From Syntrophorhabdaceae bacterium (lineage in GTDB: Bacteria > Desulfobacterota > Syntrophorhabdia > Syntrophorhabdales > Syntrophorhabdaceae), in NCBI GenBank assembly GCA_963665295.1, contig OY762209.1, positions 5,120,001 through 5,184,000 of the forward strand: 64,000 nucleotides of DNA, in the 5' to 3' direction. The notes below the pieces were generated by a model. It was given only the letters and a program-made list of their open reading frames with translations. It was not told the origin of the DNA and made no database searches. A program made the translations under genes and the position numbers. Positions 1-64,000 of the stretch are shown piece by piece; position 1 is the stretch's first letter, and every line of letters starts with the position of its first letter.

Positions 1-499
1 CGGGGTGCTCTCCCAGTTCCTTCACGACGAGATAGGGGAACACGTCGGTAATCTTGAATTTTCCCTTCGTGATGGCGGTGATAAACTCTGAAAGGCACGA
101 CCTGTTGTATATGGCATGAAGGGCCTCGTATCCGTAGCGGGTACGGGGAATTATCACATCCTCTCCGCGCGCCCGGGCCATCATGTATCTCAAGGCCTTC
201 TCGCTCAGGTTGGGCATATCGCAGGCGACGACAAACACGTATCGCGAGGACACATGCATCAGGGCCGACGCGATGCCCACCATGGACCCCCGCATGGGCA
301 TGACATCGGGCAGTACGGGCGCATCTATCCCCGCAAACTCGCGGTGATAGCTCGACACGATGATGATGTCTTCGAACACGCCCCGGACCGTCTCGTATAC
401 GCGGTTGATCATCGGGCGGTCCCCCAGCATGAGGGTGGCCTTGTCTCTCCCCATCCTCCTGTTCCGGCCTCCGGCGATTATGGCGCAGGAAATATCCAT
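1..499 (-). CDS. mobA: Molybdenum cofactor guanylyltransferase (3' end runs off window)
   Basis: Hand translation of minus strand from ATG at 499: MDISCAIIAGGRNRRMGRDKA...VFVVACDMPNL...YEALHAIY; AGG..RMG.DKA and ACDMP motifs of MobA. Confidence 0.9.
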   Translation of the reverse strand, partial: MDISCAIIAGGRNRRMGRDKATLMLGDRPMINRVYETVRGVFEDIIIVSSYHREFAGIDAPVLPDVMPMRGSMVGIASALMHVSSRYVFVVACDMPNLSEKALRYMMARARGEDVIIPRTRYGYEALHAIYNRSCLSEFITAITKGKFKITDVFPYLVVKELGEHP

Positions 500-620
500 T
501 CCTTCAGTTTTTACCATCTTTTGCCCCATGAGTAAAGAAACATCTCGAAATATCCTGCTCTTCCGAGACATCGCCCAAAACCGGCAGATGCCGGTTCGTC
601 CCGCCTTCCACGAAATACTA

Positions 621-649
621 TTGACCTTGTGCGGACATAGTGCCAGAAT
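621..649 (+). promoter_or_regulatory. Putative sigma70 promoter for 694..1020
   Basis: TTGACC-N17-CAGAAT with TG extension. Confidence 0.45.
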
Positions 650-693
650 AATAGAGGGGACATGGTCAAGACACAAATTGAAGAAGGCCGGGT

Positions 694-1020
694 ATGAAAA
701 ACGCATTTCTTGTGAGCCTGTCGGCGATGATATTCATGTGCGCCTTCTCGGGGCTTTGCTTCGCCACCACCCATGACACCTTCCAGTGCCCCAACGGCGC
801 CATCATTTCGGTAAACGACAAGCTGGTCACCGTGGCCATGAGATGCGATCCTCCCACCATATCAACGGTGAGAATGGTTACCGGAGGGTACTGGGATTAT
901 CCGAGGATGGTAGAGGTGGAAGAGTGGGTCTATAACCGGGGACCCGGTTCTTTCGTATATTACCTTACCTTTGAAAACGGGGTGCTGAGGAGGATTGAGA
1001 GCGGCGCTTACGGCAACTGA
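694..1020 (+). CDS. DUF2845-like small secreted protein
   Basis: Signal peptide, FQC...I, CDPP, VEEWVYNRGP..FVYYLTFENGVLRRIE pattern. Confidence 0.8.
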   Translation: MKNAFLVSLSAMIFMCAFSGLCFATTHDTFQCPNGAIISVNDKLVTVAMRCDPPTISTVRMVTGGYWDYPRMVEVEEWVYNRGPGSFVYYLTFENGVLRRIESGAYGN

Positions 1021-1042
1021 CAACGCCCGTCTCCGGGTGTTT

Positions 1043-2152
1043 TCACAGGTCAAGCTTTCTTTCTTTCAATATCTGCCGGTGTAATGCCTTGAAGTCCCTG
1101 GGGGGAAGGGCATCCGACTTTCTTACCAGCTTCACCGCCGATGCGGGACAGGGCACGGCGCACACCCCGCAGCCGATGCACCACTCGCGGTCCACAACAG
1201 GGAAGTCATCCTCCATGGTGATCACATTCACCGGGCATATTTCGACACACAAGCCGCAGCCCGTGCATCTTTCCCTGTCCGTATCCCTGAGAAAATAGGT
1301 GGCCATGAGCACGTCCCTCGGAATCCTCTTCCTTCGGATCGTCCCCACGGACCAGCAGCAGCAACCGCAGCAGTTGCAGGTATGTTTGATCCCTTCCCGC
1401 GCGTTATCCACAAGGTGGACCAGACCCGCTTCCTCGGCCTTTCCGATCACGTCGAGGGTCTCACGTTTCGTAATCTCCCTCCCGATCCCCTTCTCGATCA
1501 GGTACTCCGCCAGTTCGTCATACTTGATGCAACTTTCAAGGACATGACTGCATTTCCTTTTCCCGAGCAATTCCGCCGTGACACGGCAGGGACAGTGGAC
1601 AAGGGCGACCGTGTGGACCTTCTCCACAAGCTGTTCCATCATCTCGAAAGGAAAAACCGCGTGTTCATCGGGGTCGATGGAGAGCGCGGCGGGCACATAA
1701 CGGAGCGACTTGGTGGGAGTCTTTCCGTAAGCCTCGCGGATCTGATCGAGCTTCGAATATCCGGCTATCAGCTCCGCCATCTTCCGTGAATCGGGACTCG
1801 TCAGTCCTCCCCAGAAAAAGGTCTGGGGGAAGCCATATCCGAACTGGTGAAGGGCGTACCCTGTTTCCCCGTTTTCCATCCTTCTCGAAAAAAGGAGCCC
1901 CCGGTGGGAAAGGTTGGACAGGATCTGCTCCAATTCCGGCCGGGGAAGGTCGACGCGGGAGGCAATCTCTTCCGCAGGACAGAGTTCGAAAGGGATCACC
2001 TTTGTGGGAATCGCCAGGGCGACCTCCGCTTCGAGGGAAGTGAAGTTCTCGCGGAGGATGTCCAGGAGTTCCTCCTTCTCCGGATAACCCATGCCTAACG
2101 AGGACAGGTGCTTCGCCAGTTTCCCGTAAACATCTCCCGCCTTCCGATCCAT
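1043..2152 (-). CDS. 4Fe-4S dicluster protein with N-terminal winged-helix-like region and Cys-rich CxCR/CNCCxCCC motifs
   Basis: HCPCR, TCNCCGCCC, CTGCGLCVEICP, CIGCGVCAVPCP; GGAGGA RBS before ATG 2152. Confidence 0.8.
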   Translation of the reverse strand: MDRKAGDVYGKLAKHLSSLGMGYPEKEELLDILRENFTSLEAEVALAIPTKVIPFELCPAEEIASRVDLPRPELEQILSNLSHRGLLFSRRMENGETGYALHQFGYGFPQTFFWGGLTSPDSRKMAELIAGYSKLDQIREAYGKTPTKSLRYVPAALSIDPDEHAVFPFEMMEQLVEKVHTVALVHCPCRVTAELLGKRKCSHVLESCIKYDELAEYLIEKGIGREITKRETLDVIGKAEEAGLVHLVDNAREGIKHTCNCCGCCCWSVGTIRRKRIPRDVLMATYFLRDTDRERCTGCGLCVEICPVNVITMEDDFPVVDREWCIGCGVCAVPCPASAVKLVRKSDALPPRDFKALHRQILKERKLDL

Positions 2153-2343
2153 CGCGCCTGTCCTCCCGGATATCGATTTACCCACCCATTCTATCATACA
2201 CAAGGCAGGAAAATCATCCGGTCCCTCCCGGACGGACGGTTACGGGTTAAAGGAACCCTGCCCCGTGCCGATAAATATAGTGAAAATGAGCCCCGTAAGA
2301 GGTAGGATAAGGATAGAACGACGCTTCGGGAGGATGGGGAACA

Positions 2344-4374
2344 ATGAGTAAGAGGACCGCGCTTTTTTTGATCATAATCGTTTGTCTCTTCGCCACGGCC
2401 GCACCGGCGGAGACCGTTTCTCTTCCAAGGACGGGCATTGCCGCCTGCTACGACGCGTTCGGCGAAGAGATCCCGTGCGCCGCCACGGGACAGGACGGGG
2501 CGATCCAGGCGGGCCTTGCGTGGCCCGCAACCCGGTTTACCGTCACGGGCGACTGCATTCTCGACAACCTTACAGGTCTCACGTGGGCGAAGAACCTCTC
2601 CACGGAAAGAAGGGCCTGGGAAGATACCTTCGGCTACATCGACTCCTTAAACAGCGCCCAACTCTGCAACCGGATCGACTGGCGTCTCCCCAACATAAAC
2701 GAACTTGAAAGTCTGAGCAACGCGGGCGAGGTAAACTCGGTCGCGTGGCTCACCGGCCTGGGGTTCACGAATGTGGGATATAACTGGTACTGGTCTTCCA
2801 CTTCCGTTAAGTCATCCCTTGAGTGTCCGGCCTGCGTCTTCATTACCGATCTCAGCGCGCCCGGAGGGTATCAGGTCTCATGGGCGCCCACGTACCCTTC
2901 GTCGTCGTACCGGGAGTATGTGTGGCCCGTGGCCGGAGAAAGCACCGGCCCCGCCCGGGTCTGGCGAACCGGGCAAACCGCCGTGGTCCATACCGGAGAT
3001 GACGGGAACCTGCGCGAGGGAACGGCCTGGCCTTCTCCGAGGTTCACTGTCGACGGCGATACGGCCACCGACAATCTTGCAGGCCTCATGTGGACGGTGA
3101 ACGCCAATGTCCCCGGACCGGATGTCTGTTTACCCGGGGTCAAGAAGATGTGGCAGGAGGCCCTCGATTACGTAAAGTGCCTCAACGCCCAGGTCTACCT
3201 GGGTTACTCGGACTGGCGCCTGCCCAATACGAAGGAATTCATGAGCATCATCGACCGCTCCCAATACAGCCCTCCCCTGCCTGAGGGCCATCCTTTCCAG
3301 CAGGTCCAGACATCATCGGATTACTGGACATCCACCTCCCGCCCCGGCGGAGGGTCTTCCTCGGCATACGCCTGGTTCGTCAACATGGGGCCGGGAATCC
3401 TGGACTACAAGGACAAGCGTATCAGTTATTATACCTTTGCATGGCCTGTCCGGGGCGGTATAATCGAATCCACCCCGAGGGTCCTCACCGTCACCCTGGG
3501 GGGCAACAAAAAGGGGACGGTCACTGCCGAGGGGCTTGCCTGCCCCAAGGGCAAGGCCTTCTGCACAGGGACCTACAACTCCGGCGCCACGGTAACCCTG
3601 ACGCCCACGGCGAATACGGGCGCCGTGTTTGATGGATGGAAGGACTGCGACGACGTGTCCGGCAATGTCTGCCATGTGACTATGAATAGCGCGCGGACCG
3701 TGACGGCGACTTTCGACGCTCCCCCGGCCATCTCCGCGTCACCCATGTCCATCAACTTCGGGTCGGTCAAAATGGGCGCATTCTCCTCCAAAACGGTCAC
3801 AGTCAAGAACACGGGCGGGGCCCACCTTGTGGTGAACTCCATGAATATCAGCGGTACCACGGAGTTCTCCGCCGTGCCCACCGGCTGTGGAGAGCCCCTC
3901 GCAAAGGGGAAGTCCTGCACCGTCGCCCTTACCCTGACCCCCGCGCCCGGCTCCTACGGCCCGAAAACCGGCCAGTTCGTCATCACATCCACGGATCCGA
4001 AAAAGGCGAGTATTTCCGTAAAACTCACGGGTAGCGGCGCAGCCCCCAAGATATCCGTTTCCCCCGCGTCTCTCAACTTCGGAACGATCCTGGTCCAGAC
4101 CACGTCCGACCCCAGGAAGATAACCATAAAGAATACGGGGCCATCGGACCTCTCGTCCATCGGTATCTCCCTGGCCGAAGGTCCCTTCGCCGTCTCCGGG
4201 AACGACTGCGCAGGGAAGACCCTCGTCACCAACGGGTCGTGCGCCGTCTACGTCACCTTCGCCGCATCGAGTTTGAACAAGGTGGTCATGCCTCTTACGG
4301 TCACATCCAACGACCCCGACCCGGCAAGAAAGAGCATAAAAGTGAACTTGAGCGGAAAGGGGAAAGCCAAGTAG
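2344..4374 (+). CDS. Secreted protein: two DUF1566 (Lcl-like C-type lectin) domains + InlB B-repeat-like domain + two ASH/choice-of-anchor D Ig-like domains
   Basis: Signal peptide; two DNL.GL.W / DWRLPN..E / YW.ST / WPV repeats; FDGW..C repeat; SP.S.NFG...TV.N.G Ig repeats. Confidence 0.8.
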   Translation: MSKRTALFLIIIVCLFATAAPAETVSLPRTGIAACYDAFGEEIPCAATGQDGAIQAGLAWPATRFTVTGDCILDNLTGLTWAKNLSTERRAWEDTFGYIDSLNSAQLCNRIDWRLPNINELESLSNAGEVNSVAWLTGLGFTNVGYNWYWSSTSVKSSLECPACVFITDLSAPGGYQVSWAPTYPSSSYREYVWPVAGESTGPARVWRTGQTAVVHTGDDGNLREGTAWPSPRFTVDGDTATDNLAGLMWTVNANVPGPDVCLPGVKKMWQEALDYVKCLNAQVYLGYSDWRLPNTKEFMSIIDRSQYSPPLPEGHPFQQVQTSSDYWTSTSRPGGGSSSAYAWFVNMGPGILDYKDKRISYYTFAWPVRGGIIESTPRVLTVTLGGNKKGTVTAEGLACPKGKAFCTGTYNSGATVTLTPTANTGAVFDGWKDCDDVSGNVCHVTMNSARTVTATFDAPPAISASPMSINFGSVKMGAFSSKTVTVKNTGGAHLVVNSMNISGTTEFSAVPTGCGEPLAKGKSCTVALTLTPAPGSYGPKTGQFVITSTDPKKASISVKLTGSGAAPKISVSPASLNFGTILVQTTSDPRKITIKNTGPSDLSSIGISLAEGPFAVSGNDCAGKTLVTNGSCAVYVTFAASSLNKVVMPLTVTSNDPDPARKSIKVNLSGKGKAK

Positions 4375-4480
4375 ATTCCTCTGAAAACCATCACCCTATT
4401 TATGATACACCTCGCGTCAAAAGTGTGATATATTTAGTAAATTTTTAACAGCACTGCGACTTAATCATTCAACGGGGTGT

Positions 4481-5782
4481 ATGAAAGGAATCCTCACCAT
4501 AGCTGGTTATGACCCCTCGTCAGGGGCGGGCATAACGAGAGACCTCGATGTCTTTTTTTCTCTCGGACTCCATGGCCTGTCTGTTCCCACCGCCATTGTG
4601 GTGCAGGGTCCCCAGGGTGTAAAAGCGGTATATCCCACGCCCATGGACCAGTTTTCTTCCATGCTCGACCTCCTGTCCGGGGGGACGGGAATCGACGGGG
4701 TGAAAATAGGCGTTGTCTGGGATGAACCGTATTGCACCGGGATCGCCTCCTTCCTCAAGGAAAGAGAGGGTATACCCGTGATCGTCGATCCCGTCGCCCA
4801 GGCAAAAAACGACACGCCCCTTGTCACGGAAAAGGGCCTCCGGCGGCTTACGGACACGGTTTTCCCCCTCGCGTCGGTGGTGACCCCCAACCTTGACGAG
4901 GCTTCGATACTCACGGGAAAGGTCATCAACGACATGGAAGGCATGAAAGAGGCAGCCCGCGCGATCCGGCGGATGGGTCCCGGGGCGGTGATAGTGAAGG
5001 GCGGCCACCTCGAAGGGGAGCCTATCGACCTTCTCTTCGACGGCACGGAGTTTACCTTTTCCCGGAAACGGCGCGTGGCAAGACAGGTCCACGGCACGGG
5101 GTGCATGTTCTCCTCCGCGCTCTGCTCGTTCCTTGTCCACGGCTACCCGGTGAAAGAGGCTTTTCTCGCTGCCGGGGAATTCATGAGGGAGATGCTGAAC
5201 GAGAGCTACAGGATAGACAGGGATGGATATTTTTACGCTTCGCCGGGGCTCACAAACAGCGTGCGGGCAGACCGTTACCACGTGCTCGCCTTGCTCGGAC
5301 AAGCCGGTGAGCGACTGACCGCACTCAATATGGCGGAATTCATCCCCGAGGCCCAACTCAATATGGGATACGCCATCCAGGGCGCAAGGGGGATCGAAGA
5401 CGTGGCCGCATTCCCCGGCCGGATAGGCCGTTTCGGAGACCGGGTGGTCTTTAAGGGGGATCCCCGTTTCGGCGCGTCGTCCCGCACGGCACGAATGATC
5501 CTCGCGTTTATGAAACATTACCCCTTCGTGAGGTCCTGCGCAAACGTGCGGTTAAGCGACGCCTCATTGAAAAAGGCCTATGAATCGGGTATGACTGTGC
5601 TCCCCATCGGCAGATCGGAGTATACGGGGCCCGATTCCCTTGTAGGGACGGCTCTGCAAGGAACACACAAACCCCCGGACATCATCCATGACGGGGGAGA
5701 TAAAGTGAGAGAACCTGTTACCGGGCTTTTTGCAGAAAATCCACGGGAACTTATTAAAAAGATGGAGACTATAAGAATATGA
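4481..5782 (+). CDS. thiD: Hydroxymethylpyrimidine/phosphomethylpyrimidine kinase fused to ThiN-like domain (ThiDN)
   Basis: ILTIAGYDPSSGAGI, VTPNLDEA, KGGHL, HGTGCMFSSA; C-terminal FIPEAQLNMGYA..VAAFPGRI (ThiN-like). Confidence 0.88.
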   Translation: MKGILTIAGYDPSSGAGITRDLDVFFSLGLHGLSVPTAIVVQGPQGVKAVYPTPMDQFSSMLDLLSGGTGIDGVKIGVVWDEPYCTGIASFLKEREGIPVIVDPVAQAKNDTPLVTEKGLRRLTDTVFPLASVVTPNLDEASILTGKVINDMEGMKEAARAIRRMGPGAVIVKGGHLEGEPIDLLFDGTEFTFSRKRRVARQVHGTGCMFSSALCSFLVHGYPVKEAFLAAGEFMREMLNESYRIDRDGYFYASPGLTNSVRADRYHVLALLGQAGERLTALNMAEFIPEAQLNMGYAIQGARGIEDVAAFPGRIGRFGDRVVFKGDPRFGASSRTARMILAFMKHYPFVRSCANVRLSDASLKKAYESGMTVLPIGRSEYTGPDSLVGTALQGTHKPPDIIHDGGDKVREPVTGLFAENPRELIKKMETIRI

Positions 5783-7062
5783 AGAATCAATTGGTATTGG
5801 CGAGAGAAGGAAAGATCACGGAAGAGATGGAGCGCGTAGCCCGCGACGAGGGTATCGACAAAGAGGCGCTCAGGCTGTCCATCGCAGAAGGAAAAGCGAC
5901 GATACTTGCAAACAACAGGCACCGGGATTTCATCCCCAAGGGCGTGGGCAAGGGAATGAGCGTAAAGGTGAATGCAAATATCGGGACCTCTTCCGAAAGG
6001 GTCGATATCGACGCGGAACTCAAGAAGCTCGACATGGCGGTAAAGGCAGGGGCGGATGCGGTAATGGACCTCTCCACCGGCGGTGACCTCGACGAGATCA
6101 GAAAGATAATTATCGCCCGCGCGGGGATCCCCCTCGGCACGGTGCCCATATACCAGGCTGCCGTGGAGGCGGTGAAGAATAGAAAAGGGATTACCAACCT
6201 GGAGCCCGATGAACTCTTCGACGTGATCGAGAAGCACGGGCAGGACGGCGTCGATTTTGTTACCGTTCACTGCGGCATCACGCAAAGGGCCCTCGAGCGC
6301 ATCAAGAAGCAGGGCCGCGTCACCGATATCGTAAGCAGGGGCGGCGCGTTCCTCACGGAGTGGATGATCGTCAACGGGAAGGAAAACCCCCTTTATGAAC
6401 AGTATGACCGGCTCCTCGCCATTGCAAAAAAATATGACATGACCATCAGCCTCGGGGACGGGCTCAGACCGGGGTCTATCGCGGACGCCACGGACAGGGG
6501 CCAGATCGAGGAATTGATCACCCTCGGGGAATTAAGTCAGGAAGCGATCAGGAATGACGTGCAGGTAATGATCGAAGGGCCGGGACATGTGCCTCTCAAC
6601 CTCATAGAAACGAACATCCTCCTTCAGAAGGCCCTCTGCAACGAGGCTCCTTTTTACGTTCTCGGTCCCATCGTCACCGACATCGCACCGGGCTACGACC
6701 ATATCACGTCGGCCATCGGAGGCGCACTCGCGGGATTTTACGGCGCGGATTTCCTTTGTTACGTGACACCCGCCGAGCACCTGGGCCTGCCATACCCCCA
6801 GGACGTGTGGGACGGGGTCATGGTGTGCAAGATCGCGGCCCATGCCGCCGATGTAGCGCGGGGTAACAAGTTGGCCCTTGCCCGCGACAGGGACATGTCC
6901 GTATTCCGCAAGGCCCTCGACTGGGAAGGTCAGACGTCATGCGCCATCGACCCGGACAAGATACGGACCTTCAGGAAGGAGCGGAACCTCGAAAGCAATG
7001 TGTGCAGCATGTGCGGTGAATTCTGCGCCATGAAGATAGTGAAGGATTATTTCAAGAAATAG
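5779..7062 (+). CDS. thiC: Phosphomethylpyrimidine synthase ThiC (short form)
   Basis: KVNANIGTS, VSRGGA, SLGDGLRPG, EGPGHVP, YVTPAEHL, CSMCGEFC; ATGA overlap with thiD. Confidence 0.93.
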   Translation: MKNQLVLAREGKITEEMERVARDEGIDKEALRLSIAEGKATILANNRHRDFIPKGVGKGMSVKVNANIGTSSERVDIDAELKKLDMAVKAGADAVMDLSTGGDLDEIRKIIIARAGIPLGTVPIYQAAVEAVKNRKGITNLEPDELFDVIEKHGQDGVDFVTVHCGITQRALERIKKQGRVTDIVSRGGAFLTEWMIVNGKENPLYEQYDRLLAIAKKYDMTISLGDGLRPGSIADATDRGQIEELITLGELSQEAIRNDVQVMIEGPGHVPLNLIETNILLQKALCNEAPFYVLGPIVTDIAPGYDHITSAIGGALAGFYGADFLCYVTPAEHLGLPYPQDVWDGVMVCKIAAHAADVARGNKLALARDRDMSVFRKALDWEGQTSCAIDPDKIRTFRKERNLESNVCSMCGEFCAMKIVKDYFKK

Positions 7063-7068
7063 ACCCAT

Positions 7069-8289
7069 ATGGGATACGCACCCTCACAATGGCAGATCCA
7101 CATATACACCGTGGCGGAGCTCTCCTCCCGGATACGGCAGTCCATCAACAGCCAGTTCCGGGACGTGTTCGTGGAAGGAGAGATCTCCAACGCCAAGCTC
7201 TACCCTTCCGGCCACCTCTACTTCACCCTGAAGGACGATTCGGCCACAATAAAGGCCGTAGTTTTCAACTTCGCCGGCAAATATCCGGAGGGGACCCTCA
7301 AGGACGGCACGGCGGTCATATGCAAGGGCCGGGTGGATGTGTACGAAAAACGGGGAGAATACAGACTCCTTGTCGATATAGTGGAGATAAAGGGCATCGG
7401 CCTCATGCAGTTGAAGTTCCAGATGCTCAAGGAAAGATTGCAACACGAGGGCATTTTCGCCCCTGAACGGAAAAAGCCCCTTCCCTTCCTGCCGGAGAGG
7501 ATAGGAATAGTCACTTCTCCCGCGGGGGCCGCGGTAAGGGATATGCTCAAGGTCATTTACGGCAAGTTCGCCAACATGAGCGTTCTCATATACCCGGTGA
7601 AGGTCCAGGGCGACGCCGCAGGCGGTGAGATAGTGGAAGGGATCGAATACTTCAACAGGACCGGGGAAGTGGACGTAATTATCCTGGGCAGGGGAGGAGG
7701 CTCCATCGAGGACCTCGCCCCATTCAATGAGGAGGTGGTGGCGCGGGCCATCTTTTCCTCTGAGATACCCATAGTCTCCGCAGTCGGTCACGAGATCGAT
7801 TTCACCATTGCGGACTTCTCCGCCGATGTAAGGGCGCCTACCCCTACGGCGGCCGCGGACCTCGTGGTAAAGGATAAAAGAGAGCTGGTCAGCCTCCTCG
7901 ACGACACGAACACGAGACTGAAGCACGGTATGAGAAAGCTCCTCGAACGGTCAAGGCTCGGCCTCCTCAAAAGCGTCGTGAACCTCGAAGCCAGGAAAGA
8001 TTTCATAGTGAACTACAGGATGTATGTGGATGAGATCACCAACAACCTGGTCCACAGTTTTTCTTCCTATTTTAAAGAGAGGAAGGCCGAAACAGAATCC
8101 CTCGCCCAGCGGCTGCGGGATTTAAACCCCGACAACATCCTCAAGCGGGGATACAGCATTACGGTGAAGAAGTCAACGAACGAAGTGGTGACGGACCCCA
8201 ACCGGGTCGCCCTCGACGAGTTGCTCCTCATAAAACTCCATGAAGGCGAACTGGAGGTTTCTGTACGAAAAAAACAGTCCGCCCCGTAA
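7069..8289 (+). CDS. xseA: Exodeoxyribonuclease VII large subunit
   Basis: VEGEISN, SGHLYFTLKD, RGGGSIEDL..FNEE, SAVGHEID, APTPTAAA, LKRGYSI. Confidence 0.95.
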   Translation: MGYAPSQWQIHIYTVAELSSRIRQSINSQFRDVFVEGEISNAKLYPSGHLYFTLKDDSATIKAVVFNFAGKYPEGTLKDGTAVICKGRVDVYEKRGEYRLLVDIVEIKGIGLMQLKFQMLKERLQHEGIFAPERKKPLPFLPERIGIVTSPAGAAVRDMLKVIYGKFANMSVLIYPVKVQGDAAGGEIVEGIEYFNRTGEVDVIILGRGGGSIEDLAPFNEEVVARAIFSSEIPIVSAVGHEIDFTIADFSADVRAPTPTAAADLVVKDKRELVSLLDDTNTRLKHGMRKLLERSRLGLLKSVVNLEARKDFIVNYRMYVDEITNNLVHSFSSYFKERKAETESLAQRLRDLNPDNILKRGYSITVKKSTNEVVTDPNRVALDELLLIKLHEGELEVSVRKKQSAP

Positions 8290-8318
8290 CCTGATCCCTT
8301 TCGCCTTCTTTTTAAAAC

Positions 8319-8660
8319 CTATATCCCCATATTCGACAACATAACCGAGATGCGGTTGACGATGTCCACAAGTTTGGGGTGGGAGCTTTCAATGCCTTCC
8401 ACGGAGGACGCGAGCCCTCTTACTGAGAGCTTCAGAAGCTCAGGGTTCTGTTCGCTCCGGGTCGCTTCATGGGCCGATACTTTCGCGAATCCTGCGATAC
8501 TCTCCGCACGCTCGGCATGGGTTTTCGAAAGCTCGGCAACCTCGCCCTTAAGGGTTTCGAGAAGCTGCACCAGCTCTTCCATACCCTCGTCCTTCTCGTT
8601 GCCCCGCTTCTTCGACTCCTCGATTCTCGTCTCGATCTTGCGGATAGTCTCTTCTATCAT
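8319..8660 (-). CDS. DUF4404-like helical protein
   Basis: GGAGG RBS; C-terminal E.SHPKLVDIVNRISVMLSNMGI signature. Confidence 0.75.
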   Translation of the reverse strand: MIEETIRKIETRIEESKKRGNEKDEGMEELVQLLETLKGEVAELSKTHAERAESIAGFAKVSAHEATRSEQNPELLKLSVRGLASSVEGIESSHPKLVDIVNRISVMLSNMGI

Positions 8661-8762
8661 GCCTCCCCCCGTTCTTTTGTCCCCTTTTGGGGGATGGATG
8701 GTATTCCTTCCTATATTATCAGGAGAGTTCCACCGAAAAGTCAACACCTGTGGGGCCGTGTC

Positions 8763-9134
8763 ATGACAATTTTTAAACACAACGCACTATGGATGATGAT
8801 GGTACTATCGATGGTCTCTTTTTCCTTCCAGATGCTCTTCCCGGCGACGGTTACCGCCGCAGGCGCGGACCAGGGGAAGGTCCTGTACGAAAACAAGTGT
8901 TCCTACTGCCACGGGTCAAACGGCAAGGGTGACGGGGCTTCTTCCAAAAAGCTGGGGGTCAGTCCCAGTGATCTCATCTCTTGGGAACTCTGGAAGGACA
9001 AAGCGCCCGGGAAGATCCGGTCCGCCATAGAGGATGGTTACGGGGCCATGCCGGGCGTGGATGTGGCGCCCGGAGAAACGTCGGCGATTATCGAGTACAT
9101 GTCAAAAACTTTCCGGCCTCAGGCGAAGAAGTAG
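8763..9134 (+). CDS. Monoheme c-type cytochrome (His/Met)
   Basis: Signal peptide, GKVLYENKCSYCHG..GKGDG, GAMP; exact start uncertain. Confidence 0.85.
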   Translation: MTIFKHNALWMMMVLSMVSFSFQMLFPATVTAAGADQGKVLYENKCSYCHGSNGKGDGASSKKLGVSPSDLISWELWKDKAPGKIRSAIEDGYGAMPGVDVAPGETSAIIEYMSKTFRPQAKK

Positions 9135-9393
9135 GTATCCGAAAGAAGAACATCCCGCCTGGGCAGAAAGGAGGGGCATGCATCACGAGGCCGCGAAAGC
9201 AACGTGGACCCGATCCGCGTTGAGGGTGTCAGCCGTCTTTATCCTTATGTCTTCTCAACAGCGTGATCTTCTTTATAATTACGATGGCTTCGGCAGGGAC
9301 GCATCGGACAATAATGTCTTTTACCTCCTTGCATGGGTCGCGTTTTGAAAGGAATGTTCCGGAAACGGCCCGTCAACACGGGGAGGGTCACCT

Positions 9394-9560
9394 ATGGATT
9401 ATCTGAGCAGATTCTATGAACTCTTTCAATATTTCGGATATTTCCACCCCATCCGACGGAACCCGGGGGAAGATGCCCTCCTTTACAGAGAAAAGGCTGC
9501 CTGATGCCGACGTGAAGATGCTCTATGATTATATAGTCAATGCGTTCCCCGGAAGGAGGA
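9394..9560 (+). pseudogene. Probable deleted/frameshifted remnant of a cytochrome c-containing gene
   Basis: GGAGG + MDYLSRFYELFQYFGYFHPIRRNPG, then +1 frame GKMPSFTEKRLPDADVKMLYDYIVNAF (cytochrome c C-terminal helix); no CxxCH. Confidence 0.5.
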
Positions 9561-9643
9561 TAACGCCGGAGTATTACCCGCCGGCAGCGCCCCTACGGCC
9601 GCCGAAAGGTTCACTACCCTTTGGACAATGGCGTTGCGTCGTC

Positions 9644-10636
9644 TTAAAAAGTCCCCGCAAGAGCAATCCCGAAAATGGGTGCTGTGGCGTAACTCGTGCT
9701 GTCGATCCGGTCTCCCGACCGGTCCTCTATCCTGAGGCCGCCGCCAAAGGCGAGACCGCCGAAGAGATAGGCCCGGAGCTTGTTCTCGAACTTCCGTTCC
9801 AGGCAAAGGTATACGGGCACGGAACTGACCTGACCGATGCCGTTCGGCGTCTGGTTGCTGTCGGCCAGACGAAAACGGTATGAATGAAACCCTCCCCCAA
9901 GGCCGACCAGCCAGTTTTTGTCCAGGTCGTAATTCAACTCAAGGCCCGCGGGCCCTGTCGGCCCCGTTCTGTAAGGGTTCATGAGGTGAAGGTGTTTCGT
10001 GATATTCCAGGATATGATCAGGGCCGGGTACACAGTGGTCTGTTCCAACCGGTAGAAGGCTCCGCTGCCAAAACCGATCATGAGGTCCTTATGGGGCGCA
10101 TAAGCAGCCCCCACGACACCCCCATAGAGAATAGATTTTCCCGCCTCAGCCCCTTCCTCGCCTGCATACTGCACCATGGGACTAAAAAAGAGGTTCCACT
10201 TCGGGCTCGCCCTGTATGCCATCCGCCCTGTGAGACCCACCCTGTGCACCTTGTTCCAGGGGTCGGGTGCGCCCAGGCCCGGCTGGCGGGAAAATGAACC
10301 CAGGCCGGAAAAATAGTAATCGTCAAACTCATAGGAAAGTCCGAACCCCACTTCGACTTTATCACTCACCGGCGCCTTCACGTTGATCCCGGTCAAATAG
10401 CGCGTGGTAGTAAGATCGCCCCCGCCGCTTATGTGGGTCTTCGGCTGAAAATGTATCCCCCCATCCACAGTGACCTTGACCCCTCCGAGGGCGGCCGGGT
10501 CTGTCGCGCCCGTCTCGGCAGACAGGCAGGGGGAATGGAGAATAAAGACAACCGAAATAATTATCATGGCCAAAAGTAACGGCAGAAGAGGGAAACACCT
10601 TTTCCTCCGGTAAGTGCACACAGACATGTCTCTCAT
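9644..10636 (-). CDS. Outer-membrane beta-barrel protein (DUF6268-like)
   Basis: AGGAGG RBS, signal peptide, alternating amphipathic strands, terminal Phe (ALAGTF). Confidence 0.7.
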   Translation of the reverse strand: MRDMSVCTYRRKRCFPLLPLLLAMIIISVVFILHSPCLSAETGATDPAALGGVKVTVDGGIHFQPKTHISGGGDLTTTRYLTGINVKAPVSDKVEVGFGLSYEFDDYYFSGLGSFSRQPGLGAPDPWNKVHRVGLTGRMAYRASPKWNLFFSPMVQYAGEEGAEAGKSILYGGVVGAAYAPHKDLMIGFGSGAFYRLEQTTVYPALIISWNITKHLHLMNPYRTGPTGPAGLELNYDLDKNWLVGLGGGFHSYRFRLADSNQTPNGIGQVSSVPVYLCLERKFENKLRAYLFGGLAFGGGLRIEDRSGDRIDSTSYATAPIFGIALAGTF

Positions 10637-11043
10637 TTCTTTCCTCCTGTCCCGCCTGGGGATCAAAGCGTGTGCCCATTCTATCACGCTCGCATTGGCA
10701 GGTCCACAAAAAGAACACTGAGGGACTTCGCTTTCCCGTCTGTCTTGAAAGGCTTCAACTGGAAGCAAGGACAAAGCGCGGAGAAACGTAGGGTGGGAGT
10801 GAGGCGGGCGGGGAGGGGTCTTCCCGCCCGCCCAGGATAATCGGGATGTGGTTGAATGTGCTGCAAATGGAATAAGAGACAACATGTCTTTTCAATTATC
10901 GAGCTGAAAGGCGCCCTCTCTCAACCCACATGTGCGGGGAACGCCACCCACCCACTCCCCGTCAGCAGCATTGCCCGGCCCGCTGAAAGTACCGGGCAGG
11001 GGCTTATACCCCGATCCGGCGTTTATCGCTGCCGGTCTTAAAA

Positions 11044-11072
11044 TTGACACACTGCGGGGGGAGGGGTATAAT
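11044..11072 (+). promoter_or_regulatory. Perfect-consensus sigma70 promoter of nadCAB
   Basis: TTGACA(11044-49)-N17-TATAAT(11067-72). Confidence 0.85.
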
Positions 11073-11078
11073 AAACGC

Positions 11079-11906
11079 TTGAAAACGGAAACTCTCATAA
11101 AGGCGGCCCTCGACGAAGACATGGGACGGGGAGATGTCACTACCGATTCCATCGTCCCTTCGGACCAGGTCTCGCAGGCGTCGATAATCGCGAAGGCCGA
11201 CTGCGTCATCGCCGGTCACGATATTGTCCGCCTCGTATTCCACACCCTCGACGGGGACATTGTCTATGACGCGCTCATCGGAGACGGCGTGCTCGCAAGA
11301 AAGGGTGAGACTGTGTCCAGGATCTCAGGCAGGACCCGGACAATCCTCACAGGCGAGCGGGTCGCGCTCAACTTCTTTCAGAGGCTCTCAGGCATCGCCA
11401 CCGCAACGCGAAGGTTCGTGGACGCGGCAAAGGGCACGAAGGCCCGCATCCTCGATACGCGAAAGACCACGCCCGGACTCAGGACGCTGGAAAAATACGC
11501 CGTCCTCATGGGGGGCGGATACAACCACAGATTTGACCTCTCGGAGATGGCCCTTATAAAGGAAAACCATATCGCCGCCGCGGGTTCCATCCGGGACGCG
11601 GTAAGGCTCATAAGAGAAAGAAGCCGGGTAGCCATAGAAGTCGAAGTGAAAAACATGGCGGAACTGAAGGAAGCAGTGGAACAGAAGGTGGAAAGGATCA
11701 TGCTCGACAACTGGAGCACCGAAGACACCTGGAAGGCGGTCGCCTTTGTCAAAGGCGCGGTCCCCCTTGAAGCGTCCGGCAACATGACCGTCGAGCGGCT
11801 AGCGGAGGTAGCCCCCACAGGGGTCGATTTCATCTCTGTCGGCTCCCTCACCCACTCCTTCGAATCGGCCGATCTCAGCCTGCTCATAGCGGAAAAGGAC
11901 AAATAA
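11079..11906 (+). CDS. nadC: Nicotinate-nucleotide pyrophosphorylase (carboxylating)
   Basis: ALDEDMG.GDVTT, GERVALNF, DTRKTTPGLR, NHRFDLS, IKENH, MLDN, EASGN; TTG start inferred. Confidence 0.93.
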   Translation: MKTETLIKAALDEDMGRGDVTTDSIVPSDQVSQASIIAKADCVIAGHDIVRLVFHTLDGDIVYDALIGDGVLARKGETVSRISGRTRTILTGERVALNFFQRLSGIATATRRFVDAAKGTKARILDTRKTTPGLRTLEKYAVLMGGGYNHRFDLSEMALIKENHIAAAGSIRDAVRLIRERSRVAIEVEVKNMAELKEAVEQKVERIMLDNWSTEDTWKAVAFVKGAVPLEASGNMTVERLAEVAPTGVDFISVGSLTHSFESADLSLLIAEKDK

Positions 11907-12968
11907 ATGAACACCGACAGCAGCATTCCCGAAAAAGACGACGTACTCCTCAAACTCTCGAAGGCAAAAGAGGCGCTTGGGAAGGATCTTCTCATCCTCG
12001 CCCACTTCTATCAGCATAATGATATCGTGCGGTTCGCCGATTTCGTCGGCGATTCCCTTCAACTCGCCGAGAAGGCGGCCCTTAACAAGGATGCCCGTTA
12101 TATCGTCTTCTGCTCCGTGTCGTTCATGGCAGAGACGGCAAGGATTCTCTGCGCCCCCGAACAGGAGGTACTCCATCCCGAGCCCGAGTCACGTTGTCCC
12201 CTCGCCGACATGGCCGCTCTGGATCAGGTCGAGTCCGCGTGGGGCCAGTTGGAGAAGCTGAACAAGACGATCGTACCTGTAGTCTACGTGAATTCCAATG
12301 CGGACCTCAAGGCGTTCTGCGCCCGAAACGACGGCATGGTCTGCACGTCGTCGAACGTGAAGAAGGTCTTCAACCATATCCTGTCCCAGGGCAAGTCCGT
12401 TTTCTTCTTCCCCGACGAGAATATGGGACGCAACACCGCCCGCGACATGGGCCTTGATGAGGGGGACGTGTTTCTCTGGAACCCCGGGGAAGGCATGGGA
12501 CCGGCCGCCGGCGGCAAGGCCGGACAGGCGCGCGTCTTCCTGTGGGAAGGCTTCTGCATCGTTCACAGGGTGATGGGACCCCGCGATATCGAAAGGCTTC
12601 GCCGCGAACACACAGGGATTAAGGTGGTGGTCCATCCCGAGTGCACGCCGGGTACTTACAACCTCGCCGACTATGCGGGTTCCACGAGCTTCATCAGGAA
12701 CATAGTGGGGGGATCGGAGCCCGGTTCGAAATGGGCCATAGGAACGGAGTGGAACTTTGTGGACCGCATAAGGGCCGCAAACCCCGACAAGCTGGTGGTA
12801 CCCTTGAAAGAGGAAAGATGCAAGGAGATGGCGAAGACAACGCCCCGAAAGCTCCTTCACATTCTCCAGGGTTTGACGGAGGGAAAACTCCTGAACAGGG
12901 TTGTGGTGGACCCCGACGTCGCCCGTGAGGCAAGGATTGCCTTGAAACGGATGCTCGAGCTGGCGTGA
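11907..12968 (+). CDS. nadA: Quinolinate synthase
   Basis: ILAHFYQ, GDSLQL, FMAETA, three Cys (RCPLADM, GFCIVH, RCKEM), VHPEC. Confidence 0.93.
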   Translation: MNTDSSIPEKDDVLLKLSKAKEALGKDLLILAHFYQHNDIVRFADFVGDSLQLAEKAALNKDARYIVFCSVSFMAETARILCAPEQEVLHPEPESRCPLADMAALDQVESAWGQLEKLNKTIVPVVYVNSNADLKAFCARNDGMVCTSSNVKKVFNHILSQGKSVFFFPDENMGRNTARDMGLDEGDVFLWNPGEGMGPAAGGKAGQARVFLWEGFCIVHRVMGPRDIERLRREHTGIKVVVHPECTPGTYNLADYAGSTSFIRNIVGGSEPGSKWAIGTEWNFVDRIRAANPDKLVVPLKEERCKEMAKTTPRKLLHILQGLTEGKLLNRVVVDPDVAREARIALKRMLELA

Positions 12969-12969
12969 A

Positions 12970-14541
12970 ATGGATCGGGACACAAAACATTACTGCGATA
13001 TTCTGATCATCGGTTCGGGCATTGCGGGTCTCACCGCAGCCATTTCCGCATCGGAAGCCGGCCTTGACGTAATCGTGATAAACAAGGAAGCCGACCTCAA
13101 GGAATCGAATACCTTTTACGCCCAGGGCGGGATAGTGGCCCGCGGCCAGGACGATTCGCCTGAACTCCTTACAAATGACATCATGGCTGCGGGGGACGGC
13201 ATCTCCAACCCCGAAGCGGTCGATATCGTGGCCTCCCAAGGCCCCGTAATGGTCAACGACTTTCTCGTGGGAAAACTCACCGTGCCCTTTACCCGGGGGG
13301 AGAACGGCGCTTTCCAGTACGCCCGGGAAGGAAACCACTGCAGGAGAAGAATCCTCCACAGCATGGACACCACGGGAAGGGCTATCGAGGAGGCCCTTGA
13401 AAGACGGGCGAGAGAAGACCGCCGCATCCGTATCTTCCCCGCCTATACTGCCATCGACCTTCTCACTATTCCCCATCACTCGACGAATCCTCTTGCCCTT
13501 TACGTTGAGCCTCAGTGCATCGGGGCTTACGCGCTCAACAACCGGACCGAAGAAGTGGAAAGGGTCTTCTCGTCGTACACCGTCCTTGCAACCGGAGGGC
13601 TGGGGAGGTTGTTCCTTCACACTACAAACCCGCCGTGCGCCACAGGAGATGGGCTTGCCATGGCATCCAGGGCAGGGGCGCGACTCATCAACATGGAGTA
13701 CGTCCAGTTCCATCCCACCACCCTCTTCCACCCGGACGCCGACGGCTTCCTCATCTCCGAAGCAGTGAGGGGGGAAGGGGCGCGACTCATGACCAGGGAC
13801 GGCGAATTCTTCATGGACAAGTACTCCCCCCTTGGCGACCTGGCGCCCAGGGACGAGGTCTGCAGGGCCATGTACGAAGAGATGCTGAAACGAGGCGACT
13901 CATACGTCTATCTCGATGTGGCTTCCTTTGCGAAGATCGACATCACCAAGCGCTTCCCCACCATATACGGGACGTGCCTGGGCCTCGGCATCGATATGCT
14001 GAGAGAACCCATTCCCGTGGTCCCCGCGGCCCATTACAGTTGCGGCGGCGTCCACGTGGACCTATGGGGAAGGACGTCCCTCAAGAGCCTCTACGCCATA
14101 GGGGAGGTTTCCGCCACGGGACTGCACGGGGCGAACAGGCTCGCCTCCACATCTCTCCTCGAGGGCCTTGTATGGGGACTCAGGTCCGTACAGCACATAG
14201 CCGGCCATTTCAACAGTGAAAAAGTCTACAAGGAGTCGGATATCCCCGCCTGGATTTACCCTGATCGGGAGGAAGAGGCGGACCGGGCCCTCGTAAACCA
14301 GGACTGGCTCAGCGTCAAATCAACCATGTGGAACTATGTGGGCATCATAAGAACGGTGAAACGGCTGGAAAGGGCCAATGCGGACCTTCAATACCTGACG
14401 AGCAGGATCAATGATTTTTACCGGAAGACACATTTAAGCCCCATGATACTGGGCTTAAGGAACGGCATCCGCGCCGCATGTCTTGTGGCGAGAGCGGCCT
14501 TTATCAATAGAAAAAGCCGGGGAACCCATTACGTCACATAG
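12970..14541 (+). CDS. nadB: L-aspartate oxidase
   Basis: IIGSGIAGL, YAQGGI, QFHPT, LISEAVRGEGA, LAPRD, HYSCGG, GLHGANRLASTSL, SRGTHY. Confidence 0.93.
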   Translation: MDRDTKHYCDILIIGSGIAGLTAAISASEAGLDVIVINKEADLKESNTFYAQGGIVARGQDDSPELLTNDIMAAGDGISNPEAVDIVASQGPVMVNDFLVGKLTVPFTRGENGAFQYAREGNHCRRRILHSMDTTGRAIEEALERRAREDRRIRIFPAYTAIDLLTIPHHSTNPLALYVEPQCIGAYALNNRTEEVERVFSSYTVLATGGLGRLFLHTTNPPCATGDGLAMASRAGARLINMEYVQFHPTTLFHPDADGFLISEAVRGEGARLMTRDGEFFMDKYSPLGDLAPRDEVCRAMYEEMLKRGDSYVYLDVASFAKIDITKRFPTIYGTCLGLGIDMLREPIPVVPAAHYSCGGVHVDLWGRTSLKSLYAIGEVSATGLHGANRLASTSLLEGLVWGLRSVQHIAGHFNSEKVYKESDIPAWIYPDREEEADRALVNQDWLSVKSTMWNYVGIIRTVKRLERANADLQYLTSRINDFYRKTHLSPMILGLRNGIRAACLVARAAFINRKSRGTHYVT

Positions 14542-14601
14542 GCGGCGCAACACGCGCCTTTGCCCTGTTTCAACGTCCTTCTCTACCCCGTGCGACGAAT
14601 G

Positions 14602-15234
14602 TCAGCCGGAACCGTGGTTGAACTCATCCTTCTTCTGGAACCGCTCTATGGTGTCCAGAATCTGCTGCCCGGTAAAGGGTTTATCGAGGAAACCGACTAC
14701 CCCCGCGTCCTTTGCCATTCCCCTCTTTTCCTCGCATCCATAAGCCGAGATGATGACCACCAGCGTCTGCGGGGCTACCGCCCTGATTGCGGGAAGTATG
14801 TCCATCCCATCGCCGTCGGGCAGCTTCAAGTCCAGAAACAACAGGTCCGGCTGTTCTTTGAGCCGGGCAAGGCCTTCGCTTATGGTGTTGGCAGCGAATA
14901 CGCCATATCCCTTGCTCTGCAATATATTCGAAAGAAGCCAGCACAGATCCCCTTCGTCGTCTATTATGAGGATATTCCTTATTTCCTTCTTGAAAAAGAG
15001 GAACGGGTCCGCCTCCACGTGTTCCTTCTTGAGAAATTCCTCTTCCTGTTGCTGAAAATAAGGCGCCAGTTCTTCGAGTTCCTCGGGTCGGCGCCACCCT
15101 GAAAGGCCGCTCCTCCAGACGAGGGCCTCGTCACGCTTTATGATGCCTTTCAATATCCAACTTTTCAACCTGGAGTGGTAGATAAACCGGTACGTGTCGG
15201 CCCCTCTTCTTATATCGTACTTCAATTCGTACAT
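14602..15234 (-). CDS. Response regulator receiver with N-terminal GYF_2 (DUF4339)-like domain
   Basis: I.RDEALVWRSGLSGWRRPEELEEL (GYF_2-like) followed by ILIIDDE..FLDLKLPDGDG..ISAY..DKPF. Confidence 0.8.
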   Translation of the reverse strand: MYELKYDIRRGADTYRFIYHSRLKSWILKGIIKRDEALVWRSGLSGWRRPEELEELAPYFQQQEEEFLKKEHVEADPFLFFKKEIRNILIIDDEGDLCWLLSNILQSKGYGVFAANTISEGLARLKEQPDLLFLDLKLPDGDGMDILPAIRAVAPQTLVVIISAYGCEEKRGMAKDAGVVGFLDKPFTGQQILDTIERFQKKDEFNHGSG

Positions 15235-15248
15235 GCGCTCCCCCGGTT

Positions 15249-15974
15249 CTATCTGATAGGCAGGGATATGGCAAAGACCGTGCCTACCTGCCGCTTGCTC
15301 TCCACGGTTATCGTTCCGTCATGACTCGCGATAATCCCGTAGGTGGTCGAAAGGCCGAGGCCTATCCCGGACGGTTTGGTGCTGAAAAAGGGGTCGAATA
15401 TACGGATAATGTCCTCCTCGGGTATCCCTTCTCCGGTATCTTGAATCCTTACGACGACGAAATCCCCTTCAACCGCCGTGGTTATCGCCATTTCTCCGCC
15501 ATCCCGCATGGAGTCTACGGCGTTGATCATGACATTTGAAAATGCCCGGTTGATCTGTTCCTTATCGACGTTTATGGGCGGTATCCCGGGGTCGAAGCTC
15601 CTGTTCACCTTTATCGGACGCGATCCGATTTTGGTCTTAATAAAATCGAGAATACCTTCGAGGACCTCATGGATGTCATGGGGCTGAATGGTCAGCTTCG
15701 GCGGCCTGGCACAATTCAACAATTCGGTGATCAGGAAGTTGATCCTGTCCGTATTCCTCATAATCACTTCGATGTGCTTAGCCCAGGGGCTATCCTCGGT
15801 AAAGGCATCCTTGAGGAGTTGCACCGACAGAGAAAGGTTCCCCAGGGGGTTTCTTATCTCGTGGGCTATACTCGCCGCTATTCTGCCCGTAAAAGCGAGC
15901 CGTTCAGATTGAATAGTCTCTTCCTTGCGTTTCTCGGGTCCATCGTCGGAGTGCTTGTTTTGCGATACGTCCAT
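15249..15974 (-). CDS. Soluble histidine kinase lacking a sensor domain
   Basis: AHEIRNPL, N-box NAVDS, DTGEGI, FDPFFSTK, GIGLGLS; AAAGGAGG RBS. Confidence 0.88.
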   Translation of the reverse strand: MDVSQNKHSDDGPEKRKEETIQSERLAFTGRIAASIAHEIRNPLGNLSLSVQLLKDAFTEDSPWAKHIEVIMRNTDRINFLITELLNCARPPKLTIQPHDIHEVLEGILDFIKTKIGSRPIKVNRSFDPGIPPINVDKEQINRAFSNVMINAVDSMRDGGEMAITTAVEGDFVVVRIQDTGEGIPEEDIIRIFDPFFSTKPSGIGLGLSTTYGIIASHDGTITVESKRQVGTVFAISLPIR

Positions 15975-16241
15975 GGTCTCACCTCCTTTCCTGCTCAATC
16001 TCGTTCCAGGCGAAGGGCGCGCAAAAGAGAGGGGAAGACGGGATGTACATCAAATGTCTACGGGTTGTGGTTCCCCCGACTCCTGGGCGGACGTGTGACC
16101 ATCCCCGGTCACCATGGCTCCGGAATCAGGCGGGCCGTTCTTTCCGGTTCCGGCAGCGCGTATACGCCGGAAACCGCCGGTCCCCCGCATGATCTCCCCG
16201 CTTCTTTCATCCGCCGGCTAAAAATCCCCTTCGATAAGATG

Positions 16242-16269
16242 AATATAGTAACGATTCGACAAAAGTCAA
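16242..16269 (-). promoter_or_regulatory. Putative sigma70 promoter upstream of HK-RR pair
   Basis: TTGACT-N16-TATATT on minus strand. Confidence 0.45.
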
Positions 16270-16325
16270 ACCCCCTCCCTCGGGAAGGGTATACCCTATG
16301 CCGACAGGAAGCCGTCCCGCACCGG

Positions 16326-17573
16326 TTACTCCGGCTCCGGGACAGTCCTTTGCAGGATTATGAGCCACAGCACCTCCCCCATCGTAAGCAAAGCGATGAT
16401 CGCCGAAAAGATACGGAGCGCCGGATAAAGGCCGAGTAGGCCGGACCCCAGGCCAAGGGCCACCGTGGGAATTGTGAAGAAGAGATAGACCACCACGAAG
16501 TAGAGAGAGTTAACACTACCGCGCTCCTCCGGTCGGACGAGCCGGTTGAGTTCCGAGACGGAGCCGAGAAACGCCATCCCCGTGAAGGCGCCGCAGACTA
16601 CGGAACCCATGAGCATGAGGCCCATGGACGAGTTCGTCCACGCGGCGATGAGCGCCCCCAGTCCCACAACACCTCCTGTCAGGCCGAACACTTGCAGGCG
16701 GTAGGGCGACAACCCGTTCATGGCCAACTGGCCCGCCACATTGGACCCCAGCATTAAAGCAACCAGGGCACCTCCTGCGGCAAGGCTCCGGGTGTGGAGT
16801 AGACCGGAAACGTAGGTGGGCGCCAGAGCGACGAAGAACCCCCCTATCGCCCATGAAAGACCTCCCGAGATACCGGCCGAGACGAACCTTGCCCCTATCC
16901 CCTTGGGCACCCCGGGATGATGGATCTCAATCACCGTCAGGGGGCCCTGACTCCCTGCCTCCGGGATACGTACGACGAGGGCAAGGGCAAGGGCAAGAAA
17001 CCCCATTTCCACAACATAGCAGAGAGGGGTCGGCCCTGCCTCGTACCCGCCCAAAAGACCGCCTATGAGGGGACCGGCGGCTGCTCCGCCGATAGAACTT
17101 ACCGTAGTCATCATCCCCGCCCGACGCCTGTCATGACGCGGCTGCATCTCCACCAGGGCGGCGCTCAGGTTTCCCTGGGACGCTCCGACCGCGATCCCGA
17201 CCAGAGTGCGCCCCACGAGCAGCCAGACCACGCTCCAGGCAAGGGCAAGGCACACAATTCCCACGGCCTCGACGCATATGGCGACGAGGAGCACCCTGCG
17301 CCGACACACAATATCCCCCACGGGGCCGAAAATGAGGAGCGCGGGGACCACGCCGAGGACGTAGACTCCGAAAACAACAGTGAGCATGAAGTCGGAGAAA
17401 CCGAAGGCCTCCCGATAGGTTTGATAGAGCGGCGTGGGCATGGTTGCCCCCGCGAGAATCACGAAGGAGGCGATGGATACGGCCATATAGGAGCGGGGCA
17501 ACGCGGCCGCGTCCCTGAGTTCGCAAAGGTACATGCCCTGGGAAACGCTGAGTCTCTCCTCTTCCTCGCCCAA
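16326..17573 (-). CDS. MFS transporter
   Basis: ~12 hydrophobic segments, MPTPLY, motif-A-like G.VGDIVCRRRVL; start uncertain. Confidence 0.85.
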   Translation of the reverse strand: MGEEEERLSVSQGMYLCELRDAAALPRSYMAVSIASFVILAGATMPTPLYQTYREAFGFSDFMLTVVFGVYVLGVVPALLIFGPVGDIVCRRRVLLVAICVEAVGIVCLALAWSVVWLLVGRTLVGIAVGASQGNLSAALVEMQPRHDRRRAGMMTTVSSIGGAAAGPLIGGLLGGYEAGPTPLCYVVEMGFLALALALVVRIPEAGSQGPLTVIEIHHPGVPKGIGARFVSAGISGGLSWAIGGFFVALAPTYVSGLLHTRSLAAGGALVALMLGSNVAGQLAMNGLSPYRLQVFGLTGGVVGLGALIAAWTNSSMGLMLMGSVVCGAFTGMAFLGSVSELNRLVRPEERGSVNSLYFVVVYLFFTIPTVALGLGSGLLGLYPALRIFSAIIALLTMGEVLWLIILQRTVPEPE

Positions 17574-17724
17574 TGTAACCCTATCCTCCCCTTATTTTCG
17601 CACCCGTCGCAGCGGGTACGGCAGCCTTGTCTCCCGACCCGCGACAGCCCTAGAAACCTATATAGTCACCATGTCGGAGGCCGTCAATCGGCGCGCAGCG
17701 CCTCCATGTGCGGGGAGTCCGGTG

Positions 17725-18891
17725 TCAGCCGGCGCGGAGGGAATCGACGATGTTCATGTGGGCGGCCCTTACCGCGGGGAGTACGCCGCCCACGAACCCC
17801 ATGATAAGGGCGAAGGCGAGGGCCTTGACGATGATCCCCGGCGTAAGGGAAAAGGAGAAGGCAAGTTCGGAAAAAGTCTGGAAATTCAATGTGGAAATAG
17901 TGATGAACTGAAGAAAAGAAGCGAAGAAAAGGCCCACGAGGCCGCCGGAAAGGCCGAGAAGAAGGGACTCCATGAGGAACGCGCCGAGGATGCTCATTCT
18001 CTGGAACCCGAGGGCCCTCAGGGTCCCGATCTCTCCCACCCGCGTCGCCACGGCGGTGTACATGGTAATCATGGCGCCGATAATGGCGCCGAGGGAAAAG
18101 ATCACCGTAAGGGAAACGCCCAGGATGCGGAGGAATTTCGCCATCACTTCGGATTGTTCAAGGTAATAGGCCGTCTCCCTCTTGGCTTCCAGGGTAAGCC
18201 GGGGGTCTCCTTCTATGCGCTTTTTTACCGTGGCGAACCGGGAGGAATCCCGGAGTTTGAAGATGACCGATGAATAGACGGGCCGCCGGAAGGCCTGCAT
18301 CAACTGGTCCACGTCACCCCATATCTCCGAGTTGAAACCCGTATTGCCCGCGTCGAATACACCCACTATAGTCCAGTCCCGCATGCCGAACCGCAAGGTC
18401 TCGCCTATGTTGCCTCCCTTGAAGCGTTTCGCGATACTGAGCCCTGCCATGATCTCGGCGCTGCCCCTCCTCGGCATACGCCCCTCTATGAGTTTCACCT
18501 GAGGACGGAGGAGAAGCGACTTATCCGAGATGCCCCGTATCACCACGTTCGATTGTTTGTTACTCTCGCGCTTGGGAAGGCCTATAAGGACCACCATCTC
18601 CTTGGCAGCGAGGGGCGACCCGTCACCTCCTGCGGCGATCTCGGGGTCCGTTTCCACCACGGAGGCCTGATTGCGCTCGATGCCGCTCTGGACCTCGGAG
18701 ACCGAAGCCTTCCTGATTATCACCACGTTATCGTAGGAGCCGGTTTCCACGAGTGTCCTTTGCAGACCCGCGGCAAGCATCAGAATGGAAGCAAAGACAA
18801 ATACCACGAGGGCCATGCCCGAGGCGGTGAGCACCGTAGTGAGTCGGCGGGTCCAGAGGTTTCTCAGACTGTAGGAGAAGGGGATGGCCAT
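17725..18891 (-). CDS. ABC transporter permease (MacB/FtsX family)
   Basis: RNLWTRRLTT, periplasmic domain, EIGTLRALGF, PAVRAA. Confidence 0.9.
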   Translation of the reverse strand: MAIPFSYSLRNLWTRRLTTVLTASGMALVVFVFASILMLAAGLQRTLVETGSYDNVVIIRKASVSEVQSGIERNQASVVETDPEIAAGGDGSPLAAKEMVVLIGLPKRESNKQSNVVIRGISDKSLLLRPQVKLIEGRMPRRGSAEIMAGLSIAKRFKGGNIGETLRFGMRDWTIVGVFDAGNTGFNSEIWGDVDQLMQAFRRPVYSSVIFKLRDSSRFATVKKRIEGDPRLTLEAKRETAYYLEQSEVMAKFLRILGVSLTVIFSLGAIIGAMITMYTAVATRVGEIGTLRALGFQRMSILGAFLMESLLLGLSGGLVGLFFASFLQFITISTLNFQTFSELAFSFSLTPGIIVKALAFALIMGFVGGVLPAVRAAHMNIVDSLRAG

Positions 18892-20049
18892 CTAACCGAT
18901 CCTCCTTAAGCCATCCGCGATACGGACCCGTATGGCTCTTACCGTGGGGACAACCGCCGCGAGAACCCCCACGATAAGGGAAGTCACCAGGTCCATGACG
19001 ACCGTGTCGGCGCTCACGTTGAATGTGGGGAAGTATTGGCCCATGGCCTGCCCGAAGGCGTCCGCCACGGGGAATGTGAGCAGGACCCCCGACAGGCAGC
19101 CCATGAGGGTAATGAAGATGGATTCACCGAAGATGAGCGCCGCAAGGTGGGACGCACCGAACCCCAGGGTCTTGAACACCGCGTATTCCCCCATCCGTTC
19201 CCGGGCGGTCATGGCCATGGTATTCGCCACCACGGCAAGGATTATGATGATGACCACGAAGGAAACAAGCCTGATTGCAGTGATTATCGCGTCGGACATG
19301 GAAACAAAGCTCAACTGGAATGCCTTTTCCGTCTCCGTGAGGGTTTCGGCAAGGGAATTTTTGAAGGCCCCGTCAATCCTTGCCGCCACTTCGGCGGCCT
19401 GGGCGGGGTTCGTGACGCCGATCATGTAAAAACCGACCTGGTCCGCCCTGCGCGACGCCTTCTTTCTCACGTCCTCGTTGAGGTAATCCCAGTGGAAAAA
19501 GAAGGTGCTTTCGTCCGTGCCCTTGTCTCGCCCCTTGTAGATGCCCCGGAGCACAAATTCCCAGTTGCCCGGGTAAATGGTCCCTTTGAGCACGACCGTG
19601 TCCCCGATCCGCCAGTTATACCGGGCGGCGAGCTTCCGGCCCGCCACAAAAGACTTCCGGTCCCTGAGGAAAGCAGCCTGCTGGTCGGGCGGTATGATGT
19701 ATTCCGGATAGAGTTCCAGGTAGGTCTTCGGGTCCACCGCAAAATTAGCGAAAAAGTTCTTTTCGTCGATATATATACCGCCAAACCAGTTTCCCCATGA
19801 TACAGTCTTCACTCCGTCGATCTGGCGGATCTTCTCTTTGTAGGAAAGGGGGAGAGAAAAGATCATGGACACGGCGTTCCTGCTCACGAGCCTGTTGACG
19901 GCGGATGCCTCGACCCCCGCGTACCATGCATGGATTACGGTCCTCAGAAGGCCGAAGGCGAGTATGGCTATGGTGATGCTCAGGATCGTGAGCCCGGTGC
20001 GGAGCTTGTGGCGGAAGGCGTTCTTAAAAACTATCTTGAGAATCCGCAT
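18892..20049 (-). CDS. ABC transporter permease (MacB/FtsX family)
   Basis: [30 protein letters not shown]. Confidence 0.9.
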
Positions 20050-20728
20050 TGCTTAACACGCCCTTGTCGAGGTGCCGGACCCTGTGGGCTTTCCTGGCCG
20101 CTCTGGGGTCATGGGTGACCATGACCACGGTCTTGCCGGACTCCACGTTGAGACGGTCCATGAGATCCATGATCTCTTCCGCGGAAAGCCTGTCCAGGTC
20201 CCCTGTCGGCTCATCGGCAACGAGTATGGTGGGATCGGTGACGATTGCCCTCGCGATAGCTACCCGCTGCTGCTGACCGCCCGACAACTGGCCCGGATAA
20301 TGTTCCATCCGGTCGGCAAGGCTGACCACCCGGAGCGCCATTTCCACGTGCTCGCGCCTCTCCTTCTTCTTGAGCCACGTCAGGAGGAGGGGCAGCTCGA
20401 CATTTTCATAGGCGGTGAGCACGGGAATGAGATTGTAGAACTGGAAAATAAATCCCACGTGGGTAGCGCGCCATCGGGCAAGCTCCACTTCCGAAAGGGC
20501 TGTAATATCCACCCCGCCTATCCGGATGGCGCCCCTGTCCACTTTGTCGATGCCCGCGATAAGGTTGAGGAGGGTGCTCTTCCCCGAACCCGAAGGACCC
20601 ATGAGGGCGAGGAACTCCCCTTCCCCGATATCAAAAGTAATGTCGTTGAGGACCGGCACTATCTGGCTCCCCCGCACATACGATTTGTACACGTGTTCTA
20701 TTTCGACGATCGGGCCGTTATCGCTCAT
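20024..20728 (-). CDS. ABC transporter ATP-binding protein (LolD/MacB-like)
   Basis: [36 protein letters not shown]. Confidence 0.95.
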
Positions 20729-20861
20729 AGGCCACCATATTGTCGGTTCACGCTCCCCGGCCTGCCTTCCGGCCCATTCGGGCCCCGCGACGATATTCCA
20801 TTAATGGCGACTTTCCCCGGGCCCGTGGACCGCAACCCCTCCCGCCTGTGACCGGTCCGGC

Positions 20862-22085
20862 TCACTGTTCCGGGAACCTTACCCTTGTTCCATTGACAAG
20901 CTTGGGTGTCGGGCCGACCACCACCTTCTCCCCTGCCTTTACTCCACTCGTGATCTCGACCAAGTCGCCCAGTTGACCGGCTGTGGCAACGGGTGTTTCG
21001 GCGACCTTGTTCCCCTTGATCACAAAAACGTACTCCCTGCCCTGGCGGTTGAGGAGCGCCTTTTTGCCGACAGCGATGCGGGGTGACTCGTCCCCCGCCG
21101 TTACCTCTCTTGAGAGGAAGGCTACTTTGGCGCTCATCTCGGGCAATACGCGGTTGTCTTTATCGATGAAGCGAACCTTTACCATGACCGTTGCCTTGCT
21201 TCTGTCTGCGGTGGGTACGATCATATGGACCACGCCGCGAAAGCGCGATTCCGGGATGGCGTCAAGCTGTATCTCACAAGGCTGTCCGACCTTCACCTTG
21301 CTGAGGTTCGACTCCGAAACGTCGGCCTCCACCATAAGGGAGCTCATATCGGCAATAGTCACCGCCGATGCCTTGGCATTCGCCGCCGCGCCCAGGGGCG
21401 TCACAATATCACCCACGTCCGCGTTCTTTGTGAGGACCACCGCATCAAAGGGGGCCCGGATGTACGTGTATTCCAGGGATGCTTCCGCCGAGTTCAAAGC
21501 CGCCATCCCCGCCCTCACCGCTGCCTCCGCCCCTGATAGCCCCGCCACCGCTTTCTTGTAGCGGGCCTCCTGGGCGTCATAGGCCGCTTTTGTGGTAAAT
21601 TCCTGGGCAAGCAACGTCTTTTCCCGTTCGTATGAACGTTTCGCGTCATAAAGTTCCGCTTTCGCCTGTTCGAGGCTCGAACGGGCCACTTCCAGGTTGG
21701 CGGCCGCCTGCCTTTTTGTGGCGGCAATGTCGTCATTTTCGAGTTGCGCGATCACCTGCCCCTTCTTGATCCGGCTCCCCTCTTCGACGGTGAGGGATAC
21801 GAGCCTTCCCGTAATTTTCGACGCCACCGCGGCCTTTCGCTGGGCAACCACGTACCCACTCGCATTGAGGAGAGTGAATGTCTGAGATGGATACACAAGG
21901 GCCACCGTGGCCACCTCCACCTGGGGGGCGGGAGAAAAGACTCCCTGCCAATAGAGGAGGAGAGCGGCGAGGAGAAGGGCGGCCGCCCCTGCCCGGTAGA
22001 GGATCTTCTTTCCCTTGCGACGCGAAGGCGCGCCGGGGGAGGAAGGTTTCTCGATTCTCAGTCTCGAAAGGTCGTCTTCTGCCAT
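20862..22085 (-). CDS. Periplasmic adaptor (MacA/HlyD family)
   Basis: N-terminal TM, ASGYV, lipoyl half-motifs, coiled hairpin, IRAPFD, LPEMSAKV. Confidence 0.9.
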   Translation of the reverse strand: MAEDDLSRLRIEKPSSPGAPSRRKGKKILYRAGAAALLLAALLLYWQGVFSPAPQVEVATVALVYPSQTFTLLNASGYVVAQRKAAVASKITGRLVSLTVEEGSRIKKGQVIAQLENDDIAATKRQAAANLEVARSSLEQAKAELYDAKRSYEREKTLLAQEFTTKAAYDAQEARYKKAVAGLSGAEAAVRAGMAALNSAEASLEYTYIRAPFDAVVLTKNADVGDIVTPLGAAANAKASAVTIADMSSLMVEADVSESNLSKVKVGQPCEIQLDAIPESRFRGVVHMIVPTADRSKATVMVKVRFIDKDNRVLPEMSAKVAFLSREVTAGDESPRIAVGKKALLNRQGREYVFVIKGNKVAETPVATAGQLGDLVEITSGVKAGEKVVVGPTPKLVNGTRVRFPEQ

Positions 22086-22123
22086 GAACTGTCGCGTCTC
22101 CGGAAAGGTGGAATCAGACTCAT

Positions 22124-22152
22124 AGCTTACGGACCCGGTCCGGTTCTGTCAA
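22124..22152 (-). promoter_or_regulatory. sigma70 promoter of exporter operon
   Basis: TTGACA-N17-TAAGCT on minus strand. Confidence 0.65.
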
Positions 22153-22376
22153 TAGATTTATGGAAGGGAGATCATGAGCACGGGCTTGGTGACATCGCCC
22201 CTTTTGGAATCCGCCATAGCCTCGCTGATCCTCCGGAAATCATACCACTTAATGCACCGGCGAAAGGAAACGATCCTGCCTCGTGAAGACGCCGTGGATA
22301 TGGATGCCCCGGGCCGGGACATGCCCGGAACAGCGACTTGCAGGGAATGGGGACAGCCCGGTTGGGTGAAGGCTGC

Positions 22377-23096
22377 CTATCCGGCCGTAAGACCCACGAA
22401 TTCCCTGATTGCTGCTAACGATGCCTCGGGCCGGGCTTGCAGGATGAAATGAGGCCCCTTGATTCTTCTTACCCTCAAATCGGAAATGCCTTCGGTAAAA
22501 TCAAAGAGAGCCGACGCGGGAACGGTCCTGTCGGAGGCGGCCTGAATATAGCAGCAGGGAATATCCAGCTTCGGAAGCCACCCACGGACGTCTACCCCGT
22601 CTATCACCTTAAGCCTGTGGGCAAGCACCTCCGGCGGCACCAGAACTTTGACCTTTTGCCACATGGTAAGGAACAGCCGTGCGGCGTCTTCACCTCCCTC
22701 GACCACGTGCTTCAGCAAAAACCCCGGAAAGGGAAACCTCATCAACAATTCAAGGGGAAGAGAGTTAAGGATTTTCAGCAACACCGGCCTTGGCGACCTG
22801 GCAAAGGTCGCGCAAAGTATGAGGCACTTCGCCTTGAGCCGCCCGGAGCCGATGAGGGCGATTGCAACGGGCCCTGAAAAGGATTCCGCCAGGACTATTG
22901 CGTTCTCCCGGTCGGTCTCGATCCGGTCTCCGGCGTATTGAACCGTTTCCTCGAAACCGAGAAGCCTGTCCGTCGGGTAACGAACTATCTTTACCCTCAC
23001 GTCCCGGGGCAGCGCTTTTCCAAGGGGGTCGAAGGAGATCCCTGTGCCATCGATTCCGGGCAGGAAAATAATGGTGTGACCGCTCAGTGGGTCCAT
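22377..23096 (-). CDS. Alpha/beta hydrolase
   Basis: FLPGIDGTG, nucleophile elbow AESFSG, DRTVP, GPHFILQ. Confidence 0.85.
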   Translation of the reverse strand: MDPLSGHTIIFLPGIDGTGISFDPLGKALPRDVRVKIVRYPTDRLLGFEETVQYAGDRIETDRENAIVLAESFSGPVAIALIGSGRLKAKCLILCATFARSPRPVLLKILNSLPLELLMRFPFPGFLLKHVVEGGEDAARLFLTMWQKVKVLVPPEVLAHRLKVIDGVDVRGWLPKLDIPCCYIQAASDRTVPASALFDFTEGISDLRVRRIKGPHFILQARPEASLAAIREFVGLTAG

Positions 23097-23162
23097 CTCC
23101 GTCTTTTGCCTCACCCCGTGCAGGTCGGCCGGAACCCGCTTTCCGGGCAATCGGTCGATCCG

Positions 23163-23555
23163 TCAGTTGGACGGATTCGCCGGCAGAAGTCCCATCTTTA
23201 CCTTGCACTCAAAGGAAAGCCACGATTCCCTGTCTTTGAGGCATTGAAGTATCTGGTCCCTTCCGCCGCCGGAATTCTTGCAGAGCAGGATGATGTCATC
23301 ATGACAGGCAAGTCCCGCTTGCGTTGTCGCCCCCACGATGCTCGATTTGCACCAGTCTGAAAGCTCATTCTCATACCTCTCCAGGCACTGCCTGATCGCT
23401 CCGCTACCTGCAGGGATGTCGGAACAGAACTGTGTAATCTCGTCCGCACAGGCGCCGGGGGCCTGGGCCGACGCGCCCGTCCAGGCAAGGATACCAAGGG
23501 AGAGCAGGGCCGCCACTGCCAATCCCGTCTGAATCCCTATCCTCATGGATCTCAT
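23163..23555 (-). CDS. Secreted cysteine-rich repeat protein (Cys-rich GLG1/FGFR-like, two repeats)
   Basis: Signal peptide; ACADEITQFC...I.QCL....LS..CK pattern repeated twice. Confidence 0.75.
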   Translation of the reverse strand: MRSMRIGIQTGLAVAALLSLGILAWTGASAQAPGACADEITQFCSDIPAGSGAIRQCLERYENELSDWCKSSIVGATTQAGLACHDDIILLCKNSGGGRDQILQCLKDRESWLSFECKVKMGLLPANPSN

Positions 23556-23839
23556 GATACCTGCCCTCCTTCTTCCTGTCTTTTCACACCTCCCAAAAAG
23601 AGGTTACAGTCCTCACTTGAAAGTGTAATCCCTTGTTTCCATCTTGTAAATCACTATTCGGGGCAACCGGACACCCTCTTGCAGGACGTCACTTTCCGCA
23701 AAGCGGTTATTCACTTCGCGCCCGCTATTCACTACCCCCGGGTCCGGACTGTTCTTGACTTTTGAGGCTCTTTTTGAGAGTATAGAAGGTGGTGAGATGC
23801 CATCCTGTGCCTTGGGCGCAGAAACCTTGGAGGTGAATA

Positions 23840-24247
23840 ATGGGGAGAAAAATATGGTGGCCCCTCCTCTCGGCGGCAGTGCTCGTGTTATTCGGGGCAG
23901 GCGCTTACGCCCAGGACCAGCTTGCGGAACTCCTCACTTCGACACCGTGGTGCTCCTTCAAGTACAATAAGGTCACAGGTTACAGCAGCACCACCCGTTA
24001 CCAGTTCTTCAGGGACGGGAGGTACCTGACAGGGGCCAGGGCCGAAGGGTACTCCAGCGGAGGGGGCGGAAGCCTGACAAGTCAACGCGACCGCACGTCC
24101 GGCGGCACCTGGCAACTCCAGGGCAACGCGCTCTACGTGACGGCGGATGGCGTGGTCCAGGCCCCCGCGAACCTTTCCGTAAAGAACAACAACAACGGCT
24201 CGCCGGTCATCATGGCGGACGGAGTGGAATTCGTCCCCTGTAAATAA
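23840..24247 (+). CDS. Secreted hypothetical protein
   Basis: GGAGG RBS, signal peptide (AYA), two Cys, beta-rich. Confidence 0.7.
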   Translation: MGRKIWWPLLSAAVLVLFGAGAYAQDQLAELLTSTPWCSFKYNKVTGYSSTTRYQFFRDGRYLTGARAEGYSSGGGGSLTSQRDRTSGGTWQLQGNALYVTADGVVQAPANLSVKNNNNGSPVIMADGVEFVPCK

Positions 24248-24279
24248 CCCGGCCTGAGGTCGGCCAAAAAGGAACTGCA

Positions 24280-25089
24280 ATGGAAACACATCGTTACGTC
24301 CATGGTTATTCGGAGCGGGAGCATGAGCGGCTTCACGATCAGGCTGCGACCCTTACCGAACTTCTTCACGGCGACACCTTCTACCCCGATGGAGCGATGG
24401 TGCTTGAGGCGGGCTGCGGTGTAGGAGCACAGACCGTGATCCTCGCGGAAAAGAGCCCGGGCGCTCATTTCCTGTCCATAGATATTTCCCATGAATCCCT
24501 CGGCAAGGCAAAGGCTTTGACCCGGGAGAGAGGGTTCACGAATGTCGGGTTTCAAAGGGCCGACATCTACGACCTCTCTTTCGAGGAAGGGAGCTTTGAC
24601 CATGTCTTCGTCTGCTTTGTCCTGGAACATCTTTCGAAACCCGTCGTTGCGCTCCGGAACCTGAAGAAGGTATTGAAACCCGGCGGAACGATTACCGTCA
24701 TCGAGGGAGACCACGGCTCCACGTACTTCTACCCGGAAAGTGACGAGGCCCGCCGGACCGTGGAGTGCCTTATCCGTATCCAGGCGGACATTGGAGGGGA
24801 TTCTCTCATCGGACGACGAATATACCCTCTCCTCGAAGAGTCGGGATTCGACCGCATCACCGTGTCGCCGAGAATGGTCTACGTGGATGCGAGCAGGCCG
24901 CACCTCGTCGAAGGCTTTACGAAGAACACATTCATTGCCATGGTCGAGGGTGTGAGACAGAAGGCGCTCAGTCTCGGCATGATGGACGAACTCTCATGGG
25001 ACAAGGGCATAAAGGACCTGAAAAGAACGACCCGGAGCGACGGAACCTTCTGTTACACCTTTTTCAAAGGCATGGCCGTGAAAGGCTGA
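24280..25089 (+). CDS. Class I SAM-dependent methyltransferase
   Basis: VLEAGCGVG, SFDHVFVCFVLEHL, VLKPGG. Confidence 0.9.
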   Translation: METHRYVHGYSEREHERLHDQAATLTELLHGDTFYPDGAMVLEAGCGVGAQTVILAEKSPGAHFLSIDISHESLGKAKALTRERGFTNVGFQRADIYDLSFEEGSFDHVFVCFVLEHLSKPVVALRNLKKVLKPGGTITVIEGDHGSTYFYPESDEARRTVECLIRIQADIGGDSLIGRRIYPLLEESGFDRITVSPRMVYVDASRPHLVEGFTKNTFIAMVEGVRQKALSLGMMDELSWDKGIKDLKRTTRSDGTFCYTFFKGMAVKG

Positions 25090-25094
25090 TACTC

Positions 25095-26693
25095 CTATTT
25101 GTAGATGCCGCATCCCATGGTGAACCCGCCCGCACGCACGCAATAGGTGGATTTCTGAAGTACCTCGCCTGTTGCGGGGTTAATCCATTTGTAGTCAACC
25201 CAGCCGCTGCCCTTGGTCTTTCCCGTATTTATGACCTCGCGGATAAAGAATTTTCCGTCCACGTCCTTTAAGTCCGACATGTTCTTTCCCACAAGGTCTC
25301 TGTTCTGCCCATGGGCCTTTGTAATACCGGAATCGTCGTTGACGAAGATATAAAGACTCCCTTTTGTGAACATGCCTTTCGGATTGTTGAACTCTCTGAG
25401 CGCCCTTTCACTGCCGTGAGTCTTCAAATATTCAGCCGCCTTCTTCACAAGCTCCATCGCTTCCTCCGGACTGCCCGAAGATTGAAGACCCTTCCTGTTC
25501 TGCAGTTTGAATTCCGCCATGAGCCTGTTGAGGTTTATGGAGAGGTCCGCCACCTGAGAAGACGCGTTGCCGTTATCCTGTATGTTTTTGGAGGCATAGC
25601 CCATGATTTCGGATATCCTCTGTATGTTGCCCGTTATTTCATTCGTTGTCGTGGTTTGCTGTTCCGATGCGACCGCGATCTGGTTGATCTGGGCAGCAAG
25701 GGTGTTTACCTGGCGAAGGATTTCCTTCAGGGTATTGCCCGATTTCTCCGTTTCCTCCGCGCCTGCCTGGACTTCTCTCACTCCGTCTTCCATGGAAGAG
25801 ACTGCGGTCCTCGTTTCCGACTGCATGGCCTGGATGGTAACGCCGATGTTCTTCGTCGCCCCCGCTGTGCGCTCCGCGAGTTTCCTCACCTCATCCGCCA
25901 CGACCGCGAACCCCCTGCCGTGCTCGCCGGCGCGGGCCGCCTCTATGGCCGCGTTCAAGGCCAGCAGGTTCGTTTGGTCCGCTATTTCATTGATTATCAG
26001 GGCTATCTCGCCCACCTGATCCGACCTCTCTCCAAGGCTCTTTATCTTTTCCGCCGACTCCTTCACGCGCTCGCCGATCCTGCCCATGGCGGCCATGATC
26101 CCCTGAATGACACTCTCCCCTTCAACGGCGGACCTGCTTGCCAGTTCCGAACTCTTGGCTGCCACCGCGCAGTTCCGGGCTATCTCCACAGAGGTGGAGG
26201 CCATTTCCTCGCTCGCGGAAGCCACCGAGGTTACCTCGGATACGATCGCTCCCGCCCCCCGGGTCATCTCCCCCGCAGTCGCGTCAAGGGTATTCGACGC
26301 AAAGGATATCTTGCTGCTGCTCTCGACCACCTGACCCAGGGTATTCGTCAGAGTATCCAGAAACCCGTTAAAGCAGACGCCCAGTTCCCCGAGCCTCCCT
26401 CCGGAGACGGCCTTCATCCGCCTCGCAAGGTTTCCCCCGGATACGTCCTTCACCGCTTCCACCGCTTCGTCGAGGGATGAGGCCACGTTCCTTATCATAT
26501 ACAGGGCCACCCCAAGGGATACCGCGACCATGGCGAGCACCATAACGACGGTAACGGCAATGCCCGCCCACGACGCGTCTTTTGCAAGCCCGAAGAGGGA
26601 AACCAGGGCAAAGACAACCAGAAACCCTGCCGAGACAAAGGACGGTATCAACAGTTTTGCAGTGATTGAAAGACCTGTGGTGTTACGTTCCAT
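25095..26693 (-). CDS. Methyl-accepting chemotaxis protein with C-terminal single Cache domain
   Basis: Two TMs, [43 protein letters not shown]-terminal YIFV...AHG...[11 protein letters not shown]...GWVDYKW.NP...KSTY. Confidence 0.9.
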
Positions 26694-26745
26694 AATTCCA
26701 CTCCCCCGTGCTGATTACACTTCTGTCGGTATTGGACTGTTATGG

Positions 26746-26772
26746 TTATCGGCGAACAGGTCGATCCCTTAA
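26746..26772 (-). promoter_or_regulatory. sigma28 (FliA) promoter for the MCP
   Basis: TTAAGGGA-N11-GCCGATAA on minus strand; perfect -10. Confidence 0.75.
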
Positions 26773-26860
26773 ATCGGTCAGGCTATCGAGCATGACCCGC
26801 GAGGGAATTTGTGTTTCGGAATTGAAGGGCGACGCGCCACGGGGCGTGGGGCGGAAATGA

Positions 26861-27517
26861 TTATTTGCCTCTGCGGAAGCGCCTTATCTCGTCCCTGTGT
26901 TTCTCCGCGCACTCCGGACAGAGGCCATGACTGAAGACCGCGTCGGTACGCTCGCTGATATAGGCTTCCAACTGGTTCCAGTAGCCCTCATCATCCCGGA
27001 TCTTCTTGCACCATGCGCAGATAGGTATAAACCCTTTCAGCGTTTTGATCTCCGCAAGAGCGGCCTGAAGCTCCAGAATCAGTTTCTCCTGCTGCTTCTC
27101 CTTCTCCCGGAGGGCATCTTCGGCCCGTTTGATCCGCTCCATGGCTTGAACCCTTGCAACAAGTTCCTTGTTGGAGATCGGTTTTACTATATAGCCGTCC
27201 GCCCCCGTACTCAACCCTTTTGCCTGGTATTCGGAGGAGACCTGTATCCCGGAAACCAGGATTATGAAGGTGCCCTGGAGGTTCGGATCAGCCTTTATCA
27301 CTTTGCAGATTTTACCGCCGGGCATATCGGGAAGCATCACATCGAGAAGGATCAGGCCCGGATGGTGGGCCCGCGCCTTTTCAAGACATTCTTTCCCCGT
27401 CGTGGCCTGAAGCACCTCGTATCCCGCTCTTTTCAGCACCAAGGTCGTAACGAGGAGCACATCCGGGTCGTCATCGGTCACGAGTATTTTGATTCCGCCC
27501 GTTATCTCTTTGTCCAT
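26861..27517 (-). CDS. Response regulator with C-terminal CxxC..HxxCxxC Zn-binding tail
   Basis: LVTDDD, LLDVMLPD, KP; IPICAWCKKIRDDEGYW...FSHGLCPEC. Confidence 0.88.
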   Translation of the reverse strand: MDKEITGGIKILVTDDDPDVLLVTTLVLKRAGYEVLQATTGKECLEKARAHHPGLILLDVMLPDMPGGKICKVIKADPNLQGTFIILVSGIQVSSEYQAKGLSTGADGYIVKPISNKELVARVQAMERIKRAEDALREKEKQQEKLILELQAALAEIKTLKGFIPICAWCKKIRDDEGYWNQLEAYISERTDAVFSHGLCPECAEKHRDEIRRFRRGK

Positions 27518-27637
27518 GCCTCTCCCGACAGGCCTCGAAGGACCTGCACCGGGACTTTCCGTCCGGGGAGCACCAACCGTCAAAAGACAGTGGGTGCCCG
27601 GATGTCCGTCCCGAAGTCATCACGATATGTAATATTA

Positions 27638-27666
27638 ACTATAGTCGGGAAACCGCGCGGCGTCAA
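27638..27666 (-). promoter_or_regulatory. sigma70 promoter of response regulator
   Basis: TTGACG-N17-TATAGT on minus strand. Confidence 0.6.
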
Positions 27667-27806
27667 CCGTCAAGACCGGATAATGGGGAAGAACTTTGTG
27701 CCCCGGCCGTCAACCGGTCCCGGAAGCACCTTCAAAATGAGCCTATGGAAACGGCCCGACCCGTCTCAGGTATCCTGCGGCCTGTCGGGCTTCCCTTCGG
27801 GGAGTG

Positions 27807-28049
27807 CTAATTCAAAATGTGGTAATGCGCCTCGATCCGTTGTTTACATACGGGACACATGGGTTCGATCAGGGTAAACTTCTTCCCGAATACATCTACT
27901 TCCCGGAAAAAGACCCCGGGCGCCTCGGAGAGTTCCTTTGCGGTGAATATCTTGCCGCACTCACACTTCGGGTTCTCCTGCCGCACCATCGATCCCTTGA
28001 ATACATCGTCCACATACGTATCGACCAGGTGTTTCTCTTCTCTTGTCAT
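27807..28049 (-). CDS. Small zinc-ribbon protein
   Basis: CECGKIF and CPVC knuckles; promoter directly upstream. Confidence 0.75.
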   Translation of the reverse strand: MTREEKHLVDTYVDDVFKGSMVRQENPKCECGKIFTAKELSEAPGVFFREVDVFGKKFTLIEPMCPVCKQRIEAHYHILN

Positions 28050-28055
28050 GTATTA

Positions 28056-28084
28056 ATTATAATACAGTTTCGGCAATCCTGCAA
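28056..28084 (-). promoter_or_regulatory. sigma70 promoter, leaderless geometry
   Basis: TTGCAG-N17-TATAAT, 6 nt before ATG 28049. Confidence 0.65.
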
Positions 28085-28121
28085 CCCCGTCCGGACGGAA
28101 GCGCGCCGACCCGGGGTCTGC

Positions 28122-28151
28122 AAAAAAGGCAGGGCGTTTCCGTCCTGCCTT
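28122..28151 (-). terminator. Intrinsic terminator after S8 peptidase gene
   Basis: AAGGCAGGACG-GAAA-CGCCCTGCC-TTTTTT on minus strand. Confidence 0.75.
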
Positions 28152-28181
28152 CCGGTATTTCATGGCGGGATGCACCCTGTC

Positions 28182-30572
28182 CTACTTCCCTTTCCCTTTC
28201 ACCGTCACAGTGGCCACCGGCTGTTTCTTCAGGTCCGGATCGTTGGAGGTAATGTCAAGGTAATCGATAACCTGAATCGTGTCGCTTGGGGTAAAGGTTA
28301 CCGGGACGTCGCAGTAGGCGTTCTTCACCAGCGTTCCGCATGCGCTCCAGTCCCCCAATTGAAGGGTCGGGCTCGAATTCCTCATTACTATGTTGCTGAT
28401 GAGGAGGTCCGAGGTCCCCGTGTTCTTTATGCGCACTGTCTTTGTGGGAGGCGTTATTGCCACTATCTTCACGGTGCCGAAATTGAGAGTGGAGGGCGCA
28501 GATATCTTGGGCGGCGCAAACTTGGCGGTAAGCTTCACCGTTTTCGGGGATTTCGGATCGTCCGACTCAATCACGATGAGCCCGGTCCTGGCGCCCCACG
28601 AGTCGGCGCTTGCAGGGGCAGGGATCACCGTTATCGTGCAGGTCTCATTCTTCGCAAGGGTCGTGACGCAACTGGTGTCCGTGATCTCAAATTCCGCGGA
28701 GACAGGGTCCAGGGTCCCGGAACCTATGGTCCCGCCGCTTACGGCTCCGGAGCTTATGATCGCAGAGCTTATGGTCAGGTGCGAGTTACCCGTGTTCTTT
28801 ACCGTCACTATCTTCGAAGCGGGATTCGATATGTTCACGTTTCCGAAGTTGACCGACGAAGGAGAGGCAAAAACCTTGGGCGGAGTATTGAACGTGGCAG
28901 TCACGGTCGTCGCCGAATTCACGGTCATGTGGCACACATTGCCGTCAGGGGAGGTGCAGTTGGTCCATCCGTCGAAGAAGGAGCCGGAATTCGCCGTGGC
29001 CGTTATGTCCACGGAGGTTCCCGCCGTATAGGTGCCTGTGCAGGTCTTCGTCTTCGTGGAGCACACGAGGCCGGTCGCGGAAACGACGCCTTTCTTGTTC
29101 CCTGCGAGCACGACGGTGAGTTGTACATTATTCCCGAGGGCGTTGAAGGCCTCATACACGTTAATCCTTTTCTTGGTGACCGAAGGGCATTTGCCTGCAT
29201 CGGTAACGCTCGTCCCTGTTGACGTAAAGGCGTCGAGGATATCGGTCACCGAGGTGGTGGGGTGGTTCTGCTTCATCAGAGCCCATGCGCCTGCCACGTG
29301 GGGCGTCGCCATGGACGTACCATTCCATTCCGCATAAGTATCTCCGGGGACCGACGATACGATGCTGACCCCAGGTGCGAAAAGGCTCAGGAATGAGGCG
29401 CTGTTGCTGAAGCTCGCCACATTGTCGCCACTGTCGGTGGCTCCTACGCTCACTGCGGTGGAGATACAGGCGGGATAGCTGATGTAGCCACAAAGATGGT
29501 CGTTTCCACTCGCTATGGCCGAGGCGATTCCGGCAGCCCTGAGGAGGTCGATGATCGGTTTTCTGGAGTCCGTGTCACAATTCGTGGCTGACGATCCTCC
29601 CCCAAGGCTCATGTTAAGGGAAGCAATTGTGTAGGTGCCTCTCAGGTCGTAGACCCTCTCCAGACCTTTCATCTGGTCCGAACTGAATGTCTTGGCGCAG
29701 GGCGATGTGGCCCCGGACCCGCACTCACCGACGGGAAAAACTGAAAATACCTGGATGGCGATGATACTCGCCTCAGGAGCCACGCCGGGTCCCGGACTCC
29801 CGCCGCCTACTCCGGCGCGGCCCGCGACAGTGCCTGACACGTGGGTTCCGTGGTCACACTCGCCTTCCGGGCATACACCCGACGTGTAGGGCATGGCCGA
29901 ACCTGCGGCTGTGGATTCGGTCACTCCCCCGGGGCATATTGAGGTGGAACTGTAAGTCGGGTCATTGCTGGAATAACACGCCTCCGAAACCACTGCACCG
30001 CTCAAGTAAGGATGGGTCTTGTCTACTCCCGTATCGAGAACCGCCACGGCAATACCGCTGCCGGTGACGCCGATATTCTGCAGGTCGGAGGCGCCGATCA
30101 GAGATACATCCCAGGGGATGGCTTCGATCGCCTTATCAGGGACGTCCTCCTGGATGTTCAGAACATTCGATGAGGCGATGAGTTTATTGAGGGACGCACT
30201 GTCCAATGTCATGGCGAGATAAGGTACGTACTTGAATTTATAGTGAGAAGCAGGCTTCAGACCGGCGCTTTGAAGCTCCGAGACGACTTTGTCCTGGGCA
30301 GACACAATCGCCGTGCGCTGCGCCTCGAATGCGGTCTTCGAGAGGACCGCTTCCGGAGAGAACGGCGCGTTGGCGCCGACAATCACCTTTACTCCGCCGG
30401 GTCTCTGAGCCTTTGTTGCAAGAGAGCTGTACCCACCCGGACTGGTTACCTTTGCCGGCCCGCCAACCTGTACTCCGGCTGCCTGCGCGGGGCCGATGAC
30501 CATCATCGCCACTGCGACGAACGCCCATGACAGCAACACGGCATGCACGGACTTGAAGACTCGACTGACCAT
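28182..30572 (-). CDS. Secreted S8 (subtilisin-like) serine peptidase with InlB B-repeat-like and two choice-of-anchor D domains
   Basis: AVLDTG, HGTHVSG, ASGN, GTSMATPHVAG catalytic motifs; Ig-like C-terminus. Confidence 0.92.
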   Translation of the reverse strand: MVSRVFKSVHAVLLSWAFVAVAMMVIGPAQAAGVQVGGPAKVTSPGGYSSLATKAQRPGGVKVIVGANAPFSPEAVLSKTAFEAQRTAIVSAQDKVVSELQSAGLKPASHYKFKYVPYLAMTLDSASLNKLIASSNVLNIQEDVPDKAIEAIPWDVSLIGASDLQNIGVTGSGIAVAVLDTGVDKTHPYLSGAVVSEACYSSNDPTYSSTSICPGGVTESTAAGSAMPYTSGVCPEGECDHGTHVSGTVAGRAGVGGGSPGPGVAPEASIIAIQVFSVFPVGECGSGATSPCAKTFSSDQMKGLERVYDLRGTYTIASLNMSLGGGSSATNCDTDSRKPIIDLLRAAGIASAIASGNDHLCGYISYPACISTAVSVGATDSGDNVASFSNSASFLSLFAPGVSIVSSVPGDTYAEWNGTSMATPHVAGAWALMKQNHPTTSVTDILDAFTSTGTSVTDAGKCPSVTKKRINVYEAFNALGNNVQLTVVLAGNKKGVVSATGLVCSTKTKTCTGTYTAGTSVDITATANSGSFFDGWTNCTSPDGNVCHMTVNSATTVTATFNTPPKVFASPSSVNFGNVNISNPASKIVTVKNTGNSHLTISSAIISSGAVSGGTIGSGTLDPVSAEFEITDTSCVTTLAKNETCTITVIPAPASADSWGARTGLIVIESDDPKSPKTVKLTAKFAPPKISAPSTLNFGTVKIVAITPPTKTVRIKNTGTSDLLISNIVMRNSSPTLQLGDWSACGTLVKNAYCDVPVTFTPSDTIQVIDYLDITSNDPDLKKQPVATVTVKGKGK

Positions 30573-30762
30573 AATTCCTCCTTACCCTATCCTTATTCTG
30601 TAACCATTTTCCCGGTTCGCGAGCTTCAAAGGGCGCCTCCGCCAAAGAGATATCCCACCGATCCTCTCTGTCTACAGTATTAAACTACAACATTCCCCCC
30701 TGCTTTTGTCAAGATCACGTCCGGAGTCTATTGCAAGAGTAAGGCAATCCCCGCAGCAGGTA

Positions 30763-30778
30763 TGTGACCGCCGTCACG
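30763..30778. promoter_or_regulatory. CRP/FNR-family-like box in divergent intergenic region
   Basis: TGTGA-CCGCCG-TCACG. Confidence 0.35.
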
Positions 30779-30842
30779 GTTGATTTAAAATAGTAGGAAA
30801 AACCTTACATCACGGCACCCCTTTATGATAGAGACGGGACCC

Positions 30843-30887
30843 TTGACTTCCTTTCTCGATTGTTATAGTTTATTTATAATGAAACTA
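30843..30887 (+). promoter_or_regulatory. Promoter with overlapping palindromic operator (probable ArsR autoregulation)
   Basis: TTGACT-N17-TAGTTT; palindrome TAGTTTATTTATAATGAAACTA at 30866-30887 (18/22 symmetric). Confidence 0.65.
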
Positions 30888-30912
30888 CTTAACTACTAAA
30901 CAGGAGTCTATC

Positions 30913-31269
30913 ATGCCACGTGTGGATGAAAAGATCTTTGAACTTCAGGCCGGTATTTGCGGGACCCTGGCCAATCCGAAACGGCTTAAGATACTACATC
31001 TCCTTAAGGACGGCGAGATGGCCGTCTCGGACATGGTGCGGGCCATGGGGATAAGCAAGGCAAACCTGTCCCAGCATCTGGCCCTCCTGAAGCAGGCGGG
31101 GATTCTTTCGGCGAGAAGGGAGGGGCTTGCCATATATTACAGACTTGCCTTGCCGAGGATCACGGAAGCGTGCGGCATAATGAGGGAAGTGCTCCTCGAT
31201 GCGCTGCGCGAAAGAGAGGGGTTGGCGAAAGCCATTCTCGGGAATGAGGTGTCGGATGAGAAAGACTGA
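30913..31269 (+). CDS. ArsR/SmtB family transcriptional regulator
   Basis: LANPKRLKIL, NLSQHLALLK.AG, RREG..IYY. Confidence 0.92.
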   Translation: MPRVDEKIFELQAGICGTLANPKRLKILHLLKDGEMAVSDMVRAMGISKANLSQHLALLKQAGILSARREGLAIYYRLALPRITEACGIMREVLLDALREREGLAKAILGNEVSDEKD

Positions 31270-31951
31270 AGAATACGGAACAGGCGGGGCCGGAAAAGGA
31301 AGACTTTCAAGGGCCGGGAAGATAAGAAGGGCGAAGCAGGTGATTATGGGGGCCCTATTCCTCGCACTCCTCGCAGGGGGCTGGTTCTTTCCCTTTGTGG
31401 GCTATTTTATCCCCCTTTGCATGATTGCGGGCACAGGGATTGCCCTCTTCAGGGGGCGGAAGTGGTGTAACTGGTTCTGTCCGAGAGGCTCCTTTGCGGA
31501 TTCCTGGATGGCGAAGGTGAGCCCCGGGAGCCGGGTGCCGGACATATTCAAGGGCACGGGACTCAGGGTGGGCGTAATGGCCTTTCTCATGATTATGCTC
31601 ACATACCGGATAGGGGGACTCTGGCCGGATCTCGAGGCCGTGGGGCGGTTCTTCGTGACCCTCCTCACCATCACTACCATGGCCGGAGTGGTCCTCTCTA
31701 TGGTCTTCCATCAGCGAACGTGGTGCTATATATGTCCCATCGGGTCTCTTTCCCGGTGGGCAGGCAATGACAGGCATCCCCTTTCCCTGAAGGCGGACCG
31801 GTGCGTCGCGTGCAAGGTCTGCGGAAACCCCTGCCCCATGCAGCTCGCGCCTTACGAACTGAAAGCGGGGGCCATGCCCGGCCGGGCTGATTGCCTCAAG
31901 TGCGGCCTCTGCATAGCGGTCTGTCCCAAGGACGCGCTCCGCTTCAGCTAA
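31256..31951 (+). CDS. Membrane 4Fe-4S protein (NapH/MauN-like CxxxCP motifs)
   Basis: WCNWFCPRGS, WCYICPIGS, CVACKVCGNPCP, CLKCGLCIAVCP. Confidence 0.85.
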   Translation: MRKTEEYGTGGAGKGRLSRAGKIRRAKQVIMGALFLALLAGGWFFPFVGYFIPLCMIAGTGIALFRGRKWCNWFCPRGSFADSWMAKVSPGSRVPDIFKGTGLRVGVMAFLMIMLTYRIGGLWPDLEAVGRFFVTLLTITTMAGVVLSMVFHQRTWCYICPIGSLSRWAGNDRHPLSLKADRCVACKVCGNPCPMQLAPYELKAGAMPGRADCLKCGLCIAVCPKDALRFS

Positions 31952-31966
31952 GGAACGGCGCTTTTC

Positions 31967-32524
31967 TTATTCGATAAAGGGCTCGCCGAAGCCGTTCAGG
32001 TACACACTTTCTTTGAGGGGCCGTCTCGGCGTGTCCTTGGGTATTTCGTCAAAATACCCGAGAGGGGTCATCTCCACTACCGAGAACCCGTCAGGGATTT
32101 TAAGTATCTTCCCCGCTCCCGGCGCGTCAAAGTTGCCTACATGGACGGTCCCGAGGCCGAAATTCCATGCGGCAAGGACTACATGCTCCATGGAGATGCC
32201 CGAGTCGAACATGAACCAGTCCCCCTTGTCCGTCACGGGCACACCCTTGCGGCAACCCGACACTCCCAACCGGGCGACCACACAGATCACCAAGGGAGCG
32301 CCGACCATGGCGTCCCTCGCGGGGTTGGCCGGGCTCAGAGTGTCTCTCAGCGCCTGCTTTATGTCCTGGTCTTTTACCACGATAAACAAGGGGACCTGTG
32401 TGTTTGCCCACGACGGTGCGTGCCGGGCCGCGTCGAGAATCTCGACAACTATCTCATGCGGGATCGGGTCCGGGAGATACCTTCTCACGCTTCTCCGCTC
32501 CCGCATCACCTTCAAAATATCCAT
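31967..32524 (-). CDS. Nitroreductase family protein
   Basis: RRSVRRY, APSWANTQ, GLGTVHVG, LGY...PRRP; GGAGG RBS. Confidence 0.9.
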   Translation of the reverse strand: MDILKVMRERRSVRRYLPDPIPHEIVVEILDAARHAPSWANTQVPLFIVVKDQDIKQALRDTLSPANPARDAMVGAPLVICVVARLGVSGCRKGVPVTDKGDWFMFDSGISMEHVVLAAWNFGLGTVHVGNFDAPGAGKILKIPDGFSVVEMTPLGYFDEIPKDTPRRPLKESVYLNGFGEPFIE

Positions 32525-32550
32525 GCGCCACCTCCGGTCGGAATCATCCA

Positions 32551-32579
32551 AATATAGCGCGGCCGGAAGGGAGTGTCAA
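32551..32579 (-). promoter_or_regulatory. sigma70 promoter of nitroreductase
   Basis: TTGACA-N17-TATATT on minus strand. Confidence 0.7.
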
Positions 32580-32605
32580 CAATGATGATCATCCGGGGGG
32601 GTATA

Positions 32606-32959
32606 CTACGGGGTGTAATGAAACGCAAGCCACACGGTCTCGTCGTCCGCGCCGGTCCACTCCACCCTGTGCCTCAGGTGGGGCGGGATAAATTGGTAGT
32701 CTCCCGGCCGCATGACCCTCGCCTCTGTTTCCCCTTCCATGAGAAGGCCCGCGCTGCCCTTGAGGAGGATCACCCATTCCGCCGTTTCCTGGTCGTACCA
32801 CGTTTCCGGGGCAGTGGCGTGTCCTTTTGAGACGATACGCTCCAGCCTGAACCCCTTCACTGCAAGGAGGGTTTCGAGCAGCTCTTCCTTAAGGACATCG
32901 GGAATCAGGGAATAGATGTTTCCCTCATCTCCATCGTTTTTTGCGGTCCTCGCCATCAA
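32606..32959 (-). CDS. Cupin domain protein
   Basis: LERIVSKGH, WYDQ..EWVILLKG, IPPHLRHRVEWT; ATGA overlap with amylase gene. Confidence 0.85.
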   Translation of the reverse strand: MMARTAKNDGDEGNIYSLIPDVLKEELLETLLAVKGFRLERIVSKGHATAPETWYDQETAEWVILLKGSAGLLMEGETEARVMRPGDYQFIPPHLRHRVEWTGADDETVWLAFHYTP

Positions 32960-35900
32960 CTCTCCATCTCGTCCTTCACGATTTCGAGGAACCTCACCAC
33001 CCTGTAGCCGGATCGTTCCGACGCTTTACACAGGGCCTCCACGAGGGTGTGGTACTTGTCCAGGTCCGCCGGGTCCCGGCCCGTATCGGCTGACTTCTTT
33101 CCGTTAAGCTTGATGGCCTGGACCGTGAGGAGAGAAACGAGCAGTTCCTGGAAGCTGTCCCTGCTGAACCAGAGGACTTGCCGGTACTCGTTCACTTGAA
33201 GGAATTGCGTGGTCTCTTCATCGCTGAAAAGCAGGGCAAGTCTGTCGCGCAGGCTTGTCGCGTCCGGGGCCTCGAGGGTCGCGCAATGTCTGACGAGGAG
33301 CTCGACCAGCGCCGTGGCCCGGAGCGCCAGTTGACGGTCAAGGCCAAGGCCTTCGAAGGTCTCCGTAATGACAGGTCTCAAGAACCACTCATCGATCAGC
33401 TTCCTGCCCTCTTCGGGACTCTCCTGGTTTCCCGTAAGCATACCGCCCAGGGCATGGATCAGGACCCATGCGAGGTATGTGTAAAAAGAAGCAGGATTAT
33501 CCGCTGGGTTGAGGCAGAGATATTCCGCGTCCTCCGCGGGAAAATCCGCTCTGGGGCGGCCCTTTTCCTCCTGAGGTAAAGAGGAGAGAAAGAGCAGTGA
33601 TTCGAGCTTTCGCCCCGTGCACTGCATGATATCCGTTTCGCTGCCGGGGCCGTTCCCGTGGCGCTTTATCTCCTGAAGGAGGCGGAGCATCCTTTCCTCG
33701 ATCTCCCCCATGAGGGGAGCGAGGAATTCCTGCTCTTCGAAACCGGGCAATGCCATGGCCGCTTCCCGCAATCTCCGGAACAAGTTGACATTGACCACGT
33801 CCCTGAAACAATGGAGCACGGGCTGAAGGAGCATCTCCTTCAGGGCCTTTCCCATGTCGGGGACCCCACGGCCGTTGAGGTACGCGGCAAGGCGGGAGTA
33901 ATGGCGCCACTCATTATCCACAACCTCCTGGAAATCGAGAAAGACATGGTAGCCATAGGCCCCAAGTTCCACGTAAAGTCCTTTTTCGTGGATTTGCCTG
34001 TTCCCCCTCACAAACCTGAGACCCGATACATGGTCTCTGAATATAGTGAAACAGCCCTCTCCGGACGGCAGGCCGAGACCCTCTCCAAGGGTTTTCTGTA
34101 CGAGGTCCCGGGCATCGCCTTCACCCCTCTTGACCAGATAGGCGACGGAGGTCCTGATCCACCCCGCGGTGTCACCGAATTTATTATGGTATGCCACAAG
34201 GGCCCGCTCTCCGCCAAGCCGGTTCGAATAGGCGTATACGTCTTCGTTCACTGTCCCCTCGGCGGTAAAGAAATCATAGAGGAGAAAATGCTCTACACCG
34301 GCGAAGAGGTGCCTCAGGTGAAGAAGGGGGAAGATCTCCCTTTCATGGCGATCCATGAGATACGGGTCGGGCGATTCTTCCCGGTATGCCCGCCGGTACT
34401 CCATGCCATACTTCTCCGTGAAACCCTCGATCTGCCCGTGGCCGAACATGGGAAGACCGGGCATGGTGATCATCACCATGCAGGAACCGAAGTATTTTCC
34501 GTCCTTGCCGAACTGGTCCACAGCGGTCCGTTCGTCGGGGTTGTTCATGAAATTCACGAAACGCCTGAGGATCTCGGGGTCGAATTCGAGGGTATTCTTC
34601 ATGACCTGGCGATATCCCGCATTGTCCTCGTCCCTGAGCATGTTCATAAAGGCGCTGTTATACACCCGGTGCATACCGAGAGAGCGCACAAAATAGCCTT
34701 CGAGAAGCCAGAAGGCTTCGGCAAGAAGCAGGGTGTCGGGGGCTTCCGCAGCCACACGGTCCACGACCTCCCTCCAGAACTCTTTCGGCATGGCTTCGTT
34801 GAACTCTTCTTTGGTAAGGCCGAACTCCGCCCTTGTGGGGATGGCCCCGCCTGTCCCGGGCTCGGGGAACCAGAGGCGCTGGTAGTGCTTCTTCGTAAGG
34901 GTCATGGCAGCGTCGAACCGGATAACGGGGAACTTTCGCGCCACGTGGAGGATCGTCCGGATCATGGCCTCCCGCACCTCGGGGTTCAGGTAATTCAACT
35001 GTGCCGTATCATTCCACGGCATGCTGGTGCCGTCGTTTCCGTGATAGACGTATGACTCGTCCCCTGTCCACCGGTCGAGCCTTTTAAACACGACTGCCGC
35101 GTCGGACTGGTTGTAATAATGGTCCTCCACGAAAATGCCGACCCTCTCGTCGTGGGAGAGGTCCACCCCGCTGAAGGTATACCAGGGAAAAGGGTTGTAG
35201 TCGAGGGATACAAACCAATCAGGGTGTTCCACGGTCCACTTGGAGTATATGCCCACGTGATTGGGCACCATGTCGCTCGCAAGGCGGATGCCCCGGGTCC
35301 ACGCCCGGTCTCTGAGGTTGGAGTAGGCTTCCTCGCCCCCCAGGTCCGCCGCGATCACGTAATCGTAAAGAGAGTAGGCGGAAGGAACCGCTTCGGGATT
35401 GCCGCACAACTGTTTGATCTTCTGAGATGAAGAGCTTCTTTCCCACACGCCGATAAGCCAAAGGCCCGAGAACCCCTGGCGGCGGAGGGTATCGAGTTCC
35501 TCATCCGGTATCTCGTCAAGGCTGGTGATCGACTCGCTGTATTTCTTCGAGAGTTGGTCAAGCCAGACGTAAATGTTCTTTGCAATGAGCACAAGTTCAG
35601 GCATCCACTCGCGGTCGGGGCTGAACTCCTCGGATTCGGCTTCGGCTTCGTACCCGTATCCTGCTGCGGCTGCCCCGAACTTCAATACCTGCGCCCGGCC
35701 CGGCCCGGCAAAGGTCATCTTTTCCTCTTCCTTGAACAGGTCGAGGGCCTTGAGGATTCGGCGGAGCAGGTTCTTGAGAATTATGCCCCAACGCTCACGG
35801 ATATATCCGAGTTGGCCGGAGAGGGAGTAAGGCACCATGACCGCCGGGCTCCTCAACATGTCCACAAGATGCTGACGAATGGGCCCAAAGGGAGGCTTGG

Positions 35901-36483
35901 TGTCAAAATAAGACCTGAGTCCCGAGATGATATGCGGATAGCTCGTGGTCTTGCGCAATACCGTATCGTCGAAAAGCTCCACAAAAGGTGAAAAGGCGGG
36001 GTTCATATTCGCAAGCCAGAGAAGAAGCATCTCTTCGAGTACGATCTCCCGGTTGGGCGTCCCTTCCGTAGCGCCGTCCAGGTAGGCCTCGAGGGTTATC
36101 TCTTCCCGGTACACGGCGATAGCGGGAAATTCGTCGGCGAAGGCCCGCAAAGTGTTGTCCACCGCGTCTTTGCCCAGGGTATCGTAAAGGGCTCCGAGGG
36201 CGTTTTTGATGGCATCTTTGTCGACTTCACGCCGGTACAGGGAGACAACGTAATGAAGGGCCTCGTCAATGAGCCCCATGGCGGTTATCTGCCCCGGTTT
36301 CACGGCTTGTTCCGGATGGTTCACCAGGTCCCTTTTCTCGTTCATCTTCTGGGCAAACACCCTTGCGGCGCGATAGTCGGCAAAAATCACGTTGCCGTTA
36401 AAGGAAAATATGGATTCGTCGAAGTCATACCGGGCCCTGGCGCGCCTCGACACGTGGAATTCCATAACCGTTGTATTTTTCAT
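32956..36483 (-). CDS. Large GH13 alpha-amylase-family glycoside hydrolase
   Basis: DMVPNH, IRFDAAM, LLAEAFW, FMNNPDE conserved GH13 regions. Confidence 0.88.
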   Translation of the reverse strand: MKNTTVMEFHVSRRARARYDFDESIFSFNGNVIFADYRAARVFAQKMNEKRDLVNHPEQAVKPGQITAMGLIDEALHYVVSLYRREVDKDAIKNALGALYDTLGKDAVDNTLRAFADEFPAIAVYREEITLEAYLDGATEGTPNREIVLEEMLLLWLANMNPAFSPFVELFDDTVLRKTTSYPHIISGLRSYFDTKPPFGPIRQHLVDMLRSPAVMVPYSLSGQLGYIRERWGIILKNLLRRILKALDLFKEEEKMTFAGPGRAQVLKFGAAAAGYGYEAEAESEEFSPDREWMPELVLIAKNIYVWLDQLSKKYSESITSLDEIPDEELDTLRRQGFSGLWLIGVWERSSSSQKIKQLCGNPEAVPSAYSLYDYVIAADLGGEEAYSNLRDRAWTRGIRLASDMVPNHVGIYSKWTVEHPDWFVSLDYNPFPWYTFSGVDLSHDERVGIFVEDHYYNQSDAAVVFKRLDRWTGDESYVYHGNDGTSMPWNDTAQLNYLNPEVREAMIRTILHVARKFPVIRFDAAMTLTKKHYQRLWFPEPGTGGAIPTRAEFGLTKEEFNEAMPKEFWREVVDRVAAEAPDTLLLAEAFWLLEGYFVRSLGMHRVYNSAFMNMLRDEDNAGYRQVMKNTLEFDPEILRRFVNFMNNPDERTAVDQFGKDGKYFGSCMVMITMPGLPMFGHGQIEGFTEKYGMEYRRAYREESPDPYLMDRHEREIFPLLHLRHLFAGVEHFLLYDFFTAEGTVNEDVYAYSNRLGGERALVAYHNKFGDTAGWIRTSVAYLVKRGEGDARDLVQKTLGEGLGLPSGEGCFTIFRDHVSGLRFVRGNRQIHEKGLYVELGAYGYHVFLDFQEVVDNEWRHYSRLAAYLNGRGVPDMGKALKEMLLQPVLHCFRDVVNVNLFRRLREAAMALPGFEEQEFLAPLMGEIEERMLRLLQEIKRHGNGPGSETDIMQCTGRKLESLLFLSSLPQEEKGRPRADFPAEDAEYLCLNPADNPASFYTYLAWVLIHALGGMLTGNQESPEEGRKLIDEWFLRPVITETFEGLGLDRQLALRATALVELLVRHCATLEAPDATSLRDRLALLFSDEETTQFLQVNEYRQVLWFSRDSFQELLVSLLTVQAIKLNGKKSADTGRDPADLDKYHTLVEALCKASERSGYRVVRFLEIVKDEMES

Positions 36484-36489
36484 GCACCC

Positions 36490-36518
36490 ATGGTAACACA
36501 GGGGTATTTGAGAGTCAA
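36490..36518 (-). promoter_or_regulatory. sigma70 promoter, leaderless geometry
   Basis: TTGACT-N17-TACCAT with TGn extension, 6 nt before ATG 36483. Confidence 0.65.
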
Positions 36519-36655
36519 TAAATGGACACCCCAATCAGTCGATAAATTGAAATATCCCGGTGCCTTCGGGTGGGCCCCCGCCTCCCTGGGAGGCCGCGCC
36601 GGCAGCGGGTCGTTCCGCCTTGATCCGAGGCAGCGGAGGATACCGTGCCGTCGCA

Positions 36656-38447
36656 CCTTAATCCCCCACCAAAAATAATCAAAAACCCCGTTGGCCCCTA
36701 CGAATAGGGATGATAGAATGTAGTCACCACACCAAATTCCATCACCAACGAGGTGAATCAATTATGCCACAGGGCCTCCTTCCGTACAAGTATGAAGAAG
36801 AGAAAAGAGAAACAGGCATGACCTCCCTCGCAGGGCTCCCCCTCTACCTCGACCTTGCATCGGCCTTGGGCCTCGCCGGTTCGATCGGTGCTCACATGCA
36901 TATAAAGAGTGAAGGCTGGACAGACACGCAGATAATCCTCACCCTCATTCTTCTGAACCTTGCCGGAGGAGACAGCGTAGACGATGTAACTATCCTTGAA
37001 AAGGATGAGGGGCTGTGCAGAGTCGTGCGGCGAATAGAACAGAAAGGGCTTACCCGCAAGGAACGGAAAGCCCGGGAGCGGCAACGCACGTTCCCTTCCC
37101 CTTCCCCGATATTCCGGTATCTCTCCGCCTTCCATGATGCGCGGGAGGAGAAGAAGAGGGAAAAGGGGAAGGCCTTCATTCCCGCCCCGAACGAGCATCT
37201 TATGAACCTCATGAAGGTACACCGGGATTTCATCTGCTCCATAGTGAAGTCCGCCTCCCCAAAGGTCGCGACCCTCGATATGGATGCAACCCTGATAGAG
37301 ACGTTGAAGAGAAGCGCCCTCTTCAGTTATAAACACCATAAGGCCTATCAACCGTTCAATACCTGGTGGGCGGAACAGGAGTTGATTCTTCATACCGAGT
37401 TCAGGGACGGCAATGTCCCTGCGGGACATGAACAGTTAAGAGTATTCAAGGAAGCCCTCTCAAAGCTTCCTCCCGGTGTAGAGAAGGTCTATCTCCGTTC
37501 CGATACCGCAGGGTATCAACACGACCTCCTGAAGTACTGCGAGAATGGCGAAAATACACGCTTCGGCAGGATCGAGTTTGCCATAGGCGCCGATGTGACC
37601 TCTGAGTTCAAAAAGGCAGTGGCCCAGGCAGAAGAGTGGAGACCTCTCTATAAAGAAGGAAAGGAGACGGGAAGGGAGTGGACCGAAGTCTGCTACGTAC
37701 CCAATGCGGTCGGCCACAGCAAAAAGGATCCGGAATACCGCTACTTCGCTACCCGTGAGCTTTTAAAACAGGATATCCTTCCCGGCATGGAAGGGCAACT
37801 CTCATTCCCTACGATGATGATGACACAAAAGCGCTACAGGATATTCGGCATCGTCACAAACAGGGATATGGAAGGAGATGAACTGATACGGTGGCATTAT
37901 AAACGGGCAGGGAAATCGGAGGAGGCCCACTCTATCATGAAAGAGGACCTTGCCGGGGGAAGACTCCCAACGGGTAAGTTCGGAGAGAATGCCGCCTGGT
38001 GGTGGATAATGGTCCTCGCCTTTAATATCAATTCGGCATTGAAACGTCTGGTGCTGAAAGGATCATGGGCCACCAGGAGAATGAAGGCGATCCGCTTTTC
38101 CCTCATCAACCTGCCGGGAAGGGTCATGACCCACGCGAGGGAACTTGTGATCCGCATATCGAGAGAACACCCCTCCCTGGAATTATTGTTCGCAGCACGG
38201 CAACGCATCATGGAGCTTGTACTTTCGGGATAGATGATGAGAAGCGGGGAAGAGACTCTTTGTGGAACGAGACGGCGAAAGGAGGGGTGTGCCCAAATCT
38301 TACCCGTCAGAGAGGCGTGTGCCATGTCTGGATAGACGAAACGGAACGAAGGGTTCATATTTGATTCCGATTTAAAGGGTGGTGGGGAAAGACGGCTCGG
38401 ATGGAGGGCAAAGCAGCGGTAAGGGCGAGAGGGGTGGTGGATTATGG
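36656..38447 (+). mobile_element. Complete IS1380-family insertion sequence (1792 bp)
   Basis: Left end CCTTAATCCCCCACC (36656-70); reverse complement of right end CCATAATCCACCACC (38433-47), 13/15 match; flanking direct repeat CGCA at 36652-55 and 38448-51. Confidence 0.92.
36764..38233 (+). CDS. IS1380-family DDE transposase
   Basis: TSLAGL, TLDMDAT, FRDGNV, LRSDTAGY, Y..R...E....K, FGENAAW, RFSLINLPGRV; uninterrupted. Confidence 0.92.
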   Translation: MPQGLLPYKYEEEKRETGMTSLAGLPLYLDLASALGLAGSIGAHMHIKSEGWTDTQIILTLILLNLAGGDSVDDVTILEKDEGLCRVVRRIEQKGLTRKERKARERQRTFPSPSPIFRYLSAFHDAREEKKREKGKAFIPAPNEHLMNLMKVHRDFICSIVKSASPKVATLDMDATLIETLKRSALFSYKHHKAYQPFNTWWAEQELILHTEFRDGNVPAGHEQLRVFKEALSKLPPGVEKVYLRSDTAGYQHDLLKYCENGENTRFGRIEFAIGADVTSEFKKAVAQAEEWRPLYKEGKETGREWTEVCYVPNAVGHSKKDPEYRYFATRELLKQDILPGMEGQLSFPTMMMTQKRYRIFGIVTNRDMEGDELIRWHYKRAGKSEEAHSIMKEDLAGGRLPTGKFGENAAWWWIMVLAFNINSALKRLVLKGSWATRRMKAIRFSLINLPGRVMTHARELVIRISREHPSLELLFAARQRIMELVLSG

Positions 38448-38460
38448 CGCACGAAAACCA

Positions 38461-38489
38461 TTGACGGAGCCCCCCTGTTCCCGTATACT
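38461..38489 (+). promoter_or_regulatory. sigma70 promoter of ilv leader/ilvB
   Basis: TTGACG-N17-TATACT. Confidence 0.75.
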
Positions 38490-38559
38490 GAATGTAAGAT
38501 TTATAAACAAGCTGAAAGGTACGGTGACTTTGAGAACAGACATCAGTGCAGGCCGTAAG

Positions 38560-38637
38560 ATGATCGTGGAAAAAGTAGTGCTCCTCGTCGTTGTAGTAAC
38601 GATCATATCAAGGTACGCACCGATGGGCCTCGGATGA
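38560..38637 (+). CDS. Branched-chain amino acid attenuator leader peptide
   Basis: MIVEKVVLLVVVVTIISRYAPMGLG; tract of Val/Leu/Ile codons upstream of terminator and ilvB (alternative GTG start 38524). Confidence 0.85.
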   Translation: MIVEKVVLLVVVVTIISRYAPMGLG

Positions 38638-38657
38638 GAACCATCTGAAAAGGGATC

Positions 38658-38695
38658 AAAAGCCCCTGTCGGTGCAAGCCGACAGGGGCTTTTTT
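38658..38695 (+). terminator. Attenuator terminator hairpin
   Basis: AAAAGCCCCTGTCGG-TGCAAG-CCGACAGGGGCTTTTTT; antiterminator strand GCACCGATGGGC (38617-28) complementary to 5' arm/loop. Confidence 0.88.
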
Positions 38696-38717
38696 ATTAC
38701 GTGAAAGGAGCGGTGAG

Positions 38718-40391
38718 ATGAGATTAAAAGGATCTGAGATTATCGTGAAGTCTTTGGAGAGGCAGGGCATAGAGATCGTATCCGGCATACCCGGGGGGTC
38801 CAACCTCCCCATATATGATGCCCTTCACAAAAGCACCATCCGTCATGTCCTCGCCCGGCATGAACAGGGTGCGGGCTTTATCGCTCACGGCATGGCGCGG
38901 TCAACAGGGCGGGCGGCCGTCTGTCTCGCCACCTCCGGCCCGGGAGTGATGAACCTTCTCACCGCCATAGCGGACGCAAAGCTCGATTCCGTACCCCTCG
39001 TGGCCGTCACCGGACAGGTGCCCCGTTCCATGATAGGCACCGACGCCTTTCAGGAGGTGGATACCTACGGCATGACCCTCAATATCACCAGGCACAATTT
39101 TCTCGTCAAGAGCGCCGCGGAGTTGGTCCGTCTCATGCCCAGGGCCTTCGAGATCGCCGAAGGGGGCCGCAAGGGTCCCGTGGTCGTCGATGTGCCGAAA
39201 GATGTCCAACTCCAGGAGGTGGAATTCGCCGATTGGCCCTGCCCGGCCCCGCGTGGGGCAACGCCGGGCCCACAGGATGCGGCGAAGCTGGAAAGAATCG
39301 CGGAGATGATACGGAAATCGAAGCGGCCCCTTATCTACGCGGGAGGAGGTATTGTCAATGCAGACGCCGGCGCGTCCCTCCTGGCCCTCGCGAGAAAAAA
39401 CTCCATCCCCGTGGCGCTCACCCTCATGGGGCTCGGGGCATTCCCGCCTGACGACCCCCTCTATGCGGGAATGCTCGGCATGCACGGAGCGCACTTCACG
39501 AATCATGTCGTTGATGAGGCGGACCTGCTCCTTGCCTTCGGGGTCCGGTTCGACGACAGGGCCATAGGCAAGGTCAAGGAATTCTGCCCGGGTGCCTCCA
39601 TAGTACACATCGACATCGACGATTCGGAGATCGACAAGATAAAAAAGTCGAATCTCTCCATGACTGCCGATATAGGACCTGCCCTGAGGGAGCTTGTGCC
39701 TCTCGTGGATACCCGGGTAAGGCCTGAATGGATGGCAAGGATCAAGGCGATAAAAGAGGAACACCCCTTCCGCCCTCCCCGTACCGCGGACCCTCTCCAC
39801 CCGGTCAACCTCATAGGCCGCTTAAGCGCCATGGCCGAGCCGGATGCGATCGTGACTACCGATGTGGGACAGCATCAGATGTGGGTCGCCCAGGCATACC
39901 CTTTCCACAGGCCGAGGCAGTTCCTCACCTCCGGAGGGCTCGGGACCATGGGTTTCGGACTTCCCGCGGCCATAGGGGCCGCCCTCGCCCATCCGGACCG
40001 TCAGGTCATCTGCGTGAGCGGCGACGGCTCGATCCAGATGAACATCCAGGAACTCGCGACCCTGGCGGAACTCAACCTCCGTGTCTCCATCGTCATAATG
40101 AACAACCAGCATCTCGGCCTGGTGAGACAGCAGCAGGAGTTATTCTTTGACGGGAATTACATCGCGTCGCGATTTGCGAGAAGGCTCGATTTCTCGGCTA
40201 TCGGCCGGGAGTTCGGCCTGAGGAGCGTCAATCTCGCCCATACGGGGGATCCACTCGGGGCCATTCGGGATATGCTTGCCGGACAGGGGCCGTGCATCAT
40301 CGATGCACCCGTTCATTTTGCGGAGAACGTGTTCCCCATGGTGCCCCCGGGGGCGGCAAACAGGGATATGATAGGGGCGGACCGCATGTGA
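38718..40391 (+). CDS. ilvB: Acetolactate synthase large subunit
   Basis: RHEQGAG, TSGPG, DAFQEVD, GVRFDDR, DVGQHQMW, SGGLGTMGFG, GDGS...NN. Confidence 0.93.
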   Translation: MRLKGSEIIVKSLERQGIEIVSGIPGGSNLPIYDALHKSTIRHVLARHEQGAGFIAHGMARSTGRAAVCLATSGPGVMNLLTAIADAKLDSVPLVAVTGQVPRSMIGTDAFQEVDTYGMTLNITRHNFLVKSAAELVRLMPRAFEIAEGGRKGPVVVDVPKDVQLQEVEFADWPCPAPRGATPGPQDAAKLERIAEMIRKSKRPLIYAGGGIVNADAGASLLALARKNSIPVALTLMGLGAFPPDDPLYAGMLGMHGAHFTNHVVDEADLLLAFGVRFDDRAIGKVKEFCPGASIVHIDIDDSEIDKIKKSNLSMTADIGPALRELVPLVDTRVRPEWMARIKAIKEEHPFRPPRTADPLHPVNLIGRLSAMAEPDAIVTTDVGQHQMWVAQAYPFHRPRQFLTSGGLGTMGFGLPAAIGAALAHPDRQVICVSGDGSIQMNIQELATLAELNLRVSIVIMNNQHLGLVRQQQELFFDGNYIASRFARRLDFSAIGREFGLRSVNLAHTGDPLGAIRDMLAGQGPCIIDAPVHFAENVFPMVPPGAANRDMIGADRM

Positions 40392-40407
40392 GCGCCGCCC
40401 CGCGATA

Positions 40408-40965
40408 TTACTTTGTGAGGTCGCCGATAGGCAATATGACTCTGCCCCGTGTCTCGTTCAGGACTTCGGCTATGGAAAGGTAGAAGGCGGAGAAGCCGCA
40501 TACGATGCCTTCCCAACCCGCTATCGTACCGATAGTGGCGCTACCCGTCCAATCACGTATGGCAAGGAGGAAGAAGAGCACTGCCAGACTCAGGAATACA
40601 AACTGGATAACCCTGTTCTTCCCGAAGGTTCCAAACCACATGCAGAATGTGAAAAGGCCCCACATGAAAAGGTACCATCCCACGAAGGCTTCGGAGTTTC
40701 CCGGGAGTCCCTTGAATATAAGCATAAAACAGAGGGTAAGCCAGAACAGGCCGTATGACGTGAACGCGGTGGTGCCGAAGGTGTTGCCTTTCTTGTATTC
40801 AAGAATGCCCGCGATGATCTGTGCCACGCCCCCGTAGAATATGCCCATGGCGAGGATCATGGACCCGATGGGAAAAAAACCGGCGTTGTGAATGTTGAGA
40901 AGGACCGTAGTCATCCCGAATCCCATTAAACCGAGGGGTGCGGGGTTTGAAAGTTTTTCTTCCAT
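40408..40965 (-). CDS. satP: Acetate uptake transporter (GPR1/FUN34/YaaH family)
   Basis: NPAPLGLMGFGMTT, FYGG.AQ, GNTFGTTAFTSYG. Confidence 0.92.
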   Translation of the reverse strand: MEEKLSNPAPLGLMGFGMTTVLLNIHNAGFFPIGSMILAMGIFYGGVAQIIAGILEYKKGNTFGTTAFTSYGLFWLTLCFMLIFKGLPGNSEAFVGWYLFMWGLFTFCMWFGTFGKNRVIQFVFLSLAVLFFLLAIRDWTGSATIGTIAGWEGIVCGFSAFYLSIAEVLNETRGRVILPIGDLTK

Positions 40966-41178
40966 TACAATATACCTCCCTTAAGATAATTAGTATGTCT
41001 CACCCCCTTTTGAAGCTTTCGGGGCCCGCACCAGTGTGCCCCACCAATGCGGACACGCTACAGAACATGGCCGTCCGGACCTTTGGTCACGCCATGTCTA
41101 CGCCTTCTGTTAGGAGGTGATATGCCGGATTATACTACTTCCGGCCGTCGATTGTACACAACTAAATACATCAGGGAA

Positions 41179-41213
41179 CCCGGGGGACACCCTTTGTATA
41201 CAGTTGTCCCCCG
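41179..41213 (-). terminator. Hairpin downstream of HesB-like gene
   Basis: CCGGGGGACA...TGTCCCCCGG inverted repeat; weak U-tract. Confidence 0.45.
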
Positions 41214-41241
41214 GTGATATACGGAAATACCTATGCCTGTC

Positions 41242-41553
41242 TTAGCAGCTACATGACCCGCATGTGTTTTTTTCTGTCAGTTTTGAGGTGATTTTGAATC
41301 CGCCGCCCGCTGCAGTCTCGACGAAATCGACTCCTATGGGATTCACTTCTTCAAGGAGCCCCTTGTTTACCAGGAAGGTTACGCCTTCCTCCTTGAAAAT
41401 TTCATCATCTTCTTTTGGCCCGTCCAGAGCCATCCCCAGTGAGGGGCCCGATCACCCGCCTCCTGCCATCAGAATCCTGATGGCGCTGTCAAGGTTCCTG
41501 TCTTTCAGGAAAGCCTTGATCATTTCACTCGCCTTCTCGGTAACCTGAAACAT
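41242..41553 (-). CDS. IscA/HesB-like selenoprotein (Sec at codon 34)
   Basis: AAGGAG RBS, ATG 41553: MFQVTEKASEMIKAFLKDRNLDSAIRILMAGGG-TGA-SGPSLGMALDGPKEDD...CGSCSC; TGA (41454-52) at the position of the first conserved HesB Cys. Confidence 0.9.
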
Positions 41554-41679
41554 ATCCCGCTCCTTGTCGTAAATTTGTCACCCCTGTGTGCAGTGACAGT
41601 GAATATAATAATAATACCTATTGGCAGTGCTTTGTCAATGCCCCCCTGTCACCCCCCGTAATACCAACGAAATCCTCCG

Positions 41680-43101
41680 TTATTCCTGACGGCGATGCGG
41701 GTGGTCAGGGGTCGGGCTTGAAGATGTGGCCAGTCGGCTGAAACGTCTCACAAAAAACGTGATGGACCACGCCAGTACCGGAGAAAGCCAGATGACCGCG
41801 GCAATCAGGTCATTCTCCGCCCACTCTCCGAGAATGGAATATCGAATGGTCACATGATAGGCGAGGAAGACCGCCCAACTCAGAACGAGTCCTGCCGGAC
41901 CGGCCGAGAAGGGAAGAAGGGCTGCAAGGTAAAGGGCGTACCATGGGTGAAGGGTGGGGGCAAGGAGGAGATAGACAAAAGTGACGAGATAGAGGGAATC
42001 CATCAGACCCGGGGCGACAGGACTTCCCTGTTGCCGTGTCCTTCTCCTGAACAGGATGGTAATCACCAGAATGAGCGCCACCGACAGGGAGGCAAGGACC
42101 ATCCTGGTTTGGCTGCCCGAATCGAGCAGGGTCCGGAGGGTACGAAAGGCGGCATTGGCGAACTCCCAGTTCTGGAGGTAGATACCCAGACTCGCGAGCA
42201 TATGACTCAGGTCGGGAAGGAAGGGGATGGAGAAGAGGGCCAACGCCGAAACACATCCTCCTGCGAGGTACAAGGGGGCGATTGCGGCACACAAAAGCAC
42301 GGGAAGATAGATAAGGGGAATCACTTTTACGAGTATGGAGAGGGCGACTGCCGCTCCCGCGCCTGAATGCAGGACAATCGTCTTCACCCGAGCCGTTCCC
42401 CGAAGGCCCTTTTTCAGGTCCGCCCCTTCGCCGGAGCGGATGACGAGGGCGACTGCCGCAAAAAGAAACAGGACTGCCGCCACGTCTATGTGACCCGACC
42501 AGGCAATCTCGATGATAGGGAGAGGGTGCCACGCATAAAGGACCGCCCGCCACACGGGCAGGTTCATAGTCCTAAGAAGCGCGATAATGACCATACACGT
42601 CGCCATGTCCAGGGTGACGAGAACGACCTTCAGGCCGCCATAGCCTTTCGCGAGGGCCGCCCCTGCGGCAAAGATCACCTGGGCTGCCGGCGGATAAATC
42701 GTGTGGAACAGGGGATGGTTGACCTTGTTCAGGATTGTCGCGCTCCATCCGTCAAAGGCAACGGATGCCGCGGGAGTCCGACTGTAGGGGTTGTTTCCGT
42801 GAAGGGTTTGCAGGCCATCCCACAGGTACCGGTAGATATCGTCGGAAAGCTGGGGCGCCTGGAGCACGAAAAGGAGACGGCAGGCAAGGGCGAAACCGAG
42901 AATGGCCCCGGGGGAGAGTTGTATCTCCTCTTTCCCGCCCCCATAGAAGAGGACCGCGAGGAGTATGACCGCCATGGCGGTAACGCCCACAAGGATGGGT
43001 ATTGACACAGGTACATCCCTGCGAAGGGCGAGAAAGAGGTAGTCCGCAAAGAGAAGTAACCCCACGACCCGCGGGAGGGCCGCCCTGCAACCGATTCTCA
43101 T
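41680..43101 (-). CDS. Polytopic GT-C type glycosyltransferase (GT87/DUF2029-like)
   Basis: LSDDIYRYLWDG, NPY, TIYPP, YAWHPL..IE...SGH.D, HPWY; many TMs; TAATG overlap with upstream gene. Confidence 0.8.
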   Translation of the reverse strand: MRIGCRAALPRVVGLLLFADYLFLALRRDVPVSIPILVGVTAMAVILLAVLFYGGGKEEIQLSPGAILGFALACRLLFVLQAPQLSDDIYRYLWDGLQTLHGNNPYSRTPAASVAFDGWSATILNKVNHPLFHTIYPPAAQVIFAAGAALAKGYGGLKVVLVTLDMATCMVIIALLRTMNLPVWRAVLYAWHPLPIIEIAWSGHIDVAAVLFLFAAVALVIRSGEGADLKKGLRGTARVKTIVLHSGAGAAVALSILVKVIPLIYLPVLLCAAIAPLYLAGGCVSALALFSIPFLPDLSHMLASLGIYLQNWEFANAAFRTLRTLLDSGSQTRMVLASLSVALILVITILFRRRTRQQGSPVAPGLMDSLYLVTFVYLLLAPTLHPWYALYLAALLPFSAGPAGLVLSWAVFLAYHVTIRYSILGEWAENDLIAAVIWLSPVLAWSITFFVRRFSRLATSSSPTPDHPHRRQE

Positions 43102-44585
43102 TACGCCTTCTCCGGCTCCCGTCCTGCGAAAAATTCCGTGAAGTCCATGCATATGACAAGGAGGAACCCGAAGGGAAAGACAAGGAGGAATGGAACGGCG
43201 AACCATGTATTTCTCGCCAGTGCATACCAGACAGGGAGCAGCGTGTACGCAAGGAAGAGGATGTTGATGAGGATATGGGAAAGGGGCCGCTCGCGATAGA
43301 GAAAAGAGAGGGCCGGCATCTTTCCCCGCCCCTTGATGGCGTATTTGGGGGTCCTGTCGAACACGCCGCCCTTCTTGAAGAGGCCCTTGAAAACGGAGAG
43401 GGCGATGCTCGGCGCAAGGCCGATGGAAAATACGGGAAGGACGAGAAGGGCGCGTAGGCGCACCCGGCGTTCCTGGTCCTTGCGATAGAGGGCAAAATAG
43501 AGAAGGATGGCGACGCTGCTCAGGATAAAGAGGGGCACGTCAATACGGATGATCTCGTGGGGTCCTATGGCGGTCCTTGCCAGAATCGTGGGGTAGAGGG
43601 TCAAGGTCACCACGGTTCCGAACACCCATCCGAGATTGGCGAGGAGATGGGCCACGGCCTCCAGCTTCACGGCCAAGGGGAGGCGGGCCCTGAGGAGGCG
43701 GGGCAGTATCTTTCTCGCCGTCTGTATCGAACCTTTCGCCCACCGCTCCTGCTGGCAACGGAACGATGACATGGTGACGGGCAATTCCGACGGCACCTCG
43801 AGGTCATCGAGGTAGCGAAACCGCCAGCCCGCAAGCTGGGCCCGGTAACTGAGGTCGAGATCCTCCGTCACTGTGTCGGCCTGCCAGCCTCCCGCCGATT
43901 CAATTGCACTCCGCCGCCACACGCCGGCGGTGCCGTTGAAATTGAAAAAGAGGTTCCTCCTGTACCTCACCCAGTGTTCAATTCCGAAGTGGGGGCCCAG
44001 AAGAAGGGACTGGACAGAGGTGAGCCACGAATGGTCCGTGTTCAGGAATCCCCATTTCGCTTGTACCATGCCGATATTCCCGTCATCGAAGCACGGTATG
44101 GTCCTGTGGAGAAACTCGGGAGAAGGGATGAAGTCGGCGTCGAAGACCGCGATGAATTCGCCTTTCGCAACCTCCATGCCGTGGCTGAGCGCCCCTGCCT
44201 TATAACCTCGCCTGCTGTTTCTGCGAATCACCTTCATATCGACGCCTTGCCCGGACCAGTAGGCCGCCCGTTCATCGACTATGAGGCCCGTGTCGTCGGT
44301 GGAATCGTCGAGGACCTGTATTTCGAGCCTGTTTCCGGGCCATTCCATGGCGGCGGCGGCGTCAAGAAGACGGGCCGCTACAAACCGTTCATTGTAGAGG
44401 GGTAGCTGAACGGTGACAAAAGGGGTGTCCTTCCACGAAAGCCCCTCCCCGTGACGGAGCGGTTCGACAGGCTCAAGCCTCTTCTCCCTGTACCAGTGGG
44501 AAAGGAGCCAGATCCGATGCAGCCCGTAGAGAGCGAGGCCGGAGATTGCGGCAAAATGGATCAGTACCCAATAATCGGAAATCAT
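43101..44585 (-). CDS. Membrane GT2 glycosyltransferase (cellulose synthase-like, D,D,D,QxxRW)
   Basis: VTVQLPLYNE, LDDSTD, GYKAGAL, FDADF, TEDLDLS, QQERWAKG. Confidence 0.9.
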   Translation of the reverse strand: MISDYWVLIHFAAISGLALYGLHRIWLLSHWYREKRLEPVEPLRHGEGLSWKDTPFVTVQLPLYNERFVAARLLDAAAAMEWPGNRLEIQVLDDSTDDTGLIVDERAAYWSGQGVDMKVIRRNSRRGYKAGALSHGMEVAKGEFIAVFDADFIPSPEFLHRTIPCFDDGNIGMVQAKWGFLNTDHSWLTSVQSLLLGPHFGIEHWVRYRRNLFFNFNGTAGVWRRSAIESAGGWQADTVTEDLDLSYRAQLAGWRFRYLDDLEVPSELPVTMSSFRCQQERWAKGSIQTARKILPRLLRARLPLAVKLEAVAHLLANLGWVFGTVVTLTLYPTILARTAIGPHEIIRIDVPLFILSSVAILLYFALYRKDQERRVRLRALLVLPVFSIGLAPSIALSVFKGLFKKGGVFDRTPKYAIKGRGKMPALSFLYRERPLSHILINILFLAYTLLPVWYALARNTWFAVPFLLVFPFGFLLVICMDFTEFFAGREPEKA

Positions 44586-44598
44586 GGTCTGCCTCCGG

Positions 44599-45675
44599 TC
44601 AACCTTCGAAGTGGTGGAGGCGTTCCGGGCCGTTCCCGCAATATTTGCCGGCCTCACGATTCCCCGGCGACTCTACCTGGCCGAAACACCCGGAGCCTTC
44701 GCCCGCGGTGCAGGCAAAGCAATGGTCATCGAACCGGATGGGGATCACTTTCCGAAGCGCCATTTCCAGGTCACTCAAATGCAGGGGTCCCCCCTTATCT
44801 CCGGGCAAGGCCATCCCGACAGCCTGGTTGAAATCGCAGTTGTAAAGGTTCCCCGCCCAATCCACGTTGATAAGAGACCTGCACATGAGGAAAGGGAGGG
44901 TGGCGGGATTGAAAGTCTCCGCCAGGGTGCGCAGGTAGGTAGCCAGACCGCCCCGGGCAACGAGCTGACCCCGGAAACGGCCAACAGGGACATTAGTGAG
45001 GACGATAAGACGGGTGAAGCGGATGCCGAAGCCGGCCATAAGCTCCTGCCGGTACCGGGTCTCCAGGTCTTTCTGGGGGCCGGGAAGTGTGTCGCCCCCC
45101 GGGTTATAGACCAGAGTCAGTTCATGGCTATCTCCGTAGCCGAGGTCATTCAGTTTCCGCAGGACCGCAACAGACCGCTTGAAAACGCCGGTCCCCCGCT
45201 GCCGGTCAACGTTTTCAGGGGTAAAGCAGGGAAGAGATGCCACAAGGGCGAGATCATGGTCTCTATAGAATTCGGGAAGGCCTGTCATGCCCTTTTCTGT
45301 GGCGATGACCAGATTTGTCCTCACCGACCGCCGCATGCCCAGCCCGTCGGTCCCTGCGATGAGATAGGAGAAGTTCGGGTTGAGTTCGGGACATCCGCCG
45401 GTGATATCGAGGTCTATCCCCCCGTGTCTGCGAAGAAAAGCGACGGCCCCGTCAATAACCCCCTTGTCCATGATCTTCTCACCTTCCGGCGAGGCGCCAA
45501 CGTGGCAGTGGGCGCACGCAAGGTTGCACCGGTTACCCAGGTTGAGTTGCAAGGTGCGCAAGGTTTCAAACCGGGGAAAAGGGAGGTCTGTACTCCCTAT
45601 TCTCTCCCCGAAGCAAAAGGCGGGAAGCCGGGTAACATCGCCCGTCCCGGCGTGATCGGTAAGGTGAACTGACAT
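44599..45675 (-). CDS. arsS: ArsS-like radical SAM protein (TIGR04167 rSAM/Cys-rich family), Cys form
   Basis: LQLNLGNRCNLACAHCHV.ASP, DITGG.PELNP, ASLPC, VDRQRG.GVF, LVYNP, LMCRSLI, YNCDFNQ, HCFACTAGEGSGC. Confidence 0.85.
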   Translation of the reverse strand: MSVHLTDHAGTGDVTRLPAFCFGERIGSTDLPFPRFETLRTLQLNLGNRCNLACAHCHVGASPEGEKIMDKGVIDGAVAFLRRHGGIDLDITGGCPELNPNFSYLIAGTDGLGMRRSVRTNLVIATEKGMTGLPEFYRDHDLALVASLPCFTPENVDRQRGTGVFKRSVAVLRKLNDLGYGDSHELTLVYNPGGDTLPGPQKDLETRYRQELMAGFGIRFTRLIVLTNVPVGRFRGQLVARGGLATYLRTLAETFNPATLPFLMCRSLINVDWAGNLYNCDFNQAVGMALPGDKGGPLHLSDLEMALRKVIPIRFDDHCFACTAGEGSGCFGQVESPGNREAGKYCGNGPERLHHFEG

Positions 45676-45707
45676 GAACGACTCCTTCAGGGGCTGCCAA
45701 GGCCCCG

Positions 45708-46223
45708 CTATTTTTTGTCACTGCATGGGTAAACAACGCCCAGGACTTTCTCTTCAAAGAGTATCCGACCGGGACGCCACGCGGTAAGACGGAGACGGCC
45801 GGCGGACTGCGCCGTATGGTTGCTCGGGACAAGCCATATTTTGCCGCGCCACAACCGCCATGTTCCTGTCAGGCCGAGTTCGCCCTCCTTATCGCTAAAC
45901 CCTTTCGCAAGAAGATCCCCCAAGGTTTCGCCGTCGTCGTGCCTCACCAGGGAATACCCCTTGAGGGGTTCCAGCTTCCGAGCGGTGAAGGTGAAGACGC
46001 CCGTACTCTCATCAAAAGAAAGGACACCTTTGGCTCCCCTGGAGACAACCTTCCATGTGGCCGGGTCTTTCGTATAGAGGTTCAGGGACTTCTGCGCGGT
46101 CCGGCTGCGGGCCGCCGGATCAGGAGGGCACTGGGGACCGCCCGACACGCGGCCCGGAGTGAAGGCGAAAAGCACCACGGAGACGAGGGCCCATCCCCAC
46201 AGGCGATGAGACAGGGTAACCAT
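45708..46223 (-). CDS. Secreted hypothetical protein
   Basis: Signal-peptide-like N-terminus, LYTKDP.TW, KIWLVP; sits in operon between sulfurtransferase and arsS. Confidence 0.65.
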   Translation of the reverse strand: MVTLSHRLWGWALVSVVLFAFTPGRVSGGPQCPPDPAARSRTAQKSLNLYTKDPATWKVVSRGAKGVLSFDESTGVFTFTARKLEPLKGYSLVRHDDGETLGDLLAKGFSDKEGELGLTGTWRLWRGKIWLVPSNHTAQSAGRLRLTAWRPGRILFEEKVLGVVYPCSDKK

Positions 46224-46233
46224 GCTCGTGCCC

Positions 46234-47115
46234 CTACCGGGAACCTCGTTTCTGCCACGCCGCCATTCCACCCTCGTAGTTGCGGGCCGTGGGCAACCCC
46301 CCCAGTTGGTGGACAAGCCACGCATAGCCCGACCGTATACCTCCATAGCAGTAATAGACCACAGGGCGGGAGGTATCGACTCCATGACTCACAAGAAGCT
46401 TCTTTACATCCGCGGGGGCGAGGGGCCGCCGGTCGCCTCCGCGGTAGAAGTCCTCCCAGGAGATGTGGATCGATCCCGGTATCTTCCCTTTCAGCCGTTC
46501 AAAGGTGGAGCGGACATCGACTATGACAGGGGACCCTTTTCCCTGCTCCAGGTCCTCGGTGGAAATGTCCAGTTCCGGCTTCAGACTGACTTTATAGCTC
46601 GCCTTGGCAACGGCTCTCTTCTCCGGCCCTTTCGCCAGAGGGAATTCCTGGGTACGCCACGCCTGAATGCCCCCGTTGAGAAGCCGGATGGGACCTTTAT
46701 GACCAAGCCACGAGAGGACCCACGCGTCCCACCCTTCGCCTCCCCAGCTCTTGTCGGCATCACCATAGACGACCACGGGCGTATTCTCGTCTATCCCAAA
46801 GGCTCCGAGGGCAAGGGCGAGCTCTTTAGGAGGAAAGACGCGGTACTCCACACCCGACGGGTCCGTCCGTGTATAGTTCTCCCAGCAAAAGGAGTGCGCT
46901 CCAGGTATGTGGCCTGCTTCCCACTCCGATCTCGGGCGTCCGTCCAGAACGACCCATCGCGACCGGTTCCCGTTTAGGGAGGCCGCATCGATGAGTCCCA
47001 GGTCAGGGGCAGGGGCGGCTCCCGCCGGGGCGAGGGTTCCCGCCGCAATTGTGAGGAGGATTGCCAGTGTGGCTGCAATGAGGGATTTGTTCAGCATACT
47101 TACTCCTTTTATCAT
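46234..47115 (-). CDS. Exported tandem-domain rhodanese/sulfurtransferase
   Basis: Signal peptide, GHIPGA, IVDVRS, active loop YCYGGIRS, NYEGG..AW. Confidence 0.88.
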   Translation of the reverse strand: MIKGVSMLNKSLIAATLAILLTIAAGTLAPAGAAPAPDLGLIDAASLNGNRSRWVVLDGRPRSEWEAGHIPGAHSFCWENYTRTDPSGVEYRVFPPKELALALGAFGIDENTPVVVYGDADKSWGGEGWDAWVLSWLGHKGPIRLLNGGIQAWRTQEFPLAKGPEKRAVAKASYKVSLKPELDISTEDLEQGKGSPVIVDVRSTFERLKGKIPGSIHISWEDFYRGGDRRPLAPADVKKLLVSHGVDTSRPVVYYCYGGIRSGYAWLVHQLGGLPTARNYEGGMAAWQKRGSR

Positions 47116-47930
47116 TTTTCCGCTCCCCTGCGAACAAAAGGACGAGCCAGGGAAATGGGATTCTTGTACCCTGGATTATCTTCTTCCAGCGCGGTATCCG
47201 CGCACCCTTCCCCCCGCCACAACTCCCGGCCGATGACCCAGAGTATCTTGGAGCCCGCACGGAGGACGCCGACCAGGGTGCGGCTTATTTTCGACTGTCC
47301 CGCAACCCTCACGTGATAGGGCAAGGGACACTCCACTGTCTTGAGATTTGCCCTGATCGCCTTGATCTGCATCTCCACCGTCCACCCGAAGTCCCTGTCG
47401 GTCATGTGCATGGCCATGAGCGCCCCCCAGGACACGGCCCTCATGGGGCCGAGGTCATGATATTCAACCCCCCAGAACAGGTCGATAAGGCGTGTGGCCA
47501 GCCAGTTTCCGAAACGCTGTTGCGGACTTAAGGCCTGTCTCGCGTCAGGCACTCTCCGGGCCAGGGCGAGATCGGCTTCATTATCAAGAAGAGGGCGAAC
47601 CAGAGTCGCGAGGTTCTCCACACCGTCACTGCCGTCCCCGTCGGCAAAAGCGACTATCCGGGGCGGGTCGTCTCTCAACGCGGCAATACCCGCGAGGCAC
47701 GCGCTTCCGTAACCGGGGGACCCTTCGAAGACCACCCGGGCGCCGTGGGAGCGGGCAATTTCGCCCGTCCCGTCCGTGGAGCCGTTGTCTACCACAATCA
47801 CCGTGCCGATCGAAGCAGGAACCCTTGACAGGACGGCGGGAAGCGACTGTGCTTCGTTGAGGGCGGGGATGATGAGCGCGATTCCATGAAGCGGGAACCG
47901 GGATAGGCCCTCTTGTAAGGCGTCACTCAC
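47112..47930 (-). CDS. GT2 glycosyltransferase (DPM/polyprenyl-phosphate glycosyltransferase-like)
   Basis: IIPALNEA, VVDNGSTDGT, GYGSACLAG, FADGDGSD, DLGPMRA, GWTVEMQ, R.AGQSKIS; GTG start overlapping upstream stop. Confidence 0.88.
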   Translation of the reverse strand: MSDALQEGLSRFPLHGIALIIPALNEAQSLPAVLSRVPASIGTVIVVDNGSTDGTGEIARSHGARVVFEGSPGYGSACLAGIAALRDDPPRIVAFADGDGSDGVENLATLVRPLLDNEADLALARRVPDARQALSPQQRFGNWLATRLIDLFWGVEYHDLGPMRAVSWGALMAMHMTDRDFGWTVEMQIKAIRANLKTVECPLPYHVRVAGQSKISRTLVGVLRAGSKILWVIGRELWRGEGCADTALEEDNPGYKNPISLARPFVRRGAEK

Positions 47931-49770
47931 CGGGGGCCTCCCCGGTCTTTCTACTCTTGAACCGTTTGTAGAACAAGGGAATGAGGGAAACAAGCACTAT
48001 CAACCCGACCCCGATGAGGGCCGCAGGTGAGACGCTCCCCCTGACGAGATCGAGAAGAGAACTGGAAAAGACGATAAAGGCGATACATGCGGGAAGCATG
48101 CAGATAAAGGTCGTTGCCACGTAATGAGTCAGTGGGACCTTGGTAAGGCCGAAAGCGTAGTTGACGAGATTGAAGGGAAACGCCGGGATGAGGCGCGCCA
48201 CGGCCACCGCCTTCCATCCATGTCTGGCTGTCTCTCTGTCCAGTCTTTCCCATTTGGGGCCGGAAAGCTTTTTAAGGACCCATTCCCTTGCCGCATACCG
48301 GGCCGTAAGAAAGGCGAGGGTCGCTCCCACTGTTGAACCGACAATAGTATAGACTACACCCCAGAAAGGACCGAAGAGGATGCCGCCTACAATGGTTATG
48401 GGTAGGCCGGGAAGGAAGAGGACGGGCGCGAGGGCATAGATGAGCATATAGATGGCGGGCGCGAGGCCGCCATACCCCGATATCAGGGCCCGCAGCCGGT
48501 CCTGTTGCAGGTAGTGCATCGCTCCCGACGCGTGGACGGAGATGATTGCCGCCGCGAGGACAATCACAAAAACCGCGAGCTTCCAGGGTCGTCTCGCGGG
48601 CCCCGCCTCGCCCGGTGTGAAGTTCCTTTCCCGTGTCGCCGCAAATCCCTCCATCCGGGAGTACGTCTTTTTGAGGCGAAGCCTGTTGAGGTACGTGAAG
48701 GGGGCTCGCGCCGCCTTGACCTTTCCCTCCAGGGCTTTTTCAGGTTCGAAGACGAGGTCGGCTACGTGGCTCGTTGCCGAGTGACTGCCAAGTGCGTTGA
48801 CGCACCCCGCACAGTAGGTGACCATTCGTCGTCCCCCCGCTTCTTTCTTGCGCATAAGTCCCCAATTTTCGGCCAGTTCCGGAGAGAGAAGATTGACTCC
48901 CCCGCCCTGGCCGCAACAGAGGGTTTCCCTGCCGCTGTGTTTCATCTCCTCCACGGTCAGACCAAGGCGTCTCAACAAACCACGCACCGCTTCGTGGGCC
49001 GGCTCAAGGTTCCGGGCCACACATGGGTCGTGAACCACCACCGTTCCCCGAAGGTCTCCGGTCATGGGTGTTCCGTTGTCCGCCAGGGCCTCATAGACGG
49101 TCTTCACCGCCGGCCCGTGATCGGGAGCGTTCAACATGTTATGGCAGTTGGCACACGCCACGAGGATTTCCTTCACCCCGTGACCGACAAGATACGCCAT
49201 CATTTCTTCGAGCATGGCCCGGGCGTGGCGCTCCCGTCCAAGGCTGTCGGAGGGCTTGGTACAGCAATCGAGGACAATGCCTGTCTTCGGGTCCGCTTTT
49301 CTCAGGGCGTCAAAGATTTGCTTTACCGCGGCGGGCCGCGAACCGGCGAGGCCGCAACCCGGAAAGAATACGGTGCTGCAGCCCTCGGGGAGCCCGTAGA
49401 AGGTGAAACGCCGGGATGTACCGAGTTTCTCGTAGGCAAGAAGCGGCTTATGTTCGTCGAAGGTTCCAAGGCCCCGGTCAACCGCTTCCCGCCGCATCTC
49501 AAGGAAGAGACCGCCGGGATCGATTCCCTTGGGACACAGATTGGCGCAAAGGCCGCAGAGGCTGCACTCAAAAGCACGGAGAAGGACCTTATCGCCCGAC
49601 CCGGCGAGTTCTTCGGCGATGGTCGCGGGGGTGCCGTACTTTTCGAGAAAAGCACATTCACCGACACAGATGTGACATTTCGTGCAGTCTGTCAGGGTGC
49701 GGTCAAGATGGGCCTGCAGAGGGCTCCGGTATGGGGTTGTGTTGGTCTCTCCTATCTCTGTCCTGTTCAT
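47923..49770 (-). CDS. Fe-S/CCG-domain oxidoreductase (HdrD/GlpC-like) fused to VTT/TVP38 (DedA superfamily) membrane domain
   Basis: CTKCHICVGEC, CSLCGLCANLCP, FFPGC, CCTKP, HDPC, CCGQGG, TYCAGC; C-terminal PGLPITIVGGILFG, RLIPAFPFNLVNYAFGLT. Confidence 0.85.
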   Translation of the reverse strand: MNRTEIGETNTTPYRSPLQAHLDRTLTDCTKCHICVGECAFLEKYGTPATIAEELAGSGDKVLLRAFECSLCGLCANLCPKGIDPGGLFLEMRREAVDRGLGTFDEHKPLLAYEKLGTSRRFTFYGLPEGCSTVFFPGCGLAGSRPAAVKQIFDALRKADPKTGIVLDCCTKPSDSLGRERHARAMLEEMMAYLVGHGVKEILVACANCHNMLNAPDHGPAVKTVYEALADNGTPMTGDLRGTVVVHDPCVARNLEPAHEAVRGLLRRLGLTVEEMKHSGRETLCCGQGGGVNLLSPELAENWGLMRKKEAGGRRMVTYCAGCVNALGSHSATSHVADLVFEPEKALEGKVKAARAPFTYLNRLRLKKTYSRMEGFAATRERNFTPGEAGPARRPWKLAVFVIVLAAAIISVHASGAMHYLQQDRLRALISGYGGLAPAIYMLIYALAPVLFLPGLPITIVGGILFGPFWGVVYTIVGSTVGATLAFLTARYAAREWVLKKLSGPKWERLDRETARHGWKAVAVARLIPAFPFNLVNYAFGLTKVPLTHYVATTFICMLPACIAFIVFSSSLLDLVRGSVSPAALIGVGLIVLVSLIPLFYKRFKSRKTGEAPGE

Positions 49771-49778
49771 GTCTCTCC

Positions 49779-50624
49779 TCAGAAGAGCGATGTTTTGATG
49801 TACACGGCCAGGCTGAAGGTGCTGCCGGCCGATGTATTCTTACCATAAAGTTCCTTTATATACGAGCCCTCCAGTCCCCACGTCGGCCTCACTTTGTAAC
49901 CCAGGGCAAGATCGAGCTTGCCCAGGTCAAAATTATTCGTCGCCGTGGGATTGCCCCAACTTCCCATATTCGATCCGTTGTTGGCGCTTAAAGTCCCATC
50001 AAGCTTGGCCCTGCCGTAAAGCGGGGTTTTGCCGAAGTCCGAGCCGACTTCGGCGAGATAGCGGAACTCGTTTGACGGCGCTCCTGCCCGCCACCGATAC
50101 CCGGCCTCGATATTGCCGTAGCCCGGAATGAGAGGCCAGAAGGAGCGGCCGTAGAGCACTCTGGCTTCAAGATCATACTGGCCGTTGCCGAGCGGAAGAG
50201 CGTCGGTGCTGCCATAGAGACCCGGCACCTTGACGAGGACCTGCGTTGAAACAACGCCTTGTTTACCCTCAAGAAGCTTTATTCGGGCGCCGAGGTCGAT
50301 ATCGCCGAAACTCCTCGCGGCGAAATTGCCGCCCGTATAGTCGTTATGGAGCCATTTGTAGCTGAAGGAGGTGATGGCGGTGACGTAGTCGGTGATACCT
50401 ATCTCAAAATAATTACTGATGTTGCGGTCCTTGAACCTCCCATTGTTCGGGGTCCTTACCCGGTCTTTCGAAGAATCGAAGACATGGTCGGCATAGTAGT
50501 AGTTGAAGGCTATCTTCTCGTAGAAAACTCCCTTCGGCTGCGTCCAGGCGCCGGCAAATACGTTGGAAGAAAGGGCGGTAGCAAGGAGTAACATGACGAT
50601 AAAAGTTAACGAGGGTAATCTCAA
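49779..50624 (-). CDS. Putative outer-membrane beta-barrel/transporter
   Basis: Signal peptide ending AGAW, amphipathic strands, FGDIDLGAR, PLGNGQYD, terminal Phe. Confidence 0.65.
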   Translation of the reverse strand: MRLPSLTFIVMLLLATALSSNVFAGAWTQPKGVFYEKIAFNYYYADHVFDSSKDRVRTPNNGRFKDRNISNYFEIGITDYVTAITSFSYKWLHNDYTGGNFAARSFGDIDLGARIKLLEGKQGVVSTQVLVKVPGLYGSTDALPLGNGQYDLEARVLYGRSFWPLIPGYGNIEAGYRWRAGAPSNEFRYLAEVGSDFGKTPLYGRAKLDGTLSANNGSNMGSWGNPTATNNFDLGKLDLALGYKVRPTWGLEGSYIKELYGKNTSAGSTFSLAVYIKTSLF

Positions 50625-50644
50625 CTTATTCCTCCAAGAATATA

Positions 50645-50680
50645 CCGGGAAGGGCAGGCGGTGGTCCGCCCGTCCTTCCC
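50645..50680 (-). other. Intra-operonic GC-rich hairpin (mRNA stabiliser/partial terminator)
   Basis: CCGGGAAGG-GCAGGCGG...CCGCCCGT-CCTTCCCGG inverted repeat between rhodanese and barrel genes. Confidence 0.55.
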
Positions 50681-50711
50681 GGCGGGTTCTCTTGCGTGGT
50701 CCCGTTCGGTC

Positions 50712-51773
50712 TTAAGGGGTTACCGCGGGATAAACTGTGGGATCCTGCCTGCTCCATTCACTCCAGGAGCCCTGATAATGCCTTACGGAGGTATAGCCGA
50801 GGCCAAGGAGGAGATGGGTTACATGAGCCGAGCGGAAACCACCCTCACAATAGGGAACGGCCGTCTTGTCCTTGGTTATCTCAAGCCCGGTAAACAGGGT
50901 GCGGAGGTCCGCCTCGCTCTTGAGTATCTTGATGGGCAATCCCGTGTCCGTATCGACAACCCCCGTGTCCGTGAATACATCTGTCCAGTTAAGGGCGACT
51001 GCATCGGGAATGTGGCCGCTCCTCGGGTTTCCCGACTTCACATCGGTGCCGGCATATTCACCCGGCGTGCGGGCGTCAACGAGCACGGTTCCCGTGACTT
51101 CACCGTTGACTACGGACAATACGTCGTATCTCGTAGCCAGGATATCCGCATAGGCGCTCAGGACGTAAGGCTTTGCGGTGGGATTGGGCGTCGGCAGGGT
51201 CGGGGTGGTGGTCAGATATTTCGCGCTCGTATTCTTGTCCACGAACTTCCATTTGGGAAAACCGCCGTCCATGTTATAGGCTTTCTGGTGACCATAGAGC
51301 TTGAGCGTCCAGACAAGCCGCGCCGACAGGCCCCAGTCGGCGTCGTCGGCATCGCCATAAGTGACGACGGTGGTGCTGGCCGATTTAATGCCCCAACTGT
51401 TCACCAGCTTGATAAACTCGGTGGGAGTCGGGGTCATGTAATGTATGATGGTCCCGTCGGTTCCCTCGGTTCTATTAACAAAATAGGTTGAACTGGGGAC
51501 ATTGATGGCCCCTTTGATGTGACCTGCGGCATATTTCGTGGCGCTACGGGTGTCGATAAGGAGAATTCCCCCCAGATGCGATTTTACCCATGCAGTGGTG
51601 ACGAAATATTTGCTGAACTGGGTGCTGAACTTCTGAGCCGGTGTTGCCCCTTTCTGTTCATACGTTTCGGAGCCGGACGCCGGTCCATCGGCCCTGACCA
51701 CGGGTATGAAGATCGATGAGAGCAGCATTAATACAGCAATAGGTACGATAACAAGACTGGTAACACGTTTCAT
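50712..51773 (-). CDS. Exported tandem-domain rhodanese/sulfurtransferase
   Basis: AGGAGGA RBS, signal peptide, GHIKGA, VDARTPGEY.G, RSGHIPDA, YCEGGFRSA, YQGSWSEWS. Confidence 0.9.
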   Translation of the reverse strand: MKRVTSLVIVPIAVLMLLSSIFIPVVRADGPASGSETYEQKGATPAQKFSTQFSKYFVTTAWVKSHLGGILLIDTRSATKYAAGHIKGAINVPSSTYFVNRTEGTDGTIIHYMTPTPTEFIKLVNSWGIKSASTTVVTYGDADDADWGLSARLVWTLKLYGHQKAYNMDGGFPKWKFVDKNTSAKYLTTTPTLPTPNPTAKPYVLSAYADILATRYDVLSVVNGEVTGTVLVDARTPGEYAGTDVKSGNPRSGHIPDAVALNWTDVFTDTGVVDTDTGLPIKILKSEADLRTLFTGLEITKDKTAVPYCEGGFRSAHVTHLLLGLGYTSVRHYQGSWSEWSRQDPTVYPAVTP

Positions 51774-52173
51774 AAGCGCTTCCTCCTTATGTAATTGAAT
51801 GCCGTTACACCTGAATTTCACTGGCATTGCTCGCCTTGACGGAGATCCCGGAGCGGGCCCTGACCCGGCCCATGGGGAAGACCGGCGTGGTCACTTTTCA
51901 ATGCGTGCCCGGCCTCGACCCCGACCGGTGCTGCGGGCTCAGAAATAAAGTCGAGGAGATACAGAGGAGGTCCCTGTCGAAATCCGCACGGGCCACCGGT
52001 CAAATCAACATTTCATTCCCGCAGAAAGGCACGGCCTTCAAAAGCTCCTGTCTTTAGTTTGTTATTACTATCATAGGGTAGATGAATTAGTCAATAATTT
52101 ATTATTACTCTGATATACAAAATGAATCAGTAAACCGGGTAAATCAAAAAGCCTTATAGGAGGCCAATCGCCG

Positions 52174-52203
52174 TTGACTCGCGAAGGCCGGTTAATGTAG
52201 ATT
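52174..52203 (+). promoter_or_regulatory. Putative sigma70 promoter for B12-radical SAM gene
   Basis: TTGACT-N18-TAGATT. Confidence 0.4.
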
Positions 52204-52259
52204 AGAAATACGCCCGGCATCGAGGCGGCGCTCTCCAAAGGTAAGGAAAACAGAATACG

Positions 52260-53687
52260 GTGAAACTTCTCTTTCTCTCCTTCGACTACCTCACCCAACC
52301 ATTGGGGATCGCCACTCTTTCCGCGGCCCTTCATCAGGCGGGGCACCATGCCGAAGTTGCCTCCCTCGGCGATAAAACGCGACAGGAATCACTCTTAAGA
52401 GATTTCAAACCCCATATCCTCTGTCTCTCGCTGGTCACGGGTCAACATCCCCTGTTCCTTGAAAGGGCGCGGCAGATAAAGGCCGGGTACCCGCACCTTC
52501 TGGTGCTGGCCGGGGGTCCGCACCCCACCTTCTATCCGGAATGCATAGGAGAACCCTGCATCGACGCGCTCTGTCGGGGGGAGGGCGACGTTGCTTTGCC
52601 GGCCCTTGTCGATGCCGTGGACCGGACGGGCGCCATGCCGGAAAGCCTTGCAAACTGGTGGATCAAAGGGCATGACGGCTCCATTTCCCGTAGCCATGTC
52701 GCAGCCCTCGTCAATAACCTTGACCGCCTCCCCTTTCCCGACCGCGACATCTTCGACAGGGCTCGTCCGGGCCCCGCGCCGGTGACCGTCTTTGTCATGG
52801 CGTCGCGGGGCTGTCCTTTCAACTGCAGCTACTGCTTCAATCATGCGTACCGAAAGCTGTATCAGGGGCAGGGCGTCATGTGCCGCAGGCGGACCGTGGG
52901 CAATGTGATCGCCGAGATCAAAACGTTGCGGAAGCGCTACCCCTTGCAGATGGTGGTGTTCCAGGACGACACCTTCAACCTCGACAAGACATGGCTACGG
53001 GAGTTCGCGAAAGAATACGGGAGGGAGATAGACCTGCCGTTTCACTGCCATCTCCGTGCCGATCTTCTCGACGCCGAGACCGCGTACCTGTTGCGGCGGG
53101 CCGGTTGTCTTTCGGTCAAGCTCGGCCTCGAAGCCGGTCGCGAAGAGGTGCGTAACGGCATTTTGAAACGGGGCATGACGCTCCGGCAGTTCGAGAATGC
53201 CTGCACGCTGCTTACGCAGAGCGGTATCCGTCTTGCGACCGAGAATATTCTTGCAACGCCGGGCACAACCCTCGAAGACGACCTCTTCACCTATTCCGTC
53301 AACCGGCGCGTGAGGCCCCGGCACAGTTTTGCCACCCTCATGCAGATCTATCCGCGGACCGATATCGCCTCCTACGCCCTTGAGCACGGGTTTGCGGCTG
53401 CACCGGTTACGGATTTTCCCGCCACGTTCTACGAAGACTCGGCCGTCACCATCACGGATAAGGATAAGCGGGGCAGACTCCGGGCCCTCTTTGCCCTGGC
53501 CGTGAGCCTGAACCTGCCGCTCCGTGTGGTACGACTGCTGCTTGCACTGCCCTTCAGGGGAGTATATGAGTTTGTGGACCGGCTCTGGAAGGGGTACTGC
53601 CTGAGATTCCGCATCTACCCTTACACGCAAAGCATGGGAAGCTTTATGAGGGACGTGGGGAGCTACCTCCGGGGGAAATACTATTGA
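52260..53687 (+). CDS. Cobalamin-binding radical SAM protein
   Basis: QPLGIATLSA, AGGPHPT, GEGD, LPFPDR, SRGCPFNCSYC, FQDDTF, GLEAG. Confidence 0.9.
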   Translation: MKLLFLSFDYLTQPLGIATLSAALHQAGHHAEVASLGDKTRQESLLRDFKPHILCLSLVTGQHPLFLERARQIKAGYPHLLVLAGGPHPTFYPECIGEPCIDALCRGEGDVALPALVDAVDRTGAMPESLANWWIKGHDGSISRSHVAALVNNLDRLPFPDRDIFDRARPGPAPVTVFVMASRGCPFNCSYCFNHAYRKLYQGQGVMCRRRTVGNVIAEIKTLRKRYPLQMVVFQDDTFNLDKTWLREFAKEYGREIDLPFHCHLRADLLDAETAYLLRRAGCLSVKLGLEAGREEVRNGILKRGMTLRQFENACTLLTQSGIRLATENILATPGTTLEDDLFTYSVNRRVRPRHSFATLMQIYPRTDIASYALEHGFAAAPVTDFPATFYEDSAVTITDKDKRGRLRALFALAVSLNLPLRVVRLLLALPFRGVYEFVDRLWKGYCLRFRIYPYTQSMGSFMRDVGSYLRGKYY

Positions 53688-53765
53688 CCCCGTCCTTCGG
53701 TTGTCCTCTCCGTGCCGCCCGGGGGCGGGCTCGACATATGTTCCGCAACAGGAAAGGGGTCACCA

Positions 53766-55127
53766 ATGGGCTTCGGTAGTCATATCCTCATATTCGCCCG
53801 ATACCCGGAGCCGGGAAAAGCCAAGACACGGCTTATTCCCGCCCTCGGGCCCGTGGGCGCGGCGCGGTTGCACCGGCGGATGACTGAAAAGGCGGTGGCC
53901 ACGGCGCGGGCCGGACTCGCGTCCTCCCGGGAAGTCGGTGCCCGCATACTGGTTTGTTGCACCGGGGCGCCTCCCGGCGCTTTCCGGGCGTGGTTGGGAG
54001 AGGACCTCCTTTACGCGGCCCAGCCTTCCGGGGACCTGGGCATCCGTATGGGCCGGGCCTTCAAGTCCGCCCTGCGCCATGGCGCGCCTGCCCTGGCCAT
54101 CGGTTCCGACGTGCCCGCCATAACCCCCGCGATCCTCGCTCAGGCCTTCGAAAGTCTGCATGATCATGATGTCGTTCTCGGACCGGCCGGGGACGGCGGC
54201 TATTATCTCATAGGGCTAAAACGCTTTAACCCGGAGTTGTTCTCAGGCATCGAGTGGGGAACGGGGGAAGTGTGGAATCAGACCTGCCACGTCCTTTCAA
54301 GGCAGGGACTGAAAGTTGCCCGGTTGCCGGTATTGAGCGATGTGGACCGCCCCCGGGACCTTCCCCCGCTGCGGGGCGATTCGCTCTTCGCGGACTGCTT
54401 CACGGGTAAAACACCACTTTCCATTGTCATCCCCACACTCAATGAGGCGGACGGCCTCGGCGGAGTACTCGAACGCCTTCATAAGGCAGCCGCCGCCCAA
54501 ATTATCGTGGCGGACGGCGGAAGCACGGATCAAACCCGGGAAATAGCCGCGCAGGCAGGCGCCCTTGTAATGGAAGTGCCGGGAGGCAGGGCCTGCCAGC
54601 AGAACGCCGGGGCGGCGGCTGCCGGCGGGCGCCTGCTCCTGTTCCTTCACGCAGACACGCTGCTACCCGAAAACTACGCCGACCTTATCCGGGAGACACT
54701 GGACAACCCTTCTATCGTGGCCGGGGCGTTCCGGTTTCAGACGGATGCTCCCGGTATGGCCATGCGCTTCATTGAATGGACCGCCAACCTGAGATCGGTC
54801 CTCATGCAGGCCCCATACGGAGATCAGGGTTTGTTCATGGAGAAGAGGGTGTTTCAGGAAATGGGCGGGTTCGCGCCTTTACCGGTCATGGAGGACTTTG
54901 ATCTCGTCCGCCGGCTCAGGCGCCGTGGCGCCGTAACAACCCTTCGCGCCGGTGCGGTCACCTCGGCGCGGCGCTGGCGGCAACTCGGTGTAATCCGCAC
55001 GACCGTGACCAACATGCTCATGGTGGGAGGTTTCTTTTGCGGCGTGCCGGTGGAAAAGTTGAGCCGCCTCTACCGGAAGGGCGGGGCCTCTCCCCCCGGC
55101 CCCGCCCCGAACGGCCCCGGTTCCTGA
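53766..55127 (+). CDS. Fusion of TIGR04282-like (DUF2064/CofC-like) and TIGR04283-like GT2 domains
   Basis: IFARYPEPGKAKTRL, Q.SGDLG.RM, IGSD.P, LGPA.DGGYYLIG, DVDRP.DL; then SIVIPTLNEA, GRA.Q.NAGA, FLHADT, PYGDQGLF, MED, TSARRW. Confidence 0.88.
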   Translation: MGFGSHILIFARYPEPGKAKTRLIPALGPVGAARLHRRMTEKAVATARAGLASSREVGARILVCCTGAPPGAFRAWLGEDLLYAAQPSGDLGIRMGRAFKSALRHGAPALAIGSDVPAITPAILAQAFESLHDHDVVLGPAGDGGYYLIGLKRFNPELFSGIEWGTGEVWNQTCHVLSRQGLKVARLPVLSDVDRPRDLPPLRGDSLFADCFTGKTPLSIVIPTLNEADGLGGVLERLHKAAAAQIIVADGGSTDQTREIAAQAGALVMEVPGGRACQQNAGAAAAGGRLLLFLHADTLLPENYADLIRETLDNPSIVAGAFRFQTDAPGMAMRFIEWTANLRSVLMQAPYGDQGLFMEKRVFQEMGGFAPLPVMEDFDLVRRLRRRGAVTTLRAGAVTSARRWRQLGVIRTTVTNMLMVGGFFCGVPVEKLSRLYRKGGASPPGPAPNGPGS

Positions 55128-55442
55128 GGAACCATCAGTCCTCCCGGCCCGGTATCCACCGGCCGCTTCACGTGTTTTCCTGAATGCCTGTGGATTTGTC
55201 GACTCAGTTCTGCTGAAGCTTTTCGCCAAACAAGGGAAATATCTTCCTATTCCGCTCATTAATAGATTTTCAAATGCTATAAAATGTATTATAATAGATA
55301 CAGAAACGTTAGACTGGGAAGTGTCGGGTTACGTTGGGAAAAGGCATAAAGACGGCGGCAGGAAAATCACAGGCCCATGTGGTAACCGATAATTCTGCGC
55401 TGAGGAAAGGAGAAAATCATCACCACCACTCGCTGTGATGAC

Positions 55443-57620
55443 ATGGAGAAGGAAGAGACCGGCGCAGCCCGGGTGAATGGCGTCGAGGAGACTGAGAAGG
55501 CCCTCAAGGAAAGCGAGAAGAATTTCCAGGCCCTTCTCAACGCGACCACCGACATGGCATTCCTTATGGACACGAAGGGCCTCATTCTTGCCGCGAACGA
55601 GAACACCGCCCGGGTGTATGATACCACCATGGATACCCTCATCGGCGCGTGTGTCTACGATTTCATGCCCGACCAGGCCGCCCAGAAGTCCATAGCGAAG
55701 GCGGAAGGGGCCGTCAAGTCCCGGATGCACGTACGGTTCCAGGGAAATCTCAGGGGAAAGATCTTCGACAACAGCATCTATCCTGTCTTTGATGAAAACG
55801 GCAACGTCACGAGGCTCGCGGTATACGGCAGGGATATCACCGAGGCCCAAAGGGTACAGGACGCCCTCCGGAAAACGGAGGAAAAGTACCGGAACATATT
55901 TCACAATGCCACGGAAGGCATATTCCAGATTTCACCCGAGGGACATTTCATAAGCGCGAACCCGTCTCTCGCCCGCATACACGGTTACGAATCGCCCGAG
56001 GAACTCATGAGTTCGGTGGCAAGCGTGACCACGCTTTACGTGCATCCCGAAAAACTTCTTGATTTCACGCGCCTTCTTCACCAGAAGGATCATGTGTCCA
56101 ACTTCGAGACCCAGATGCGCCACAAAGACGGCAGCATCCAGTGGATATTGATCAACGCCCGGGCCGTGAGGGATGAAGACGGGCGGATACTCTACCTCGA
56201 AGGCACCATGCAGGACATCACGGAACGGAAGAGCGCGGAAGAGGCCCTTGCGGAAAGCGAGGAGAGGTACCGGACGGCCATCGAACATTCCAACGATGGA
56301 GTGTCCATCATCAAGGGCGATACCCATCTTTATGTGAACAGACGGTTCGTCGAGATGTTCGGCTACGACCGCCCTGAGGATATCGTGGGGAAACCCATAG
56401 AGATCACCGTCCATCCCGACGACGTGGCCATGGTCAAAGAGATCAACCTGCGCAGGCACCGCGACGCACCCAATCCGTCACGTTACGAATTCAAAGGCGT
56501 CACGCGGGACAAGAAGATTATTTACGTGGAGGTTTCCGCCACCAATATCACCTACCGGGGGGCGCCGGTTTCTCTGGTCTACCTGAGAGATATTACCGAG
56601 AGGAAACGCGCTGAAGAGGCGCTCAGGCAATCGCACCTCGAACTGGAGAGGCTCAACAGTGCAAAAACCAAGGCGGTGAACCACATCTCTCATGAGTTGA
56701 AAACCCCCCTTGCCGTGGTCCAGGGCAACATACGGATCCTTAAACGGAAGATCGAGAGTACTTCCTTTGCTGAAGGGGTACGGGGTAATATCGAGGTCCT
56801 CGAACGAAATCTCGAAAGGCTTTTCAGCATCTCGAAACAGACCGACGAGATCTTCCGCGTATCTCAGGAATTGGAGGCCGGGGTCGTTCTGAGCGACCTT
56901 GACCGTCTATGGGAAAGAATGGAAGGCTTTCCGGAAATGCCTCCCGAGGTACGCGCCGACTGGTCTCGCGTAAAAAGATGGATCAGCCGGTACATGTCCG
57001 GCAGCCCCCTCTCCTTTCAGTCCATCGACCTCTATCCTTTCCTCCAGTCCCTGGTGGAGAAGGTGAAACAGAAAGCGCGCCACAGGAAGATCAGGTATGT
57101 CGTCGAGGGGGAGAACGATCTCTACGTCTTCATGGAGCCCGATATCCTGGGCGACGTGCTCGAGGGACTTCTCAAGAACGCCATAGAGAATACCCCTGAC
57201 GGGGGCGTCATCAAGGTCGTGGCGGACCAGAAGGACGAGACCATTTTGGTCCACGTCACGGATTACGGCGTGGGGATCGTGAAAGAAAACATCCAGTATC
57301 TTTTCGACGGTCTCTTCGATACCCGTGAGACGGACCTCTATACGTCCAGGAAACCCTATGATTTCGGGGCGGGAGGCAAGGGATTCGACCTTCTCCGGAT
57401 AAAGATGTACGGGAAACGGTTCGGTTTTGACCTCTCCGTGGAGAGTTGCAGATGTAAATATATCCCTCACGACCAGGACCTGTGCCCCGGCGATGTCGCC
57501 GAATGCACCCTTTGCCGCACCCCGGAGGACTGCACGGAAAGCGGAGGGTCCACCTTTACCATCTCTTTTCCCCCTGAAGCGAAGAGAAAACAGGAAATGG
57601 CCGCCGGAGGACTGCTGTAG
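55443..57620 (+). CDS. Soluble triple-PAS histidine kinase with Cys-rich insert in HATPase domain
   Basis: Three PAS ends (RDITE, QDITE, RDITE), SHELKTPL, KNAIENT, DYGVGI, GKGFDL, CRC...C..C..C..C before GSTF. Confidence 0.9.
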   Translation: MEKEETGAARVNGVEETEKALKESEKNFQALLNATTDMAFLMDTKGLILAANENTARVYDTTMDTLIGACVYDFMPDQAAQKSIAKAEGAVKSRMHVRFQGNLRGKIFDNSIYPVFDENGNVTRLAVYGRDITEAQRVQDALRKTEEKYRNIFHNATEGIFQISPEGHFISANPSLARIHGYESPEELMSSVASVTTLYVHPEKLLDFTRLLHQKDHVSNFETQMRHKDGSIQWILINARAVRDEDGRILYLEGTMQDITERKSAEEALAESEERYRTAIEHSNDGVSIIKGDTHLYVNRRFVEMFGYDRPEDIVGKPIEITVHPDDVAMVKEINLRRHRDAPNPSRYEFKGVTRDKKIIYVEVSATNITYRGAPVSLVYLRDITERKRAEEALRQSHLELERLNSAKTKAVNHISHELKTPLAVVQGNIRILKRKIESTSFAEGVRGNIEVLERNLERLFSISKQTDEIFRVSQELEAGVVLSDLDRLWERMEGFPEMPPEVRADWSRVKRWISRYMSGSPLSFQSIDLYPFLQSLVEKVKQKARHRKIRYVVEGENDLYVFMEPDILGDVLEGLLKNAIENTPDGGVIKVVADQKDETILVHVTDYGVGIVKENIQYLFDGLFDTRETDLYTSRKPYDFGAGGKGFDLLRIKMYGKRFGFDLSVESCRCKYIPHDQDLCPGDVAECTLCRTPEDCTESGGSTFTISFPPEAKRKQEMAAGGLL

Positions 57621-57901
57621 CGGTTTTCCCCGCCCCTGTTCCGGATTAGCCGCGGCGCCGGGGGGTGCGTTTTCCCTTCAATCCGATCAACCTGCGGCTA
57701 CCGAACTTTTTTACTGCAATATCTTTATAAAAGGTGGTAAGATTTAGTCTCATGAGGACAGGACAATTGATAAGGAACGGCAGAGCGAGGCTGAAGGCTT
57801 CCGTGGGCCGGCGGCATGGGATGCAACTGGTTGACCTCTTCGTCGATCACACACCCGACACCGGAAATATACGGATAATAGGCGGTTACGGACCGATCAC
57901 C

Positions 57902-58156
57902 ATGTCCGACCATCTCAAGCTCATCCTCACTCCCTTTGCGTGTTCGGACTGCGGGTCCCAAAATGTCACGAGCAGCTACCGGCCCAGTATGAAACAGTGG
58001 CTTCTTAAGTTTTCGGGAAGGAAGATCTTCCTCTGCAGCGACTGCGGCGCCACGCAGGTGGTTAAGGTCCGCAGGTGCGAGTGGGAGACCATCGGAACCT
58101 TTGCCGCCATAGCCGTGGCCTTCCTCGCCTTGACCCTTCATTGGGCTTTTCGGTAA
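57902..58156 (+). CDS. Small zinc-ribbon protein with C-terminal TM helix
   Basis: CSDCG twice, hydrophobic C-terminus; start uncertain. Confidence 0.6.
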   Translation: MSDHLKLILTPFACSDCGSQNVTSSYRPSMKQWLLKFSGRKIFLCSDCGATQVVKVRRCEWETIGTFAAIAVAFLALTLHWAFR

Positions 58157-58190
58157 CTGGTGTATTCTCATCTCACGTAGGGGGTTTCAC

Positions 58191-59387
58191 ATGCCGGTTC
58201 GGATGCCCGTAATAAGATTACTCACCCTGTTTGTTGCCATAGTCTTCACTTTCTCCACTCCTTTTCCCTCTTACGGAGCGAATAAGCCTCCTGTCAAAGT
58301 GGCGGCCCTCTATAACGTCACCGGAGGCATGGCGTCCATCGATGCCCCTGCCATGAACGGCGCGAAGCTTGCGGCCAAGCTGGCCAACGCCCGGGGAGGT
58401 GTGCTCGGGGGACGGATGATCGACATCGTTCCCTTTGACACGAGGACCGACCTCAAGGCAGCCTCGTCGGCAGCGGCAACTGCGGCGAAGATGGATGTTA
58501 TCGCCGGGGTAGGCTACGGAGATTCCGATTTCGTGCTGGCGGCCGCCCCCTATTTCCAGGTTCAGGGGGTCCCCTTCGTGACGTCGGGCGCTACGGACCC
58601 GTCCCTCCCGAGAAGGATCGGAAACCGCCTCTTCCTCGCAGCATTCGGGGACGACGACCAGGCCTCGGTACTCGCGGAATTCGCATACGAGCAACTCAAG
58701 GCAAGGCGGATCGTCATTTTGACGGACAGCACCACTGATTTCACGAAAACCCTCTCCCGCTTCTTCAGGGACCGTTTTGAGTCGCGGGGTGGTAAAATCG
58801 AGGAAGAAGCATTCTTCAAGTCGGGTGACACGAATTTTTCCGGCCTCACCGCGAGAATCAAGAGCGCCCGTCCCAAGCCGGACTGCGTGCTCGTCGCAAG
58901 CGGACCGGGGGAAGCGGGGCTCCTGGTCAAACAGATTCGAGGAGCGGGTATCACAGTACCCATACTGGGCGGCGACAGCTTCGACACGGACCTGGTCCTT
59001 TCCGTTCCCGGTCCGGAACTCGCAAACCAGGTGTTTTTCTCCTGCCATCTGTTCCCGGGGGACAAGCGTCCCGAAGCCCTCAATTTCGAGGCCGCCTATC
59101 AGCGCGAATATGGCGTCGCTCCTCCCAATGCCTTCGCGGCCCTGGGATACGATGCAGTCGGGCTCATCATAGACGCGATCAAGCGGGCCGATACCGCAGA
59201 TGTGGACCTCGTTGCAACGGCCCTGTCCAAAACCAACGGATATGACGGTGTCACGGGTCGGATATCTTACCTCACCAGACCGGGAACACCGATGAAACCG
59301 GTTTCCATCGTGGGTATCAAGAACGGCAGAAAAGAACTCATGGGGGTCTGGGAGGCAACCTATTTTGCCGTATCCTACTCTCACTGA
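58191..59387 (+). CDS. ABC transporter substrate-binding protein (LivJ/branched-chain type)
   Basis: Signal peptide, NARGGVLG, SGATDP, FGDD.Q, ALGYDA, GVTGRI. Confidence 0.9.
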   Translation: MPVRMPVIRLLTLFVAIVFTFSTPFPSYGANKPPVKVAALYNVTGGMASIDAPAMNGAKLAAKLANARGGVLGGRMIDIVPFDTRTDLKAASSAAATAAKMDVIAGVGYGDSDFVLAAAPYFQVQGVPFVTSGATDPSLPRRIGNRLFLAAFGDDDQASVLAEFAYEQLKARRIVILTDSTTDFTKTLSRFFRDRFESRGGKIEEEAFFKSGDTNFSGLTARIKSARPKPDCVLVASGPGEAGLLVKQIRGAGITVPILGGDSFDTDLVLSVPGPELANQVFFSCHLFPGDKRPEALNFEAAYQREYGVAPPNAFAALGYDAVGLIIDAIKRADTADVDLVATALSKTNGYDGVTGRISYLTRPGTPMKPVSIVGIKNGRKELMGVWEATYFAVSYSH

Positions 59388-59455
59388 AAGAGACCTGACC
59401 CATTTCCACCGGGCATATACGCCCCTATGAAGGACATATTCCAAGGGAGGCAATC

Positions 59456-59737
59456 ATGAAAACGAGCAGCGTTGAAGGAAGCGGCGGCAGCGATATCATG
59501 GTCTACACCTTGAGCACCTGTGTCTGGTGCAAAAAAGTGAAACAGTTTCTCGACGACCTCGGGGTCGGATACCGGTATGTGGACGTGGACGGCCTTGCCG
59601 GTCAGGACAGAGAGGAAGCGCTCGAGGAGATGAAGCGTTGGAACCCCGGGTGTTCGTTCCCGTCTGTCGTTATCAATCAGGCTACGTGCATAGTCGGCTT
59701 CGACGCGGAAAAGATAAAGGCGGCCCTTACGCAATGA
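59456..59737 (+). CDS. Glutaredoxin-like protein (CVWC)
   Basis: [22 protein letters not shown]. Confidence 0.9.
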
Positions 59738-60246
59738 CAGGGGACGGAACAGGGGACGGTCTCCACATAAGCGGACGGTGCGAGACCCTCCGCAAGGAAG
59801 CGGAGGCATCGGGCTACCATCTGAACGGGGACGAGTCTTTCGTCAGGGAACTGGCGGAAGGGCTCATGGCGAACGAAAAAAGGTACGGCTATCCCTCATG
59901 TCCCTGCCGCCTCGCATCAGGCGACAAGGAGGATGACCTCGACATCATCTGCCCGTGCGATTATAGAGACTCCGATCTCGACGAGTACGGTGCTTGCTTC
60001 TGTGCCCTCTATGTCTCCCGTGCAGCGCTCGATGGGTCTCAACCCCTTGGTTCCATCCCCGAGAGACGGCCGGCGCCGGACGAAAGGAAGCGGAGGAAAC
60101 CGCGGCCGGGCGGAGAAAGAGACTCCGCCCTTCCCTATCCCGTGTGGCGATGCAAGGTCTGCGGCTATCTGTGCGCCCGTGACGAACCGCCTGAGAGCTG
60201 CCCCATATGTAAGGCGAAGAAGGAACGATTCGAGAGGTTCCTTTAG
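59734..60246 (+). CDS. Ferredoxin:thioredoxin reductase catalytic domain fused to C-terminal rubredoxin-like domain (FDR-type)
   Basis: CPCR, CPC, CFC motifs; WRCKVCGY...CPIC; ATGA overlap with glutaredoxin. Confidence 0.88.
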
Positions 60247-60251
60247 CCCCC

Positions 60252-61547
60252 ATGAAACTGAAGTACGGCCTCGACGAAACCCCGCCCCTTTTCGAAAATA
60301 TCCTTTTCGGTCTTCAGTGGCTCGCCATATCGGTCCCCGGGATCATAATCCTCGGAAAGATCGTGGGGAGCCTCCATGTGAGCGACCCCTACTACCAGAT
60401 CATCTACCTGCAGAAGATGTATTTTGTCACGGGTATCACCCTCTTCTGCCAGGTCATGTGGGGCCACCGGCTGCCCTTGATAACCGGTCCCTCCACGGTA
60501 CTTCTCATAGGCGTGATCACGGCGGGCGGCTTCAGCCTCAACGCGGTGTACGGGTCCGTGGCCCTGGGCGGAGCCCTTCTTTTTCTCGTGAGCGTTCTGG
60601 GGGTTTTCGGCCATATCCGGAAGCTCTTTACCCCGAGGGTCGTTGCCGCTGTGCTTCTTCTTATCGCGGTGACCCTTACCCCCGCCATCATAAGGCTCCT
60701 CACCACGAGCGATCGGGCGGCCACGGTTCCGGTAAACCTTTCCTTCGCCATGGTCGTCATATGTCTCATGTTTCTCCTCTACCGGCATCTCAAAGGCATA
60801 TGGAAATCGACCATCATCATATGGTCCATGACCGGTGCCACCGTCCTCTACCTCCTTCTCTTTCCCCTCGCACGGGGAACGGCAAAGGGCGCTCCTCATG
60901 CCCTCGTAGCCCCTTTTTTTCACGGGCTCACATCGGGACCGGACTTCCAGCCGGGGGTTATCATTTCATTTCTCTTCTGTTTCTTCGCCCTCTCGGTAAA
61001 CGACATCGGCTCCATCCAGTCCATATCGGAGATGCTCAAACCGGGAGAGCCTGAAAAACGGCTCAACAAGGGGATCACCGTCACTGGCCTGGCGAATGTC
61101 CTCTCCGGGATTCTCGGGGTCATCGGGCCCGTGAATTTTTCCCTCAGTCCGGGTGTCATAATGGCAAGCGGCTGTGCGTCGAGGTATGCCCTGGTTCCCA
61201 CCGCCATCGGACTTACGGCGCTGGCCTTCTCTCCTCTCGCGATGAGCTTCATGGGCAGCGTCCCTCCCGTGGTAATAGGGACTATGCTCGTGTACATACT
61301 CTGCTATCAGGTCGCGGCTGCCCTCATGGTCCTCTTCGAACCCGGCAAGGCCTTTCCCTTGGAGTCGGGCCTCGTCATAGGCTTCCCGCTCCTCCTGGGC
61401 GCCATCTTTTCGTTCCTCCCCGAAGACGCGATACGCACCTTCCCCACCCTCATAAGGCCTCTCATCGGCAACGGCTTCGTCATAGGCGTGCTGGCGAGTC
61501 TCATACTGGAACACCTCATATTCACGAAGACCTCCGCGACAAAATAG
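60252..61547 (+). CDS. NCS2/xanthine-uracil family permease
   Basis: LKYGLDETPP, GLQW, GHRLP..GPS, ~13 TMs. Confidence 0.85.
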   Translation: MKLKYGLDETPPLFENILFGLQWLAISVPGIIILGKIVGSLHVSDPYYQIIYLQKMYFVTGITLFCQVMWGHRLPLITGPSTVLLIGVITAGGFSLNAVYGSVALGGALLFLVSVLGVFGHIRKLFTPRVVAAVLLLIAVTLTPAIIRLLTTSDRAATVPVNLSFAMVVICLMFLLYRHLKGIWKSTIIIWSMTGATVLYLLLFPLARGTAKGAPHALVAPFFHGLTSGPDFQPGVIISFLFCFFALSVNDIGSIQSISEMLKPGEPEKRLNKGITVTGLANVLSGILGVIGPVNFSLSPGVIMASGCASRYALVPTAIGLTALAFSPLAMSFMGSVPPVVIGTMLVYILCYQVAAALMVLFEPGKAFPLESGLVIGFPLLLGAIFSFLPEDAIRTFPTLIRPLIGNGFVIGVLASLILEHLIFTKTSATK

Positions 61548-61727
61548 GTCCGGCCTCGAAAGCAGGGGAGACATAATGGGATTCCGGTTTCGGACGCAGC
61601 GAAAGGTGGAGCGCAGGTCAGGGGGAGACTTCTTTTAGGCAGTCCGGATAGTCGGGTTAGGGATGCCCTTTTGCACAGGTACGCCCGGTGTCCGGGCATG
61701 TGGCCCTTTGACTTGATCGTGAATTAA

Positions 61728-61759
61728 AGGGAGGGAAGGCGCCTTCGCCTTCCCTCCCT
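61728..61759. terminator. Terminator hairpin between convergent genes
   Basis: AGGGAGGGAAGGCG-CCTT-CGCCTTCCCTCCCT; T-rich tail on minus strand. Confidence 0.7.
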
Positions 61760-61816
61760 CGTTGATACTTATCATCAGTTGAGGCCCCGGACGCGGCCCC
61801 GTGTCTCTGTCTTTAC

Positions 61817-62560
61817 CTATTTGCCGCCGCCCATTCCCGGCTGCCCCTGGGGCAGTGTGCTGGTATCGTATACTGCAACGATACGCACGTTCTGGTAGCG
61901 GTGCTCGACCTGGGCCGATTCACCCTTGGGGGCATACATGTCGCCGATGCCTGTGACCTTGTAAAATGTGTGAGGCACGTTCACCAGGTACTGGTCAATA
62001 ATGGGAAGGGGCGCTTCCGAACGGGCGACGCTCAGCTTTTTGTTGTTCTGCGCGTTCCCGATGGCGGACGCACTCCCGATGGAGAGGAGAATGACCTTCC
62101 TGCCGCGGCTGGACCGCGAGAGGAAATCGAGGAAACCGATGAGGCGTTGTGTCTGCATGTGATCCAGGATGTGTGACCCGGTCTTGAAGAACAGCGTTAT
62201 CTGACCGGTGCCCTGTTCGTTCGAGAGTTTCTCGAGTTTTGCCAACGACTGCTGGGCTGTCTGCAATTCCTTGTTCTCCGTGGACTGCAACTCTGCCATG
62301 CGTTTGTCTTCCTTGTTGAGGTGTCCCTGCAACTTGTCGAATTCCTTCATGCTGTTGTTGTTCGCGTCCACCACTTCCCTTGCAAGGGCATCCGCCTGTT
62401 CTCCCGAGGCTGCGCCTGTCCACGTGCTCTTGGGTACGGTAACCTGCTGCTGCCCGCTGGGTTGCTGCATCGAGATAACCTGGGGTTGGGTGGCGCATCC
62501 GCCAAGAACCATTGTGCCGACGAGGACCGCCATTGCCGATAAAATTGCTTTTCCCTTCAT
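61817..62560 (-). CDS. Lipoprotein with coiled coil and divergent OmpA-like C-terminal domain
   Basis: Lipobox LGGC; LFFKTGS..L, GSAS.IG...NKKLS.ARS, G.GD, QNVRI. Confidence 0.75.
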   Translation of the reverse strand: MKGKAILSAMAVLVGTMVLGGCATQPQVISMQQPSGQQQVTVPKSTWTGAASGEQADALAREVVDANNNSMKEFDKLQGHLNKEDKRMAELQSTENKELQTAQQSLAKLEKLSNEQGTGQITLFFKTGSHILDHMQTQRLIGFLDFLSRSSRGRKVILLSIGSASAIGNAQNNKKLSVARSEAPLPIIDQYLVNVPHTFYKVTGIGDMYAPKGESAQVEHRYQNVRIVAVYDTSTLPQGQPGMGGGK

Positions 62561-62666
62561 TCTTTGCCTCCTGTAGTATTTCAGCCGTCGATGACGACCT
62601 GTATACCTTGCGATAACCGGACTTCTCTGGGAACGTAACGACGAGGAATATCTTGTCTCTTTTATG

Positions 62667-62694
62667 ATTATATCGTTTCTCCTTGGCCTGTCAA
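62667..62694 (-). promoter_or_regulatory. sigma70 promoter of the lipoprotein gene
   Basis: TTGACA-N16-TATAAT on minus strand. Confidence 0.75.
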
Positions 62695-62834
62695 GTCAAA
62701 TCCTGTGCTGCTCTTCAAAAACCCGGCATGGTCTTTCATAAAGCCGCCGGAAGAAAGCCTTTGGAGGTCATCGAATATTACCGGGTCGGCGTTGGGGTGT
62801 GAAGCGGGCTTACCGTTGCGGCGGGTTACGAGAG

Positions 62835-62859
62835 GGGCCGCCCGTTGACCGGGCGGCCC
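62835..62859 (-). terminator. Hairpin after FKBP gene
   Basis: GGGCCGCCCG-TTGAC-CGGGCGGCCC; weak U-tract. Confidence 0.5.
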
Positions 62860-62891
62860 GATGGATTACTTCCTTGGATTAATTCCCGGGA

Positions 62892-63602
62892 TTATTTCTT
62901 GTCACCCTTCTCCGCCTCTTTGACGGAAACCAACTCCATTTCAAAAACAAGGGCGGAGTTGGGCGGGATAACCCCCGCCGTGCGATCGCCATAGGCCAAT
63001 TCGGGCGGAACAAAGAGTTGCCACTTTGAACCCTCCTTCATCAACAAAAGGGCTTCTTTCCAGCCCGGAATCACCTTATCGATCCGGACGGTCATGGGCA
63101 ATCCCTTCTTGTAAGTGCTGTGGAATTCGGTGCCGTTGATATAGGAGGCCGTGTAACCGATGGTAACCTCATCGGCAGACTTCGGCGCCTTTCCCTTCCC
63201 CTCTTTGAGCACTTTGTACTGAAGGCCGCTGGGAAGGGCTACCACTCCTTCCTTCTTCTTGTTTGCTTCCATGAAGGCCTTGCTCGCGGCCAGGTTCTTT
63301 TCCGCTTTCTCTTTCAATTCCTTCTGACGGACCGCCGCAACCCTTGTCTGAATCTCGGACACCACTTTCTTGATGTCTTCCTGGCTGAGGGCCGGTTTCT
63401 TTCCGCCGAGGGCGTCCTTGATTCCCGAGGTATAAACATCTATGTTGATATCGAGGTTCTGGGTTTTCAGGCTCTGCCCAAACTGGTACCCCAGACTATA
63501 GCTCTCCTTATCCTTTTGGTTCTTCGGTTGCGCGGTTTCTGCCGCGAAACAAAAGCTCGAAAAGAGGCAAACACTCATAATAGCGACGAGGATATGTTTC
63601 AT
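62892..63602 (-). CDS. FKBP-type peptidyl-prolyl isomerase (Mip/FkpA-like)
   Basis: Signal peptide, SYSLG, SGLQYKVL.EG.G, VIPGW.EAL, PPELAYG, IPPNS.L.FE.EL. Confidence 0.92.
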   Translation of the reverse strand: MKHILVAIMSVCLFSSFCFAAETAQPKNQKDKESYSLGYQFGQSLKTQNLDINIDVYTSGIKDALGGKKPALSQEDIKKVVSEIQTRVAAVRQKELKEKAEKNLAASKAFMEANKKKEGVVALPSGLQYKVLKEGKGKAPKSADEVTIGYTASYINGTEFHSTYKKGLPMTVRIDKVIPGWKEALLLMKEGSKWQLFVPPELAYGDRTAGVIPPNSALVFEMELVSVKEAEKGDKK

Positions 63603-63744
63603 TTCAAATCTCCCTATGTTTGGTTTTACTCGATAAGAGTAATTCTACATCGAAAATAAGCAGTCCCTTCCACCATGTCAAGTCAGCCGCCGCCAACACG
63701 TAAAGGCCGCCACGCAGGTAAGGTCACGCCCTGACCGGGTCTGC

Positions 63745-64000
63745 CTATTTGCTGCACATCCCCACGGACCCCTCTTTACAACTATTCCCATCAGTCCACG
63801 TGGCGCCCACGAGGTCCGCGTCGGCCAGGGATGCACCCGTAAGTTCCGCCGAGAGAAGGCTCGCCCGGTCGAAGGTTCCACTGTCCAGAGTCGCTCCCGT
63901 AAGGATTGCTCGCTCGAGGTTCGCGCCGGTGAAGGTCGCATGGGAAAGGTCCGCCCGGGAAAGGTTGGCCCCGCGGAGGTTCGCGCCGCGCAAATCCACG
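63745..64000 (-). CDS. Pentapeptide repeat protein (5' end outside window)
   Basis: ANLRG/ANLSR/ADLSH repeats, ends ATWTDG..C..GS.G.C. Confidence 0.85.
   Translation of the reverse strand, partial: VDLRGANLRGANLSRADLSHATFTGANLERAILTGATLDSGTFDRASLLSAELTGASLADADLVGATWTDGNSCKEGSVGMCSK

Follow-up and report, generated by a model that had tools for sequence, protein, structure and literature searches.

ArsS of cyanobacteria is described as forming DDMAA from DMA(III) (PMC13598754), and in the accessible text on the cyanobacterial arsenosugar pathway the characterised steps are those of ArsM and ArsS only. A second system of reference is the methylthioxylose (MTX) capping of lipoarabinomannan in M. 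tuberculosis, where MtxS (Rv0539) forms MTX-P-C50 and MtxT (Rv0541c) transfers the sugar (PMC8780516, PMC12088412). As far as these sources describe it, the route leads from a GT2 to a polyprenyl-phosphate sugar, a membrane transferase and an envelope glycan, and the present locus may follow an analogous order. In Geobacter sulfurreducens, an operon is headed by an exported rhodanese (ExtH) and then an outer-membrane barrel (ExtI), as in the present cluster, and ExtI is reported to influence selenite and tellurite conversion (PMC5877670).

The cluster under study lies at 41680..55127 of a window of 64,000 nt, the whole stretch of DNA that was analysed. It has ArsS, TIGR04282 and TIGR04283 in common with the cyanobacterial arsenosugar neighbourhood, all three passing their cut-offs, but here TIGR04282 and TIGR04283 are fused. 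The TIGR04169 gene of the cyanobacterial set is found elsewhere in the genome (C1:4.958 Mb), beside the other of the two ArsS copies. Beyond that set, the cluster holds a DPM-like GT2, a CesA-like GT2, a GT-C, a barrel, two exported rhodaneses, a CCG-VTT fusion, a B12-binding radical SAM (rSAM) enzyme and a SOD-fold protein.

Organisation of the cluster

The preliminary description of nine packed minus-strand genes diverging from a plus-strand pair was confirmed. All 11 ORFs were present, free of stops and on the strands described. With refined starts, three of the eight minus-strand junctions overlap (-8, -4 and -1 nt), four have gaps of 8-32 nt and one of 87 nt. Positions 41000-56000 were spanned by single contigs from two runs with zero differences, the runs possibly being the source DNA. 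In the divergent promoter region (51774..52259), sigma70-like sites were located at 52094-52067 (-) and 52174-52203 (+) as consensus matches only, and no Rfam match was obtained there. The family assignments proposed earlier also held: ArsS, TIGR04282 and TIGR04283 scored over cut-off, and Pfam confirmed two rhodaneses, CCG, Fer4 and VTT domains, two GT2s, and B12-binding plus rSAM domains.

A conserved envelope glycosylation module

The minus-strand gene order recurs in another genus and in two metagenome contigs. Among 28 genomes with the GT-C, where several short contigs limit the locus counts, the locus contained the DPM-like GT2 in 19, the CesA-like GT2 in 18, the barrel in 17, a rhodanese in 16, TIGR04282 in 12 and ArsS in only 4. 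An envelope glycosylation module (both GT2s, GT-C, barrel, exported rhodanese and TIGR04282) forms the stable core, not ArsS, which had been placed at the centre of the cluster. A conserved, uncharacterised pathway coupling ArsS, TIGR04282 and TIGR04283 to a lipid-linked glycosylation set was upheld, its order being kept in relatives. Module content and the GT-C fold make an envelope product likely, as had been suggested.

The GT-C glycosyltransferase (41680..43101, minus strand, 473 aa, GT87/PF26314-like) has no direct Pfam or NCBIfam match; its homologs carry PF26314/PF09594 (GT87) and share an invariant SDxxRxxWD loop. Its predicted model (pLDDT 92) matched ALG3, GPI-MT-I, ALG6 and PimE, the fold thus resembling lipid-phosphate-sugar transferases, and it is predicted to be the final transferase at the outer face of the membrane. 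The CesA-like processive GT2 (43101..44585, minus, 494 aa; Pfam GT2, with DAD, TED and QQERW motifs) is the predicted source of the acceptor glycan or glycolipid. For the polyprenol-phosphate-type, DPM-like GT2 (47112..47930, minus, 272 aa; Pfam GT2) the best NCBIfam matches, none of them reaching cut-off, were AglJ, dolichyl-phosphate hexose transferase and PpgS, and there was no PDB sequence match; it is predicted to load sugar on undecaprenyl phosphate. The fusion gene (53712..55127, plus strand, likely start ATG 53766) reached 206.7 bits on TIGR04282 (DUF2064, a CofC-like predicted nucleotidyltransferase; cut-off 134) and 242.9 bits on TIGR04283 (GT2; cut-off 182). Its N-terminal domain matched PDB 3CGX, a putative NDP-sugar transferase, at E 9e-34.

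The DPM-like GT2 matched actinobacterial GT2s at E 1e-17 to 1e-45, and in 8 of 12 actinobacterial loci such close relatives adjoin DUF2064 and an epimerase, together with a homologous GT87 in L118 and a phosphorylase in L119. In hhalign, the GT-C matched an actinobacterial GT87 adjoining DUF2064 at 98.8%. The DPM-like GT2, the TIGR04282 domain and the GT-C are homologous to the GT2, DUF2064 and GT87 of these epimerase loci, and are likened to MtxS/MtxT by description. Genes for a phosphorylase, an epimerase and a DUF2064 protein (Rv0535, Rv0536, Rv0540) presumably belong to the MTX cluster as well. Neither phosphorylase nor epimerase was found in any of the 28 GT-C loci, so a ribo-sugar is expected from the window cluster. 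Membership of the MTX system was rejected, since the acceptor here cannot be lipoarabinomannan, those two genes are missing, and a radical-SAM front end, an outer-membrane barrel, rhodaneses and a redox enzyme are added.

Exported and redox proteins

Two tandem rhodaneses (PF00581) are predicted to be exported. The first (50712..51773, minus, 353 aa, loop CEGGFR), whose start was picked by its ribosome-binding site, opens the minus-strand operon, and the second (46234..47115, minus, 293 aa, loop CYGGIR) has an N-terminal hydrophobic segment. The loop Cys is conserved among module homologs. One reading is that the rhodaneses supply sulfur to the rSAM step. Both carry signal-like N-termini and ArsS has no such hydrophobic segment, which points to separate compartments and makes donation to ArsS topologically unlikely.

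The predicted outer-membrane beta-barrel (49779..50624, minus, 281 aa), with a signal-like N-terminus and C-terminal Phe, falls in atlas clusters labelled 'putative transporter', with PF13557 at 25% in one set. Barrel and exported rhodanese recall the ExtI porin and ExtH rhodanese, a Geobacter pair associated with selenite reduction (PMC5877670), as would suit a locus that salvages arsenosugars or nucleosides of foreign origin, by import and breakdown, and synthesises nothing. Such salvage is very improbable: the GT-C, two GT2s and nucleotidyltransferase-like domain are biosynthetic, and the Pfam and NCBIfam searches of the 11 genes revealed no hydrolase. The window rhodaneses match ExtH weakly (50 and 21 bits, in gene order; cut-off 200), the barrel resembles PF13557-type clusters, and the cluster has no cytochromes.

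The Fe-S dicluster/CCG oxidoreductase-VTT (DedA-type) fusion (47923..49770, minus, 615 aa; PF13534, PF02754, PF09335) scored 207 bits on NF045663 (cut-off 530); 8 more loci carry it, with L010 and L090 counted as one. The redox slot, like the rSAM slot, is interchangeable. The small predicted secreted protein (45708..46223, minus, 171 aa) gave 10 matches in the homolog search, itself included, with no invariant His in their alignment and no family name. Its model (pLDDT 69.5) is a Cu/Zn-SOD-like beta-barrel; the top 15 structural matches were all SOD/CCS-type (best Z 9.8, rmsd 3.2, 105 aligned).

ArsS and the radical SAM slot

The window ArsS (44599..45675, minus, 358 aa; TIGR04167, DUF3641) scored 363.5 bits (cut-off 300). 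It is a Cys form without selenocysteine and keeps the family motifs CNLACAHC and CFACTAGEGSGC. In a quick tree it clustered with Geobacterales-type ArsS, away from the second copy of the genome. ArsS adjoins a phosphorylase in L121. Besides ArsS, the rSAM slot of the 28 GT-C genomes holds an rSAM-ArsM fusion in 3 and a BioB-like enzyme in 6, and intact forms never occur together in one locus. The fusion inside the module (rSAM-ArsM-DUF5714) has all four ArsM Cys motifs at its 3 loci.

The scarcity of ArsS in these loci would suit two unrelated, co-located functions, namely an envelope glycosylation unit for common sugars and ArsS/TIGR04282/04283 passengers making soluble arsenosugars. ArsS alone was not enriched with GT-C (13/28 vs 98/273, p 0.31), and of the 80 loci with the closest ArsS, many of them short, 79 are without GT-C, barrel or B12-rSAM. 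Consistent with passengers, G201 has a matching gene order without ArsS in the operon, a decayed remnant of the TIGR04282-TIGR04283 fusion is left in G015, the genome has complete second copies (a TIGR04283-TIGR04282-VTT set lies at C1:3.364 Mb), and general glycan loci (L115, L116) contain distant homologs of the B12-rSAM. However, TIGR04282 is present in 12 of the 28 GT-C loci and adjoins close GT2 relatives in another phylum, three rSAMs share one slot, and ArsS is co-oriented and tightly packed within the operon in G000, G015, L108, L109, G563 and G571. This reading is considered improbable.

ArsM and the identity of the heteroatom

Unlike the cyanobacterial set, the genome is without canonical ArsM: the best genome-wide scores were 42.7 bits on NF038099 (cut-off 400) and 137.9 bits on NF008823 (cut-off 263). 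The reported absence of arsM thus stands for the canonical enzyme, but a UGA-containing ArsM-like gene lies 138 kb from the cluster. Nor is the absence a special clue, since in the Syntrophorhabdales ArsM exceeds the cut-off in only 3 of 20 ArsS-bearing genomes (8 of 21 without ArsS). The rSAM-ArsM fusion occurs genome-wide in 10/28 GT-C genomes and 12/273 others (p 3e-6; kin not independent), about eightfold more commonly in module genomes, which supports arsenic. ArsS or the fusion is present in 21/28 and 109/273, respectively, and G275 has a canonical ArsM about 7 kb from its module. In G112, G293 and G265 the module is accompanied by a BioB-like rSAM and neither ArsS nor ArsM, showing that it can exist without an arsenic marker.

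The evidence leans towards arsenic, with a sulfur or selenium product, also raised earlier, judged unlikely. In that case the lipid-carrier route would be kept and the sugar would be a methylthio-, thio- or seleno-ribose, derived from MTA or an adenosylated S/Se acceptor, giving an arsenic-free equivalent of the MTX cap in a Gram-negative envelope. The three genomes just named, rhodaneses with intact catalytic Cys in 16/28 loci, the commonness of ArsS without ArsM in the order and selA in the genome are in its favour, as is the reported frequency of selenoproteins in TIGR04167 (PMC13188914), many rows of the homolog listing having TGA. It is opposed by the ArsM-containing fusion in the same slot, the motifs retained in the window ArsS, the predicted export of the rhodaneses, apart from the cytoplasmic rSAM, and the missing epimerase of MTX-type loci.

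The cobalamin-binding radical SAM enzyme

The B12-rSAM (52260..53687, plus strand; PF02310 and PF04055) shares B12-binding and rSAM domains with the class B enzymes BchE, HpnJ, PhpK and BzaD, but forms its own, unnamed 475-aa subfamily and reached no NCBIfam cut-off (best score 90 bits). Its motif H262-C263-H264 was present in 68/68 core homologs and 0/34 distant ones; 72 database matches had at least 54% identity. Orthologs adjoin module genes or the rSAM of the module and always accompany ArsS or the BioB-like enzyme. A role as tailoring methylase is predicted.

On a reading built on the preliminary description, this enzyme would replace ArsM and the rhodaneses would enzymatically give a thio-arsenosugar or thio-arsenolipid, a scheme that appears highly doubtful. 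G000, G015 and G112 do have the B12-rSAM without ArsM over cut-off, thio-ribosides are known analytes (PMC11228943), and thionation after export is compatible with the predicted rhodanese location. Yet ArsM exceeds the cut-off in three of the four further B12-rSAM genomes (3/7 overall), speaking against a stand-in, and 25/28 GT-C loci are without B12-rSAM. Thio-arsenicals are also reported to arise where sulfide is present (PMC12608789), so that an enzyme need not be invoked.

Proposed pathway

It is tentatively proposed, as a reading with a nearly even chance, that the glycosylation module and ArsS build an arsenic-bearing ribose from SAM and attach it through a lipid carrier to an envelope acceptor. 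DMA(III) would come from environmental methylarsenic, taken up, bound and reduced by the barrel, the exported rhodaneses and the CCG Fe-S oxidoreductase, so that a local ArsM is unnecessary; in a genome without canonical ArsM this arsenic source is an assumption. By family membership, ArsS would adenosylate DMA(III) to DDMAA (dimethylarsinoyl-adenosine). Adenine may be released by a housekeeping nucleoside phosphorylase encoded elsewhere (a homolog lies at C1:3857423-3858121), and the TIGR04282 domain could convert the ribose-1-phosphate to an NDP-sugar. Judged by homology, the DPM-like GT2 would attach the sugar to undecaprenyl phosphate, flipping or recycling of the carrier may fall to the VTT domain, and the GT-C would transfer the sugar outside the membrane, probably to a glycan from the CesA-like GT2. 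As an optional step, the B12-rSAM could methylate the adenosylated intermediate, and a side branch to a soluble arsenosugar may come from TIGR04283. New in this analysis are the ArsS-coupled B12-rSAM subfamily, the statistics of the rSAM slot and the SOD-fold secreted protein.

Organization of the cluster and gene identities

All 11 genes of the cluster were intact in the open reading frames of the window. Nine of them form a minus-strand run from 51773 to 41680, in the order rhodanese 1, barrel protein, CCG-VTT (an Fe-S oxidoreductase fused to a VTT membrane domain), DPM-like (polyprenol-phosphate-type) GT2, rhodanese 2, small secreted protein, ArsS, CesA-like GT2 and GT-C. Three of the eight junctions overlap, four are gaps of 8-32 nt and one is a gap of 87 nt. 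Beyond a divergent gap of 486 nt with two opposed sigma70-like sites lie the B12-type radical SAM gene (B12-rSAM) and the TIGR04282-TIGR04283 fusion. The tightly packed, divergent layout given in the preliminary description was therefore confirmed. The region 41000-56000 was spanned without a single difference by single contigs from two runs, which may be the source DNA itself. No RNA family (riboswitch or other) reached its gathering score within 38000-58000, and sequence composition gave no island signal for the cluster. Selenocysteine did not have to be invoked for any cluster gene, every frame being open and ArsS being of the Cys form.

The surroundings contain an ArsR-family regulator and, next after it, a 4Fe-4S membrane protein (30913-31951, 10 kb off the cluster), a DDE transposase (PF13701; 36710-38233, 3.4 kb beyond the cluster end) and, in series at 59456-61547, a glutaredoxin, a ferredoxin-thioredoxin reductase beta/rubredoxin fusion and a xanthine/uracil-type permease.

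Profile searches established the gene identities, and the family names first proposed for ArsS and the fusion were all borne out. ArsS scored 363.5 bits on TIGR04167 (cut-off 300) and carried DUF3641 (PF12345, E 3e-44), while the two domains of the fusion reached 206.7 bits on TIGR04282 (cut-off 134) and 242.9 bits on TIGR04283 (cut-off 182). The TIGR04282 domain matched PDB 3CGX, a putative NDP-sugar transferase. In ArsS, the CxxxCxxC motif is found as CNLACAHC at 50, and the C-terminal Cys/Sec motif, CFACTAGEGSGC at 319, is present in its Cys form. ArsS converts DMA(III) and SAM to DDMAA (PMC13598754), and by its family membership the window enzyme would be expected to catalyze this adenosylation.

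The GT-C gene had no family match of its own; its homologs bear PF26314 and GT87. Its GT-C fold was established with a model of pLDDT 92, which resembles ALG3, GPI mannosyltransferase I, ALG6 and PimE with TM-scores of 0.48-0.57. Sequence searches of the PDB returned no relative of ArsS or of the DPM-like GT2, nor did one with the GT-C alignment. The small secreted protein (45708-46223) was modelled with a pLDDT of 69.5 and showed a Cu/Zn-SOD-like fold (Z 9.8, rmsd 3.2, 105 aligned residues), its top 15 structural matches being all of the SOD or CCS type. Its assignment as a Cu/Zn superoxide dismutase was rejected, since an alignment of 11 sequences has no His ligand for Cu/Zn at any column that is invariant or nearly so.

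Both rhodaneses contain PF00581 domains with six-residue catalytic Cys loops (CEGGFR and CYGGIR) and fall short of the cut-off for 3-mercaptopyruvate sulfurtransferase. At the N-terminus each has a signal-like segment. The Cys loop is also kept in most module rhodanese homologs. Because of these segments, the proposal that the rhodaneses feed sulfur to the cytoplasmic ArsS became unlikely. The barrel is annotated as "putative transporter" in the Atlas, and together with the rhodaneses it recalls the ExtH/ExtI pair (PMC5877670). By this analogy, the three proteins could fit a role in capturing and importing a thiophilic metalloid. A reading of the locus as a salvage system appeared very improbable. 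The VTT domain of CCG-VTT, matched by PF09335, presumably belongs to the DedA superfamily. DedA proteins are capable of flipping undecaprenyl phosphate (PMC12893004).

Conservation and composition of the module

Gene-order conservation, on which the first proposal depended, was found again outside the source genome. The nine-gene order is repeated with 53-80% identity in G015, a genome of the same family and a different genus (locus L010 is the same DNA). In the metagenome loci L108 and L109 the order is kept through the CesA-like GT2 and is followed by TIGR04282 and two B12-rSAMs. In G201, from another family, it is kept in an operon without ArsS, and the ArsS gene lies elsewhere in that genome. 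The otherwise matching operon of L108 has two insertions, a small class I methyltransferase (L108:2492-3082) and a second, distant B12-rSAM (L108:8556-10001). In G015, L104:3629-9440 holds additional rhodaneses, a TIGR04282-TIGR04283 remnant upstream of the B12-rSAM and a fragmentary barrel, which points to a second module copy that has been rearranged and is decaying.

Among the 80 closest ArsS loci, many of them short, only one (L010) carried the full module; a CesA-like fragment lay at the edge of another (L032). Based on this result, the survey was re-centred on GT-C, which was found in 28 of the 301 sampled genomes of the phylum, and all 28 loci, window included, were read. The DPM-like GT2 was present in 19, the CesA-like GT2 in 18, the barrel in 17, a rhodanese in 16 (one was recognized by Pfam in G112) and TIGR04282 in 12. 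Less frequent were a NapH-like polyferredoxin (7), CCG plus VTT (6), a BioB-like radical SAM enzyme (6), TIGR04283, ArsS and an ArsM domain (4 each), and B12-rSAM and the small secreted protein (3 each). These counts are lower bounds because of short contigs. They established the conservation of the module, the core of which is a glycosylation and envelope set.

The module has two interchangeable slots. The radical SAM slot is filled by ArsS, by a fusion of about 1,030 residues (rSAM-ArsM-DUF5714; G319, G175 and G049) or by the BioB-like enzyme, and never by two intact enzymes in one locus. The redox slot is filled by CCG-VTT or by the NapH-like protein, which occurred together in none of the 28 loci. 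A BioB-like radical SAM protein with 59-64% identity to the module-slot enzyme is also encoded in the source genome (G000, contig C1), at G000:C1:3238099-3239100, away from all module genes.

Distribution of ArsS and the question of arsenic

ArsS was detected in 111 of the 301 genomes, mostly of anaerobes not known as arsenosugar makers. Many of these genes contain a TGA in frame, as is known for the selenocysteine form of the enzyme (e.g. G025:C31:10071-10973); the window copy has none. A second ArsS of the source genome (G000:C1:4956921-4959328; L008, ~4.958 Mb) follows TIGR04169 and a gene for an outer-membrane barrel. A quick tree built from 97 ArsS rows grouped this copy with relatives of the same order and placed the window ArsS among Geobacterales-type sequences, which suggests that the latter may have been acquired. 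The source genome also contains a second, unfused TIGR04283-TIGR04282-VTT set (G000:C1:3363800-3366050; L106:8821-11019, ~3.364 Mb). In three loci from other genomes of the order (L093, L100 and L101), CCG-VTT was observed with TIGR04282/04283, ArsS and a TsoB-like rhodanese, without the GT-C set.

Arsenic is favoured by the fusions that lie within the module (L134:841-3933, L135:509-3724 and L149:6426-9473), in which all four Cys motifs of the ArsM domain are kept. A statistical association was established: the fusion occurs in 10 of the 28 GT-C genomes versus 12 of the 273 others (p 3e-6), with non-independent kin among the ten, which span nine families. ArsS or the fusion was found in 21/28 GT-C genomes versus 109/273 others. 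Of the 301 genomes, 22 bear a fusion, and in only three of them is it accompanied by ArsS, a pattern that fits an alternative enzyme. Two observations speak against arsenic. On its own, ArsS shows no enrichment with GT-C (13/28 versus 98/273, p 0.31), and in three genomes (G112, G293 and G265) the module occurs although ArsS and ArsM are both lacking. It is unlikely, although worth weighing, that a sulfur or selenium sugar travels by the same lipid-carrier route, and quite unlikely that ArsS and TIGR04282/04283 are unrelated passengers in the locus.

Absence of ArsM

The reported lack of arsM held genome-wide for canonical ArsM, the best scores in G000 being 42.7 bits on NF038099 (cut-off 400) and 137.9 bits on NF008823 (cut-off 263). 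As a special clue it lost its weight, since it is ordinary in the order. In a sample of 41 genomes, G000 included, 20 had ArsS; three of these had ArsM over the cut-off, seven a weaker match and ten none at E 1e-30, compared with 8 of the 21 ArsS-free genomes over the cut-off.

An ArsM-like methyltransferase is encoded on the minus strand 138 kb from the cluster (G000:C1:5022802-5023485; L001:1441-2184), between TRAP-transporter and ABC/EthD-like genes. It is a probable selenoprotein whose in-frame UGA belongs to a UxxG motif; a candidate hairpin lies 3' of the UGA, and selA is encoded in the genome. Its best family was ArsM_AhpD_UU (161 bits versus 510). As the missing ArsM it was rejected, given these neighbours and the retention of only one of the four Cys/Sec positions (the last, as UGA), the others being a gap, Ala and Gly.

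The B12-binding radical SAM enzyme

B12-rSAM combines PF02310 and PF04055, with the motifs GGPHPT and CPFNCSYC. Against the named families PhpK, BchE, HpnJ and ArsL it scored at most 90 bits, the cut-offs being at least 250. It belongs to a tight subfamily of 475-aa proteins, with 72 database matches at 54% identity or more. The residues H262-C263-H264 were present in 68/68 core homologs and in 0/34 distant ones. The enzyme is rare (3/301 genomes of the phylum and 5/42 in the class of G112), and no ortholog was found among 181 genomes of the order of G201. It adjoins module genes in all six metagenome loci.

In the seven genomes with B12-rSAM, the cluster radical SAM enzyme is ArsS in five and BioB-like in two. 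Its role as an ArsM substitute was initially suggestive (0/17 versus 3/11, p 0.05), until four new genomes showed ArsM over the cut-off in three and a partial match in the fourth. As 3/7 B12-rSAM genomes have ArsM over the cut-off, the suggestion that B12-rSAM stands in for ArsM was abandoned. The pathway as first proposed, with ArsM replaced and a thio product formed enzymatically, accordingly seems improbable.

The most probable substrate of B12-rSAM is the compound that the adenosylating enzyme makes. Distant relatives of B12-rSAM sit in general glycan loci, including arrays of three to four within glycosylation loci (L115 and L116), so that C-methylation of the sugar is as plausible a predicted reaction as methylation at arsenic. 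B12-rSAM lies directly after ArsS in G563, G571 and G564 (the last an assembly full of frameshifts), each of which has ArsM-type genes as well. There is a small chance that the HCH-motif enzyme adds a third methyl group to the adenosylated arsenic. The resulting permanently cationic trimethylarsonio-ribose would be carried by lipid to an envelope glycan, where it would modify the charge, yielding an arsenic-decorated envelope. If true, this would provide an enzyme for trimethylarsonio-ribosides and make the envelope polymers of anaerobes an arsenic sink.

Comparison with methylthioxylose capping

The lipoarabinomannan of M. tuberculosis is capped with methylthioxylose (MTX), a pentose which, like the arsenosugar core, is derived from SAM and substituted at position 5. 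Its MTX cluster presumably also holds phosphorylase, epimerase and DUF2064 genes. MtxS (Rv0539) makes the lipid donor MTX-P-C50 and MtxT (Rv0541c) transfers MTX (PMC8780516 and PMC12088412).

As a proxy for MTX, DUF2064 loci were examined in 12 of 51 actinobacterial genomes. In eight of the 12, the partners of DUF2064 are an epimerase and a GT2 closely related to the window DPM-like GT2; in three the partner is TIGR04283, two of these having ArsS; in one DUF2064 stands alone. A GT87 homolog of the window GT-C (98.8% hhalign match) is also found in one locus (L118), and a phosphorylase in another (L119). The window unites both partner sets, minus the epimerase. Its DPM-like GT2 strongly matches the DUF2064-adjacent GT2s, used here as a proxy for MtxS, and a GT-C fold protein, the predicted final transferase, is present. 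In contrast, the epimerase and phosphorylase presumed for the MTX cluster are missing from the window cluster. Neither was found in any of the 28 GT-C loci, window included; a nucleoside phosphorylase homolog is encoded elsewhere in the source genome (G000:C1:3857423-3858121). Compared with the cyanobacterial arsenosugar system, TIGR04282 and TIGR04283 are shared, whereas ArsM is not encoded near ArsS.

Proposed function

The neighbourhood is already known to annotators by its NCBIfam names, and the precedent for the route is MTX. No characterization of TIGR04282, TIGR04283 or such a cluster was found in the literature searched, in which subscription journals are only partly represented. In the literature covered, no assignment was found for the arsenosugar steps that follow those of ArsM and ArsS.

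Our tentative reading, held at somewhat less than an even chance, is that the cluster delivers an arsenic ribose to the envelope. Methylarsenic would be taken up and reduced, the adenosylated product would be phosphorolysed in trans and the ribose activated as an NDP-sugar. The sugar would then be loaded onto undecaprenyl phosphate and flipped, and GT-C would transfer it to a glycan, for which the CesA-like GT2 is the probable source. Methylation would be optional.

The operon provides candidate late enzymes that can be tested, and a lipid-linked arsenosugar as well as an envelope polymer carrying arsenic are predicted from it. The interchangeable radical SAM slot points to two further candidate heteroatom-adenosylating enzymes. 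If the reading is true, arsenosugar and MTX biosynthesis would be one strategy, in which a SAM-derived 5-substituted pentose is placed on the envelope, and a bound arsenic pool would be added in anoxic habitats.
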